DNA from: a bacterium
GTDB lineage: Bacteria; Auribacterota; UBA3054
Direction: 5' to 3'
Assembly: GCA_017554565.1 (NCBI GenBank)
Contig: JAFZID010000197.1
Coordinates: forward strand, 1 to 43,714
DNA length: 43,714 nucleotides
Under the pieces are notes generated by a model. It saw only the letters and a program-made list of their open reading frames with translations, did no database searches and had not been told where the DNA came from. A program made the translations under genes and the position numbers. Shown here piece after piece: positions 1 through 43,714 of this stretch (its first letter is position 1; each line of letters starts with the position of its first letter).

Positions 1-335
1 ACCGAGACCAGGGCCGGGATCTTCGCGCCCCGGGAGGCCGCCTGGAAACGCATCAGAGTCTCCGTGAGTTCCGCAAGCTCCCGGCTTTTGGCTTGCACCA
101 GCGTCTGTCCGTTCAAAACAATCGCTCCCTCTTCGTCAACCTCAATGACCTGCTCGTCCGGCATGAGGACCGCCTCCGTCTCCCGCCCTTCCCCCGGCAG
201 GGAAAAGCCCAGATCTCCTTCCGTCTTGTTCAAAGAGCAGGCGGACATGAAATAAATTAGAAGCAAGAACGTGCAGTCTATCATGGAAGAAATGGGGAAG
301 CTTATTTTGCCTGTTTCTTTTTTCTCCTTTCTCAT
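1..335 (-). CDS. exbD: ExbD/TolR family biopolymer transporter (partial; runs off the window start)
   Basis: Not in the ORF track. Manual translation from ATG at 335 gives MRKEKKETGKISFPISSMIDCTFLLLIYFM..., an ExbD-type TM helix with the conserved Asp. The start overlaps the upstream stop (TGATG). Confidence 0.85.
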   Translation of the reverse strand, partial: MRKEKKETGKISFPISSMIDCTFLLLIYFMSACSLNKTEGDLGFSLPGEGRETEAVLMPDEQVIEVDEEGAIVLNGQTLVQAKSRELAELTETLMRFQAASRGAKIPALVS

Positions 336-745
336 CAGCTCTCCTCATAGACGGAAAAGATTATTTTCGCCAAGCCCGCTTCCGCGCAGAGCTTCACGAA
401 CTTTTTCGTTACCATGCTTTTGCTCCTTCGATCGATCCTTAAGAGCACCGTGCCCTTGGGCGTCGCTTTCGCGAAAGCCTCCAGTTCCTTTTTCGCTTCT
501 TCAACGTCCGCCTTCCTGCCGTTGATGAGGCAGCTCTCGTCCCTTAGGATCGTCAGCGCGCAGAAAGCTTCCTCGCCTTCCCTTTTCCCGAAGTTTTTTA
601 CTTCCGGAAGCTCCAGGTCCTCCGGCGTGCTGAGGTTCTGCATGGTGGCGCTGCACATGAAAAAGATCAAAAGCAAAAAGACCATGTCGATCATGGGCGC
701 CATGTCCAGCTCACACTCCGCTTTCTTTTTCCTTGGCGGCCGCAT
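335..745 (-). CDS. exbD: ExbD/TolR family biopolymer transporter
   Basis: LDMAPMIDMVFLLLIFFM signature and C-terminal VLLRID...AGLAKIIF. Start moved from 844 to the ATG at 745 (MRPPRKKK). Confidence 0.88.
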   Translation of the reverse strand: MRPPRKKKAECELDMAPMIDMVFLLLIFFMCSATMQNLSTPEDLELPEVKNFGKREGEEAFCALTILRDESCLINGRKADVEEAKKELEAFAKATPKGTVLLRIDRRSKSMVTKKFVKLCAEAGLAKIIFSVYEES

Positions 746-1514
746 TTTTCCTCCTTTTCGGTTTTTCCTTTCCCTCTTCTTCTCCCAGACCGAGCTTAAC
801 CCTGACTTTTTCCCTTGCCAATCCCGCTCCCGCGTATATGTCAATCAGTTCCGTCACCTTCGCCAGCAATTCCCTTTCCCTGACGTCGAAGCGGCTCTTC
901 AAAACGAAGAAGGAGACCATAGCCGGGATGCCTACTATCAAGCCCGCGGCGGTGGTAAGGAGCGCCTCCCCGATATCGCCAGCCAAAAGCTCCGGTTTCC
1001 CCATGCCGCCCAGGCCTATCTTGGAAAAGGCCTTGATCATGCCGGAAACCGTTCCCAGCAACCCCAGCATCGGGGAGAGCGCCGCGATGGTGGACAGCAG
1101 GTTGAACCAGAACTGCATGGCGATGCTTTTGCCTTCCCACTTTTCCAGTACCGCTTCTTCCGCCTGCCGCCTCTCTTCCTTGTCGAGAGGATACTTCAGT
1201 TTTTCTATCCCCGGCGCCAAAACCAGCGCCAGAACGCTTTTGCCGAGCGCCAAAAGATCGAGTGTTGCTTTAAGGTCTCTTTTGTAAAGCGCGGCCTCCA
1301 ACCTTTCCGGAAGTCCCTTGGGTATGAATTTTCCTTTGCGCGTCTCGAAGAAACTGTAAACCGTGAGCCAGACTACCACGCAGGAGCAGAGCGCCAGAGG
1401 ATACATCAGAGGCCCTCCTGTTTTGAAAAGCCCCAGGGCGGTGGTGGATAAAGATTCCTCTTCCCCGAAAGCGGAAAGCGAAGCGAAAACAAACAAAGCG
1501 ATCAATGATCTCAC
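711..1514 (-). CDS. exbB: MotA/TolQ/ExbB proton channel family protein
   Basis: GGPLMYPL, SPMLGLLGTVSGMIKAF and GEALLTTAAGLIVGIP motifs; upstream of two exbD genes. Confidence 0.92.
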   Translation of the reverse strand: MRSLIALFVFASLSAFGEEESLSTTALGLFKTGGPLMYPLALCSCVVVWLTVYSFFETRKGKFIPKGLPERLEAALYKRDLKATLDLLALGKSVLALVLAPGIEKLKYPLDKEERRQAEEAVLEKWEGKSIAMQFWFNLLSTIAALSPMLGLLGTVSGMIKAFSKIGLGGMGKPELLAGDIGEALLTTAAGLIVGIPAMVSFFVLKSRFDVRERELLAKVTELIDIYAGAGLAREKVRVKLGLGEEEGKEKPKRRKNAAAKEKESGV

Positions 1515-2350
1515 GGCAGCAACTCCTCGGTGTAAGTGTTTATCAAGTGCGTCCTGGTGTAGCGGTCCCCTATTTCCAGCCAGCGCAGGATGAGCTTCCT
1601 GTGGCGCCGGTAGGCGACTTCCTTATATTCGTTGGTCAGTATCCCGGCCAGGCGGACGGCCGTTTCCCGATCCCCCGCCCGCAGAGCGCAGACGCTCCCC
1701 AAAAAGAGGCAGTCCGCAGCGACTTTTCTCTCAAGCGCCCAAAACATAGGCGGCGGCAGAAGATAAAAAAGCGCGTTCCTGAAATCCTCCTCCCGATACA
1801 AAATGCGTCCCATGTAGTAATGCCAGAGCGCCGCGGTCTCATCACTTCCTTTTTCCCAAGCAAGCTTTTCCAAGACTTCCCTGGCCTTCTTGTGATCCTT
1901 GGTCTTCCAATGGCAGATGCCCAGGTACAGCCCGGCCGCCTCTTCTTTGCTTTTAGAAAAATAGCGTTTGGCCTCCTGGCAGCGCCCGCAGTTGAAAAGC
2001 AATTTCCCGTAAGCGAAATACGGCGCCTCCGCTCCGCCGGGCCACCCGGCGGCCCAGGAATAGAGCTCCCACAATTCTTTGCCTCGTTCCAGCGCCCGCT
2101 TCTTTTTCGGCCCCCGGCGGTAGCTCTTTTCCGCCAATTCCGTCAATTCCACAGGATCCGTGAGCCTCAGCTTCGACACCTGCTCCTTTTTGGCCTGGCA
2201 CTTCATAAGGGAGCCGTCCTTGGCGTAGCGCTCGTAAACGATGGCGTTCTCTTCGTGATCCAGCAAACGCCCGCTGAAACTCTGCCCGGACTGCAGCGTA
2301 AGCCTTATCGGCAGCGCAACGGACAGCAGCAGCCAGTATGGTCTTCTCAT
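1511..2350 (-). CDS. TPR-repeat exported protein
   Basis: Likely start MRRPYWLLLSVAL at 2350, overlapping the upstream stop. Helical TPR-like repeats (LYLGICHW, HYYMGRILY). Confidence 0.7.
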   Translation of the reverse strand: MRRPYWLLLSVALPIRLTLQSGQSFSGRLLDHEENAIVYERYAKDGSLMKCQAKKEQVSKLRLTDPVELTELAEKSYRRGPKKKRALERGKELWELYSWAAGWPGGAEAPYFAYGKLLFNCGRCQEAKRYFSKSKEEAAGLYLGICHWKTKDHKKAREVLEKLAWEKGSDETAALWHYYMGRILYREEDFRNALFYLLPPPMFWALERKVAADCLFLGSVCALRAGDRETAVRLAGILTNEYKEVAYRRHRKLILRWLEIGDRYTRTHLINTYTEELLP

Positions 2351-4848
2351 AGATATCCCCTCTCCTTCGCTTCCTTTTCCGTGGCAGCCCAATCGTTCGT
2401 TCTGCCCAGCGCCTTGAAACACCCGATGCTTTTGGCGTAGGCTTGTTTCACCGCTGACTTTTCCCCCTGGTACATGACGTAAACGCGCTGGTAATAGCCC
2501 AGCGCCTCACCCGGTTTTCCCGCTTTCTGATAACAATCTCCCGCCAGCAATAGCAAAGCGGCTTTTTTCTCAGGAGGAAGCCCCTTCTGCCCCAGAAGCG
2601 CCAGGAACTTCTGCAGCGCGTCCTCCGTTTTCCCTTGTTTGAAAAGCGAAAGGCCCTGCAGCTCGTCCCTGCGGTAAAGGTCCTCCATGCGCGCAAAAGC
2701 TTCTTCGCCTTCCTCCAGATAAATTTCCGCTTCCGCGTATTTTTTCTTTTCCACGCTCATGGCGGCCAAAAAGAGCCAGCCTTCGGAGGAAGCCGGATCT
2801 TTGGGGAATTCTTCCGTCAGATACTTCGCCAAGGCTTCAGCCTCGCTTCCCTGTTTTTCCTCCGCCAGAACGAGCCGGCGCCTCAAGCTTTCCGGCCCCA
2901 GCGTCTGAAACTTCAATTTCCCCAGCCCGGCGTCGTCTTTCAAAAACAAGCAGGCCTTGGCGTAAGATCCCGTTTTGCCTTTCTGCAATTCCACCGCGGC
3001 TTCTTTTTTCAGCGCTTCCTTATAAGCCCCGGCCTCCTCCGCAAACTGAGCTCCCGCGGCCAGCGCCCCAAGCGCTTCCCCCTCCGCAAGGTCGTCCTTG
3101 GTCTTCAGCCAAAGCTTATTCGCCGCGCTCCTGGCTTTTTCCTTTTCCCCCAGGATCCGGCAGGCGCCTAGATAAGCGCTGAGCGCTTCGCCCCTGAAAC
3201 CCGGCGTTCCTTCCGCGAGCAGATACGGCTCCAGCAATTCCACAGCGAGCCTCGGCCTTCCCAACGCTTCGTAAACTTCCGCCGCCTTCAGAAGCGCGTA
3301 GCAGGCGAAATTGTCCGGTCTTTCTTTTTCCCGCGGCAGATTGTCCTTATAGGCCGCCAGCGCTTCCACAAGTTCCCCTGTGGCTCCCAGGGCGTCGCCC
3401 AGGGTGTTCTTCACCTCTTTAGCGTTATCGTACTCGGGGTAGCGCTCCAAGACCGCTCTCAGGGCCTTCTGGGCCCCGGAATAGTCTTCCTCCCGGTAGA
3501 GTATGGCCGCCAATCGGAACTCCACGTCCGCCATATGGGTATTCTTGGGATATTTTTGCTTGAAAGCTTTGAAGGTCGCTTCCGCTTCCTCGTCCAATCC
3601 CTGATAATACGCCAGCATGCCTTTCCAGTACGTCGCCTCTGCCGACAGCTTGTGCTCTTCCCCAAACTCCGCCAGCCAGGCCTCCGTTTCCATAAGAGCC
3701 GCTTTTTCCTCACCCAGGAAACCCAGCGCGCAGGCCGCGTACAGTTTCGCTTCGCCCAGCAATTCGGAGGAAGGATGTTTTTTGGCAAAATCCAGGAACC
3801 TGTCCCGCGCCCTCTGGTATTCCATGGCCCTAAGGGCGCCCTGGGCCGGCAGCAGGGCCAGCGCTTCCAATTCATCGTCTTTAAGCTTTTCTCCTAAAAG
3901 CTCCGCCACACCCTTGTCCAGCCGATCCAGGTAACCGCCTTGCAGACAGGCGTAGCAGCCCAGCTTTTTCAAGCCCACCTTTACGAAATCATTGGTGGTC
4001 ACCCTGACGCCTTCCTCGCAATAGACCGCGCACTCCGGGTAATAGCAGGCGTCGTAACAAGCCCGGGCCAATCTCGCCAGCCTCGCCTCGCCGCAGGACG
4101 CTTTGTCCGCCAGACGGTAAGCCGAGAGCGCGCCGGCGAAATTATTGCTCATGTACATTACGTCCCCCAGCCGCAGCGCCAGATAATTTCGCAAAGCTTC
4201 GGAATCTTCTTTCCTGTTCAGCGCCAGCCCTTCCCTCAGCCACAAAAGCGCAGCGTTCGCCTTCCCGGTTTCCAACAGACACCAGGAAAGATTTAGCGTT
4301 GACAGCGCCCGCAGCTTTTTCACCTCCTTCACTTCTTCCCAATAGGGCAGCGCTTCCTCGTAGCGCCCGGCCTTTGTCAGGGACAAAGCCAGATTCGCTT
4401 TCACCTCCGCCGCCTCGCCAACTCCCGCCTCCAACAGCGCGCGGAAGGTGTCCGCCGCGGACATATAAAGGCCAAGCTCCATTTCCGCCATCCCGAAGCC
4501 CAGGCGGGCGTTCCCGATCTCCGAAAACTCCGGATACTCTTTCCCCACCTTGGCAAACAGATCGGCGGCTTCTTCGAAGCGTTTTATCTTATAAGCCGCC
4601 AGGCCTCCGAAATAGGTCATACGGGGAAAATAGTTCGTCATCTCCTCCTCTTCCCCGTAGCGCGCCAGAAACGTGCGCGCCGCTAAAAAGGCGTTGGTCG
4701 CCTCTCCTCTTTTCAGCGAAGCGTAGGTAAAGCGAAACAGTCCCGCAGAATCGAGCTCGTCAAGATCCCCGGCGCGGCAAAAGCCGCACAAAGCGGCCAA
4801 GACCGCCGCAAGACACAAATCCAATTTCAGTTCGCGCGATAGATCCAC
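2347..4848 (-). CDS. Large tetratricopeptide-repeat protein with signal peptide
   Basis: 833 aa, hydrophobic N-terminus, many TPR-like repeats ending in F/Y-x-x-x-YP (GKEYPEF, KQKYPKN, LERYPEY). Confidence 0.85.
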   Translation of the reverse strand: MDLSRELKLDLCLAAVLAALCGFCRAGDLDELDSAGLFRFTYASLKRGEATNAFLAARTFLARYGEEEEMTNYFPRMTYFGGLAAYKIKRFEEAADLFAKVGKEYPEFSEIGNARLGFGMAEMELGLYMSAADTFRALLEAGVGEAAEVKANLALSLTKAGRYEEALPYWEEVKEVKKLRALSTLNLSWCLLETGKANAALLWLREGLALNRKEDSEALRNYLALRLGDVMYMSNNFAGALSAYRLADKASCGEARLARLARACYDACYYPECAVYCEEGVRVTTNDFVKVGLKKLGCYACLQGGYLDRLDKGVAELLGEKLKDDELEALALLPAQGALRAMEYQRARDRFLDFAKKHPSSELLGEAKLYAACALGFLGEEKAALMETEAWLAEFGEEHKLSAEATYWKGMLAYYQGLDEEAEATFKAFKQKYPKNTHMADVEFRLAAILYREEDYSGAQKALRAVLERYPEYDNAKEVKNTLGDALGATGELVEALAAYKDNLPREKERPDNFACYALLKAAEVYEALGRPRLAVELLEPYLLAEGTPGFRGEALSAYLGACRILGEKEKARSAANKLWLKTKDDLAEGEALGALAAGAQFAEEAGAYKEALKKEAAVELQKGKTGSYAKACLFLKDDAGLGKLKFQTLGPESLRRRLVLAEEKQGSEAEALAKYLTEEFPKDPASSEGWLFLAAMSVEKKKYAEAEIYLEEGEEAFARMEDLYRRDELQGLSLFKQGKTEDALQKFLALLGQKGLPPEKKAALLLLAGDCYQKAGKPGEALGYYQRVYVMYQGEKSAVKQAYAKSIGCFKALGRTNDWAATEKEAKERGYL

Positions 4849-4926
4849 TTTTTCTTCCGTTTAAAATTACTTGGCGTTCCCGCCTTATAATATATAACGG
4901 ACAAAAAAGCGAAAAAGTTGCGCGGA

Positions 4927-8255
<3,329 letters not shown>

Positions 8256-8273
8256 ATTTATTGCGTTGTTTCA

Positions 8274-8501
8274 AATTCGTGGCACAGTGTGCCACGAATT
8301 CAAAAACGCTTAACAGCTTGCAAACGCGTAACTTCAAATTCGTGCCACAGTGTGGCACGAATTCAAAAACGGTTAAACGCTTGCAAACACGTCACATCAA
8401 ATTCGTGGCACAGTGTGCCACGAATTCAACAAAAAGGCCTCAAGTACATAAGTTGTTCATAATTGCCAACTTCAAATTTGTGCCACACTGTGGCACAAAT
8501 T
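8274..8501. repeat. Array of four perfect 27-bp palindromes (13-1-13) with 36/36/48-bp spacers
   Basis: 8274-8300 AATTCGTGGCACA-G-TGTGCCACGAATT; 8337-8363 AATTCGTGCCACA-G-TGTGGCACGAATT; 8400-8426 identical to copy 1; 8475-8501 AATTTGTGCCACA-C-TGTGGCACAAATT. Confidence 0.95.
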
Positions 8502-8633
8502 TGATTTTTGTTTTTCTGTCTCTTTTTTCCCTACACAAATTTACCGAAAAGGAGGACTTGCAACTTTTTTGCTTTTTATACAATGAGGTTAGACAATAAT
8601 ATTTTTAAGCCTTAACAAAGGAGCGTCGTATTT

Positions 8634-9659
8634 ATGAACCCACCAAATTATATATTCGATAAAAACAAATCTGAGAAGATTTATTCCTCCATACGATCTT
8701 TTGTAATCACTGCTCAAAACAAAATATATACAGCTGTTAATTCTGCCATGATTGTCGCATATTGGGAAATTGGAGAACAGATATTAAAACATTGCGGGGA
8801 AAACGATAGAGCAGAATATGGTCAAAACCTCCTTAAATATCTTTCTAGTCGATTAACTCCCGAGTTCGGAAAAGGCTTTGGCGAAAGCAATCTGCGTAGA
8901 ATGCGTCAATTTTATTTAGCATACCCTGTGCGCGATTCTTTATATCCCGAACTTAGTTGGTCGCATTATCGTTTGCTAATGAAGATCACAGATAAAGCTG
9001 CTCGTGATTTCTACACGGAGGAATGCGTCAAGGCCGCCTGGAGCGTTCGGCAGTTGGAGCGGCAGATCAACACGATGTATTATCAGCGGCTTCTCGCCAG
9101 CAAAGACAAAGATGCCGTTAGAGCTGAAATACAAAAAACCGAACCAAAACCGGAATATGAAAAGGTCGTCAAGAATCTTTATGTCATGGAGTTTTTACAA
9201 ATAAAGCCTGACACCAAAGTTTATGAAGAAGAAATTGAGCAGGCGTTAATCGACCACTTGCAGCAATTTCTTTTGGAGCTTGGGCGCGGTTTTTCCCTTG
9301 TCGCCCGGCAAAAGCGTTTTACGCTGAACGGACAGGATTTCTTTATAGATCTGGTGTTTTACAACTATATCCTGAAATGTTTTGTCTTGATCGATTTGAA
9401 AACGACCAAGCTCACGCATCAGGACTTAGGGCAAATGCAAATGTATGTTAATTTCTATACGAGAGAATTGATGAATGAAGGCGACAATCCGCCCATCGGA
9501 ATCGTACTATGTGCCGAGAAAAACGACGCTGTTGTCAAATACACATTGCCCGTAGATAACAACCAGATCTTCGCATCAAAGTTTTTAACCTGCCTTCCTA
9601 CGGAAGAAGAATTAAAAAGAGAATTGCGCCTGGACTCGTTTATAAAAATCGAGAAATAA
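8634..9659 (+). CDS. yhcG: YhcG/DUF1016 family PD-(D/E)XK nuclease
   Basis: AYWEIG, RAEYG, GKGF..SNL..MRQFY, LSWSHY, WSVRQLERQI, FLLELGRGF, IDLVFY..LIDLK, GQMQMY and NPPIGIVLC. AAGGAG RBS at 8618-8623. AT-richer than its flanks. Confidence 0.93.
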   Translation: MNPPNYIFDKNKSEKIYSSIRSFVITAQNKIYTAVNSAMIVAYWEIGEQILKHCGENDRAEYGQNLLKYLSSRLTPEFGKGFGESNLRRMRQFYLAYPVRDSLYPELSWSHYRLLMKITDKAARDFYTEECVKAAWSVRQLERQINTMYYQRLLASKDKDAVRAEIQKTEPKPEYEKVVKNLYVMEFLQIKPDTKVYEEEIEQALIDHLQQFLLELGRGFSLVARQKRFTLNGQDFFIDLVFYNYILKCFVLIDLKTTKLTHQDLGQMQMYVNFYTRELMNEGDNPPIGIVLCAEKNDAVVKYTLPVDNNQIFASKFLTCLPTEEELKRELRLDSFIKIEK

Positions 9660-9664
9660 AAAAG

Positions 9665-10831
9665 CTATCTGCTGCAGATCTCTTCCACCATGTGGACAAA
9701 GTTTTCTTTGCCGGTTTTGATGTTGAGAGAGACTTTGAGATAGTAAACGGGAGGGGGATTCAGTTCGAGGCCGGCTCTCACGGAGAAGCGCACGGCGTCT
9801 TTTTCCGTGATGAGGATAGCCTGGCAGTCGAAGTTTTTGGCGGTCTCGTAGATCTTCTCTATCTCGTAGCGCATGAAGCGGTGATGATCGGCGAAGAAAC
9901 GCTTGGCGTTTATTTTCGCGCCGTTCTTTTCCAGGATAGCGACGAAGCCCTCGGGTTGGGCGATGCCGGTGACGACCATGATGGGAAGGCCCTGGAGAAG
10001 CGAGACGGGAGATTCTTTTTCCGTGTGGACGCTTATGAGTTTGTCGGGCTCGTACTGGCAGGTGAGGATGTCGGCTTCTTTGTTGTAGAGACGGATGTCG
10101 GCGACGAGGTCTTCGTATTTCTCTTCGGTAAGATTTTCGGCTTTGGTGATGAAGATATGGTCGGCCCTGCTTAGGCCCTCTATGGGCTCTCTCAGAAGGC
10201 CGGCTGGCAGGATCCGGCCGTAGCCGAAGGGACAGTTGGCGTCGATCAGGACGATGTCTTTCTGGCGGCGCATTCTCAGGTGCTGCATGCCGTCGTCCAG
10301 GACTATGGTGTCCACGCCGAATTCCCGCATGGCATAGCGGGCTCCCCGCACTCTGTCGGGGTCGGTTATGACCACGACGTTCTTAAGCTCCTTGGCGAGC
10401 ATGTAGGGCTCGTCGCCGGCAATCTTGGGGGATAAGAGCAGGTTCTTGCCGTCGCAGACGACCTTGGTCTTGTTGCTGAAATCCTTGTGCTTCAGCCTGA
10501 AGCGCAAACTCGGAGAATGGGATTTGTAGCCGCGGCTAACGATGGCGACTTTTCTTCCGCCCTTGGACAAGGCCTGGGAAAGCAGCGCCACGACGGGCGT
10601 TTTGCCGGTGCCGCCCACGGTGATGTTGCCGACGCTTATGACGTAGCAGCCGGGCCAGTAGCGTTTGCAGTAGCCCTTTCTGTACATGGCGTTGCGGATG
10701 GAAACGATCCCGCCGTAAAGTTTGCCGAGGACTCTCAGGACAGGCCAGACGAGGTAGCGGCGCCAGGTGGTGTCGTTACCGGAAACGAGCCGTTTCCATT
10801 TCTGCTCTCTTGAGAGTTTGTTTTTTCTCAT
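9665..10831 (-). CDS. lpxK: Tetraacyldisaccharide 4'-kinase
   Basis: ISVGNITVGGTGKTP, SRGY, GDEP, LDDGMQH, LPAGLLREP, F.DHH and TEKDAV motifs. Confidence 0.95.
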   Translation of the reverse strand: MRKNKLSREQKWKRLVSGNDTTWRRYLVWPVLRVLGKLYGGIVSIRNAMYRKGYCKRYWPGCYVISVGNITVGGTGKTPVVALLSQALSKGGRKVAIVSRGYKSHSPSLRFRLKHKDFSNKTKVVCDGKNLLLSPKIAGDEPYMLAKELKNVVVITDPDRVRGARYAMREFGVDTIVLDDGMQHLRMRRQKDIVLIDANCPFGYGRILPAGLLREPIEGLSRADHIFITKAENLTEEKYEDLVADIRLYNKEADILTCQYEPDKLISVHTEKESPVSLLQGLPIMVVTGIAQPEGFVAILEKNGAKINAKRFFADHHRFMRYEIEKIYETAKNFDCQAILITEKDAVRFSVRAGLELNPPPVYYLKVSLNIKTGKENFVHMVEEICSR

Positions 10832-11472
10832 TTCTTTTTGGCTTCCTGCTCGGCGAAGTCTATGAGTTTTCTGGCAACGGAGGCTTTGCTGATCAAGCCC
10901 AGGCGTTCCTTTTCCTTTTTGGGATAAAGGAAAGCGGCGTTCAGTTTCCCTGAGGCGAAGCCGGCCAGGGGCTTGGAGACGTCGTTTGCCACGATCATGT
11001 CGAGGCCTTTGACAAAAAGTTTTCTTTTGGCGGAGGCTTCCATATCCTCCGTTTCCGCCGCGAAGCCAATTATGGTTCTTTTTCCCTTGTCAGGGGAAAG
11101 CGATTTAAGGATGTCTTTCGTGCGGACCAGTTCCAGGATGGATTTCTCGGCGATCTTGTGCTCTTTCTGTTTCAGCTTTTTGGCGGGCTTGAAATCGCTG
11201 ACGGCCGCGGTCATGATGAGGACGTCGCAGTTATTGAATTCCTTCTTCAGAGCCTGGTACATGTCCTCGGCGGAGACGACGGGAATGTATTTGCAGCCTT
11301 TGGGCGGCTTAAGGTTGACGGGCCCGCTGACCAAAACGCACTCATAGCCTCGCTTTATTGCTTCCCTGGCGACGGCGAAGCCCATTTTTCCGGAGCTGGG
11401 ATTGGAGAGGAAACGGACCGGATCGATGTATTCCCTGGTCGGGCCCGCGCTGACTAAAAACTTCAAAGCCAT
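10828..11472 (-). CDS. coaB: Phosphopantothenate-cysteine ligase (stand-alone CoaB)
   Basis: SAGPTREYIDPVRFLSNPSSGKMG, AAVSDF, GFAAET and IVAND. Start taken at ATG 11472 (MALKFLV). Confidence 0.92.
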   Translation of the reverse strand: MALKFLVSAGPTREYIDPVRFLSNPSSGKMGFAVAREAIKRGYECVLVSGPVNLKPPKGCKYIPVVSAEDMYQALKKEFNNCDVLIMTAAVSDFKPAKKLKQKEHKIAEKSILELVRTKDILKSLSPDKGKRTIIGFAAETEDMEASAKRKLFVKGLDMIVANDVSKPLAGFASGKLNAAFLYPKKEKERLGLISKASVARKLIDFAEQEAKKK

Positions 11473-11474
11473 GA

Positions 11475-11996
11475 TTATTTCAACGCTTTCAAGATCTCTT
11501 CCAGAGGAGCGAGTCTGCCCAGGCCGCACTTGCCGCAGGCTAATTCGCCTTCCGTAGGATAAATTACTTCGACGCCTCTGTCTTTCAGTTTCTGGATGTT
11601 TTCTTTCGTGGCAGGGGCCTCCCACATGCCGTCGTTCATGGCCGGCGCCACGATCTTTCTGCCCCTGTGAGCGAGCATTACGGAGCTGGGACCGTCATCG
11701 GCGAAACCGTAAGCCAGCTTGGCGATGAAATCGGCGGAGGCCGGCAGCACTACGGCCGTTTCGCAAAGCTCGGCCAAAGCTACGTGCTCGGGGCGCCAGT
11801 CGGCGGGCTGGGCGAACTGGTCGATATAGACAGGATTTCTGGAGAGCGTTCGGAAGGTCACTTCGCCGACGAATTTCGTCGCGGCTTCCGTCATGGCCAC
11901 ATGCACGTTGAAGCCTTCCTTTACGAGAAGGCGCGTGAATTCACAGGCCTTGTAGGCCGCGATAGAGCCTGTTACGACTAAGAGAATGTCTTTCAT
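11475..11996 (-). CDS. coaC: Phosphopantothenoylcysteine decarboxylase (stand-alone CoaC)
   Basis: VTGSIAAYKA, EHV.LA, APAMN and LACG..GLGRL. Confidence 0.92.
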   Translation of the reverse strand: MKDILLVVTGSIAAYKACEFTRLLVKEGFNVHVAMTEAATKFVGEVTFRTLSRNPVYIDQFAQPADWRPEHVALAELCETAVVLPASADFIAKLAYGFADDGPSSVMLAHRGRKIVAPAMNDGMWEAPATKENIQKLKDRGVEVIYPTEGELACGKCGLGRLAPLEEILKALK

Positions 11997-12559
11997 TTGT
12001 TACCTCCGTAGATGATCTCTTCCAATTCACTGGCGGCCCGGTCGGCGTCGTCGTTCACGACGACGTGGTCGAACCAGACGCTCTCCGCCATCTCGCTTTT
12101 GGCTTTGGCTAATCTTCTCAAAATAACTTCTTCGCTATCCGTGGCGCGGCCTCTTAATCTTCTCTCCAGCTCCTCAAAGGAAGGCGGCATGATGAAGACG
12201 AGGTGCGCTTCCGGCATTTTTTCGTGGACGGATCTGGCGCCCTGGACGTCGATGTCCAGAAGCACGTAGTAGCCCTCCTTGAGCTGCCGTTCCACCGCTT
12301 CCCTGGGCGTGCCGTAGTAGTTGCCATGCACTGTGGCGTGCTCCAGGAAGCGGTCCTCCTTGAGCCAGGTCTGGAAAGTCTCCTGGGTTAGGAAAAAGTA
12401 ATCCTTCCCCTCCGTTTCGCCGACTCTTGGCGGCCGCGTGGTCGCGGAGACGGAGAAGCGAAGGTCGTCGTGCCTAGCCATGAGCTTGGCGACGATGGTG
12501 GATTTTCCCGCGCCGGAAGGACCGGTCAGGACAAAGGCTCTGCACTTTGGATCAGCCAT
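11993..12559 (-). CDS. gmk: Guanylate kinase
   Basis: GPSGAGKST, SVSATTRPPR.GE..GKDYFF, YYGT and LDIDVQGA. Confidence 0.96.
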   Translation of the reverse strand: MADPKCRAFVLTGPSGAGKSTIVAKLMARHDDLRFSVSATTRPPRVGETEGKDYFFLTQETFQTWLKEDRFLEHATVHGNYYGTPREAVERQLKEGYYVLLDIDVQGARSVHEKMPEAHLVFIMPPSFEELERRLRGRATDSEEVILRRLAKAKSEMAESVWFDHVVVNDDADRAASELEEIIYGGNK

Positions 12560-13068
12560 TACTGCTTTTTCGTTTTGGTCGTCTTTTTGGCCGCGGGCTT
12601 TTTGGCCGCGGTCTTGGCGGCGGGTTTTCTCCCGGGCTTTTTGGGGGCGGGCTTTTCTTCCTCGGGTTCTGCCTTTTTGGGCGCGGCTTTCTTGGCCGGG
12701 ACCAGGTCTTCGAAGAAGGTCTCCCTGTTGGCCCAGATCTCCTCGATGTTGTATTCCGCCCTGGCTTCTTCCGTGAAGAGGTGGACGATTACGTCGACAA
12801 GGTCGACCGCCACCCAGTTGTTGCCGGAGAGCGTTTCGTCCGCGCTGTAGGGCTTGACGCCCATGTTTTTGAGCTCTTTCAGAAGGTTCTGGCCGGCCGC
12901 CTGCATCTGCCTTTCGTTCCTGACGGAACCGACGATGAAGAAGTCCGTGATGGGAGAGAAGCCTCTGACGTCATAGATCTTGATGTCGCTGACCTGCTTG
13001 TCTTCCAAAAGCTTGCGGTAGGTGAAAACGATCTCGGGGAGGTTGGGATTTTTTGCGGTTTTTGCCAT
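12559..13068 (-). CDS. rsfS: Ribosome silencing factor RsfS (Iojap) with Lys/Ala/Pro-rich C-terminal tail
   Basis: LEDKQVSDI..YDV, TDFFIV and WVAVDL.DVIVHLF..E.R..YNIEEIW; directly downstream of nadD. Confidence 0.9.
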   Translation of the reverse strand: MAKTAKNPNLPEIVFTYRKLLEDKQVSDIKIYDVRGFSPITDFFIVGSVRNERQMQAAGQNLLKELKNMGVKPYSADETLSGNNWVAVDLVDVIVHLFTEEARAEYNIEEIWANRETFFEDLVPAKKAAPKKAEPEEEKPAPKKPGRKPAAKTAAKKPAAKKTTKTKKQ

Positions 13069-13069
13069 G

Positions 13070-14305
13070 TTATTTTCCTGTATAAAGTTTTTTCGCCTGG
13101 ATAAGTTTCCAAACGTTGGAAGGAATATTCTTCTTATCTATCTTACCTTCTTTTAACTTTTGACGCAAAGCCGTGGAAGAAACAGCCGTGGCGGGACCTT
13201 TTATCAGGAGGTCTCCGGCTTTTATTTTCGCTATCTCTCCCTTGCGCTGGTAAACGGCCAGCTTTGCCAGTTTCTTGATTTTAGCGGGTTCGCGCCAGGT
13301 CCCAAAACCCAGGTAATTGTCGGAGCCCAGAAGGAAGTAGAGCTCGCAGGGCGCGAAGCGTTTTTTCAGCGTTTGCAGCGTTTCCACGGTGTAGGAAACG
13401 CCGCCTCTAGTGAGTTCGCAGCGCTCCAGACGAAAGGCGGGATCCTTCTTCAGCGCCGCGTTTATGAGCTCGCAGCGGGCTTCGTTGTCGGCGTAGATCT
13501 TGTCCTTTTTGTGCGGCGCCTGATAGGCCGGCACGAAAAGCAAAAGATCGAGTCCGAGCTGTAATTTCGCCCTTCTGGCGATGGCGATGTGCGTCTTGTG
13601 GACGGGGTCGAAGGAGCCGCCGAAGACGCCGATCTTCAGTTTGCCCCTGAAGGGCTTCAGAAGTTTCGCGATGTCTCTTGTCTTCTCGGCGTAGAGCTCC
13701 GGTTTGTAGGGCGCGACGTCGGCTTTGTCCCGGAAGCCCCAGGCCACCGCCATTACGGGGATCTTAGCGTTCCTGGCGGTCTGCATGTCCACTTCGGAGT
13801 CGCCGATGTAGATCGCTTCTTCGGGTTTGGCGTCAAGCTGCTTCAGGGCTTCCCAGACGGCGTCGGGAGCGGGCTTCCTGCTCCTCCCCTCCTTGTCGCC
13901 CAATGCGACGTCCCAAAGCGAGGGGAAAAAGCGCTTGGCCAGTTTTCTGACGGCGCGCTCCGGTTTGTTGGAGACGATGGCAACTTTGAAGCCAAGGTCC
14001 CTTAGTTTTTTCAGCTCTTCTATGATCCCGGCATAGGGCCTGGTCTTCACGACGGTATGCGCCGCGTAGTAGCGGCGCATATCCGCCAGTATTTCCGGAT
14101 ACTCCGGATCCAGGAGGCCTTTCTTTAGCGAGCGCTCCACGAGTTTGCCCACGCCGTTGCCAACGTAGCGGCGAGCCTCGCCGAGCGTTATAGGAGGCCT
14201 CTTGTGTTTGCTCAAAGCGAAATTGACGGCGGTCTGGAGATCGACGAGGGTGTCTAAAAGCGTCCCGTCAAGATCGAAGACCGCGCATTTGATGGTCTTG
14301 CCCAT
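13070..14305 (-). CDS. nadD: Fusion of a HAD-family (Gph-like) phosphatase and nicotinate-nucleotide adenylyltransferase
   Basis: N-half: FDLDGTLLDT, VSNK, KPAPD, YIGDSEVD. C-half: GVFGGSFDPVHKTH, APHK, SYTVETL, FLLGSD, VSST..R. No stop between the halves; start at 14305 overlaps the upstream stop. Confidence 0.9.
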   Translation of the reverse strand: MGKTIKCAVFDLDGTLLDTLVDLQTAVNFALSKHKRPPITLGEARRYVGNGVGKLVERSLKKGLLDPEYPEILADMRRYYAAHTVVKTRPYAGIIEELKKLRDLGFKVAIVSNKPERAVRKLAKRFFPSLWDVALGDKEGRSRKPAPDAVWEALKQLDAKPEEAIYIGDSEVDMQTARNAKIPVMAVAWGFRDKADVAPYKPELYAEKTRDIAKLLKPFRGKLKIGVFGGSFDPVHKTHIAIARRAKLQLGLDLLLFVPAYQAPHKKDKIYADNEARCELINAALKKDPAFRLERCELTRGGVSYTVETLQTLKKRFAPCELYFLLGSDNYLGFGTWREPAKIKKLAKLAVYQRKGEIAKIKAGDLLIKGPATAVSSTALRQKLKEGKIDKKNIPSNVWKLIQAKKLYTGK

Positions 14306-15270
14306 CAATTCCACCAGAGCTCGCCCTCCATCTTCTGCCTGATCATATTGCGCTGCAGGAAACTTATGGCGCTCTCAAGGCCTTCCTTGGGCGTCATCAG
14401 GCTGTCTTCGTGCTCGATGGAGAGGGCGTAGTCGTAGCCCTCCATCCTGAGAGCGCCGAAGATCTGCTTCCACTGCTGTTCGCTCATGCCGTGGCCGACG
14501 GTCCTGAAGAGCCAGGCGCGGTCTCTTTCCTTGTCGAAGGGCTTCGTTTCCAGAACGCCCGTGCGGTTTGCGACCTCCGGGTGCATCTCCGTGTCCTTGG
14601 CGTGGAAGAAGTGGATCGCTTTGCCGAGGTAGCGGATGACGGAAACGATGTCCATGCCCTGCCAGATGAGGTGCGAGGGGTCAAGGTTGGCGCCTATGAT
14701 GTCGCCCACCGCCGCTCTCAAACGGAGCAGGCTGTCAGGATTGTAAACGCAGAAGCCGGGATGCATTTCCAGGGCGACGTATTTGACGCCTCCCTCTTCG
14801 GCGATCTTGGCGGCCTTCTGCCAATAAGGGATCAAAACTTCGTTCCACTGGTAGTCCAGGACTTTCCGGTACTCGGTGGGCCAGGTGCAGGTCACCCAGT
14901 TGGGCTGGTCGCCCTTGCCGTCGCCGGGACAGCCGGAGAAGGTCACCAGATGATCGACGCCCAGTTGTCCGCAGAGCTCGCAGGCCGCCTCGTAGTCCTC
15001 TTCGAACTTCGCGGCGATCTCGGGGTTGGGATGTACGCAGTTGCCGTGGACGGAGAGGCAGACCAGCTTTATCTGGTGCTTCTCGAAGGTGTCCAGGAGT
15101 TCCTGCCGGGCCTTCGGATCTTTCACGAGCTTTTTCGCGTCCGCGTGCGCCGTGCCGGGATAACCGCCGACGCCCAGCTCCATGGCCTCGACGCCCAGGC
15201 CCTTCAGGTACGCGAGGGCGGCGTCCAGGCTCATGTCAGCCAGAGCGGGACTGAATACGCACAGTTGCAT
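14305..15270 (-). CDS. Sugar phosphate isomerase/epimerase (xylose-isomerase-like TIM barrel, IolE-like)
   Basis: ELGVGGYPG..H, FSGCPG, LEMHPGF, NLDPSHL.WQG, HAKDT and SIEHED. Confidence 0.88.
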   Translation of the reverse strand: MQLCVFSPALADMSLDAALAYLKGLGVEAMELGVGGYPGTAHADAKKLVKDPKARQELLDTFEKHQIKLVCLSVHGNCVHPNPEIAAKFEEDYEAACELCGQLGVDHLVTFSGCPGDGKGDQPNWVTCTWPTEYRKVLDYQWNEVLIPYWQKAAKIAEEGGVKYVALEMHPGFCVYNPDSLLRLRAAVGDIIGANLDPSHLIWQGMDIVSVIRYLGKAIHFFHAKDTEMHPEVANRTGVLETKPFDKERDRAWLFRTVGHGMSEQQWKQIFGALRMEGYDYALSIEHEDSLMTPKEGLESAISFLQRNMIRQKMEGELWWN

Positions 15271-15279
15271 AAGGTCTCC

Positions 15280-16380
15280 TTATTTCTTCGTGGCTTTCTG
15301 TTTTTTGAAGTAATAGGGCTTGCCGGTCTTGGCGGATTCGTAGATGCCTTCCAGGATCTGCGTGACGACGTAGGCCTGTTCGGCTTTGACCACCAGTTCG
15401 CCCTTGCCGAGGACAGCCTGCGTGAAGACGCGGGCTTCCCTGTCTTCCGAAGTCTCGGAGTGGCCGTCGTAGAAAGCGACGCCGCTGGCTTTGAGGTCGG
15501 GTTTCAGGACGTAGCGGGCGTTGTTCTTGATGCCGTTGATCCTGAGTCCGTCCTTCATGTCGGCGCCGGCAAGCGTTCCGCTGAATTCCGTGCAGGCTTC
15601 GCCGGTACTGAGGGTGTTGAGGGCCCAGCTGGATTCCACGATGATGGTGGCGCCGTTCTTCATGACGACGAAACCGAAGGCGCTGTCTTCCACGGTGAAT
15701 TTCTTGGGATCCCAGTCGCCCCAGGCGTTGCCCTGGTCAGTCTGCTTGTTGAGCTTGTGGTACGTCGTGCCGACGGCGTAGGCGGGCTCGTAGTTGTTGA
15801 GCATGTAGAGCGTCAGGTCGAGGGTGTGCGTCGCAATGTCGATCAAGGGTCCGCCGCCCTGCTGCTTCTCATCCAGGAAGACGCCCCAGGTGGGGACGGC
15901 TCTGCGCCTGATGGCCTGGGCCTTGGCGTAGTAGATGTCGCCGAAGGTGCCTTTTTCGCATTCCTTCTTCAAAAAGATGGCCTGAGGAGTGTAGCGGCTC
16001 TGGTAGCCTATTGTGAGGATGCGTTTATATTTCTTGGCGGCGTCCAGCATTTTCTTCGCTTCCTTAGAATTGATGGCCATGGGCTTTTCGCACATGACGT
16101 GCTTGCCGGCTTTCATGGCGTCCACGGAAATGAAGCTGTGGGCGAGGTTCGGGGTCAGGACCAGGACCGCCTCGATCGTTTTGTCTTTCAGGAGTTCCTT
16201 GTAGTCCTTGTAAACTTTTGCGCCGGGAACGCCGTATTCCTTGGCGGCCTTTTCCGCTCTCTCCACGATGATGTCGCAGAAAGCGACCAATTCGGAATCA
16301 GGATTGTGCTTGTGGGCCGGAAGGTGTTTGCCGTTGGCGATGCCGCCGCAACCGATGACGCCGATGCGAACTTTTTTCAT
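15280..16380 (-). CDS. Gfo/Idh/MocA family NAD(P) oxidoreductase
   Basis: GVIGCGGIA, HVMCEKPMA and GGGPLIDIATH. Start MKKVRIG at 16380 with a GGAG RBS. Confidence 0.92.
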   Translation of the reverse strand: MKKVRIGVIGCGGIANGKHLPAHKHNPDSELVAFCDIIVERAEKAAKEYGVPGAKVYKDYKELLKDKTIEAVLVLTPNLAHSFISVDAMKAGKHVMCEKPMAINSKEAKKMLDAAKKYKRILTIGYQSRYTPQAIFLKKECEKGTFGDIYYAKAQAIRRRAVPTWGVFLDEKQQGGGPLIDIATHTLDLTLYMLNNYEPAYAVGTTYHKLNKQTDQGNAWGDWDPKKFTVEDSAFGFVVMKNGATIIVESSWALNTLSTGEACTEFSGTLAGADMKDGLRINGIKNNARYVLKPDLKASGVAFYDGHSETSEDREARVFTQAVLGKGELVVKAEQAYVVTQILEGIYESAKTGKPYYFKKQKATKK

Positions 16381-16409
16381 TTTTATCTCCTTTTTTGGGG
16401 TGTTATTTT

Positions 16410-17144
16410 TTAATTGCTTTTTTCGATGGGTTCCAGAGGCTGCACGTTGGGGCAGTCGATCTCCGTGAGCCATTTGTCAGGCTTCACGAATTCGGCGATG
16501 TTCGTCAAAAGCTTCTGGATCTTGGGATCCTGGTAAACGGGGTAGGTCTCGTGTCCGGGCTGGAAGTAAATGACTTTGCCGTAGTAGCGCTTGAAGAAAG
16601 CGATGGAGCGGAAGACTTCGCCGCCCTGGAACCAGCCGATGGCGAGCAGCCTGTCGGGCTGCGGGATGCCAAAGGGTTCGCCGTACATTTCTTCGTGAGG
16701 GATCTCGAGGTATTCGCCCTCCAAGCCTTCGAAGATCTGGTGGTTGGGCTCCACGAACCACAGTCTTTCCTTTTCGGCCACTTCCCTCCACTTCAGCGTG
16801 CAGGGGCCGCCCACCAGGGAGCGGAAGGGTTTGGAAAGATGCGCACTGTGGAGGAAAACGATGCCCATGCCTTTCCAGACGCGGCGCACGATCTTCTTGA
16901 CGAGTTCGTCGGAAACTTTGCCGTGATAGCAGTGTCCCCACCAGAAGAGCACGTCGGTGGATTTCAGGATCTCGTCCGTCAGCTGCTGGCCGTCGTCGCC
17001 TTCATTCTGCAGAACGACCGTGGTCTTGTTGCCGGCCTTTTCCAAAAAAGCCGCGATGGTCTCGCCCATGCCGATGGGGTAGGCTTCCTTGACTCGGCCT
17101 TCGCGCATCTGCTTGTAGTTTTCGCACCAGACTGTGATGTTCAT
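16410..17144 (-). CDS. thuA: ThuA-domain (trehalose utilization) protein
   Basis: TVWCE, YP.GM, WWGH..H, LHSAH.SK, EEMYGEPF.IP.PD, WF.GGEVFRS and YFQPGHETYP. Confidence 0.9.
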   Translation of the reverse strand: MNITVWCENYKQMREGRVKEAYPIGMGETIAAFLEKAGNKTTVVLQNEGDDGQQLTDEILKSTDVLFWWGHCYHGKVSDELVKKIVRRVWKGMGIVFLHSAHLSKPFRSLVGGPCTLKWREVAEKERLWFVEPNHQIFEGLEGEYLEIPHEEMYGEPFGIPQPDRLLAIGWFQGGEVFRSIAFFKRYYGKVIYFQPGHETYPVYQDPKIQKLLTNIAEFVKPDKWLTEIDCPNVQPLEPIEKSN

Positions 17145-17167
17145 AATGTTCCCCCGAAAAGTTTGTG

Positions 17168-18220
17168 TTAAAAATCTATCTCGACCACTTTGTTTTCCGC
17201 GGCGGATTTGGCGGCCGCGGTCATGATCTTAAGAACGCGCAGGACTTCCCAGTTCTTGACATAGGGGTCCTCCTCTTTGTGCATCGCCTTGATGAAGTGC
17301 TTGTAGAAAGCGAAGGGTTCGGGCTTCACTATTTCAAGCGGCAGCGTCTCCACCGTGTCGTGCGGACGGTACGCCATCGTTTTCGTGAAACCGTTGCCGG
17401 CTTTGATGCCGGTTATCTCCCTGGGTTTTTCAGTGTAGATGGGACGGACCATCTTGCCGTTCAAGTCCCAATCCTCCACCACCGCCGTGCCGTCGTGGCC
17501 GTAAACAACCCAGCGGGGCAGCGGCGTGAAGCAGTTGGTGTCAACCACCACTTCGATGCACTTGTTGCCGCTGAAAACCATTTCAAGCTTGAAAGCGTCG
17601 TCGCAGTCGTAGCCCGCTTCGTAAGAGTACTGGCAGTAAAGGTGCAGAAGCTTTTCCTTCATCATGAACATGATCTGGTCGATCATGTGCACGCCCCAGT
17701 CCAGCATCATGCCGCCGCCTTTTATCTTCTCGCATCTCCAGCCGCCGGGAACGCCGTTGGCGCCCTGGACTCGCGATTCTATGCGGCCGATGGGGCCCAG
17801 GAGATTCTTCTCGTAAATGTTTTTCACAATGAGGTAGTCTTCGTCCCAGCGCCTGTTCTGATGCACCATCAGAAGCGTTCCGCATTCGTCGGCGGTCTCC
17901 GCCATATCCTCGAAAAGACTGGGGTTGATGGCGGCGGGCTTTTCGCAGATGACGCCTTTGCCCGCTTTGGCGCAGGCCTTGGCGTAGAAGGGATGCCAGT
18001 CGTTGGGAGTCGCGATCAAAACGGCTTCCAGCTCAGGATCGGAGAGCATTTCCTCGTAAGTCTTGTAAACGTACAGTCCGTTTTCAACCGCTCTCTTCTG
18101 GCTCTTGGGATCGATATCGTAAATGCCTTTCGCTTCGATGATGCCGCTCTTGGCCATATGCTTGACATGGTATCCGCCCATGCCGCCGTAACCGATGACG
18201 CCGATCTTTACCGTGCTCAT
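17168..18220 (-). CDS. Gfo/Idh/MocA family oxidoreductase
   Basis: GVIGYGGMG, IATPN..H, CEKP, HQNRRWD.D and GGGMMLDWGVH. Confidence 0.92.
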   Translation of the reverse strand: MSTVKIGVIGYGGMGGYHVKHMAKSGIIEAKGIYDIDPKSQKRAVENGLYVYKTYEEMLSDPELEAVLIATPNDWHPFYAKACAKAGKGVICEKPAAINPSLFEDMAETADECGTLLMVHQNRRWDEDYLIVKNIYEKNLLGPIGRIESRVQGANGVPGGWRCEKIKGGGMMLDWGVHMIDQIMFMMKEKLLHLYCQYSYEAGYDCDDAFKLEMVFSGNKCIEVVVDTNCFTPLPRWVVYGHDGTAVVEDWDLNGKMVRPIYTEKPREITGIKAGNGFTKTMAYRPHDTVETLPLEIVKPEPFAFYKHFIKAMHKEEDPYVKNWEVLRVLKIMTAAAKSAAENKVVEIDF

Positions 18221-18289
18221 AGTTTTTTAGTTTTTTCTCCTTGCTTTTTTGTTTTTGATTATTGTTTATATTTTATTAAATTTTCTTTT

Positions 18290-19207
18290 CTAGCTCATGG
18301 CGCGCAGCCTCGCCACTCTTTTCGCGATGGGCGGGTGGGTGGAGAAGAGCGAATCGGCGCTGAAAAAGGATTTCTTAAAAGGCTCCGCGATATAGAGCGC
18401 TCTGGTGGCGCCGGAGGCGCCCTTCACTTCCCCGGGATCGCCGGCTATCTTTTCCAAAGCCCGGGCCAATCCTTCGGGATTCCTGGTGAGGGAGACGGCC
18501 CCGGCGTCCGCCAGATACTCCCTTTCCCGGGATATGGCCAGCTGCACGATGGCGGAAAGAATGGGGGCGAAGATCATCAGCGCCAGGCACAATACCAATA
18601 TCAGCGCCTGCCCCTGCCCGGCTTTCCTGGAGGAGGACCGCCGGCTTCCTCCAAAGAGCATGAAGCGCCAGGCGAAGCGGGCGATCATGGCCACCGCGCC
18701 CACCAGGACGCAGACCAGGGTGGAGAAAAGAATATCGTAATGCCTGATGTGGGAAAGCTCGTGGGCGATGACGCCCTGCAGTTCGTCGCGGTTCAGTTTT
18801 TGAAGAAGACCTCTGGTGACCGCCACCGCGCTGTCCTTGGGATTCCTGCCGGTGGCGAAGGCGTTGGGCGCCGCTTCCTCCATGATGTAAACCTTCGGCA
18901 TGGGGAGGCCGCCGGCGATGGTCATCTCCTCCACCACGTTGTAAAGCTGTTTCTCAACTTTGGGATCCGCCTCTCTCGCTCCGCTCAGCGCCATGACGGC
19001 CGCGCTTCCCTTGAAATATCCGAAGAGGATATATACCGCAACGAAGACCAGGGAAAGAAAAATAATGAAGCCCTGCTCCTCGGGCGGGAAGAGTGCGGAA
19101 AGCGCCAGGCAGAAAGCCGTCAGAAGGATCGCCAGAAGCGCGACGAAGAAAACGGATTTCCGCTTGTTGGCTGCGATGCAGTCCCGGATGCTTTTCCTTT
19201 CCGCCAT
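18290..19207 (-). CDS. htpX: HtpX-like M48 zinc metalloprotease
   Basis: PNAFATG, AVT.GLL, HELSH, SREREYLADA and FSTHPP. Confidence 0.93.
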   Translation of the reverse strand: MAERKSIRDCIAANKRKSVFFVALLAILLTAFCLALSALFPPEEQGFIIFLSLVFVAVYILFGYFKGSAAVMALSGAREADPKVEKQLYNVVEEMTIAGGLPMPKVYIMEEAAPNAFATGRNPKDSAVAVTRGLLQKLNRDELQGVIAHELSHIRHYDILFSTLVCVLVGAVAMIARFAWRFMLFGGSRRSSSRKAGQGQALILVLCLALMIFAPILSAIVQLAISREREYLADAGAVSLTRNPEGLARALEKIAGDPGEVKGASGATRALYIAEPFKKSFFSADSLFSTHPPIAKRVARLRAMS

Positions 19208-19219
19208 TTGCCGTCCTTT

Positions 19220-19762
19220 TTAGAACTTCACTTTGGGAGCCGCTTCTTCGGCTTCCGAGATCTGGAAGTATTCGTAAGGCTTGAAAGAAAAGATCTTCGC
19301 GATGATGACGCTGGGAAAACTTTCGCAGCGGGTGTTGAAGGAAAGAATGCTGTCGTTGTAATGCTGCCTGGCGAAAGCCACCTTGTTTTCAGTGGACGTC
19401 AGCTCTTCCTGCAGGGAGAGCATGTTGGCGTTGGCTTTCAGTTCCGGGTATCTCTCCACCACCGCCAGAAGTCCGTGCAGCGAGCTTGTCAGCTTGTTTT
19501 CCGCGGCCACGGAATCGCGGACATCCTTGGCGTTCAGGGCCTGGTTGCGGGCTTCTATCACTTTTTCCAGCGTTTCCTTTTCGTACTGCATGTAGCCTTT
19601 GACGCACTCCACCAGATTGGGGATCAGTTCATGGCGTCTTTTAAGCTGCACCGAGATCTGGCCCCAGGCGTTTTTTATCTCGTTTGAACCGCGGATAAAA
19701 CCGTTGTAAGTAATGACGATCCACGCAGCGACGATCGCCAGCACGACAATGCCGATAAACAT
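19220..19762 (-). CDS. lemA: LemA family protein
   Basis: N-terminal TM, AW.QI.VQLKRR..LIPNLV, E.YPELKAN, ENKVAFARQ.YN and FPS. Confidence 0.95.
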   Translation of the reverse strand: MFIGIVVLAIVAAWIVITYNGFIRGSNEIKNAWGQISVQLKRRHELIPNLVECVKGYMQYEKETLEKVIEARNQALNAKDVRDSVAAENKLTSSLHGLLAVVERYPELKANANMLSLQEELTSTENKVAFARQHYNDSILSFNTRCESFPSVIIAKIFSFKPYEYFQISEAEEAAPKVKF

Positions 19763-19935
19763 AACTGTCCTTGGTTTTTTATTACTTAAATTTCTTAATT
19801 ATTGTAGCAAATCCCGGCGGCCTTAAAAAGCCCGGGCGGCCTTTGGTTTTCGGTGAACTTTTCGCTTCGCCCCCAAGCCTCTCCGGCCGCGGCGGCCTCT
19901 TTTTTGGTTTCCGCCCGTCCGGCGCGGCTCCCAAA

Positions 19936-19993
19936 AGTGGATAATTCGCTTTTTCCACATTTTTATCAACAGGTTGTTTACATGTTATCCACA
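19936..19993. promoter_or_regulatory. DnaA-box cluster upstream of dnaA (oriC part 1)
   Basis: Perfect TTATCCACA at 19985-19993. One-mismatch boxes: AGTGGATAA 19936-19944, TTTTCCACA 19951-19959, TTATCAACA 19963-19971. Confidence 0.85.
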
Positions 19994-20445
19994 AGAGGTA
20001 TGTCCTCTTTTGCCCGACCTTTGCCCAAGCTTCGGAAGAGCGCCGCGAGCTTCCCCGGAAAGAGATCCGGACCCGCTTCCCGCCCGCCTTTTCGGCGTTT
20101 TTTGCTCTTCGGATAAATTTAAATTTTAAAGGTATTTACGCTTTGCTTTTCCTCCTCCCTTGCTTTTCTCGGTCCGGTTTGGTAGAGTGTTACCCGTGCC
20201 TTTTATCAGACCTAGGAAAGCGTTTTCTTTCGGCCGAGATATTAACAGCCTTTTGAAACTTTTCCAAAAAACCGTCTTTACAAACGCGGGGGTTTTTGAT
20301 AAAGTGGTGCCGTTCTTTTTTTGCGAAAAAAGCAAAAGAGGACCCCAAACGAGCGCGGTGCTCTCTTTGGTGTGTGTGACCATAAAATTGAAATAATCGC
20401 TTCCCTTCGGGGGATCGTTATAACTTTATTCGTGTAAGGTTTTTT

Positions 20446-21825
20446 GTGAACGACTATCAGAGAATGTGGGAGAAAGTCCTGGACCTTGTCCGTCAGACGA
20501 CGGATCCGATGGTCTTCCATGCTTTCTTCTCTTCTGTGCAGCCTGTGTCCTTTACAGATGGACTTTTCTCGATTCAGACCAACAATCCGCTGACGGCGGA
20601 ATATGTGAAGAAGAATCTGGGAACCGTCATTGAGAGCAGTCTCTCGAAGGAAGCCCAGAGAAAAGTGACTCTGCAGGTCATCGTGAAAGATGATCCGGAA
20701 AAAGAAGATGTGACGCCTTCTTTCGAGGAGGAGCAGGAAGTCATCCCTGCGCCGGAAGCAAAAGCGCCGCGCGCCCAGGAACCGCCGAAATTGAACGCCA
20801 ATTACGTTTTCTCAAATTTCATCATCGGCCCTTCCAACCAGTTCGCCCACGCCGCCGCCTACGACGTCGCCCACAATCCCGGAACTTCCTACAATCCGCT
20901 TTTCATCTACGGCGGTTCCGGCCTTGGAAAAACGCACCTTCTGCACGCCATCGGACACGCGATCTACGAAAGGGACAACAGCAAGCGGATCCTCTACATC
21001 ACCTGCGAGAACTTCTGCTCCGATTTCCAGGCCTCTCTTTCCCTGAGGAACAACATCCATTACTTCAGGGAAAAATACCGCTCCAACTACGACGCCATTC
21101 TGATCGACGATATACAGCATCTTTCCCTCGTCAACAAGACGCAGGAAGAATTCTTCAATCTCTTCGAGTATCTCTATTCCAACAAATGCCAGATCGTCAT
21201 GACCTGCGACAAATCCCCGAAGGATCTGAAGAACATTTCCGAACGTCTCATCACGCGTTTCGAATGGGGCGTGGTGGCTGACATCCAGCCCCCTGATTTT
21301 GAGACCAGGCTCGCCATCATCAAGAACAAGTGTCTTTCCCTTGGCTTCGACATCGGCGACGACGTAGGCCGTTTCCTGGCCGAGAAGATCCAGAATCACG
21401 TCAGGGAAATAGAAGGCGTTCTGACCAGGCTCAGCATCTACGCTTCTCTTCAGAACCAGCCCATCTCCATCAAGCTGGCGAAGGAATGCCTGAAGGAATA
21501 CACTTCCGACCAGAACATCTCCATGGACGTCATCAAGAGAGCCGTGGCCGCTTATTTTGACATCAGCATCGCGGATCTCACTTCCAAAAAGCGTCCGAAA
21601 AACATCGCCAAGCCCAGGCAGCTTGCCATGTTCCTCTGCCGCTCCATGACCAACAGCTCCCTTAACGAGATAGCGGCTTCCTTCGGCGGCAAGGACCACA
21701 CCACGGTCCTATACGCCTGCCGCAAGATCGAAGAATGCAAAAACACTGACGACGATCTGAGTTCCCAGATAGACACGCTGAAAAAGTACATCATAAAAAA
21801 TAGAAGAGAAGAGGTAGACCACTAA
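20446..21825 (+). CDS. dnaA: Chromosomal replication initiator DnaA
   Basis: YNPLFIYGGSGLGKTHL, LIDDIQ, RLITRFEWG and GGKDHTTVLYA; GTG start. Confidence 0.98.
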   Translation: MNDYQRMWEKVLDLVRQTTDPMVFHAFFSSVQPVSFTDGLFSIQTNNPLTAEYVKKNLGTVIESSLSKEAQRKVTLQVIVKDDPEKEDVTPSFEEEQEVIPAPEAKAPRAQEPPKLNANYVFSNFIIGPSNQFAHAAAYDVAHNPGTSYNPLFIYGGSGLGKTHLLHAIGHAIYERDNSKRILYITCENFCSDFQASLSLRNNIHYFREKYRSNYDAILIDDIQHLSLVNKTQEEFFNLFEYLYSNKCQIVMTCDKSPKDLKNISERLITRFEWGVVADIQPPDFETRLAIIKNKCLSLGFDIGDDVGRFLAEKIQNHVREIEGVLTRLSIYASLQNQPISIKLAKECLKEYTSDQNISMDVIKRAVAAYFDISIADLTSKKRPKNIAKPRQLAMFLCRSMTNSSLNEIAASFGGKDHTTVLYACRKIEECKNTDDDLSSQIDTLKKYIIKNRREEVDH

Positions 21826-21835
21826 CTTTTCTTAA

Positions 21836-21868
21836 AAGACGGCTCCGAAAAAAGGAGCCGTTTTTTTT
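21836..21868 (+). terminator. Rho-independent terminator after dnaA
   Basis: ACGGCTCC-loop-GGAGCCGT hairpin followed by a T-run. Confidence 0.8.
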
Positions 21869-21889
21869 ATGTCTATTTTTCTCTTTTTC

Positions 21890-22180
21890 TTATCTACAAC
21901 TTACTCACAAATTACTAATAAGTAAAAAAAATAGCGATAAGCTGTGAATAAAATGCGAAGAATTTTCCCCGCTTTTCCACATGTTGAAAACCTCCCCCTT
22001 TTTTCACTTTTCTATTCACAGCTTTTCAACCGCACATATTGACACAACTGTTTGCAAAAACTAAATTTATATTTTTATCTACTTAATTCAACAAGCATAA
22101 TGATAATAATAAATAAAGATATTTAAAGATATTTTTTTATTCCTGAAGGTGAAAAAATACAAGCGCTCTTTTTATCAACA
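21890..22180. other. oriC part 2: degenerate DnaA boxes, DnaA-trio-like repeats and AT-rich unwinding element
   Basis: TTATCTACA 21890, TGTGAATAA 21943, TTTTCCACA 21973, TGTTGAAAA 21982, CTATTCACA 22012, TTATCTACT 22075 and TTATCAACA 22172. TAA/TGA triplet run at 22098-22112, then AT-rich DNA. Confidence 0.85.
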
Positions 22181-22197
22181 GACTTTTAGGAGCTTCC

Positions 22198-22227
22198 TTG
22201 TCAGCGAAGAGGAAAATATGCTAGAAT
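22198..22227 (+). promoter_or_regulatory. Putative dnaN promoter
   Basis: TTGTCA, 18-bp spacer, TAGAAT with extended TG. Confidence 0.55.
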
Positions 22228-22265
22228 AGGATAATAAAAATTTAACCTTTTACCTTTTCCTTTTT

Positions 22266-23360
22266 ATGAAATTTACATGCGCTATCTCCGACCTGCGCGA
22301 CGCCGTGCAGCTTTTGCAGCCAGTTTGTTCCAATAAACCGGCTTTCCCCATCGTGGCCAACATTCTCATCAAGACCGGCGAAAATTTCGTCGAGCTGGTT
22401 GGAACGGATCTGGACATCACCATCAAGACTTCCATTGAAGCGACTGTGGAAAGCCCCGGCGAGACCACCGTTCCCGTCCGCTACATGAGGGACACGCTTG
22501 TCAAGATCAAAAACGTCGCCCAGATCAACGTTGAAGTCGACGACAACAACGTTATAAAAATCACCGCCGGCGAAAGGATCAAATGTAATTTAAGAGGCAT
22601 GGCCGCGGCGGATTTCCCCACTTTCCCCGTTCTGAGCGAATGCGAGACCGTGACGATCCCAGTCAAGGAATTTTCCAAGATGCTTCGCTACACCGGCTAC
22701 GCCATGTCTCATGACGAACAGAGATACATTCTCAACGGCATCTGCCTCAGTTTCGGCGAGCAGCTCGACGTGGTGGCCACGGACGGGCGCCGTCTGGCGA
22801 AATACACGCTTCCCGAAGTGAAGAGCGAAAAAATGAGCCAGATAATAATCCCCACCAAAGCCATCAACATGATGCAGCAGCTGCTTATGGGCGAGGATCC
22901 CGTGGCGGTCCGCTTCTCCTCCTCCCAGGTGGAGATCACCGTTGGCAGGAACACGCTGGTGGCCAGGCTTATGGACGGCCATTATCCCGATTACAAACAG
23001 GTTCTTCCCAAGACCAAGAGTTTCTCCCTTACGCTCAATTCCGGCGATTTCTCCAACGCCGTCGAGCTTGCTTCCGTGGTCACCGACAAGAACAAACAGG
23101 GCGTGGTGAAACTGAGCCTCGCTTCCGGCAAGATGAAAGTTTCCGCCCAGACCGCCGAGATCGGCGAGAACAGCGCGGAACTGGAGACCGAATACGCCGG
23201 AGATCCCATGGACATCTCCTTCAACCCCACTTATCTCATGGACGTCTTCCGCAACATCGACGAAACGGAAGTCACCATGGACGTCATCAACCCGGTCAGC
23301 CCCACGGTCATCAAGACCAACGAGAACTTCATCAGCATCATAATGCCGATGCGCTTCTGA
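22266..23360 (+). CDS. dnaN: DNA polymerase III beta sliding clamp
   Basis: GTDLD, VATDGRRLA, G.YPDY, FNP.YL.D and C-terminal IIMPMR; follows dnaA. Confidence 0.97.
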   Translation: MKFTCAISDLRDAVQLLQPVCSNKPAFPIVANILIKTGENFVELVGTDLDITIKTSIEATVESPGETTVPVRYMRDTLVKIKNVAQINVEVDDNNVIKITAGERIKCNLRGMAAADFPTFPVLSECETVTIPVKEFSKMLRYTGYAMSHDEQRYILNGICLSFGEQLDVVATDGRRLAKYTLPEVKSEKMSQIIIPTKAINMMQQLLMGEDPVAVRFSSSQVEITVGRNTLVARLMDGHYPDYKQVLPKTKSFSLTLNSGDFSNAVELASVVTDKNKQGVVKLSLASGKMKVSAQTAEIGENSAELETEYAGDPMDISFNPTYLMDVFRNIDETEVTMDVINPVSPTVIKTNENFISIIMPMRF

Positions 23361-23390
23361 TATTTTTGACCAGGTCAACGCAAAAAGAAA

Positions 23391-23418
23391 AGAAGACCGC
23401 CGGAAGGCGGTTTTCTTC
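23391..23418 (+). terminator. Rho-independent terminator after dnaN
   Basis: AGAAGACCGCC-ggaa-GGCGGTTTTCT hairpin. Confidence 0.65.
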
Positions 23419-23455
23419 TCTCTAAAGGAAAAACAAGAGCCCCGCTGCGAAAAAA

Positions 23456-23743
23456 ATGAGCAAGAACCCCTTTAAGAAAAGCGACGAGCTGGTGGAGGAT
23501 TTCCTCAAAGACATCCTGGGCGACGAAAAGGGAGCCTTCATAAAGATCAGGGACGGCTGGAAGGAAAGCGTCGGCGAAGAGCTGGCCAAACACACCGAGC
23601 CGGAGGAGTTCAACAAGGGGATCCTGTACGTCAAGGTCACCGGCGCCATCTGGCGCAAAGAGCTTAAAATGACCGCCGGCAGAAAAGTGGAGGAGGTCCT
23701 GAAAGTCAAGTTCCCCATGTTGAAGAAGGTTGTCTGGCGATGA
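23456..23743 (+). CDS. dciA: DUF721/DciA family helicase-operating protein
   Basis: W...VG..LA.HT.P..F.KGILYV.V....W..EL pattern; typical position after dnaN. Confidence 0.8.
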   Translation: MSKNPFKKSDELVEDFLKDILGDEKGAFIKIRDGWKESVGEELAKHTEPEEFNKGILYVKVTGAIWRKELKMTAGRKVEEVLKVKFPMLKKVVWR

Positions 23744-24303
23744 AGGAAAAGATCCTGCTGGCTTGTTTCGACGTCTTCCGGGACGAGGAAGTCTGCCGCT
23801 CCCGGGAAGCGTTTCTCTGGCTCAAAAAAAAGAAAAGCGATGATTTCGCGGCCAGGCTCCTGACCGTAGGCTGGGAAGAAAACCGCAGGGAGACCGAGGA
23901 GATCGCCGGGGAGAATTGGCGGGCCGTCGTCCTTCTCGGCAACGGCCGGGGCGGCGAGCACAAGATAGAAAAACTGGGCTTGAACGCCCAGGGCACGAAC
24001 ATATTGGACAACCAAAGCGAAAGGTGCGGCCGGGACGTCATCATACAAGAAGGCAAAGCGGCCTATTTTTCTGTTTGGGACACGGAGAAGCTGCTGGAAG
24101 AAATGCGCGGATCCGGCATCCCCTGCCAGATCTCCTATTATCCCGGGCTTTTTCTTTGCAACGGTTCTCTTTACCGCTTGCTGCACCACGAGAGCAAAAA
24201 AGAGCGCAAACGGCCCACGCTGCTTCTGCACCTGAGCCCGGAGCGGGACATAGAAAAAGATCTGCCCGGCATCCTGGAGTCTCTGAAGCGCTCGCTCCCC
24301 TAG
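23740..24303 (+). CDS. pcp: Pyroglutamyl-peptidase I (C15) family protein, divergent
   Basis: IEKLGLN (Glu), PGLFLCN (Cys) and LLHL (His) match the catalytic triad contexts. Confidence 0.7.
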   Translation: MKEKILLACFDVFRDEEVCRSREAFLWLKKKKSDDFAARLLTVGWEENRRETEEIAGENWRAVVLLGNGRGGEHKIEKLGLNAQGTNILDNQSERCGRDVIIQEGKAAYFSVWDTEKLLEEMRGSGIPCQISYYPGLFLCNGSLYRLLHHESKKERKRPTLLLHLSPERDIEKDLPGILESLKRSLP

Positions 24304-24344
24304 ATCTGGCTCTCTAAAAGGCCCATTCAATATCTGGCGCGATC

Positions 24345-24353
24345 TGCTATAAT
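24345..24353 (+). promoter_or_regulatory. Extended -10 promoter of nadB (probably leaderless)
   Basis: TGCTATAAT ends 7 nt before the ATG at 24361; no Shine-Dalgarno. Confidence 0.6.
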
Positions 24354-24360
24354 TAATTAT

Positions 24361-25923
24361 ATGAAAGAAAAAAATTACGAAACGGACGTTCTCGTCATCG
24401 GCTGCGGGGTAGGCGGCGCCGTTACGGCGCTGGCCGCGGCGGACAACGGCTGCAAAGTCATAATGCTATCCCGCAAGGAAGGCGTGGAGGACACCTCCAC
24501 GGTCCGCGCCCAGGGCGGCATTATCTACAAAGGAAAGCTTCCGCCGGAGGAGCTGGGCAAGGACATCCAGACCGCCGGTTGCGGCCGCTGCTGGCAGAAA
24601 GCCGTGGATCATATGACGAAGGTCGGCCCGGAATTGGTGGACAAATGGCTGGTCCAGCGGTCCGGCGTGAAATTTGACGAAGGCAAAGACGGCTACGACC
24701 TGACCAGGGAGGGCGGACACGGGGAGCCCAGGATCGCCCACTGCCGGGACAAAACGGGCTACGACATCGCCCACTGTCTTTTCGACACCGCCAAAAAGCA
24801 TCCCAACATCACGATTTTGGAAGACGCCACGGCCATCGATCTGTTGACCACCACGCACCATTCCATCGATCCCCAGGATCTTTACACGCCCACGGAATGC
24901 TTCGGGGCTTACGTTCTCCTGAACAAGCCCCACGAGATCGTGGAGATCTACGCCAAGGAAACGGTCTTGGCCACCGGCGGACTGGGACGCATTTACCTGC
25001 ACACCACCAACAACGAGAGCGCCCGGGGCGACGGCTACGCCATGGCCTACCGCGCCGGCGCCAGGCTCCTCAACATGGAGTTCGTGCAGTTCCACCCCAC
25101 CACCTTGTACCTTGAAGGCGCCAGGAATTTCCTGATCACCGAGTCCCTCAGGGGCGAGGGCGCCATCCTGAAGGACCGTCACGGCCGCACCTTCGCGGAG
25201 CACTACCACGCCATGGGATCCCTGGCCCCCAGGGACATCGTGGCCCGGGCCATCCACCATGAGATGCTGAAAGAGCAGCAGAACTGCATGTACCTTGACA
25301 TCTCCTTCAAGGACAGCGAGTGGCTGAAAGAGCGCTTCCCCACCATCTACCAGAACTGCCTGCAGTTCGGGATAGACATCACCAAGGAGCCCATCCCCAT
25401 CGTGCCGGCCGCCCACTATTCCTGCGGCGGCGTGCTGGTGGACCTTAAGGCGAGGTCTTCCATCGACAGGCTGCGGGCGGTGGGCGAAGTCAGCTGCACC
25501 GGCATCCACGGCGCCAACAGGCTTGCTTCCACTTCCCTTCTGGAAGCCGTCATCTGGGGCGCCTGCGCCGGCGAGGACATCGCCAGGAGAGTCGCGGAAA
25601 AGAAAGACTGGGCCTTCCCGGTCATCAACCGCTGGAAGGAGGAGACCGAGCCCGTGGAGACCGCCATGATCAAGCAGGACTGGATGACCATCCGGCAGAC
25701 CATGTGGAACTACGTGGGATTGGTGAGGAGCCCCAAAAGGCTCCATCGCGCCAAACTCATTTTAAGGGAACTGCAGAACGAGACGGAAACTTTTTACCGC
25801 CGGGCGGCTTTGACCGACATGATCATCGGCTTGCGCAACGGTTTGCAGTCCGCCATGCTGGTCCTTTATTCCGCCATCCTGAACCCCAGGAGCAGCGGGT
25901 GTCATTACATTGAGAACGATTAA
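24361..25923 (+). CDS. nadB: L-aspartate oxidase
   Basis: AQGGI, REGGH..RI.H..D.TG, MEFVQFHPT, LITESLRGEG, LAPRDIVAR, AAHY.CGG and HGANRLASTSLLE. Confidence 0.95.
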   Translation: MKEKNYETDVLVIGCGVGGAVTALAAADNGCKVIMLSRKEGVEDTSTVRAQGGIIYKGKLPPEELGKDIQTAGCGRCWQKAVDHMTKVGPELVDKWLVQRSGVKFDEGKDGYDLTREGGHGEPRIAHCRDKTGYDIAHCLFDTAKKHPNITILEDATAIDLLTTTHHSIDPQDLYTPTECFGAYVLLNKPHEIVEIYAKETVLATGGLGRIYLHTTNNESARGDGYAMAYRAGARLLNMEFVQFHPTTLYLEGARNFLITESLRGEGAILKDRHGRTFAEHYHAMGSLAPRDIVARAIHHEMLKEQQNCMYLDISFKDSEWLKERFPTIYQNCLQFGIDITKEPIPIVPAAHYSCGGVLVDLKARSSIDRLRAVGEVSCTGIHGANRLASTSLLEAVIWGACAGEDIARRVAEKKDWAFPVINRWKEETEPVETAMIKQDWMTIRQTMWNYVGLVRSPKRLHRAKLILRELQNETETFYRRAALTDMIIGLRNGLQSAMLVLYSAILNPRSSGCHYIEND

Positions 25924-25948
25924 CTAAAAACGCCGAGGAACAAACATT

Positions 25949-27100
25949 ATGCACTACCAAATAGCGCCTCACGGCAATGAATTGATAAACCGCGTCCTCA
26001 CCGGGGCGCAGAGAGACTTTTGGCAGGAAAAGGCGGAATCTTTGCCCAGCATTACGTTGGACAAAAGGAAAGTTTACGACGTCATGATGATCGCGGACGG
26101 CGCCTACAGCCCCCTGGAGGGCTTCATGGGCTCCGAGGACTACACCAGCGTCCTCAACAAGATGCGCCTGGCCTCCGGCCTGCCCTGGCCAATCCCCATC
26201 GTATTGGGCGTCCATCCCGACAGAGCGGACGAATTCGACGTTTACGGTCACATAGCCCTCAAGGACAAGACCGGCCTGACGCTGGCCATTTTGCATCTTA
26301 CGGAAAAATACAAAGTCAACAAGGATCTTGAGCTGGCTAAGATCTACCGCACCACCAACCCGGACCACCCCAGCGTCAAATATCTCCTGGAGGAAAGGGG
26401 CGACGTTTTGCTGGCCGGCCCCATCGACGTCATCAACCGTCCGGCGGACGACTTCTTCGACACCAACCGCATGACGCCGGCCCAGACCAGGCGCATTTTC
26501 AAGGAACACGGCTGGAGCAGGATCGTGGGTTTCCAGACACACAATCCCATTTTGAGAAGCCACGAATACATGATCAAGACCGCCCTGGAGCTTTGCGACG
26601 GTCTGCTCCTGCATCCCCTGCGCTCCACCCCGCACGCCAACGCCGTGCCCACGGAGCTCAGGATGAAGTGCTACGAGACATTCATAGAAAATTATCTTCC
26701 CGAGGAGCGGGTGCAGCTGGCGGTCTTCCCCATGACCCAGCGCTTCGCCGGCCCCAGGGAGACGGTCCTTCACGCCATCGTGCACAAGAATTACGGCTGC
26801 TCGCATTTCATCGTGGGCTACGACCACGCCGGCTGGAAGGATTACTACAACGCCATCGACACCACCAGGATCTTCAGGAATTTCGGGCCTACGGAGCTTG
26901 GCATCCAGCCCATGTTCTTCGACAGAGTCGTCTATTGCAAGAAGTGCCGCGCCATGGTCACCGCCAAGACCTGCCCCCACAGCAGCGGCGACTACGTCAG
27001 CCTCACCTGCACGGAAGTCAGGGAAATGCGCCAGAAGGGCATGCCCATGCCGGAGGAATTCATTCGTCCCGAGATCGCGGAACTGTTGATGATGAAGTAA
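25949..27100 (+). CDS. sat: Sulfate adenylyltransferase (Sat) homolog with degenerate catalytic motifs
   Basis: G.YSPLEGFM, WPIPIVL, HP.V, AGPRE, NYGCSHFIVG.DHAG and Zn site YCKKC..CPH. QTRN/HxxH/GRD motifs are altered. Confidence 0.85.
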   Translation: MHYQIAPHGNELINRVLTGAQRDFWQEKAESLPSITLDKRKVYDVMMIADGAYSPLEGFMGSEDYTSVLNKMRLASGLPWPIPIVLGVHPDRADEFDVYGHIALKDKTGLTLAILHLTEKYKVNKDLELAKIYRTTNPDHPSVKYLLEERGDVLLAGPIDVINRPADDFFDTNRMTPAQTRRIFKEHGWSRIVGFQTHNPILRSHEYMIKTALELCDGLLLHPLRSTPHANAVPTELRMKCYETFIENYLPEERVQLAVFPMTQRFAGPRETVLHAIVHKNYGCSHFIVGYDHAGWKDYYNAIDTTRIFRNFGPTELGIQPMFFDRVVYCKKCRAMVTAKTCPHSSGDYVSLTCTEVREMRQKGMPMPEEFIRPEIAELLMMK

Positions 27101-27101
27101 A

Positions 27102-28319
27102 ATGCCGAAGGTCTTTACTCACGCGACGGGCTGCAAGATAAGCTACTGCGACACGAAGGAAGCGGAGGAGCTTTTTTGCGCGGCGGGCTGGGAGATCGCC
27201 AAACAGCCGGAGGAAGCGGATCTTTTCCTTCTGACGGCCTGCACGGTGACCCAGAAAGCGGACGCCGACTTGAGAAAGGCCGCAAGGCAGCTGAAAAACA
27301 AAAACCCCCGGGCGGAGCTTTGGATCTACGGCTGCTGGGCCAGGGTGGCGGAGAAACACGAGCCCCTGGACCGGGCGGACGCGGTGGTAAAAAGCAAGGA
27401 AGAGCTGGAAGCTCTCCTGGCGGAAAGGAAAGGCGAAGCGCAAGCCAAGCCGGAATTGGAAAGGAACAGGATCTTTGTAAAAGTTCAGGACGGCTGCGAC
27501 CGCTACTGCGCCTACTGCATCGTGCCCTTCGCCCGAGGCAACCCCAGGAGCATGCCCTATGAGGAAATAAAGGGCCGCGTCCTGGAGGCGGAAAGCCTCG
27601 GCCTCAAGGAATGCGTGCTCTCCGGGATCCATCTGGCTTCCTGGCGGGACGGCGAAAAAGACATCGCCGATCTCTGCGCCGCGCTTCTTAAGGACACCTC
27701 CATCCCGCGCCTGCGGATAAGCTCCCTGGACGTGACGGGAGCCGGAGAGAAATTAAGGAAGCTGATGCGGGAGGAGAAAAGGCTCATGCCGCACCTGCAC
27801 ATTCCCCTGCAGTCCGGCAGCGACCGCGTCCTCAGGCTCATGAACCGCCCGCTCGAAAGAGCGCAGCTCCTGGACGCCATGCAAGCTTTCCTGACGGAAG
27901 TTCCCTCTATGATGCTCTCCACGGACATCATCGTGGGCTTCCCGGGAGAAACGGAAGAGGACTTTCAGGAGACCTTGTCCTTCGTAAAGGAGATCCCCTT
28001 CGGCAAGATCCACTACTTCCCCTATTCCCCGCGGCCTGGCACGGCGGCGGCGAAAAGAGTGAAAGACTTCGTTCCGGAAAAAGTGAAGAAGGAGAGGGAA
28101 GAGCGGCTGCGCCAAGCGGCGGCGGAAGCCGCCAGGATCTGCCGGGAGCCTTTTCAGGGTCAGAGCTTCCAGGTCCTGACGGAGACAAAAGGGCCTTCCG
28201 GCTGGCTGGGCTTCACAGAAAATTACTTAAGGGTCTGCTCAAAGAAGGCTGATCTCAAGGCCAACGAGATAGCGACCCTCACCATAGACGGTAAAGAGAC
28301 AGAATTTATTCCTCAATAA
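27102..28319 (+). CDS. mtaB: tRNA methylthiotransferase MtaB (radical SAM, MiaB family)
   Basis: GCK, CTVT..AD, KVQDGCDRYCAYCIVP.ARG, SGIHL, IVGFPGET, FPYSPRPGT.A and G.TENY. Confidence 0.88.
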   Translation: MPKVFTHATGCKISYCDTKEAEELFCAAGWEIAKQPEEADLFLLTACTVTQKADADLRKAARQLKNKNPRAELWIYGCWARVAEKHEPLDRADAVVKSKEELEALLAERKGEAQAKPELERNRIFVKVQDGCDRYCAYCIVPFARGNPRSMPYEEIKGRVLEAESLGLKECVLSGIHLASWRDGEKDIADLCAALLKDTSIPRLRISSLDVTGAGEKLRKLMREEKRLMPHLHIPLQSGSDRVLRLMNRPLERAQLLDAMQAFLTEVPSMMLSTDIIVGFPGETEEDFQETLSFVKEIPFGKIHYFPYSPRPGTAAAKRVKDFVPEKVKKEREERLRQAAAEAARICREPFQGQSFQVLTETKGPSGWLGFTENYLRVCSKKADLKANEIATLTIDGKETEFIPQ

Positions 28320-28322
28320 GCT

Positions 28323-29003
28323 ATGTGGCAAAAAACCAAAGATTTTTTCACCGACCTCCTGTACAGAGTGATCTACTTTTTCGGCTGGTGCGGATTTAGG
28401 CTCCTTTTCTGCATCGGGCACAGGTACAGGATCCACCGCACCGACAGGAAGAAGGCTCTGAAGGGCAGGAAGCAGGGAGTGCTCGTGGTGGCCAACCACG
28501 CCAGCTTCCTGGATCCCGGGATCGTCGGCATCATCTTCTTCCACCGCATCTGGTACCTGGCCAGACAGTCGCTTTTTGAGAACAAGTCTTTCGCCTGGCT
28601 CATCACCGCCGTTGGCGCGCTCCCCATTTCCAGGGAAAAGCTTGACCTTGCCACCCTGCGCCAGGTCAAGACCTACATAGAAGAGGGCCGCGACGTTCTG
28701 CTCTTCCCGGAAGGAACGAGAACGGACGACGGCGAGCTGCAGCCCGGCCAGGCCGGCGTCGGCTTCTTCGCGGACAAAGTGAAGGCGGACATCCTCCCCG
28801 TCTATGTCAAAGGCTCCTTCGAATCCTGGCCCAAGAGCGGAGAATATCACTTCGCCAAGCTTGATTCCATCGTCGGCGACCTGATCCCCTACGAACACTG
28901 GCAGACGCTGCCCAACGGCCGCGAGCGCTACCAAATGATCGCCGACGGCATCATGGAAAAACTCGCGGAACTGAAAAAGGAACTGGAAGAAATAAAGAAG
29001 TGA
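28323..29003 (+). CDS. plsC: 1-acyl-sn-glycerol-3-phosphate acyltransferase
   Basis: NHASFLD and FPEGTR motifs. Confidence 0.88.
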   Translation: MWQKTKDFFTDLLYRVIYFFGWCGFRLLFCIGHRYRIHRTDRKKALKGRKQGVLVVANHASFLDPGIVGIIFFHRIWYLARQSLFENKSFAWLITAVGALPISREKLDLATLRQVKTYIEEGRDVLLFPEGTRTDDGELQPGQAGVGFFADKVKADILPVYVKGSFESWPKSGEYHFAKLDSIVGDLIPYEHWQTLPNGRERYQMIADGIMEKLAELKKELEEIKK

Positions 29004-29956
29004 AGGAAAGACAGGGCATACTTTTCCTCGGCACGCCCCCCATGGCGGCCGACTGCCTGAAAAGGCTCATAAAGGACGGAAGACCGGTCACGGCGGTCAT
29101 CACCCAGCCGGACCGGCCGGTGGGCCGGCACCGGATCGTAACGCCCAGTCCCGTCAAGCAAGCCGCAGAAGAAGCCGGCATCAGCGTTTACACCCCGGAA
29201 AGCCTGAAGACCGAAGAAGTCAAAGCGCTTTTCGAGGAGCTTTCTCCCAAGGTCGCCGTGATCGTGGCCTACGGCAAGATCATCCCCGCGAACCTTCTTA
29301 CCATCCCGGAAAGCTTCATCAATCTGCATTTCTCGCTTCTTCCCCTCTACCGGGGCGCCGCCCCGGTGCAGCGAGCCCTCTATGACGGCAGGACGGTGAC
29401 GGGCGTCTCCATCCAGTACCTGTCGCCAAAATTAGACGCCGGCGACATCATTGCCGAGGCTCCCTTCACAATAAACCCCAAAGACACCACTGAGACGCTT
29501 TGGGAGCGTTCTGTGGCCATCGGAGCGTCGCTTCTGACCAGAGTGGCCGCCAGTCTTCTGGAAGGCCGCCTCCCGGCCACCCCCCAGGACGAATCGAAAG
29601 CCACCTACGCCGCCAAGATGTGCCGCGAGGACGGCTTCATCGACTGGACCTGGAGCGCCAAGATGATCCACGATCACATCAGGGCCTGCAACCCCTGGCC
29701 CGGCGCCGTGACCTGGCGCAAAGGCAAGGAGATCAAGCTCTGGAAAAGCGAGTGGCCCGTCCCCGACCCCGGCCCCCTGGGCATCCCGGGAGAAATAACC
29801 GTCGCCAAAAAAGAACTTTTCATTTCCGCCAGGGACGGCTTCATTAAAATAACGGAGCTTCAGCCCGCCGGCGGAGCCCGCCAGACGGCGGAAGCCTTCG
29901 TCGCCGGCCTCCGGGGCGAAAAAGTTTATCTGGAAAACAAGCCAGAGGGAATCTGA
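29000..29956 (+). CDS. fmt: Methionyl-tRNA formyltransferase
   Basis: FLGTP, TQPDRP.GR, INLHFSLLP.YRGAAPVQ, LDAGDI and PWPGA. Confidence 0.96.
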   Translation: MKERQGILFLGTPPMAADCLKRLIKDGRPVTAVITQPDRPVGRHRIVTPSPVKQAAEEAGISVYTPESLKTEEVKALFEELSPKVAVIVAYGKIIPANLLTIPESFINLHFSLLPLYRGAAPVQRALYDGRTVTGVSIQYLSPKLDAGDIIAEAPFTINPKDTTETLWERSVAIGASLLTRVAASLLEGRLPATPQDESKATYAAKMCREDGFIDWTWSAKMIHDHIRACNPWPGAVTWRKGKEIKLWKSEWPVPDPGPLGIPGEITVAKKELFISARDGFIKITELQPAGGARQTAEAFVAGLRGEKVYLENKPEGI

Positions 29957-31164
29957 TGGCGAAAGTCTCCCCCGCCAGGGCCCTGGCCCTGAAAGCCCTC
30001 CTCGCCTGGCGCCAGGATCCCGAAAGCCATCTTGAGCAGCATCTGAAAGGCCTGCCGGATCCCAAAGACCTCGACCTGGCCTACACCATCTGCCGCGGCG
30101 TCCTGAAAGAAAAGACATTCCTGCAAAAAGTTGTCGGCCGCTACCTCGTCCGCAAAGGCAAAAACCTTCCGCTCCCTGTCGAGCTCATCCTTCTCCTCTC
30201 CGTTTACCAAAGACTTTTTCTGGAAAAGATCCCCCAGTACGCCATCGTTTCCGACGCGGTGGAACTCTGCAAAGAGAAGAAGCCCGCTTTCTCCAACCTC
30301 GTCAACGCCATTCTCAGGAACCTTGAAAGAGATTTGGAATCCGGCTTCGATCCAACAAAAGAACCGCTTTCCCTCGAAGAACGCTATTCCCATCCCAAGG
30401 AACTCATAGACCTCATAAAAGAGGAAACCAAAGACGAAGCGCTAATTGAACAGATCCTCAAATGGGACAACGCAAAACCGAAAGCTTTCCTGAGACGCAA
30501 AAACGGCAGCCACGAAGAATGTCTTGACGTAAAAGCCGTCGTCCAAAGCGACGACTTCAAAAACGGAAAAATCTACTTCATGCAGCTCTGGTCGCAATCC
30601 GTCGCCAACGCCGCGCCTGTAAAAGACGGCGACCAAGTTCTCGACCTCTGCGCCGCCCCCGGCGGCAAAAGCCTCGCCCTTCTCGACAGAGCCAAAATAA
30701 AACTCACCGCCTGCGATTTCTCCGAAACCAGACTCGCGCAATTAAAAGAAAACTTCGCGCGCCTCGGCTACGCAAACGCTCCCAACATCACGATAAAGCA
30801 ACTGGACGCCCGCAACGCAGACCAAGCGTTCCCCCCGGCTTCTTTTGACCTCGTCCTCCTTGACGCCCCCTGCTCCAGTTTAGGAACGATCCAGCGCAAT
30901 CCCGAGCTCAGATGGCGTTTCAAATTAGAGCAGCTCGCTGAATACGCCGCGCTGCAAAAAAGCATTCTCCAAGCCGCAAAAACCCTCGTCGCCCCCCAAG
31001 GCTATCTCCTTTACGCCGTCTGCTCCTTTGCCAAAGCGGAGCGCGAAGCCACAGACCTCCTTCGTCAAGACAAAACCTGGACTCTCGTCAAAGAAAAGCT
31101 CACCTATCCCGGTGAGCAAGACAGTTTCGACGGCGGCTACTACTCCCTCTGGCAAAAGAACTGA
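29956..31164 (+). CDS. rsmB: RsmB/Sun 16S rRNA m5C methyltransferase with NusB-like N-domain
   Basis: LVNAILR, YSHP, LDLCAAPGGKS, LDAPCS..GT..RNPE and YAVCS; follows fmt. Confidence 0.85.
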   Translation: MAKVSPARALALKALLAWRQDPESHLEQHLKGLPDPKDLDLAYTICRGVLKEKTFLQKVVGRYLVRKGKNLPLPVELILLLSVYQRLFLEKIPQYAIVSDAVELCKEKKPAFSNLVNAILRNLERDLESGFDPTKEPLSLEERYSHPKELIDLIKEETKDEALIEQILKWDNAKPKAFLRRKNGSHEECLDVKAVVQSDDFKNGKIYFMQLWSQSVANAAPVKDGDQVLDLCAAPGGKSLALLDRAKIKLTACDFSETRLAQLKENFARLGYANAPNITIKQLDARNADQAFPPASFDLVLLDAPCSSLGTIQRNPELRWRFKLEQLAEYAALQKSILQAAKTLVAPQGYLLYAVCSFAKAEREATDLLRQDKTWTLVKEKLTYPGEQDSFDGGYYSLWQKN

Positions 31165-31314
31165 ACTGGCGCTACAGGAAGAAAGCCTTTTTGGCAAAGG
31201 CCAGAATTTAAAGCCAAGAAACAAGTTATTAATTTTATGCATATTGATTTATAAAAACAAATTTTATATAATAAGTTAAAACCTGGCCCATATTTATCAT
31301 CTGAGGAAAGAGTT

Positions 31315-32481
31315 ATGAAAAAAATATTGCTGCTGTTTAGCCTTTTGATATCTTTCAGTCTTTGCGCGGAAAACGTATCGGTAAAACCTGCGGGTGAAGG
31401 CACCGCGGAAAGCCCTTATTTGTTTGACCGTTTGGAGAACTTCTTCTGGCTCAGAGATAATATCCTGGACATGGATCCTAATGTCCCGGTTTGTTGCAAG
31501 CAGACAAAGGACATCGACGCCAGCGCGACGCAAGAGGGCGGAGATTACACTTGGCAAACGATAAAATTTAACAGCCACATCTTCGCTTATGATGGTCAAT
31601 GTTACACCATCTACGGTCTTGAACCGGAAGATAAAGGAGCTTTGTTCGGGGCCGGGTATCTTCAGCTAAAAAATATCAGGATACAAGGCGCCGAAGGGAA
31701 AAAGACCTGCACCTTGGCAAAAGGCTTAGATTCAGAGCCAAACAAAAAAGGTTATTTTGAGAACTGTCACGTAAAAGGGTTCTTAGTGGAAATGCCGGCT
31801 TTGGCAGACATAGTCAGAGGCAGAGATATTAGAATTGAAAATTGCGTTGCCGAAGCGGATATAGACGAAGGGGAATTAAAAACGAGCGGTGTGTTAATGT
31901 CTCATGTGATTGCGAGGGGGGGAAAAAACATAATAAAAAACACTTGCTTCAAAGGAAAAATAAAAACAAAACCGTTAACGCAAGTTAGCGGTTTGGCTGT
32001 AACGGTGTCGGTGGGAACTGTGTTTAACAACACCGAGCTAACCATAGAAGATTGTTACACAGATTTCGCTGTAGAATGCGATCCGGATGACAGGCACTCC
32101 GTTGCTGGATTAATACGCACAGCGTTCATAGACATGCATACTAACGAAGTTTTGAACATCGAGCGTTGTTATACAGCGTGTGAAACAAGCGAAAAAATAG
32201 ATTATAGCAGCGCTTTAATCTATCAATTGACCAACACTGTCAACACAATAAACATCAAGGATTGTTATTACAGAGAAGCGCCTAATTTCACGGACGATTT
32301 GGCTATTGCCAAGACCGATAATGAAATGAAACAGCGGGCGACGTTTGAAAACTGGGATTTTGAAAACGTTTGGGATATCGACGAAGGCGAAGGAATGCCG
32401 TTCTTAAGATGCGAGATTCCCGAACCATATGTATTGTTTATTGTGCTGCTTTTCGCTTTGTTAAAAAGACTAGAACGATAA
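31315..32481 (+). CDS. Secreted GLUG-like/beta-solenoid protein with PEP-CTERM-like tail
   Basis: Signal peptide, GEGTAESPY, repeated IENC/IEDCY/IERCY, WDFENVW and C-terminal IPEP-hydrophobic-KR. Confidence 0.75.
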   Translation: MKKILLLFSLLISFSLCAENVSVKPAGEGTAESPYLFDRLENFFWLRDNILDMDPNVPVCCKQTKDIDASATQEGGDYTWQTIKFNSHIFAYDGQCYTIYGLEPEDKGALFGAGYLQLKNIRIQGAEGKKTCTLAKGLDSEPNKKGYFENCHVKGFLVEMPALADIVRGRDIRIENCVAEADIDEGELKTSGVLMSHVIARGGKNIIKNTCFKGKIKTKPLTQVSGLAVTVSVGTVFNNTELTIEDCYTDFAVECDPDDRHSVAGLIRTAFIDMHTNEVLNIERCYTACETSEKIDYSSALIYQLTNTVNTINIKDCYYREAPNFTDDLAIAKTDNEMKQRATFENWDFENVWDIDEGEGMPFLRCEIPEPYVLFIVLLFALLKRLER

Positions 32482-32501
32482 AACCGCAAAGGGAAAAAAA
32501 T

Positions 32502-33968
32502 ATGATAAACAGAAGCAAAAAGGCATTCTTGATGTTGTTAATTGCGATTCTGGTAGGCTTGATTCCTTTAACAACATATTCTTCTCAGGATGAATATTTA
32601 AGCATTGGTGGTTCTTCGCATTTGGCAGTTGGAAAACCAAATGCGGCATACAATGTAAGTTATTATGTTAACGGAACGGTTTTTGGTTGTGACTTTTGCG
32701 CTTACGAAATAGTGGATGGCAACATTTATGGCAATTGTCTTGCCGAAAATGATCCCAACGATCAAAATCTTGGCCTTATATTTAATGCGCCTAATTACGA
32801 ATGCATGTTATTCGTTTCGGCATTGCTAAGATATCAGTTAAACACATATCCTTTTACATATCACCAGCTTGGCGACTTTAGGCTTATAAAAGTCCAAAAA
32901 CCGTTTTTACAAACCATGAGAACTGGGTTAAACGGCACGGTTTATGAAAATAACAACACAGCTGTGCCAATACATTGGAATATAGATGACGATGACCGAT
33001 CAGGGTTTGGCGTAGTACATCCTAATATTAGTTACGGAGAAGATTATAGGCAGTACGAATTTCTGTCTGAAAACGGCGTTGACGATGATCTATATTGTAT
33101 ACAAGCTTGCGTAACGAATGTGGATTTAAACACTTCTGGCTGTAATTTAAAAATAAAAACGCCGGATTCAATGCGTTTGTGGTATACCCAAAACAAAAGC
33201 GCACTATGCTGTGACTCCAACAGCGTGTTTGAGACTAATTGTGATATTGTTAATTGGTTCAACACACACGCCAATTCACCAGGGAACAGATTGTATGTTG
33301 AATGGGTAGTTCCGCCTAACACGACAACAAACGAATATATTGAATTTTATTGTAACGGAGTTCAATTTGCCAAATTGCGCTATAAGGGTTATGCGCTTTC
33401 CAATCCGGCGTATATTAATATGCCAACAAAATCTGAAAGAACATTCTTTGAGGGGTTTTGCGAATTAGACGGATGCGAATGGGGAATAAACAAACAGGGC
33501 AGTATGCGGCTTCCTGATCGCAACTCAATCGCGGAAGCGGTTGACCCACACTGGTCACGATATGGGGAAACGTTTGTTGCGACCAAAACAAGTCCTGTGT
33601 GTCCAGACATCTATACTTTGCAGAATGGGGCATACAGTAATTTTGTATGTCGCTGTATGAGCATGGATACTTTCAACAACCATAACTATTTATTTGAAGA
33701 AGCTGACGCTGCTGCCTTTTTCACCATACTTAATTTTTGGACATACAATTATCTTGACATAGATTTGCATGGCGCTCTTGGCGATATTGTTTATTACAGT
33801 GGTCCTTTTGCTGCAACGAGAGTACCTTCCAATTGGCTGACAAATTGCAGACCTTCATGGGATATATTCACAAGCCGTTTTTTCAATCAACCAAAGATTG
33901 TTCACAATCCATATCAACTCGAATCTACCAGAGCCATTTTAGATACATATGTTATAGATTTGCCATAA
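32502..33968 (+). CDS. Secreted hypothetical protein; C-terminus resembles a papain-fold (DUF7689-like) toxin domain
   Basis: Start moved to ATG 32502 (MINRSKKAFLMLLIAILVG). AT-rich. Family resemblance is from motif recall only. Confidence 0.6.
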   Translation: MINRSKKAFLMLLIAILVGLIPLTTYSSQDEYLSIGGSSHLAVGKPNAAYNVSYYVNGTVFGCDFCAYEIVDGNIYGNCLAENDPNDQNLGLIFNAPNYECMLFVSALLRYQLNTYPFTYHQLGDFRLIKVQKPFLQTMRTGLNGTVYENNNTAVPIHWNIDDDDRSGFGVVHPNISYGEDYRQYEFLSENGVDDDLYCIQACVTNVDLNTSGCNLKIKTPDSMRLWYTQNKSALCCDSNSVFETNCDIVNWFNTHANSPGNRLYVEWVVPPNTTTNEYIEFYCNGVQFAKLRYKGYALSNPAYINMPTKSERTFFEGFCELDGCEWGINKQGSMRLPDRNSIAEAVDPHWSRYGETFVATKTSPVCPDIYTLQNGAYSNFVCRCMSMDTFNNHNYLFEEADAAAFFTILNFWTYNYLDIDLHGALGDIVYYSGPFAATRVPSNWLTNCRPSWDIFTSRFFNQPKIVHNPYQLESTRAILDTYVIDLP

Positions 33969-33987
33969 TATTAGTTGGAGAAAAAAC

Positions 33988-34953
33988 ATGAAAAGATTTT
34001 TGTTTAGTTTTTACATGATTTTATTATCTTCGTTTGTTCTCGGAATAGACTCTGATGAATATACGCTTTTGTTAGAAAAGGCGGAGCAAACTCCCGCCAT
34101 CATTTTTGACAAGGAAGATTTTTCTTGGGACAAATATCCGGCAGAGGTAAAAGCACATTTTTTAGATGGTGTTAAAGCGCAGAACGAACTTAATAAACTG
34201 GCTCCTTCAACAACGATGCCATTGCTTTTTGACTTTGTAGAAAATGGGAGTCATGCCGAAAAACAAATAGCGATATATTTGGAAAAACATGGATATTACA
34301 CCAATAGTTATTTCGAAGTGATATATAAGCAAATAAGGAATCAAAACGGTATCAGTTGCGGATACAGCGGATTGGGGAATCTGGCTTTTCCATGGTTAAC
34401 TAAAAAACACAGAGGCAAAGATTTCAACGAATACGAGATCCAATACTTCTGGTGGGTCTATGACAGAAAACACCTTCAGAACATTTGGCAAAACTGGTAT
34501 CAGTGCTGGCAGGAAGAAAACGCTAAGCCAGAACCGAGAAAATATGTGCAGAAGCGTTTGATTTCTGACGTGTTGTGTCTGGGCTTTTATCTTTTTCCTT
34601 ACTTGGCGGAAAATTTGATAAATGACAAAAGTTTGGAAGATATAGTTGATGAGTTAAGGTCTTATTCCTGTTTTTCCATCAGGGGCGATTTTTTAACATG
34701 GTGGGAAGAAAACAGCGAAAGATATTCTTTTCCGGAAGCAAAGGGCTGGGAACATGCGTTAGAGATTCTTAACCGGGGAAAGTTAATGGTTAGTAAATCC
34801 GCCATGGAAAACATGCCTGTTTGGCACGAGCTGGCGGAGGCTTATTACTCTGGGAACATAAATCGGTATTGGTATTATTTTCTTTCCGACAAAAACGAAA
34901 TAACGGAAGAAGACATTACCGAAGCGATTTGCAAATCAATTGAAGACAAATGA
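33988..34953 (+). CDS. Exported hypothetical protein (possible immunity-like partner)
   Basis: 321-aa ORF with GGAG RBS and signal peptide; Trp/Tyr-rich, predicted helical. Confidence 0.65.
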   Translation: MKRFLFSFYMILLSSFVLGIDSDEYTLLLEKAEQTPAIIFDKEDFSWDKYPAEVKAHFLDGVKAQNELNKLAPSTTMPLLFDFVENGSHAEKQIAIYLEKHGYYTNSYFEVIYKQIRNQNGISCGYSGLGNLAFPWLTKKHRGKDFNEYEIQYFWWVYDRKHLQNIWQNWYQCWQEENAKPEPRKYVQKRLISDVLCLGFYLFPYLAENLINDKSLEDIVDELRSYSCFSIRGDFLTWWEENSERYSFPEAKGWEHALEILNRGKLMVSKSAMENMPVWHELAEAYYSGNINRYWYYFLSDKNEITEEDITEAICKSIEDK

Positions 34954-34970
34954 TCTTCAAGGAGAATATT

Positions 34971-36170
34971 ATGAAAAAAGCGTTGCTGTTTGTTTGCATT
35001 TGGGCATGCGTTTGCTTGGCTTTGGCCGACGGCGTTTCCGTTGCGCCTAAAGGAGAAGGGACGCAAAAAGCTCCTTATCAAATTACGCAGATGGGAAACT
35101 TTGTGTGGCTGTCGCATCAAAGCGACATGATCGATGCCGGAACAACAATTTATTGCGTTCAGGAAAACGATATTGACGCGGTGGAGACGGAAGAATGGCA
35201 GAGTTTCCCTGGTATTGAAACCAACAACATTAATGGTGAAAACAAAGGGGCCTGGACTTTGAATTATGACGGCCAAGGTTTTAAAATAGAAAATCTTTGC
35301 ATTAGTCAAACCAAAGGTTTTTACAGCGCGCTGTTTTGCTTAGGCAGCTTCCAATTGAAAAACATCAATATTAACGGAGTGAAAAGCAAGGTGCCGTGGG
35401 GAAGCACGGGAATTTTGGTAGGAAACATGGGAGCCGGGTATATAGATAATTGCCATATAAGCGGAACAAATATTCGCGCCACGGCCGGTTTGATCCAGGA
35501 AGTAATCGTTCCGTCGGGAGGAAGCGTTGAAATCAGCAATTGTTCTGTAGAAACAGATTTAACAAACGCTTGGGCGGGGGTAATAGAGCAAGTGCATGTT
35601 TATGGAACGCTAGTAATTAGAAACACATCTTACAAAGGAAAAATTACTATCGGGGATGAATCTGGCGGAGACGTAATTTCAGCTGGCTTTGTCAAAGGAT
35701 TGCAGTTGGAAGAAAAACATGCCAAAGTGATCATCGAAGACTGTTATTCTGCTGCCGAGATAAAATGCGCTAATTCTTATTTAGGTCTTTCCGGATTTGT
35801 AGGCATAATTAACAACGCGAATTATGGAGAACCAGTTGACATTGAGATCAACCGCTGTTATTCCACGGGATCAATAAGCAACACAAGACCTTGGGGCAGC
35901 GCTAGTTTTCTGACCGTGGTGTACGGATGCGAACCGGTGGTAAAGGATTGCTACTATAATTCCACGACGTTAAAAAAAGCTGACAAATACGCGCTTCCCA
36001 AGACAGAAGAAGAGATGAAACAATTGGCCACTTTTGAAAATTGGGATTTTGAAAATGTCTGGGATATAGACGAAGGCAAGAGTATGCCGTATCTCGTATC
36101 AACGCTTCCCGAGCCGTGCGGAATGGTTGCCTTGCTTTTGCTAACTTTGCTTTTAACGAGAAGAAAATAA
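34971..36170 (+). CDS. Secreted GLUG-like/beta-solenoid protein with PEP-CTERM-like tail (paralog of 31315..32481)
   Basis: AAGGAG RBS before ATG 34971, GEGTQKAPYQI, ATFENWDFENVWDIDEG and LPEP-hydrophobic-RRK. Confidence 0.78.
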   Translation: MKKALLFVCIWACVCLALADGVSVAPKGEGTQKAPYQITQMGNFVWLSHQSDMIDAGTTIYCVQENDIDAVETEEWQSFPGIETNNINGENKGAWTLNYDGQGFKIENLCISQTKGFYSALFCLGSFQLKNININGVKSKVPWGSTGILVGNMGAGYIDNCHISGTNIRATAGLIQEVIVPSGGSVEISNCSVETDLTNAWAGVIEQVHVYGTLVIRNTSYKGKITIGDESGGDVISAGFVKGLQLEEKHAKVIIEDCYSAAEIKCANSYLGLSGFVGIINNANYGEPVDIEINRCYSTGSISNTRPWGSASFLTVVYGCEPVVKDCYYNSTTLKKADKYALPKTEEEMKQLATFENWDFENVWDIDEGKSMPYLVSTLPEPCGMVALLLLTLLLTRRK

Positions 36171-36177
36171 AAATGCA

Positions 36178-36217
36178 AAAAAGAAAGGCGGGAACGAAAG
36201 TTTCCGCCTTTTCATTT
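36178..36217. terminator. Bidirectional terminator between convergent genes
   Basis: AAAGGCGGGAAC-gaaa-GTTTCCGCCTTT hairpin flanked by A- and T-runs. Confidence 0.8.
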
Positions 36218-38164
36218 TTAGAATTCTTTGGCGAAGGGGCCTGGGAGGATCTGGCCTTCGCGTTTGTTGCCGTCGAAGTCGGTGTCGAAAACGATGGGCG
36301 TGCCGTCGGGGTTCTCGAAGGGCTGGTCGGGCTGGAAGGCTTTGCCCAAGGTTTCCGTTGAGATCATGTTTACCTGGTGGTTTTTGATGATCTCGTAAAG
36401 GTTGGTCTTGAGGGTGTATTTTCCGTCTTTTTCTTCCAGTTCAAGGAAGACTTTGCTTTTGTCGTCAACGAAAGGCGCTTTTTCTTTCTTCCAGGGCTTG
36501 GCGCCTCCCAAGTAAACGTTGCCCTGGCACCAGACCGGGAGATAGCGGAAGTGGAATTTTTCCAAGGTTTCCATATCGGGCGTTTCGTTGTCCATGTCAA
36601 AGTTGGCGATCCATTCCTCATAGGTCGGAAACTCGTCGAAGACGGAGGTGCCGGTCTCGGTCTTGAATTTGTAGTTGTCTCTCTTGATAAAGATATTGTT
36701 GTAGATCCTGTCGTCGCCGTGAAGGATGGTCATGAAGCCCATGACTTCCGTGCGGTGCGGGATGTGATAGGGCGTGTAGCGTTGACGGAGTTTTCCTTCC
36801 ACCATGCCGTCGCAGCCGTCGTCTATGGAGGCGATGGGGCCGGTTATTATATTGTGCACAAGGGCGAAGCCTTCAGTGGCCATACGGAAGGAAACGTCGG
36901 AGAGGAGAATGTTGTTGTCTATGAGAGTGGGGCCGTGGCCGACTTCCACGAAGATGTCCTGGCTGCCCATGCCGCCTGGCAAGTATGTTGCGTAGGGCGG
37001 GCGGTGGTTGTCGTGCAGCAGATTCTGGGTTATGCGGGTGCCCTGGGCTTCCCAGTCCGTCCAGATGCCCATGACGCAATGGTGGATGTGATTGCGCCTT
37101 ATAACGACGTCTATGGCGGCGTGGAGCTTGATGCCGGCTACTTCGGCGCCGCCCAGTTCCATCATGTTGTTGATATGGTGGATGTGGTTGTCCTCGATAA
37201 GCGAGAAGACGCCGCCCATGCGGCCTATGATGCCGCCCTGCTCGCAGTGGTGGATGTTGTTTCTTCTTATGATGTGCGAGCCGATTTTTTCCTTGAGCCA
37301 GCCGTGGTACTGTCCGCGGCAGACCGCGTCGCGCTCCATCTGCGTCGGGCTTTTGACGTGCTTATATGTGAAGAAGTGTTCGTTTTCGGGATCTAAGTAT
37401 TTGCCTACGCAGATGCCGGCGCACTTAGAGAGGCTGATATCGCAGTCTTCTATTGTCCAGCCTTTAGACCAATGCGGGCCTATCATGCCGTCCTGGAAGG
37501 CGGCGGGCGGCGCCCAGGTCGTGGCAGCCTTGTTGATCTTGAAGCCTTGGACTGTGATGAAGCCAATACCTGTTTTGGAGGGGAAGAAGCATCTTCTGCG
37601 GACGTTGATCTCAACTTTCTCTTTGTTGGGATCCTTGCCTTGGAAATTGGCGAAGAATATGGTCTTGCCGTCCTTCTTTTCAAAGAACCATTTGTAAATG
37701 GAATTATCGGGATCCCAGGAATAATCGGTTTTTTTGCCTTCCAAACATTCCTCCAGGCTCCCCGCTTCGTAGAAGGCCTGGTCGTTCATGTAGAGCGAGC
37801 CGGTGTGCTTCGTTCTGCCCGCAAAATACCAGTCGCCGTAAACGAAGGTGGAGTAAGGGTCGTAGTCTCCGAAAATAGAATCATCGACTTCCGCGGTCCA
37901 GACGGTGCCTTTGTAAAGTTTCCAATTCGTCAGAAGCTCGGCGCCGGTTATTTCCGCGCCCAGGGGTTCGGCGCTGCGATACGTTATCCGCTGCTCTTCG
38001 GTTCCGGCGTTCTTGGGATCGACGTATTCGCGGTAAAGACCGGGGAGGACAACTACCTCATCGCCGGGCTTGGCAATTTGCGCGGCGTCAATGATCTTTT
38101 GAAAAGGAGCTTCTTTGCTGCCGTTTCCGGCGGACTTGGCATGGGCGTCAACGTAGATGATCAT
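36218..38164 (-). CDS. GH120 beta-xylosidase-like right-handed beta-helix protein
   Basis: G.YRE.V.P, AATTWAPP, IGPHWSKGW.IE, EVAGIKLHAAID, EVGHGPTLIDNN and RYTPYH.PH.T. Confidence 0.85.
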   Translation of the reverse strand: MIIYVDAHAKSAGNGSKEAPFQKIIDAAQIAKPGDEVVVLPGLYREYVDPKNAGTEEQRITYRSAEPLGAEITGAELLTNWKLYKGTVWTAEVDDSIFGDYDPYSTFVYGDWYFAGRTKHTGSLYMNDQAFYEAGSLEECLEGKKTDYSWDPDNSIYKWFFEKKDGKTIFFANFQGKDPNKEKVEINVRRRCFFPSKTGIGFITVQGFKINKAATTWAPPAAFQDGMIGPHWSKGWTIEDCDISLSKCAGICVGKYLDPENEHFFTYKHVKSPTQMERDAVCRGQYHGWLKEKIGSHIIRRNNIHHCEQGGIIGRMGGVFSLIEDNHIHHINNMMELGGAEVAGIKLHAAIDVVIRRNHIHHCVMGIWTDWEAQGTRITQNLLHDNHRPPYATYLPGGMGSQDIFVEVGHGPTLIDNNILLSDVSFRMATEGFALVHNIITGPIASIDDGCDGMVEGKLRQRYTPYHIPHRTEVMGFMTILHGDDRIYNNIFIKRDNYKFKTETGTSVFDEFPTYEEWIANFDMDNETPDMETLEKFHFRYLPVWCQGNVYLGGAKPWKKEKAPFVDDKSKVFLELEEKDGKYTLKTNLYEIIKNHQVNMISTETLGKAFQPDQPFENPDGTPIVFDTDFDGNKREGQILPGPFAKEF

Positions 38165-38166
38165 AA

Positions 38167-38823
38167 TTAGGCTTGTTTGGTTGCGGTTCGGCGTTTCCTG
38201 ATCAGATCTAAAAAGAGCTCGTCGGAAAGGCCGTAGTCTTTGTCCCAGGTTAAAAGCAGTCTGACCAGCGCGTTTTCGGAAAGCGCGGCGTTTTCGTCGA
38301 TGATATCGGTGATCTCGTTCTGCTCTTCCTGAAGGGTGAGGAAAAGCGCGGCGGCTTTCTTCATTTCCGGCCAGAGCAAGGGATCGCTTTTGAAAGCTTT
38401 TTTCTCTATGAGGAGCGTTTGGTACCAGAGATTGGCGTTTTGAAAGGCGGAAAAAGCAAAGGAGCGCAATCCCTGGTTGTTTTTGAATTCGTCGATAAGC
38501 TTTATGGTGACGGGAAGCTCGCGGCCCAATTGCGCAAGGTAAGCCAGAATGGTAAGCAGGTTCATTTGGCAGAAAGCCTCGAAGCCGAAAACCAGCGTCA
38601 GCTCTTCCAAGAGAAGCTTGTCTTTTTGGGGGAGTGCTCCTATGACTTTTTCCGCGTATTCCGCTTCGCTCTCGTTGTGGTAGGCGGCGCGGGCTTTTAT
38701 GAAGGCGGGAGAAAAGACCTCGCTGTCGCTTGGTCCTGCGATCATTGTTTCCCTCATGGGCGCGCCGTCAGGGTAGAGATCCTTGATGGCGTCTCCGGGG
38801 ATAATGAAAACGGGGGCGGTCAT
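38167..38823 (-). CDS. Hypothetical protein (DUF1835-like)
   Basis: Coupled between panC and GH120; motif FG.E.FCQMNLLT.LAYL. Family call is tentative. Confidence 0.6.
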   Translation of the reverse strand: MTAPVFIIPGDAIKDLYPDGAPMRETMIAGPSDSEVFSPAFIKARAAYHNESEAEYAEKVIGALPQKDKLLLEELTLVFGFEAFCQMNLLTILAYLAQLGRELPVTIKLIDEFKNNQGLRSFAFSAFQNANLWYQTLLIEKKAFKSDPLLWPEMKKAAALFLTLQEEQNEITDIIDENAALSENALVRLLLTWDKDYGLSDELFLDLIRKRRTATKQA

Positions 38824-39689
38824 TTCTTGGGCGTGGTGAGCCAGACGTTGTCTATGAGCCTTGTGGTGCCGAAATAGACGGCCAGGGCGACGAGGATCTT
38901 CTGGCTTTTTTTGAAAGCTTTGACTTCCTCAAGGGTTTCCCGGTCGCAAACGCTGATGTAATCTGTTTTGGCCAGAGGAGACGTCGCGATGATTTTGGCG
39001 ATGAGCTTTTTCGTTTCCGCGGCGCTTTTGCCTTTCGCTACGGCGTCTTTGGCGGCCTTGAGGGATCTGGAAAGCACGAGGGCCTCTTTCTTTTCCTCTG
39101 AGTTCAGGTATTTGTTGCGGGAGCTTAAAGCCAATCCGCTCTTTTCCCTGATGAGGGGGCACTCCACGATCTTTATGGGGAAGTCCAGGTCCCTGACCAT
39201 GCGCTCAAGGATAAGAAGCTGCTGGGCGTCCTTCTTGCCGAAGCAGGCGAAGTCGGGCTGCACGAGGTTGAAGAGTTTGGAGACGACGGTGCAGACGCCT
39301 TTGAAGTGGCCTATTCTTCTGGCGCCGCAGAGAAATCTTGAGAGCGCTTCCTCGTTCACCCAGGCGGAGCGATCGTCAAAGTACATTTCCTTGGGCTGAG
39401 GTGCGAAGACCGCGTCGGCGCCCATTTCCTGGCAGATCAGAAGATCTTCCTTTAAGGTGCGGGGGTATTTGGCGAAGTCTTCGTTGGGGCCGAATTGGGT
39501 GGGGTTGACGAAAACCGAGACCACAACGGCGTCGGCCAGCTGGCGGGCTTTTTTGATAAGCGAGGCGTGGCCGGCGTGCAGGGCGCCCATGGTGGGAACG
39601 AGGGCGATGGTCTTGCCGTCTTTTTTGGCGCTTTTTATGAATTTGCGCAGCGCCGCTTTGTTCTTGAGGAGCAGAGGAGCCTTGTTCAT
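38820..39689 (-). CDS. panC: Pantoate-beta-alanine ligase
   Basis: VPTMGALHAGH, SVFVNPTQF, GHFKGV, FGKKDAQQ, GLALSSRN and RLIDN. Confidence 0.97.
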   Translation of the reverse strand: MNKAPLLLKNKAALRKFIKSAKKDGKTIALVPTMGALHAGHASLIKKARQLADAVVVSVFVNPTQFGPNEDFAKYPRTLKEDLLICQEMGADAVFAPQPKEMYFDDRSAWVNEEALSRFLCGARRIGHFKGVCTVVSKLFNLVQPDFACFGKKDAQQLLILERMVRDLDFPIKIVECPLIREKSGLALSSRNKYLNSEEKKEALVLSRSLKAAKDAVAKGKSAAETKKLIAKIIATSPLAKTDYISVCDRETLEEVKAFKKSQKILVALAVYFGTTRLIDNVWLTTPKK

Positions 39690-39702
39690 ATTGCCTCCCC
39701 TT

Positions 39703-40032
39703 TTATTCGCTTTTGGGCGTTTCGGAGGGATCTTCTTTCTTTTCCTCTTTCTTGGCGTCCTCGGCGGTCTCGGCGTAGTTCATCTGCAGCATGGCGATCT
39801 GGTCGTCAAGAAGGTCGGATTCCTCTTTGGAGAGATTGCCCTTGGATTTTTCCCGCAGCATGACCAGGGAATCGATGAAATAACGCGCGCCCTGCAGATC
39901 GACTTTCGTTTCGTGGGTTTCGGGGTTGGCGATCTTGCCAAGGTTGACCATGGCCAATTGGGCGAAATTGAAGATCAGCATCACAAAAAGATGGCTGTTG
40001 TGATCGTGCGCATGTTCATGCTCTTCACTCAT
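39703..40032 (-). CDS. DUF1844 domain protein
   Basis: AMVNLGKI.NP, A...ID.L.ML.EK.KGNLS.EE and LQMNY. Confidence 0.8.
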   Translation of the reverse strand: MSEEHEHAHDHNSHLFVMLIFNFAQLAMVNLGKIANPETHETKVDLQGARYFIDSLVMLREKSKGNLSKEESDLLDDQIAMLQMNYAETAEDAKKEEKKEDPSETPKSE

Positions 40033-40082
40033 AATAAACTCCTTTAATGATTGTTTACAAAAAGAATTATAGCATTTGCCAT

Positions 40083-40121
40083 AAAAAACGCCCCGGTTTG
40101 CCTATGAGACAAATCGGGGCG
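40083..40121 (-). terminator. Rho-independent terminator after the zincin pair
   Basis: CGCCCCGGTTTG...CAAATCGGGGCG hairpin preceded by A6 (U-tract on the minus strand). Confidence 0.7.
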
Positions 40122-40142
40122 GGCGAAGGGCCGGCGCATTCG

Positions 40143-41363
40143 TTATTGCCAGCCGTATTTTTTAGCAATTTCAGTTAGCTGCTCTTCCGTCACCGGGAAG
40201 CGCCAGAGCTGATAATACTTGATGAGGTTCTGGCCGGTGGCGACGTTCAGGGCGGCCAGGGCCACCGGGAGACGGTCCTCTTCTTTTTCGATTTTCGGAA
40301 CGCCTTTTTCATTCAGTTCCACGAAGAGGCGGTACCATTTTTTCATGACGTCCCAGCCGTAAACTTTGACAATTCTTTGGAAGAAGCCGTTGATCTCGTC
40401 GCTGTCAAGCGAGTCGTAGGTCCTTTCGCTGTTTCCGAGGTAGGCGTCGCCGTAGCAGAGGAAGAAGCGGTCGGCCAGTTTCTTTATGGGCATCCTTATC
40501 TCCGTGGAGAGCGGCAAATAGTCCGTTCCCTTCCAATAGATGCCGAGGTAGTCGGCGCTGGGCATGTGGGAGAAGGCGTAGGTCAGTTTGAAGTTGGCGT
40601 GGAATTCCGCGCAGGGGCCGCTCCAGATGTAATAGTCGCCGATGCCGTCGTCGAAGTTGTGGCCCATCTCGTGGGTCCAGCCGAAGCTCATGATGCCCTG
40701 CTTGAATTCTTCCAGCGTCTGGGGCACGAAGTCCATGGTAAGCACGATGGGGTTGCCGGCGTAGGCCCAGGCGTAGGCGTTGGGCGTCTCCTCGATCTTG
40801 GAGAGCGCGCCTTCGAAGGGGCGGTTGCCGGTCAGCTCCATCATGGCGGCGTAGGCTTCATCCAGCCAGCCCACCATTTCCTTTTCCCACTTTTCGCCTT
40901 TCCAGTTTTTCTTCTGCAGAGAAACTATCATGTAGTTCCCGGTGAGGGCCTGCAGCGGAGTTTCAAGGGTCGCGGTCTTGACTTCCAAAAGGGAGGGAAG
41001 GGAGATCGTTTCGCCGTTCTCTTTGGCAAGCGTGAAGACGCCCTCTACGGCCGGGCCCTGCGGGGAACGCGTTCTTGCGCTGTCGGGGTAATACATGGCG
41101 GGGCCCCAGCTGGCTTCCGAGGAGGGCTCCAGGGCGATGTCCAGGTTTTCCTCCCAGGTCTCGTTTTCGCCGCGCCAATGGGCCACGAATTTCGTTACCT
41201 TGTAACTTTCGGAGGAAGGATTCTGGAAGGTGTATTTCGCCCAGTTCCAGCCGTTGCTCATCCAGCCGCGCTCAGGAGTCAGGGCGGCGTTTACGACGGG
41301 GCCGAAATTCGGCGCGGCGAAGACGGAAAGGGAGGCGAAAAGCAGGAAAAGGAATTTTTTCAT
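40143..41363 (-). CDS. Secreted M60-like (gluzincin) metallopeptidase
   Basis: Signal peptide; GWTHEMGHNF followed by a downstream Glu (AEFHAN). Confidence 0.7.
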   Translation of the reverse strand: MKKFLFLLFASLSVFAAPNFGPVVNAALTPERGWMSNGWNWAKYTFQNPSSESYKVTKFVAHWRGENETWEENLDIALEPSSEASWGPAMYYPDSARTRSPQGPAVEGVFTLAKENGETISLPSLLEVKTATLETPLQALTGNYMIVSLQKKNWKGEKWEKEMVGWLDEAYAAMMELTGNRPFEGALSKIEETPNAYAWAYAGNPIVLTMDFVPQTLEEFKQGIMSFGWTHEMGHNFDDGIGDYYIWSGPCAEFHANFKLTYAFSHMPSADYLGIYWKGTDYLPLSTEIRMPIKKLADRFFLCYGDAYLGNSERTYDSLDSDEINGFFQRIVKVYGWDVMKKWYRLFVELNEKGVPKIEKEEDRLPVALAALNVATGQNLIKYYQLWRFPVTEEQLTEIAKKYGWQ

Positions 41364-41381
41364 GGTGTTCTTACGATTTGA

Positions 41382-42617
41382 TTACAGTCCGTATTTGTCC
41401 GCGGCGGCTTTGAGGGATTCTTCCGTCACCGGGAAGCGCCAGAGCTGATAGTACTTGATGAGGTTCTGGCCGACGGCTTTGTTCAAAGCGGCGAACTGGA
41501 AGTTGACTTTTTCTTCCGGGGTCGCGGGGGGCGCCATGCCTTTGTCTTTGACGGCGCCGATGATGCGGTACCACTTCTTGATGGGATCCCAGCCGTAAAC
41601 TCTCACGATCCTCTGGTAGAAGGACTGAATCTCGTCGCTGTCCAGCGTTTTCCAGGATCTGGTCTGGTCGGCCAGGTATTTTTCGCCGAAGAGTAGGAAG
41701 AAGCGGTCGCCCAGCTTGGTGATGGGAATGCGCTCGTCTTTGTCAACGGGCAATACGTCGGTGCCTCTCCAGCGGATGCTAAGATATTCCCTGGAGGGCA
41801 TGTGGTCGAAGGCGTAGAGGACTTTGATGTTGGCCTGGAACTCCGTGCTGTCGTGGTCCCAGCGGAGGAACTCCGTCAGGTCGCAGTCGAAGTTGTGGCC
41901 GACTTCATGCGCCCAGCCCCAGCTCATGAGGCCCTGCTTGAATTCGCTGATGGTGTCGGGGACGTAGAGGCCGGTTAGGGTCACGGGGTTGCCGGCGTAG
42001 GCCCAGGCGAAGCGGTTGGGGGATTCCTTCATGCCGGTGATCTTGCCGTCGAAGGGCTTGCGGCCGACCAGATCGACGTAGCATTCGTAAACTTCGTCCA
42101 TCCACTTCAGCATGTCTCTCTGCCAGAGGCCGCCGTCGAAGCGGGATTTCTGGAAGGAAACGTAGATGTACTGTCCGGTGATGGCGGCCAGGGGCTCCTC
42201 GAGGACGGCCCTTTTGGTCTTGAGCTCGAAGGGCAGGAAAGTGGCCTTGCCTTCTCTTTTGACTCTGAAGCGGCCTTTCATGACGACTTTGCCGTCGGGC
42301 ATCTTCTCGAACATGTCTTTGGGAAGATAAGTGTCGTGCAGCCATTTGGCTTCCTTGCCGGGGGCGACGGTGACGTCGACCTTCTGGGTCCAGGGTTCGG
42401 AATTCTCCGTGCCGATCCACTGGGCTTCCATCTCTTCGATGGTCCAGTCTTTCTGTCCGGAGTTTTTGAAGACGAATTTGGCTTTGTTCCAGGCGCCGAC
42501 GTCGAAGCCGATGTCGAATTCCGGGCCGGCTTTGACGCTAAGGGCGGTGGGAGCGGCCGGATCGGCCAAAAGCGTTACGGCGCCGAAAAGGGCGAGGAAA
42601 AGGGTCGTTTTTAACAT
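41382..42617 (-). CDS. Secreted M60-like (gluzincin) metallopeptidase, tandem paralog
   Basis: Signal peptide; WGWAHEVGHNF...TEFQAN; shares AWAYAGNP, LDSDEI and RIV.VYGWD with its neighbour. Confidence 0.7.
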   Translation of the reverse strand: MLKTTLFLALFGAVTLLADPAAPTALSVKAGPEFDIGFDVGAWNKAKFVFKNSGQKDWTIEEMEAQWIGTENSEPWTQKVDVTVAPGKEAKWLHDTYLPKDMFEKMPDGKVVMKGRFRVKREGKATFLPFELKTKRAVLEEPLAAITGQYIYVSFQKSRFDGGLWQRDMLKWMDEVYECYVDLVGRKPFDGKITGMKESPNRFAWAYAGNPVTLTGLYVPDTISEFKQGLMSWGWAHEVGHNFDCDLTEFLRWDHDSTEFQANIKVLYAFDHMPSREYLSIRWRGTDVLPVDKDERIPITKLGDRFFLLFGEKYLADQTRSWKTLDSDEIQSFYQRIVRVYGWDPIKKWYRIIGAVKDKGMAPPATPEEKVNFQFAALNKAVGQNLIKYYQLWRFPVTEESLKAAADKYGL

Positions 42618-42776
42618 AGGGGCTCCTTTGGGTGGAAATTATTCATTTAGTTGTTTCAAAAAAATATTAGCAAAAACAGGAACGGCAGTCCATGTATTTT
42701 TAGTCATGTTTCGGCTGTAAATTTCCTTATTGAACGCGCAGGCGGTCCGGCGCCGGGCGGCGCTTTGCTGCTGACT

Positions 42777-42804
42777 TTGATTTTGGAGCCGGGTTTGGTA
42801 TAAT
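42777..42804 (+). promoter_or_regulatory. Putative hppA promoter
   Basis: TTGATT, 16-bp spacer, TATAAT with extended TG. Confidence 0.55.
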
Positions 42805-42859
42805 ACCTAATACTATTTTTTTAGTTAATTTCCTTTAACCCCATTCATACTTAGGTGCT

Positions 42860-43714
42860 ATGAAAAAACACTCCTTAGTCGCTCTGGCTCTGATGGGCGC
42901 CGCCTCCGCTATGGCCGCTCCTGAAGCTCAGAGTGCGGGTTGTTTCGCGCAATCCGCCCCCTATCTTGCCGTCGCGGCCGCCGTTCTGGCGCTGCTGGTG
43001 GCTTTCATCTGCTACAAGAGCATGGTCAAGGCTCCGGAAGGCTCCCCTCGCATGATCGAGATCGCCGCCTACGTCCGTGAAGGCGCCATGGCTTATCTCC
43101 GCCGCCAGTACAAAGTAGTGGGCGCGGTCTTCGCGATCCTCTTTGTCATCTTCGCTATTCTGGCCATCTTCAAGATCCAGAACCCCTTCGTTCCGATCGC
43201 CTTCCTTACCGGCGGCTTCTTCTCCGGTCTGTGCGGCTACATCGGCATGAACACCGCCACCAAAGCCAGCTCCCGTACCGCTCAGGGCGCTTCCGAAGGT
43301 TTGAACCGAGGATTGCAGGTCGCCTTCCGTTCCGGCGCCGTCATGGGTCTTTGCGTGGTCGGCCTTGGTCTTCTTGACATCTCCCTTTGGTGGATCATCC
43401 TTGACAAGCTGGTCTTCACGGCCGGCAACATGGCCGACGGTCTTTCCATCTGTGGCCTTGACCTGGTCCACGCCGGCACCGACAATGCCCACAAATACAT
43501 CGAGATCACCACGACCATGCTGACCTTCGGCATGGGCGCTTCCACCCAGGCCCTCTTCGCCCGTGTCGGCGGCGGTATCTACACCAAAGCCGCTGACGTA
43601 GGCGCCGACCTGGTCGGTAAAGTTGAAGCCAACATTCCGGAAGACGACCCCCGCAACCCCGCCACCATCGCTGACAACGTCGGCGACAACGTGGGCGACG
43701 TTGCCGGTATGGGC
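42860..43714 (+). CDS. hppA: Membrane-bound ion-translocating pyrophosphatase (partial; runs off the window end)
   Basis: Not in the ORF track because there is no stop. Manual translation from ATG 42860 gives EGAMAYL.RQY, AFRSGAVMG and RVGGGIYTKAADVGADLVGKVEANIPEDDPRNPATIADNVGDNVGDVAGMG. Confidence 0.95.
   Translation, partial: MKKHSLVALALMGAASAMAAPEAQSAGCFAQSAPYLAVAAAVLALLVAFICYKSMVKAPEGSPRMIEIAAYVREGAMAYLRRQYKVVGAVFAILFVIFAILAIFKIQNPFVPIAFLTGGFFSGLCGYIGMNTATKASSRTAQGASEGLNRGLQVAFRSGAVMGLCVVGLGLLDISLWWIILDKLVFTAGNMADGLSICGLDLVHAGTDNAHKYIEITTTMLTFGMGASTQALFARVGGGIYTKAADVGADLVGKVEANIPEDDPRNPATIADNVGDNVGDVAGMG

Follow-up and report, generated by a model that had tools for sequence, protein, structure and literature searches.

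The palindrome array upstream of yhcG

The locus raises the question of why four perfect palindromes stand in a row ahead of a gene for a nuclease of the DUF1016/YhcG family, which is among the commonest uncharacterised nuclease families of defence islands. The original prediction, made for the same window (the whole 43,714-nt stretch of DNA that was analysed), proposed an undescribed, non-CRISPR array–nuclease system. Its account of the array was reproduced: perfect 13-1-13 palindromes start at 8274, 8337, 8400 and 8475, at start-to-start distances of 63, 63 and 75 bp, and the fourth extends to 16-1-16 over 8472–8504. Unit 1 (8274–8300) has a G at its centre, and unit 3 (8400–8426) is the same sequence; unit 2 (8337–8363) carries the stem GTGCC/GGCAC, compensated on both arms; and unit 4 (8472–8504, core 8475–8501) is centred on C and has a T/A outer pair on both arms. 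No strand is assigned to any of them. All arm differences among the four copies are compensated (GGCACA/TGTGCC vs GCCACA/TGTGGC; TTCG/CGAA vs TTTG/CAAA), and symmetry is kept rather than sequence, as had been proposed. The ATG of the nuclease gene follows at 8634, 129 nt past the end of the array. A degenerate pattern allowing up to three mismatches matched four times in the window and never in 100 shuffles, and the single-stranded DNA folds of the units (−13.3 to −16.0 kcal/mol, z −7.2 to −8.2) were equalled by none of 200 shuffles. Unit 4, together with its T-rich tail (8505–8514), scores as a terminator-like site on the + strand.

Between the units lie two spacers of a short class, both of 36 nt (8301–8336 and 8364–8399), and one of a long class (8427–8471), likewise without an assigned strand. 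The first resembles the second as well as the short spacers of congeners (mean pairwise identity 73% among the short spacers of the window and its congeners, n = 7), and units 1 and 2 are 87% alike across their full 63 nt. Since the spacers are akin to each other, the array is a tandem repeat and not a repeat–spacer array. One contig of X6 crosses the whole array; it carries two changes, both of them in unit 1's right arm. One contig of X1 joins 8270 to 8397 and thereby skips 126 nt (two units), the joint lying within a 33-nt identical stretch, which may be an assembly collapse. The kinship among the spacers had been overlooked in the original prediction, as had the tRNA-Arg gene and terminator just before the array.

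That the units form a CRISPR-like array or a dispersed repeat of the REP/BIME type is hardly credible. The likeness, a palindromic repeat of about 30 nt at a period of 63–75 nt, is superficial: the repeats differ, the spacers are homologous to one another and across species, and a single locus is involved. As had been noted for the window, cas genes were not seen; Cas1 (PF01867) was not found in the 86.55% complete genome, and was found in 7 of 14 control genomes. REP- or MITE-like scatter was looked for and is absent, because all four genome-wide matches to the pattern (2.17 Mb) fall in this array; looser genome scans added only unrelated palindromes and one yhcG fragment. Comparable perfect palindromes other than terminators are nearly missing elsewhere in the genome and elsewhere in the same genes. 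The array DNA, searched against plasmids and phages in distant mode, gave no match in either.

Genomic context and insertion

On its left, the array follows a tRNA-Arg gene (anticodon ACG; 8142–8218, + strand; called by ARAGORN, and by Rfam tRNA at 62.8 bits) and the intrinsic terminator of this tRNA, with a 10-bp GC-rich stem and a T run (8226–8255, hairpin 8226–8248, + strand). The tRNA-Arg gene also precedes the array in all five congener loci examined. On its right, a promoter-like block of TTGCAA, 15 nt and TACAAT (8558–8584, + strand), kept in the orthologous loci of G005 and G007, may be a putative promoter; it was recognised by reading the letters, and a consensus scan made no call there. 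In the congeners G004 and G001 the end of lpxK lies within about 10 nt of the tRNA terminator. Compared with these empty sites, the array and yhcG form an insertion of about 1.4 kb (approximately 8256–9655, no strand assigned) between tRNA-Arg and lpxK that is missing from the two congeners. No repeat of the tRNA was found at the right end of the insertion, and no target duplication was seen. The neighbours in the window, as annotated with Pfam, are tRNA-Arg, a GH2 glycosidase and lpxK. The host genome was resolved from a gut metagenome, measures 2.17 Mb at 86.55% completeness and 54% G+C, and carries lpxK.

A palindrome inside DUF1016 genes across phyla

DUF1016 genes of different phyla, that of Escherichia coli included, are marked by palindromes of this family. 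Its usual site is a fixed place within the yhcG coding sequence, ahead of the SWSHY motif, where it encodes a surface loop between two helices that reads P-I-x-x-(T/A)-(L/V)-x-x-(E/K/Q)-L and accepts insertions of 12 to about 60 residues. Most family members have one internal copy, and some have two or three in frame. The originally proposed check of other DUF1016 loci confirmed the link to the gene, mostly with the palindrome inside it. An array upstream proved to be the rarer form: among 80 metagenome loci chosen through C-terminal peptide patterns, with the palindrome ignored in the choice, a family-type palindrome lies outside the gene in 7 and none does in the other 73.

The SW[ST]H anchor, covering the SWSHY and SWTHY subfamilies, was present in 71 of these 80 unselected loci, and 63 of the 71 anchored homologues have five or fewer mismatches in 14 pairs. 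The full distribution is 8, 20, 16, 9, 7, 3 and 1 homologues with 0, 1, 2, 3, 4, 5 and 6 mismatches, respectively, and 7 with at least 8. Of 554 control 27-mers taken from these genes, all had at least five mismatches in 13 pairs. In the alignment, 85.9% of the cells are paired, against 69.8% when shuffled and 26–38% when slid, and changes on both sides occur in 129 cells, against 42.7 when shuffled, a value reached by none of 500 shuffles. Mismatches on the sense strand comprise 38 G.T and 37 A.C, and this equality speaks for DNA rather than RNA. A hairpin on the antisense strand had been considered from a pattern-selected set (A.C 14 vs G.T 3) and was dropped, as the unselected set gave 37 vs 38. 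A palindrome of 27–29 bp kept at a single codon position in different phyla is an unusual signal, with compensatory substitutions even where codon positions are expected to be saturated. It suggests that the coding sequence carries an additional function as nucleic acid.

When one genome per species was scanned without regard to gene context, a pattern in which four arm pairs are free gave at least 124 matches in at least 120 loci. Among the 124 matches listed, the free pairs were symmetric (at most one mismatch) in 114, against about 5% by chance; 87 lie within a YhcG tblastn match, another 12 are no more than 4 kb away from such a match, and for the remaining 25 the locus contains none. These 25 include 12 Collinsella loci without a recognisable yhcG (a remnant peptide only), in which the palindromes are still symmetric. 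Five further genomes contained one to four sites each, and the four newly fetched symmetric sites are all within yhcG paralogues. No description of the palindrome was found in the literature on DUF1016/YhcG, PDC-S02, coding or intragenic palindromes and PDDEXK nucleases.

Internal and external copies in the genus and beyond

Arrays of two to five or more units, separated by gene-free spacers of 36–48 nt, occur in the congeners. Among 19 units from five genomes of the genus, 14 are perfect and five have one to three mismatches; the outer and central positions are 97% identical in pairwise comparison, against 67–73% for the spacers and 53% for positions 7–10 and 18–21. The suggestion that the 63-bp period, as six helical turns, would phase the units on one face of the DNA holds roughly within this genus, where the spacings are 63–66 and 75–76 bp (about 6.0–6.3 and 7.1–7.2 turns), but not elsewhere: outside the genus they are 23, 58–71 and 106–164 bp, and 36–138 bp for in-frame units.

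The window's yhcG has lost its internal copy, which its nearest relatives keep. At the former site (8927–8953, + strand), before LSWSHY, 6 of 13 pairs are mismatched and the encoded peptide is VRDSLYPEL; three array-linked orthologues have 6–8 of 13 pairs mismatched there, and the eight nearest unselected relatives (65–80% identity) retain the palindrome with 0–4 of 14 mismatches. L162 is a second, independent case, with the internal copy lost (11 of 14 mismatched) and three upstream copies, one of which stops about 24 nt ahead of the start codon. Internal loss combined with upstream copies is clear only in the window's genus and L162, and complementarity of internal and external copies was not significant in the unselected set: of the 30 loci that lack an internal unit, 3 have a copy outside the gene, as do 4 of the 50 that possess one.

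Several external units match internal ones closely. Unit 2 of the window has, the centre base excepted, the sequence of the palindrome inside the L034 yhcG (60% identity), and an array unit of G005, G006 and G007 (stem GGCACACA) agrees at all 27 nt with the palindrome inside the L148 yhcG (79% identity). The upstream copies at L051, L167 and L028 have the same stem as the internal copy. At L021 three units abut with a 23-nt period, AATT being common to neighbours, and at L027 a gene is flanked by identical units. Some extragenic units at L100, L071 and L107 have yhcG-like flanking codons; the units of the window have no such flanks. In G003 a two-unit array forms the left end of a 6.9-kb island, the right end of which is a 97-nt repeat of the 3′ part of the tRNA and its terminator. 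The five large ORFs of this island belong to no Pfam family except for a GLUG motif, and no integrase was found near either end.

Copies in Escherichia coli

In E. coli K-12 (4.64 Mb), which has one gene of the family, the pattern matched five times, and the reversed pattern not at all. All five matches are at the yhcG locus: three are in-frame units inside yhcG, one starts 15 nt past the yhcG stop and one starts 15 nt past the gltD stop. The number of in-frame units differs within the species, with three in K-12 and one or two in other strains, and at one same site the centre base is G in some strains and C in others. Strain F765 differs from K-12 by a deletion or insertion of 78 nt between short TTG repeats, and in strain 2011C-3911 the yhcG homology stops exactly where the third unit ends. 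A 101-aa 'transposase' beside a truncated E. coli yhcG allele had no Pfam match. The family thereby gains a first testable handle, namely a candidate DNA site with five copies in K-12 and natural alleles of one, two and three units. Annotators should note that a DNA element is linked to the in-frame repeats and to the numerous 'DUF1016 N-terminal' fragments, many of which stop near the unit, and that palindrome arrays near DUF1016 genes are neither CRISPR nor REP.

The YhcG protein

The window's yhcG (8634–9659, + strand) encodes 341 aa with a DUF1016_N domain and a YhcG_C PD-(D/E)XK nuclease domain, as recognised by Pfam (PF17761, 154 bits, cut-off 32.8, E 3.4e-45; PF06250, 186 bits, cut-off 32.5, E 5.1e-55) and by the PADLOC candidate-system model PDC-S02 (E 3.3e-140). 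Of its PD-(D/E)XK catalytic residues, E215 and K256 are invariant and D239 nearly so among 36 sequences. The fold of the nuclease domain resembles NucS/EndoMS (2vld_B, Z 10.7, rmsd 2.9, 106 aligned), as well as Shedu SduA; its resemblance to the Holliday junction resolvase Hjc is weaker (1gef_A, Z 5.6).

To judge from models, the N-terminal domain has a weak similarity to the DNA-binding domains of ParB, Noc and KorB. The HTH_ParB family of Pfam matched at E 2.4e-4 and 21.6 bits, under its cut-off of 22.6, and a Noc model matched at E 0.005. With the predicted N-terminal structure (pLDDT 91.5), Foldseek ranks 1–10 were all ParB or Noc, at E 0.16–0.54 and none at or below 0.001. The top VIA matches were ParB–parS 6s6h_B (Z 7.0, rmsd 4.8, 103 aligned) and Spo0J 1vz0_A (Z 6.8, rmsd 2.9, 91 aligned), with KorB–operator 1r71 (Z 5.6) and SopB–DNA 3mkw (Z 4.8) among the others, all below Z 8, a range that may reflect a common helical arrangement according to the tool's warning. 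Against PDB sequences, YhcG gave no matches as a single sequence, and as a profile its best E was 0.21, to unrelated proteins and no ParB. Pfam found neither a ParB N-terminal (CTPase) domain nor ParA in YhcG and its neighbours.

A symmetric homodimer is predicted, with a score of 0.61 against 0.01 for the best of three controls. The mark is reached by 20 of 30 proteins solved as same-chain pairs and 1 of 23 solved as single chains, and the pass may reflect likeness to solved dimers. At least 60% of the contacts agree between runs, the partner pLDDT is at least 68, and the predicted interface is formed by N-terminal-domain helices 10–54 and 61–78.

Possible roles of the palindromes

Our tentative preference, held a little short of even confidence, is that the units are cognate DNA sites of YhcG, present as extragenic tandem copies of a dyad element borne by DUF1016 genes. 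In this genus the internal copy has decayed, and two to five or more copies lie upstream. A dimer of the YhcG N-terminal domain would occupy each palindrome and recognise its conserved outer AATTYG and central CA-S-TG, in the manner of SopB on the tandem sopC beside sopB, or of ParB on parS. The outcome could be that a potentially harmful nuclease is tethered or autoregulated in cis. Arm positions 7–9, which the dimer would leave uncontacted, vary yet stay symmetric, perhaps through hairpin or cruciform extrusion, or because the arms correct each other by template switching. The data show how the units are built and distributed, that they covary and that they are tied to yhcG; we infer the binding, the dimer and the regulatory or tethering role. 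Several points fit the proposal poorly. A plain dimer on duplex DNA needs no complementarity at uncontacted stem positions, and since this stem is kept complementary, the symmetry needs a second cause. Several stem variants stand in one array beside one gene. The position of the units relative to the promoter varies, which is odd for a simple operator: they lie upstream of it in the window, in the 5′ leader at L162, L167, L195 and L028, at +293 in most genes and past the stop in E. coli. In addition, 25 of the 124 matches listed have no recognisable yhcG in the locus, the ParB likeness is weak and comes with no ParA and no CTPase domain, and a role in recombination would account at least as well for the junctions at the units and for their changes in copy number. 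The label of an undescribed array–nuclease system overstates the evidence. The link to YhcG is real and much stronger than the original prediction could see.

Recombination or mobility is a possible, rather doubtful explanation. The YhcG nuclease would act on the units as hairpins or cruciforms, and by cutting them or the DNA beside them (e.g. at the AATT ends) it would cause local duplications, inversions and deletions and the joining of foreign DNA. On this view arrays and island junctions are by-products of the process or its purpose, comparable with integron attC or Neisseria dRS3/NIME. Units do mark junctions, such as the left end of the 6.9-kb island in G003, the left edge of the gltF–yhcF segment missing in other strains (the K-12 unit past gltD) and the homology break of 2011C-3911 at the end of its third unit, and many N-terminal-only fragments break near a unit. 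Their number varies within a species (one, two or three in E. coli) and among congeners; the abutting units of L021, the identical units flanking a gene in L027 and the centre flips in E. coli are of the same kind; and the nuclease domain is like those of NucS/EndoMS and Shedu SduA and, less closely, Hjc. However, these are anecdotes rather than counts, and 73 of the 80 unselected loci have no outside unit, most having one stable internal unit. The change between F765 and K-12 lies between TTG repeats and is not an AATT cut, no recombinase was seen, the window's insertion shows no target duplication, and the 126-nt skip of the X1 contig may be an assembly collapse. It is unlikely, on our estimate, that YhcG and its palindromes form a self-contained DNA module of a kind not described before, in which the nuclease bears its hairpin or cruciform recognition unit within its own reading frame, copies, flips and inserts this 27-bp unit locally (in frame in its loop or in tandem next to the gene), and uses the units as joints for capturing or exchanging foreign DNA. 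Such a module would be a minimal integrase-free analogue of an integron or homing system, in K-12 and across phyla, and units acting as recombination joints, if true, would constitute a new route of gene capture. It is quite unlikely that the palindrome is self-perpetuating and without function. A quasi-palindrome would then have arisen where an ancestral DUF1016 gene encoded a loop tolerant of mutation; intrastrand template switching would have kept the two arms perfect, and the extragenic copies would be remnants of replaced or decayed alleles. Template-switch correction of quasi-palindromes is established, the unit encodes an insertion-tolerant loop, and the equal G.T and A.C counts with many transversion mismatches fit a mutational process at the DNA level; orphan units near remnant peptides are symmetric with no gene nearby, and some extragenic units (L100, L071 and L107) have yhcG-like flanking codons. 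On the other hand, similar palindromes are nearly missing from the remaining genome and from the same genes, the window's units have no such flanks, and internal loss coincides with upstream copies in two independent lineages. In the noncoding arrays the outer and central bases, at 97% identity, are conserved far above the spacers at 67–73%, which argues for selection on sequence and not on symmetry alone. A role at the RNA level is very unlikely, whether as attenuator, pause or processing sites or as a repeat RNA restraining the nuclease in the manner of a type III toxin–antitoxin system. The order of tandem repeats, terminator-like hairpin with T tail (8472–8514) and nuclease gene is ToxIN-like, a unit lies between a promoter-like region and the start codon at L162, L167, L195 and L028, and the E. 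coli unit past the yhcG stop could terminate transcription. But G.U-compatible mismatches are not in excess on either strand (38 vs 37), a 1-nt centre with perfect Watson–Crick arms is typical of DNA dyads, YhcG has a PD-(D/E)XK, NucS- or Shedu-like fold and is not a ToxN/AbiQ RNase, and the tRNA terminator shields the array from the one clear promoter upstream of it. With Rfam at E up to 1 over 7500–9500, only tRNA passes; the best other match over the array reaches 33.7 bits against a threshold of 97, and weak matches to AaHKsRNA41, suhB and miRNA models are far under threshold. The processed hairpin RNAs suggested originally thus find no support, with G.T and A.C at 38 and 37 and no Rfam family above threshold.

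Comparison with known systems

Among the partition-type systems that the preferred reading of cognate YhcG sites calls to mind, B. subtilis has a parS located within the coding sequence of spo0J, and KorB has as its operator a palindrome of odd length centred on G/C. The sopC site is described as a series of 12 direct repeats of 43 bp, and SopB binds the inverted repeat present in each (PMC3177203). The YhcG palindromes are like sopC/SopB, ParB–parS, Noc–NBS and KorB–OB in being palindromic sites in or beside the gene, sometimes in tandem; the likeness of YhcG to the ParB-type HTH proteins, which bind their sites as dimers, is weak. YhcG differs from the ParB systems in having no ParA and no CTPase domain and in the fusion of its HTH-like domain to a PD-(D/E)XK nuclease. 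Unlike parS and sopC, its palindrome is longer (27–33 bp), varies in the inner stem with compensation and is normally located at a fixed codon position of its own gene.

Neisseria dRS3/NIME and integron attC are short palindromic sites that alternate, in intergenic arrays, with a few short spacer families and occur at the junctions of inserted DNA, attC conserving structure rather than sequence. The YhcG units differ from both in their few copies, their single locus and the absence of a nearby integrase or IS110-type gene, and Pfam found no recombinase domain among the window's neighbours. They have a 1-nt centre in place of a crossover spacer, and the spacers contain no genes. ToxIN has tandem repeats, a terminator-like hairpin and a nuclease gene in this order; the YhcG locus differs from it in that the nuclease is of the PD-(D/E)XK type with a predicted DNA-binding domain, that there is no sign of selection at the RNA level and that the repeat is within the gene in most relatives.

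Rickettsia palindromic elements are a further case of coding palindromic repeats. PARCELs are reported as palindromic repeats within coding sequence (PMC2996958), and palindromes in coding sequence are reported from hairworm mitochondria (PMC6649704). The YhcG unit is like the PARCEL, Rickettsia and hairworm elements in its in-frame dyad symmetry, variable tandem number, tolerant and partly amphipathic segment and near-identical reading in either orientation. Those elements occupy many genes per genome, whereas the YhcG unit is restricted, across phyla, to a single gene family with its flanks and to a single codon position, and differs from PARCEL-type elements in being only nine codons long.

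A palindrome array between tRNA-Arg and yhcG

The array upstream of yhcG (8634-9659, +) consists of four units at 8274-8300, 8337-8363, 8400-8426 and 8475-8501, each a perfect 13-1-13 palindrome and the last extending to 16-1-16 over 8472-8504, with start-to-start spacings of 63, 63 and 75 nt. A degenerate pattern allowing up to three mismatches retrieved exactly these four units in the 43.7-kb window and none in 100 shuffles, confirming the copies and periods of the original prediction. Its claim that arm substitutions are compensated between copies also held: two arm positions vary, and every change is mirrored on the opposite arm. Folded as single-stranded DNA, the units reach -13.3 to -16.0 kcal/mol (z -7.2 to -8.2). 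The array starts 18 nt past the T run of the strong terminator (8226-8248 plus the T run) that follows tRNA-Arg(ACG) (8142-8218), and ends 129 nt before the start of yhcG, directly upstream of the nuclease gene as had been proposed. Over the full 63 nt, units 1 and 2 share 87% identity, so the stretches between palindromes are not unrelated spacers. Unit 4 with its T-rich tail was scored as a terminator-like site, and Rfam gave no family besides the tRNA above threshold over the array region. Cas1 was not found in the genome (86.55% complete), in agreement with the predicted absence of cas genes.

All four pattern matches in the window's own 2.17-Mb assembly are the array units, so the array is not a genome-wide REP- or MITE-like repeat, the alternative raised with the original prediction. 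Looser scans added only unrelated palindromes and one related near-palindrome on contig C26, with a 9-1-9 core and 2 mismatches over 27 nt, within a yhcG N-terminal fragment; the other long palindromes of this genome are mostly ordinary A-run, GC-stem, T-run terminators. Three more DUF1016 relatives occur in the assembly (C26:3869-4195, C108:262-1239 and C63:5858-6535). Many N-terminal-only DUF1016 ORFs are present in congeners and among models of PDC-S02, a PADLOC candidate defence model, and several of them end near a unit. Two gut-metagenome runs contained matching contigs. That of X1 (window 8270-8397) lacks two units (126 nt), which could be real copy-number variation or a collapse across a 33-nt identical stretch, and that of X6 (window 8260-8296) carries unit-4-type bases on the right arm of unit 1, which is therefore asymmetric.

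The palindrome belongs to DUF1016 genes across bacteria

A scan with the pattern AATTYG-NNNN-ACASTGT-NNNN-CRAATT, using one genome per species and leaving four arm pairs free, found at least 120 loci, and those listed span Bacteroidota, Bacillota, Actinomycetota, Cyanobacteria, Pseudomonadota, Chloroflexota and others according to record titles. Among the 124 matches listed, the free arm pairs were symmetric with at most one mismatch in 114 (about 5% by chance). When 36 diverse YhcG proteins were used as tblastn queries, 87 of the listed matches lay inside a YhcG match (58 long, 29 short), 8 within 500 nt and 4 within 4 kb of one; the remaining 25 had none in the locus, many of these carrying a remnant peptide such as PIRDTLCRELS(C/W)SH and 12 being Collinsella loci. 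The intragenic unit is always at one place, where its codons spell P-I-x-x-T-(L/V)-x-x-(E/K)-L immediately ahead of SWSHY. Five further genomes contained one to four family sites each, and the four newly examined sites were all inside yhcG paralogues.

The 12 loci of Collinsella spp. (L029, L045, L047, L050, L054, L067, L095, L096, L111, L112, L119 and L121) share one unit with the stem CGCGAC/GTCGCG, one locus having GTGAC in its left arm. The unit is a perfect palindrome in 11 loci and has one mismatch in L045, and it stands beside a short yhcG-like remnant peptide only, no yhcG being detected in these 5-8-kb loci. Two other loci (L043, 1584-1610; L089, 1857-1883) have a second family palindrome about 36 codons upstream of the usual unit, and its translation is the first helix of the helix-turn-helix motif (YGEQ-I-x-x-T-(V/L)-S-x-x-L); thus, both helices flanking the turn can be palindrome-encoded.

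To avoid the bias of the palindrome pattern, 80 metagenome loci were collected through two peptide motifs of the C-terminal nuclease domain, their proteins being 45-80% identical to the window YhcG. The expected link between array and gene at other DUF1016 loci stood only in part: the palindrome family is the same and mostly intragenic, and a family-type unit lies outside the gene in only 7 of the 80, which makes the upstream array of the window the rarer form. The SW[ST]H anchor was present in 71/80 loci. Within the 29 nt (14 pairs) preceding it, 8 loci had no mismatch, 20 had one, 16 two, 9 three, 7 four, 3 five, 1 six and 7 at least eight, against a random expectation of about 10.5, and none of 554 control 27-mers (13 pairs) from the same genes had fewer than five. 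Requiring arms of 12 or more and no more than one mismatch gave 45/79 target windows versus 3/158 control windows.

The pairs covary. Alignment cells form a pair in 85.9% of cases, versus 69.8% after shuffling and 26-38% with slid partners, and 129 cells changed on both sides versus 42.7 expected (0/500 shuffles as high); pair 8/22 of the alignment, for example, occurs as GC 25, CG 13, UA 13 and AU 3 times. The centre covaries too, since a second class GCA-S-TGC (encoding A-(L/V)-R) exists alongside ACA-S-TGT. In several covarying pairs, one partner is a third codon position and the other a first or second position, and for these the divergence among the sampled genes rules out relic similarity. 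Mismatches over 864 cells were G.T 38, A.C 37 and other 85, and this lack of strand bias favours a dyad at the DNA level over selection for an mRNA hairpin. An excess of A.C over G.T (14:3) in the pattern-selected set did not recur in the unselected set (37:38).

Forms of the element and loss of the internal copy

In-frame tandem copies within genes have spacings of 36, 39, 51, 54, 60, 66, 72, 84, 87 and 138 nt, all multiples of three. Leader copies (L162, L167, L195 and L028) end about 15-35 nt before the start codon, and upstream or distal arrays have other spacings: 122 nt in L051, 58-164 in L027 and 23 in L021. In L021 (Armatimonadales MAG, 625-697), three head-to-tail units abut at a 23-nt period with the terminal AATT common to neighbours, so that the junctions read GAATTC, and a fourth unit lies 490 nt off within a yhcG fragment. 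In L027 (Clostridia MAG, 2388-3693 and 6823-6957), identical units stand on both sides of an 840-bp segment with a minus-strand ORF, next comes an AT-rich array whose six units fall into four stem/centre types, and two further units are upstream of yhcG, 3 kb away.

The yhcG of the window has no internal palindrome copy. At the internal site (8927-8953, peptide VRDSLYPEL) 6/13 pairs are mismatched, as are 8/13 and 7/13 in the orthologues of congeners G005 and G007, compared with 0-4/14 in the eight nearest unselected relatives (65-80% identity). All 27 nt of the array unit with stem GGCACACA recur unchanged in the internal unit of L148 (79% identity), and window unit 2 equals the internal unit of L034 save for the centre base. 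L162 is an independent case of the same trade, with the internal copy lost (11/14 mismatched) and three units upstream.

Insertion and junctions in the genus and in Escherichia coli

The degenerate pattern was present in 4/8 congeners, in all of them as an array behind the same tRNA-Arg. The 19 units of the five genomes (window 4, G005 4, G007 4, G003 2, and at least 5 in G006, whose contig ends inside the array) include 14 perfect palindromes, the remainder having 1-3 mismatches, and the additional stem variants GGCACACA and GGTACACA are each mirrored on both arms. Two spacer classes alternate, of about 36 and 48 nt, giving periods of 63-66 and 75-76 nt. Pairwise identity is 97% at the outer (1-6, 22-27) and central (11-13, 15-17) unit positions, 67-73% in spacers and 53% at positions 7-10 and 18-21, indicating that both specific bases and symmetry are kept in these non-coding units.

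Orthologues of yhcG directly follow the array in G005 (86% identity) and G007 (90%). G004 and G001 show an empty site, where the end of lpxK lies no more than about 10 nt past the terminator; thus, the array and yhcG (about 8256-9655) form an insertion, at whose right end no tRNA repeat was found. In G003, a 6.9-kb island that lacks yhcG begins on the left with the two-unit array and closes on the right with a direct repeat of 97 nt (94% identity), made of the 3′ part of the tRNA and the terminator, after which comes lpxK. This island at tRNA-Arg (C22, about 26650-33580; loci L013 and L238) had no detectable integrase, and its five large ORFs matched no Pfam family except one GLUG motif. G007 carries the entire tRNA-array-yhcG locus twice (C4, 23094-25062; C6, 13559-15527) with the compared parts identical, which may be either contig duplication or a genuine second copy of the locus.

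In E. coli, yhcG matched in 4465/5426 complete genomes (at least 80% cover in 3349). K-12 yhcG has three in-frame units at a 39-nt period (peptides EIHQTMSGEL..IPQTPSAEF..IWQTLSAKS). The pattern search of the whole K-12 chromosome found five sites (reversed pattern, 0), namely these three, one starting 15 nt past the yhcG stop and one starting 15 nt past the gltD stop, the last lying at the left edge of a gltF-yhcF segment missing from other strains. Sampled alleles have one perfect unit (F765), two at a period of 36 (SFE8) or three; in strain 2011C-3911, yhcG homology breaks off precisely where the third unit ends. At its centre, the unit downstream of yhcG has G in K-12 and SFE8 and C in F765. 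The two extragenic K-12 units (NC_000913.3, L146; 3360631-3360657 and 3368969-3368995) flank gltF-yhcA-yhcD-yhcE-yhcF-yhcG; the left one, the first feature of the segment absent from F765, SFE8 and 2011C-3911, has a stem equal to the internal unit of F765.

YhcG and the possible role of the units

The window YhcG (341 residues, DUF1016_N and YhcG_C) matched the PDC-S02 model at 3.3e-140. DUF1016 genes occur on mobile elements (PMC4316617), and are enriched beside targets of programmed inversions and also found within restriction-modification loci (PMC9881135). In the full-length model (pLDDT 84), the nuclease domain has a fold similar to that of NucS/EndoMS (Foldseek E 7.4e-6; structure comparison by VIA, Z 10.7, rmsd 2.9, 106 aligned), with further likeness to Can2/Card1, Shedu SduA and restriction enzymes, and the catalytic residues E215, D239 and K256 are conserved. 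In the model, residues 97-108, which the palindrome encodes, make up the loop joining helix 84-96 to helix 109-116; this loop tolerates long insertions in relatives, and helix 84-96 (GFSxxNLRxMRxFY) looks like a recognition helix. For the N-terminal domain modelled alone (pLDDT 91.5), Foldseek ranks 1-10 were all ParB or Noc, at E values of just 0.16-0.54, and the best VIA matches were the ParB-parS complex (Z 7.0), Spo0J (6.8), KorB-operator (5.6) and SopB-DNA (4.8), none reaching 8. Sequence models agreed weakly (HTH_ParB 21.6 bits, cut-off 22.6; Noc E 0.005), and the family profile found no ParB among PDB sequences. A symmetric homodimer was predicted via helices 10-54 and 61-78 (score 0.61, best of three controls 0.01; at least 60% of contacts agreeing between runs, pLDDT at least 68). 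The mark was reached by 20/30 proteins solved as same-chain pairs and 1/23 solved as single chains, and the pass may reflect likeness to solved dimers.

We are highly confident that the array units are copies, outside the gene, of a dyad element specific to DUF1016, and that a small insertion carries them together with yhcG. The literature searched, which comprised main texts and few subscription journals, describes no palindrome within or next to DUF1016 genes; what comes nearest are ParB-family site arrays and coding palindromic repeats. By analogy with sopC and SopB, the units might be, at somewhat under an even chance, cognate DNA sites of a dimeric ParB-like domain of YhcG, and would then act in cis, holding or regulating the nuclease. 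Such sites alone would not account for the symmetry that the variable stem positions retain; its additional cause could be hairpin or cruciform extrusion, or arm-to-arm correction by template switching.

In the main rival reading, the units would be substrates of the YhcG nuclease and serve as joints at which DNA is duplicated, inverted and inserted. In its favour are the junctions in G003 and E. coli, the truncation in 2011C-3911, the alleles differing in copy number, the centre flips and the L021 units that abut; these cases are anecdotes, however, and we consider this role unlikely. That the units are a function-less, self-correcting palindrome seems more doubtful still; the base conservation in non-coding arrays is at odds with it, even if the tolerant loop and the orphan remnants would fit. 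A role at the RNA level, with which the leader positions and the terminator-like last unit agree, is very improbable, and the missing strand bias of mismatches speaks against it.

Downstream of yhcG, the halves of coaBC (10828-11996, -) are separate ORFs with a 151-nt overlap, the Flavoprotein domain at 11475-11996 (-) and the DFP domain at 10828-11625 (-); this could be a frameshift, an assembly sequencing error or a true split.

What the first reader, a model, noticed from the sequence alone, without database searches (positions are those of the whole stretch)
8274..8954. Array units look like external copies of the variable segment inside the yhcG gene
Seen: one frame of the units reads QIRGTVCHEF, QIRATVWHEF, QIRGTVCHEF and QICATLWHKF, separated by stop codons. 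The gene's segment just before SWSHY is VRDSLYPEL (8928-8954), which has the same 9-codon register as units 1-3 (aliphatic-R-x-S/T-L/V-x-x-E-L/F). It retains a decayed palindrome with the same centre (8940): GTGCGCGAT 8928-8936 vs ATCCCGAAC 8944-8952, 7/9 complementary. From my recollection of the family, unverified here, DUF1016 proteins have a hypervariable, often repeated I-x-Q/A-T-V/L-S-x-E/K/Q-L/F segment at this position that is palindromic at DNA level. Inference: the array is either a reservoir of cassettes for diversifying this loop, or the palindrome is a cis-acting site normally embedded in the gene that has moved upstream here while the in-gene copy decayed.
Basis: partly seen in the sequence, partly recalled or inferred. 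Interest (0 to 1): 0.85.

Follow-up and report, generated by a model that had tools for sequence, protein, structure and literature searches.

The report
Palindrome array copied from yhcG genes
Four DNA palindromes upstream of a nuclease gene are outside copies of a palindrome that most genes of this family, including yhcG of E. coli K-12, carry inside their coding sequence, a feature of the whole family for which I found no description.

Summary
Window 8274-8504 has four near-perfect 27-33 bp palindromes, spaced 63/63/75 bp. They lie between tRNA-Arg with its terminator and a DUF1016/YhcG nuclease gene (8634-9659).

At the loop just before the SWSHY motif, 78 of 105 distinct DUF1016 genes carry a DNA palindrome with arms of at least 9 nt. 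Compensatory changes in it force the encoded amino acids to covary.

Array units are 27/27 identical to in-gene palindromes of rumen Firmicutes relatives. In this genus the in-gene copy has decayed (4-7 of 14 pairs left), while 2-6 copies sit upstream.

Extra copies occur elsewhere too. E. coli K-12 yhcG has three in-frame copies and one after the stop codon.

Recombination breakpoints and allele differences fall at the palindrome.

The protein is predicted to be a symmetric dimer, with a ParB/KorB-like DNA-binding domain and a PD-(D/E)XK nuclease domain.

Best reading (about 45%): the palindrome is a cis-acting site recognised by the gene's own product. It is normally embedded in the gene and has been moved upstream and amplified here. 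A cassette reservoir for gene conversion is not supported in this window. What the site does remains inferred.

The parts
8142..8218 (+). tRNA-Arg (ACG). The island begins just after its terminator.
   Evidence: ARAGORN; Rfam tRNA 62.8 bits
8226..8248 (+). Intrinsic terminator hairpin of the tRNA gene, followed by a T run
   Evidence: (I24)
8257..9659 (+). Low-GC island of about 1.4 kb (array + promoter-like region + yhcG), inserted between the tRNA terminator and lpxK. Congeners G065 and G071 show the empty site. The left edge is approximate.
   Evidence: GC 0.32-0.46 against 0.55-0.61 in the flanks; empty sites
8274..8300 (.). Palindrome unit 1 (AATTCGTGGCACA G TGTGCCACGAATT), centre 8287
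   Evidence: ssDNA hairpin -13.3 kcal/mol, z -6.5
8337..8363 (.). Palindrome unit 2. Its variable core is swapped (GTGCC...GGCAC) with a compensatory change in the other arm. Centre 8350.
   Evidence: (I14)
8400..8426 (.). Palindrome unit 3, identical to unit 1, centre 8413
   Evidence: (I15)
8472..8504 (.). Palindrome unit 4. It has 16-nt perfect arms, a C-G to T-A compensatory change, centre base C (8488), and is followed by a T-rich run, so it also matches the terminator pattern.
   Evidence: (I8)
8558..8584 (+). Promoter-like TTGCAA - 15 nt - TACAAT, downstream of the array. The same TTGnnn-15-TAnAAT arrangement is present in G067, G068 and L142.
   Evidence: Read. The sigma-70 scan, which requires 16-18 nt spacing, did not list it.
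8634..9659 (+). yhcG / DUF1016 gene (341 aa): an N-terminal ParB/KorB-like helical domain and a C-terminal PD-(D/E)XK nuclease domain. It matches the PADLOC candidate defence family PDC-S02.
8926..8954 (+). Decayed in-gene palindrome, in the family's register (29 nt before the S codon of SWSHY). It encodes VRDSLYPEL, keeps 7 of 14 pairs, and has no hairpin potential left.
   Evidence: -0.8 kcal/mol, z 0.06; loop aa 99-107 in the model

Best explanation
The four units are extragenic copies of a cis-acting DNA palindrome that belongs to DUF1016/YhcG genes. In most members the site is written into the coding sequence, in the loop just before the (S/P)W(S/G)H motif. Its symmetry there dictates which amino acids can pair at loop positions 3 and 6/7. 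In this genus the site has been moved to the 5' flank of the gene cassette and amplified to 2-6 copies, and the in-gene copy has been left to decay.

I infer that the site is recognised by the gene's own product. That product is predicted to be a symmetric dimer whose N-terminal domain resembles the palindrome-binding domains of ParB, Spo0J, KorB and SopB and which carries a PD-(D/E)XK nuclease domain. Recognition would involve the invariant outer AATTCG and inner CACA-S-TGTG blocks, probably on a hairpin or cruciform, or with the arms required to be identical.

Binding would give self-contained control of a potentially toxic nuclease gene wherever the mobile cassette lands. Binding or cutting there would also explain why recombination breakpoints, copy-number changes and allele differences concentrate at the palindrome.

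Shown here: the anatomy, the occurrence across the family, the covariation, the identity between array units and in-gene sites, the recombination boundaries, and the fold and dimer predictions. Inferred: that YhcG binds or cuts the site, and what that achieves.
For: 1. Found across the family at a fixed position.
- 40 of 53 non-redundant genes (genome loci) have arms of at least 9 nt with at most 1 mismatch at the site. In 37 of them this palindrome is longer than any other in the gene. In 30 the synonymous-recoding p is at most 0.01.
- 38 of 52 distinct genes from viral contigs, 32-75% identical to the query, have it too.
- E. coli K-12 has three in-frame copies plus one copy 16 nt after the stop.

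2. Covariation.
- In-gene alignment: 91.8% of cells are paired, 8 of 14 pairs show changes on both sides, 64 such cells, 0 of 500 shuffles reach this, and slid controls give 16-41%.
- Array: 91.1% paired, 23 double-change cells.
- Within E. coli the downstream copy shows TGCAG/CTGCA changed to TCCAG/CTGGA.

3. Sequence-specific constraint where nothing is coded. In 24 array units from 6 genomes the inner blocks are 0.99-1.00 conserved and the outer blocks 0.89-0.92. The variable core is 0.64-0.65 and the spacers 0.51.

4. The site travels with a horizontally mobile gene. Relatives occur in records titled as Firmicutes, Bacteroidales, Spirochaetales and Desulfovibrionaceae, and in this phylum. 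Homology between loci can begin about 44 nt before the ATG. So whatever reads the site must be universal or encoded by the cassette.

5. Protein.
- Pfam HTH_ParB E 2.4e-4; NCBIfam Noc E 0.005; Foldseek Noc-DNA 7ol9_A prob 1.00.
- N-domain model (pLDDT 90.5): top VIA rows are ParB-parS 6s6h_B Z 7.3 (rmsd 4.9, 103 aligned), Spo0J 1vz0_A Z 7.0 (rmsd 2.8, 90 aligned), KorB 8qa8_A Z 5.7 (rmsd 3.8, 97 aligned) and 1r71_A Z 5.5 (rmsd 3.5, 93 aligned), SopB 3mkw_B Z 4.9 (rmsd 4.8, 103 aligned), VirB 3vwb_A Z 4.2 (rmsd 3.1, 63 aligned) and P1 ParB 1zx4_A Z 4.0 (rmsd 5.2, 92 aligned).
- C-domain: NucS 2vld_B Z 11.5 (rmsd 2.8, 105 aligned).
- Homodimer model: score 0.64 against a best control of 0.04. 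The mark was reached by 20 of 30 proteins solved as pairs of one chain and by 1 of 23 solved as single chains. The runs agree in at least 85% of contacts and the partner pLDDT is at least 67. My own alignment was used, so these counts hold only roughly.

6. Relocation.
- The array is present in 4 of 8 congeners, each time after the same tRNA-Arg, and yhcG follows it wherever the assembled sequence continues (G067, both G068 contigs; also metagenome contig L142). G066's contig ends inside the array. In G072 two units are followed by other DNA.
- L092 carries a copy at the gene start.

7. Recombination.
- The maximum-likelihood breakpoint falls at alignment column 423 or 417, the right end of the palindrome, in L114-L018 (divergence 0.30 against 0.068), L034-L049 (0.19 against 0.02), L114-L020 and three pairs with L073.
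- dS of the 5' part is 2.5-9 times that of the 3' part in four such pairs, but about equal in four control pairs.
Against: - No binding or cleavage was measured.
- The fold Z-scores (about 7) are in the range where helical models can match by arrangement alone. The Pfam HTH_ParB hit (21.6 bits) is below its cut-off (22.6).
- One array holds several variable cores (TGGC, TGCC, GCAC, GTAC, CGCC, GTCC, GCCC). One protein would have to tolerate all of them, yet each core stays self-complementary. Plain duplex binding by a dimer does not explain this. It needs a hairpin or cruciform form, or self-templated correction.
- The array lies 55-290 nt upstream of the promoter-like element and does not overlap it, so it is not a classical operator.
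- Breakpoints next to the palindrome could simply reflect the very conserved ELSWSHY-coding stretch beside it. One pair breaks 66 nt downstream (L040-L071), and the strain variants in runs X5 and X6 break about 105 nt downstream.
- 13 of 53 and 14 of 52 genes lack a clear palindrome at the site, and most of these have no detected external copy.
Confidence: 0.45

Rival explanations
1. Self-perpetuating, structure-prone DNA. The palindrome is kept symmetric by hairpin-templated (quasipalindrome) correction during replication, and it multiplies by slippage. It is tolerated because it encodes a permissive loop. Any benefit is indirect: a built-in hotspot that diversifies the loop and swaps the 5' module of a defence nuclease. 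No dedicated protein reads it.
For: - Symmetric double changes arise even within one species.
- The centre base flips between G and C in arrays and in genes.
- Copy number varies: 1-3 in-gene copies in E. coli, 2-6 array units in this genus, and an 80-nt deletion between copies in one E. coli strain.
- The same few core alleles recur in different clades of the gene tree.
- Loop positions 101, 104 and 105 are among the most variable internal positions: entropy 2.2-2.6 against a mean of 0.92.
- Recombination boundaries fall at the site.
- Quasipalindrome-templated mutation is established in E. coli (recalled, not from a call).
Against: - It does not explain why a palindrome sits at the same loop in subfamilies only 30% identical to each other.
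- It does not explain why, in non-coding arrays, the inner and outer blocks are near invariant while the spacers drift.
- It does not explain why a copy appears elsewhere in the cassette in the two lineages where an in-gene loss comes with one (this genus; L092).
- Perfect palindromes of this length are usually lost rather than kept (recalled).
Confidence: 0.25
2. RNA hairpin. The palindrome works in the transcript as a pause or processing site, or as a translational or stability element that limits expression of the nuclease. Being in the mRNA is what matters.
For: - The hairpins are strong: -13 to -16 kcal/mol as DNA, z -6.5 to -8.6.
- In L092 the palindrome covers an ATG at the 5' end of the gene.
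- In E. coli one copy lies 16 nt after the stop, where a 3' stabiliser or terminator would sit.
- Window unit 4 matches the terminator pattern.
Against: - In this genus the units lie upstream of the conserved promoter-like element and behind the tRNA terminator, so they are probably not in the yhcG mRNA.
- Complementarity runs to the centre, with a 1-nt 'loop', which a hairpin cannot use.
- Sense-strand G-T and T-G mismatches (32) are not clearly favoured over A-C and C-A (23).
- In-gene copies are not followed by a U run.
Confidence: 0.15
3. Silent-cassette reservoir. The upstream units donate sequence to the in-gene loop by gene conversion, in the way pilS or vls cassettes do.
For: - The units read in frame as variants of the loop peptide.
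- The arrays hold several alleles that exist as in-gene alleles elsewhere.
- Palindrome types change position between E. coli alleles.
Against: - In all four genes of this genus the in-gene segment is non-palindromic and matches no unit.
- Homology between unit and gene is limited to 27-32 nt with no flanking homology.
- Contigs of four runs show no alternative allele at 8920-8960.
Confidence: 0.03
4. A known class of repeat: a CRISPR array, REP/BIME elements, integron attC sites, or a stack of terminators or insulators.
For: - The units are regularly spaced palindromes next to a RecB/Cas4-like nuclease fold.
- Unit 4 matches the terminator pattern.
Against: - The spacers are themselves repeated: 87% and 67% identical between units.
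- The palindrome occurs nowhere else in the genome.
- Rfam finds only the tRNA above its gathering score.
- The 1.4-kb island, which holds only the array and yhcG, has no cas or integrase gene.
- Units 1-3 lack a T run.
Confidence: 0.02

Closest known systems
ParB-parS, Noc-NBS and KorB-OB: dimeric HTH proteins that bind short palindromes, with parS sites lying inside genes, including spo0J/parB itself (that last point is recalled, not from a call)
   Same: The DNA-binding domain has a similar fold. The site is palindromic. The site is embedded in the coding sequence of the gene for the putative binder. Several clustered copies are possible.
   Different: There is no ParB N-terminal CTPase domain; a PD-(D/E)XK nuclease is fused instead. 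The site is 27-33 bp rather than 13-16 bp. It has a hypervariable but self-complementary core. Its position in the protein is fixed across the family. Binding is untested.
Homing endonuclease genes and their target sites
   Same: A mobile single-gene nuclease cassette, a long pseudo-palindromic site tied to the gene, and recombination tracts that start at the site.
   Different: Homing sites are destroyed by insertion of the gene, whereas here the intact site lies inside the gene. No empty allele bearing the site was found: the empty sites in G065 and G071 have no palindrome. Cleavage is untested.
REP/BIME elements with RAYT transposases, and Rickettsia palindromic elements inserted in frame in genes (both recalled)
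   Same: Short palindromes with compensatory changes, sometimes in clusters. Rickettsia palindromic elements are translated as part of proteins.
   Different: Those elements are dispersed over many loci and genes of one genome. This palindrome is confined to one gene family and one position, across phyla, and is unique in its genome.
Quasipalindrome-templated mutagenesis (recalled)
   Same: It explains symmetric double changes and centre flips.
   Different: It is a mutational process, not a conserved element. It does not predict conservation of position or of sequence blocks.
Intragenic hypervariable modules of defence nucleases and specificity subunits (Rpn C-termini, recalled; hsdS shufflons, seen as passages of PMC9881135)
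   Same: A defence-associated PD-(D/E)XK gene with a localised variable region bounded by repeats. DUF1016 genes are enriched next to targets of programmed inversions (odds ratio 17.4; PMC9881135, passages seen).
   Different: No invertase and no long inverted repeats are present. The repeat is a single local palindrome.

Membership tests
DUF1016 / YhcG (Pfam PF17761 + PF06250) | Both Pfam domains above their gathering scores | tested here: met
   154 bits (cut-off 32.8) and 186 bits (cut-off 32.5)
DUF1016 / YhcG (Pfam PF17761 + PF06250) | PD-(D/E)XK core fold and conserved acidic and lysine residues | tested here: met
   D239 and K256 are invariant in 42 sequences. NucS 2vld_B Z 11.5, rmsd 2.8, 105 aligned.
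PADLOC candidate defence family PDC-S02 | Match to PDC-S02 profiles | tested here: met
   E 3.2e-140. The family is a candidate only; defence was not tested.
ParB/KorB-type HTH DNA-binding domain | Sequence match above the curated cut-off | tested here: inconclusive
   HTH_ParB 21.6 bits against a cut-off of 22.6. Noc TIGR04285 16 bits against 315.
ParB/KorB-type HTH DNA-binding domain | Shared fold of the DNA-binding domain | tested here: inconclusive
   By my count 8 of the top 16 VIA rows are ParB, Spo0J, KorB, SopB, VirB or P1 ParB. The best is Z 7.3 (rmsd 4.9, 103 aligned), below the level that is safe for helical models. Foldseek Noc prob 1.00.
ParB/KorB-type HTH DNA-binding domain | Binds a palindromic site as a dimer | not testable with these tools
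   Only a homodimer model is available: score 0.64 against a best control of 0.04.
CRISPR array | Identical repeats separated by unique spacers, with cas genes or a leader | tested here: not met
   The spacers are repeated, 87% and 67% identical. The island has no cas gene.
REP/BIME-type dispersed palindromes | Many copies dispersed over the genome | tested here: not met
   All 4 matches in the 2.17 Mb assembly lie in this array.
Integron attC array | Adjacent intI integrase, and cassette ORFs between the sites | tested here: not met
   The units are 63-75 bp apart with no ORFs between them, and the 1.4-kb island has no integrase. R/L box structure was not examined.
Intrinsic terminators | GC-rich hairpin followed by a T run | tested here: inconclusive
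   Unit 4 fits the pattern; units 1-3 do not.

The most novel reading that the evidence does not exclude
DUF1016/YhcG genes are self-referential modules. The same 27-33 nucleotides both encode a surface loop next to the protein's DNA-binding helices and form the DNA site that the dimeric nuclease recognises and nicks or cuts. Cutting its own (or a rival allele's) palindrome would trigger templated repair. That repair would rewrite the loop symmetrically, multiply the site into arrays, and swap the 5' dimerisation module between alleles. This would be a homing-like, self-diversifying mechanism in a widespread candidate defence gene, present even in E. coli K-12.
Probability: 0.15. Interest if true: 0.92.

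Novelty: new variant of a known kind. Interest (0 to 1): 0.8.

Why it matters
It is a PADLOC defence candidate of unknown function and is common in restriction-modification and mobile contexts.

A DNA palindrome conserved at one position of its coding sequence, across subfamilies about 30% identical, means that part of the protein sequence is dictated by a constraint on the DNA. That matters for reading conservation and 'hypervariability' in this family. It also gives the family a concrete, testable cis element.

The window adds a natural experiment: the site has been moved out of the gene and amplified while the in-gene copy decayed. This argues that the site, not the loop peptide, is what is maintained.

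Because E. coli K-12 yhcG carries three in-gene copies and one downstream copy, the question can be tested directly in the standard laboratory strain.

Tried and rejected
- **CRISPR, REP or attC reading:** rejected.
- **Rfam on 8000-9700 at E up to 1:** only the tRNA passes its gathering score. The other six rows are far below theirs.
- **Sigma-70 scan:** no promoter was listed between the array and the ATG. The promoter-like element I give has 15-nt spacing and rests on conservation in four genomes.
- **RNA or DNA from mismatch types:** G-T/T-G 32 against A-C/C-A 23, not decisive.
- **Homology of array spacers to yhcG genes:** none beyond the palindrome.
- **Do array cores match the palindromes of the two other DUF1016 paralogs of this genome?** They do not.
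- **PDB sequence search:** no hit at E up to 1.
- **Sequencing runs:** no RNA holder was listed, so nothing can be said about expression. All four runs laid were contigs. No alternative allele was seen at 8920-8960, but contigs drop rare variants. One contig of X1 joins 8270 to 8397, skipping two units, which may be a real 2-unit variant or a collapsed repeat.
- **Metagenome scan with the array-specific pattern:** only 2 loci.
- **E. coli probes:** the variable-region and C-part probes differ only modestly, 3415 against 3679 of 5426 genomes covering at least 80%. Most E. coli share the K-12-type allele.
- **Literature:** searches for DUF1016/YhcG, DUF1016 + palindrom, PDC-S02, phrases for intragenic palindromes and four palindrome core words gave no description of this feature. 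I saw passages only of PMC9881135, PMC4316617, PMC13734603 and PMC7967276, and listings only for the rest. Subscription journals are not covered.
- **Aca1/Aca10 papers:** the 13-mer GGCACACTGTGCC occurs in them (listing only). I treated this as coincidence and did not read the papers.
Full report
**Anatomy of the window**

tRNA-Arg(ACG) lies at 8142-8218 and is followed by a terminator hairpin at 8226-8248. Four palindromes follow, with centres at 8287, 8350, 8413 and 8488 and spacing of 63, 63 and 75 bp.

Each palindrome reads AAATTCG-NNN-CACA-S-TGTG-NNN'-CGAATT. Units 1 and 3 have the core TGG/CCA. Unit 2 has TGC/GCA. Unit 4 has TGC/GCA plus a C-G to T-A change in the outer block and the other centre base. 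Every difference is mirrored in the opposite arm.

As single strands the units fold at -13.3 to -16 kcal/mol, z -6.5 to -8.4.

A promoter-like TTGCAA-15-TACAAT (8558-8584) and a GGAG precede the 341-codon ORF at 8634-9659. The ORF is a DUF1016/YhcG gene and matches the PADLOC candidate family PDC-S02.

The stretch from about 8257 to 9659 has 0.32-0.46 GC against 0.55-0.61 around it. The nearest proteins outside the genus (77-91% identical) are named, where a name is given, Ruminococcus, Clostridia or simply bacterium.

Two congeners (G065, G071) show the empty site: the tRNA terminator runs directly into lpxK. So array, promoter and gene form one small acquired cassette without an integrase.

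**The array in relatives**

The palindrome is unique to this locus in the assembly. In the phylum sample it occurs in 5 of 79 genomes, all in the window's genus, counting G000.

In G066, G067, G068 (two contigs) and G072 it follows the same tRNA-Arg. yhcG follows the array in G067 and on both G068 contigs. G066's contig ends inside the array. In G072 two units are followed by other DNA.

A metagenome contig (L142) has six units before the gene. Unit number is therefore 2, 4, 4, at least 5, and 6.

Cores differ between and within arrays (TGGC, TGCC, CGCC, GCAC, GTAC, GCCC, GTCC) and stay self-complementary. Of the cells, 91.1% are paired, with 23 cells changed on both sides and 0 of 500 shuffles reaching the covariation score.

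Over 24 units the inner blocks are 0.99-1.00 conserved and the outer blocks 0.89-0.92. The cores are 0.64-0.65 and the spacers 0.51. Specific sequence is thus conserved in non-coding DNA, not only pairing.

I fetched 80 genome loci of close relatives. The motif was found in 77 of them, giving 43 distinct 29-mers directly before the S codon of SWSHY.
- 34 have at most 3 mismatched pairs of 14, 28 have at most 2, and 6 are perfect.
- The exceptions include the window's own genus, L090, L092, and two rows that hit another or a broken gene.

Alleles such as IRHTLCAEL, IRDTLCPEL, IRSTLWSEL, IRGTLCHEL, IQDALRPEL and KRYALRSEL differ at loop positions 3 and 6/7, exactly as DNA complementarity requires.

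On 40 distinct 33-mers, 91.8% of cells pair, 8 of 14 pairs show changes on both sides (64 cells), no shuffle reaches this, and slid registers give 16-41%.

In a set of 53 non-redundant genes, which includes distant IPWGHN-type members from the window's phylum, the results are:
- 40 have arms of at least 9 nt at the site;
- in 37 this is the longest palindrome of the gene;
- in 30, fewer than 1% of synonymous recodings do as well.

In viral contigs, 80 loci were fetched. The motif was not found in 17, and duplicates were dropped. Of the 52 distinct genes left, 38 have arms of at least 9 nt. These include ICQTLSGKL with 16-nt arms.

Together this gives 78 of 105 genes.

**Array units are copies of the in-gene site**

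blastn of the arrays against all other loci finds 27/27 identity of type-A units to the in-gene palindrome of L026. Type-B units match L032 and L066, 31/32 when the TTTC flank is included. Nothing matches the spacers.

In the genus that has arrays, the in-gene register keeps only 7 (window), 6 (G068), 5 (G067) and 4 (L142) of 14 pairs. The window segment has no hairpin potential left. The gene is nevertheless under purifying selection.

**Other placements**

- The window genome's own paralog on contig 63 has two in-frame copies 69 nt apart, and the paralog on contig 108 has one.
- L108 and L123 each have two copies. L103 has its copy displaced by 37 nt.
- L092 lacks the in-gene copy and has a 16-nt-arm palindrome over an ATG at the gene's 5' end.
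- L095 has an upstream copy that is a short gene fragment..PNWNALRSNLSWTH...
- L143 has two such palindromes upstream of an AbiEi antitoxin gene, with no yhcG on its 1.7 kb.
- E. coli K-12 yhcG (b3220) has three tandem in-frame copies, EIHQTMSGEL, GIPQTPSAEFP and KIWQTLSAKSF, with arms of 13, 16 and 18 nt. A fourth copy lies 16 nt after the stop.

**Recombination and variation at the site**

Between the window and G068 genes, divergence is 0.30 upstream of alignment column 423, the right end of the palindrome, and 0.068 downstream. L034-L049 gives 0.19 against 0.02 at the same column. L114-L020 and three pairs with L073 break at column 417, and L040-L071 at 489.

Synonymous divergence of the 5' part is 2.5-9 times that of the 3' part in four such pairs. 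It is about equal in four control pairs. So the two parts have different histories rather than different selection.

The N- and C-part trees disagree locally, and the same core alleles recur in different clades.

Homology between L034 and L049 starts 44 nt before the ATG, so the gene moves as a small cassette.

Among six E. coli alleles, divergence is confined to about 190 nt ending at the palindromes. One allele has another first palindrome, carries the K-12 type in second place and has lost the third. One O157:H7 record lacks 80 nt between copies and is annotated as frameshifted. The downstream copy shows a symmetric double change and centre flips.

These pairs are few and partly related, and the conserved ELSWSHY-coding stretch next to the site could itself attract crossovers.

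**The protein**

The full model (pLDDT 80.4) and the N-domain model (pLDDT 90.5) place residues 99-107, the palindrome-encoded segment, in a loop between helices 84-96 and 109-116.

The C-domain is a PD-(D/E)XK fold: NucS 2vld_B Z 11.5, rmsd 2.8, 105 aligned.

The N-domain's best matches are DNA-binding domains of the ParB family, most of them solved on their palindromic sites:
- 6s6h_B Z 7.3, rmsd 4.9, 103 aligned;
- 1vz0_A Z 7.0, rmsd 2.8, 90 aligned;
- KorB Z 5.7 and 5.5, SopB Z 4.9, VirB Z 4.2, P1 ParB Z 4.0;
- Foldseek Noc-DNA prob 1.00.

Weak sequence hits to HTH_ParB and Noc point the same way. These Z values are moderate for helical models.

A homodimer model passes its controls: score 0.64 against a best control of 0.04. 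The mark was reached by 20 of 30 solved homo-pairs and by 1 of 23 single chains. The runs agree in at least 85% of contacts and the partner pLDDT is at least 67. My own alignment was used, so the calibration counts hold only roughly. The interface runs along helices 12-82.

**Interpretation**

A cis element that stays with a gene moving between phyla must be read by universal machinery or by the gene's own product.

Four things favour a site recognised by YhcG itself, probably in a form where the two arms must match:
- the conserved blocks in non-coding copies;
- the palindromic form;
- the predicted symmetric dimer with a ParB-like domain;
- the relocation of the site within the cassette when the in-gene copy is lost.

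Self-templated palindrome maintenance explains the symmetric changes and the copy-number dynamics, and may act together with such recognition.

An mRNA hairpin is less likely here, because the array lies upstream of the promoter-like element and behind a terminator.

A gene-conversion reservoir is not supported in this window.

What binding would achieve is inference. Candidates are autoregulation, self-marking, and nicking that promotes exchange.

**Novelty**

In the library I could search I found no description of this feature. Only passages of four papers were read, and supplements were closed.

The closest known arrangement is a ParB-family protein with its palindromic site inside its own gene (recalled). 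This case differs by the fused nuclease, the longer site with a hypervariable self-complementary core, the fixed position across a large family, and the extragenic arrays.

Noticed in passing
L224 (E. coli K-12 NC_000913.3) 9828-10955 and 16 nt beyond: yhcG of E. coli K-12 carries three tandem in-frame palindromes (gene nt 303-329, 338-372, 375-413) and a fourth just after the stop codon. This makes the family feature testable in the standard laboratory strain.
   Followed up: partly
L225 (E. coli O157:H7 strain DEC4E record), yhcG: This allele lacks 80 nt spanning palindromes 2 and 3 and is annotated as frameshifted. The deletion ends lie at or next to palindrome copies. Described only.
   Followed up: partly
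L015 4645-9001 and L139 1-1560 (G072 contig 22): In G072 two palindrome units follow tRNA-Arg. Then comes an island of about 6.8 kb of unannotated ORFs; two of them, scanned against Pfam, gave no hit. The island ends in a duplicated 3' half of the tRNA plus terminator. This looks like a tRNA-targeted integration that carried or captured the array without yhcG.
   Followed up: partly
L143 830-930: Two palindromes of the same family (one imperfect) lie 125-220 nt upstream of an AbiEi antitoxin gene on a low-GC metagenome contig. There is no yhcG on its 1.7 kb.
   Followed up: partly
window 9059-9650: Contigs of runs X5 and X6 are identical to the window from about 8400 to 9058, then differ at about 42 positions (about 7%). 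This is a strain-level mosaic boundary inside yhcG, about 105 nt downstream of the decayed palindrome.
   Followed up: no
window 8270-8397: One contig of run X1 joins 8270 to 8397, skipping two 63-bp units. It is either a natural 2-unit variant or an assembly collapse.
   Followed up: no
L140 and L141 (own genome, contigs 108 and 63): The genome has two more DUF1016 paralogs with their own, different in-gene palindromes. The one on contig 63 has an in-frame duplication (SYRPQLVDD / AYRPQLVDD, 69 nt apart).
   Followed up: yes
array spacers, e.g. window 8301-8336 and L134 1723-1768: The spacers come in a short (about 36 nt) and a long (about 48 nt) type that alternate with palindrome types in G066 and G067. 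They contain recurring GTTAA(A/C) and TTGCAAA / TTGGGCACAC motifs. The latter resembles a half palindrome. Their role is unknown.
   Followed up: no
L024 720-741 and 1908-1929: An identical 22-bp palindrome (ACATGAAGAGCGATCTTCATGT) flanks the yhcG gene on both sides in one Ruminococcus locus. It may mark the ends of the mobile cassette.
   Followed up: no
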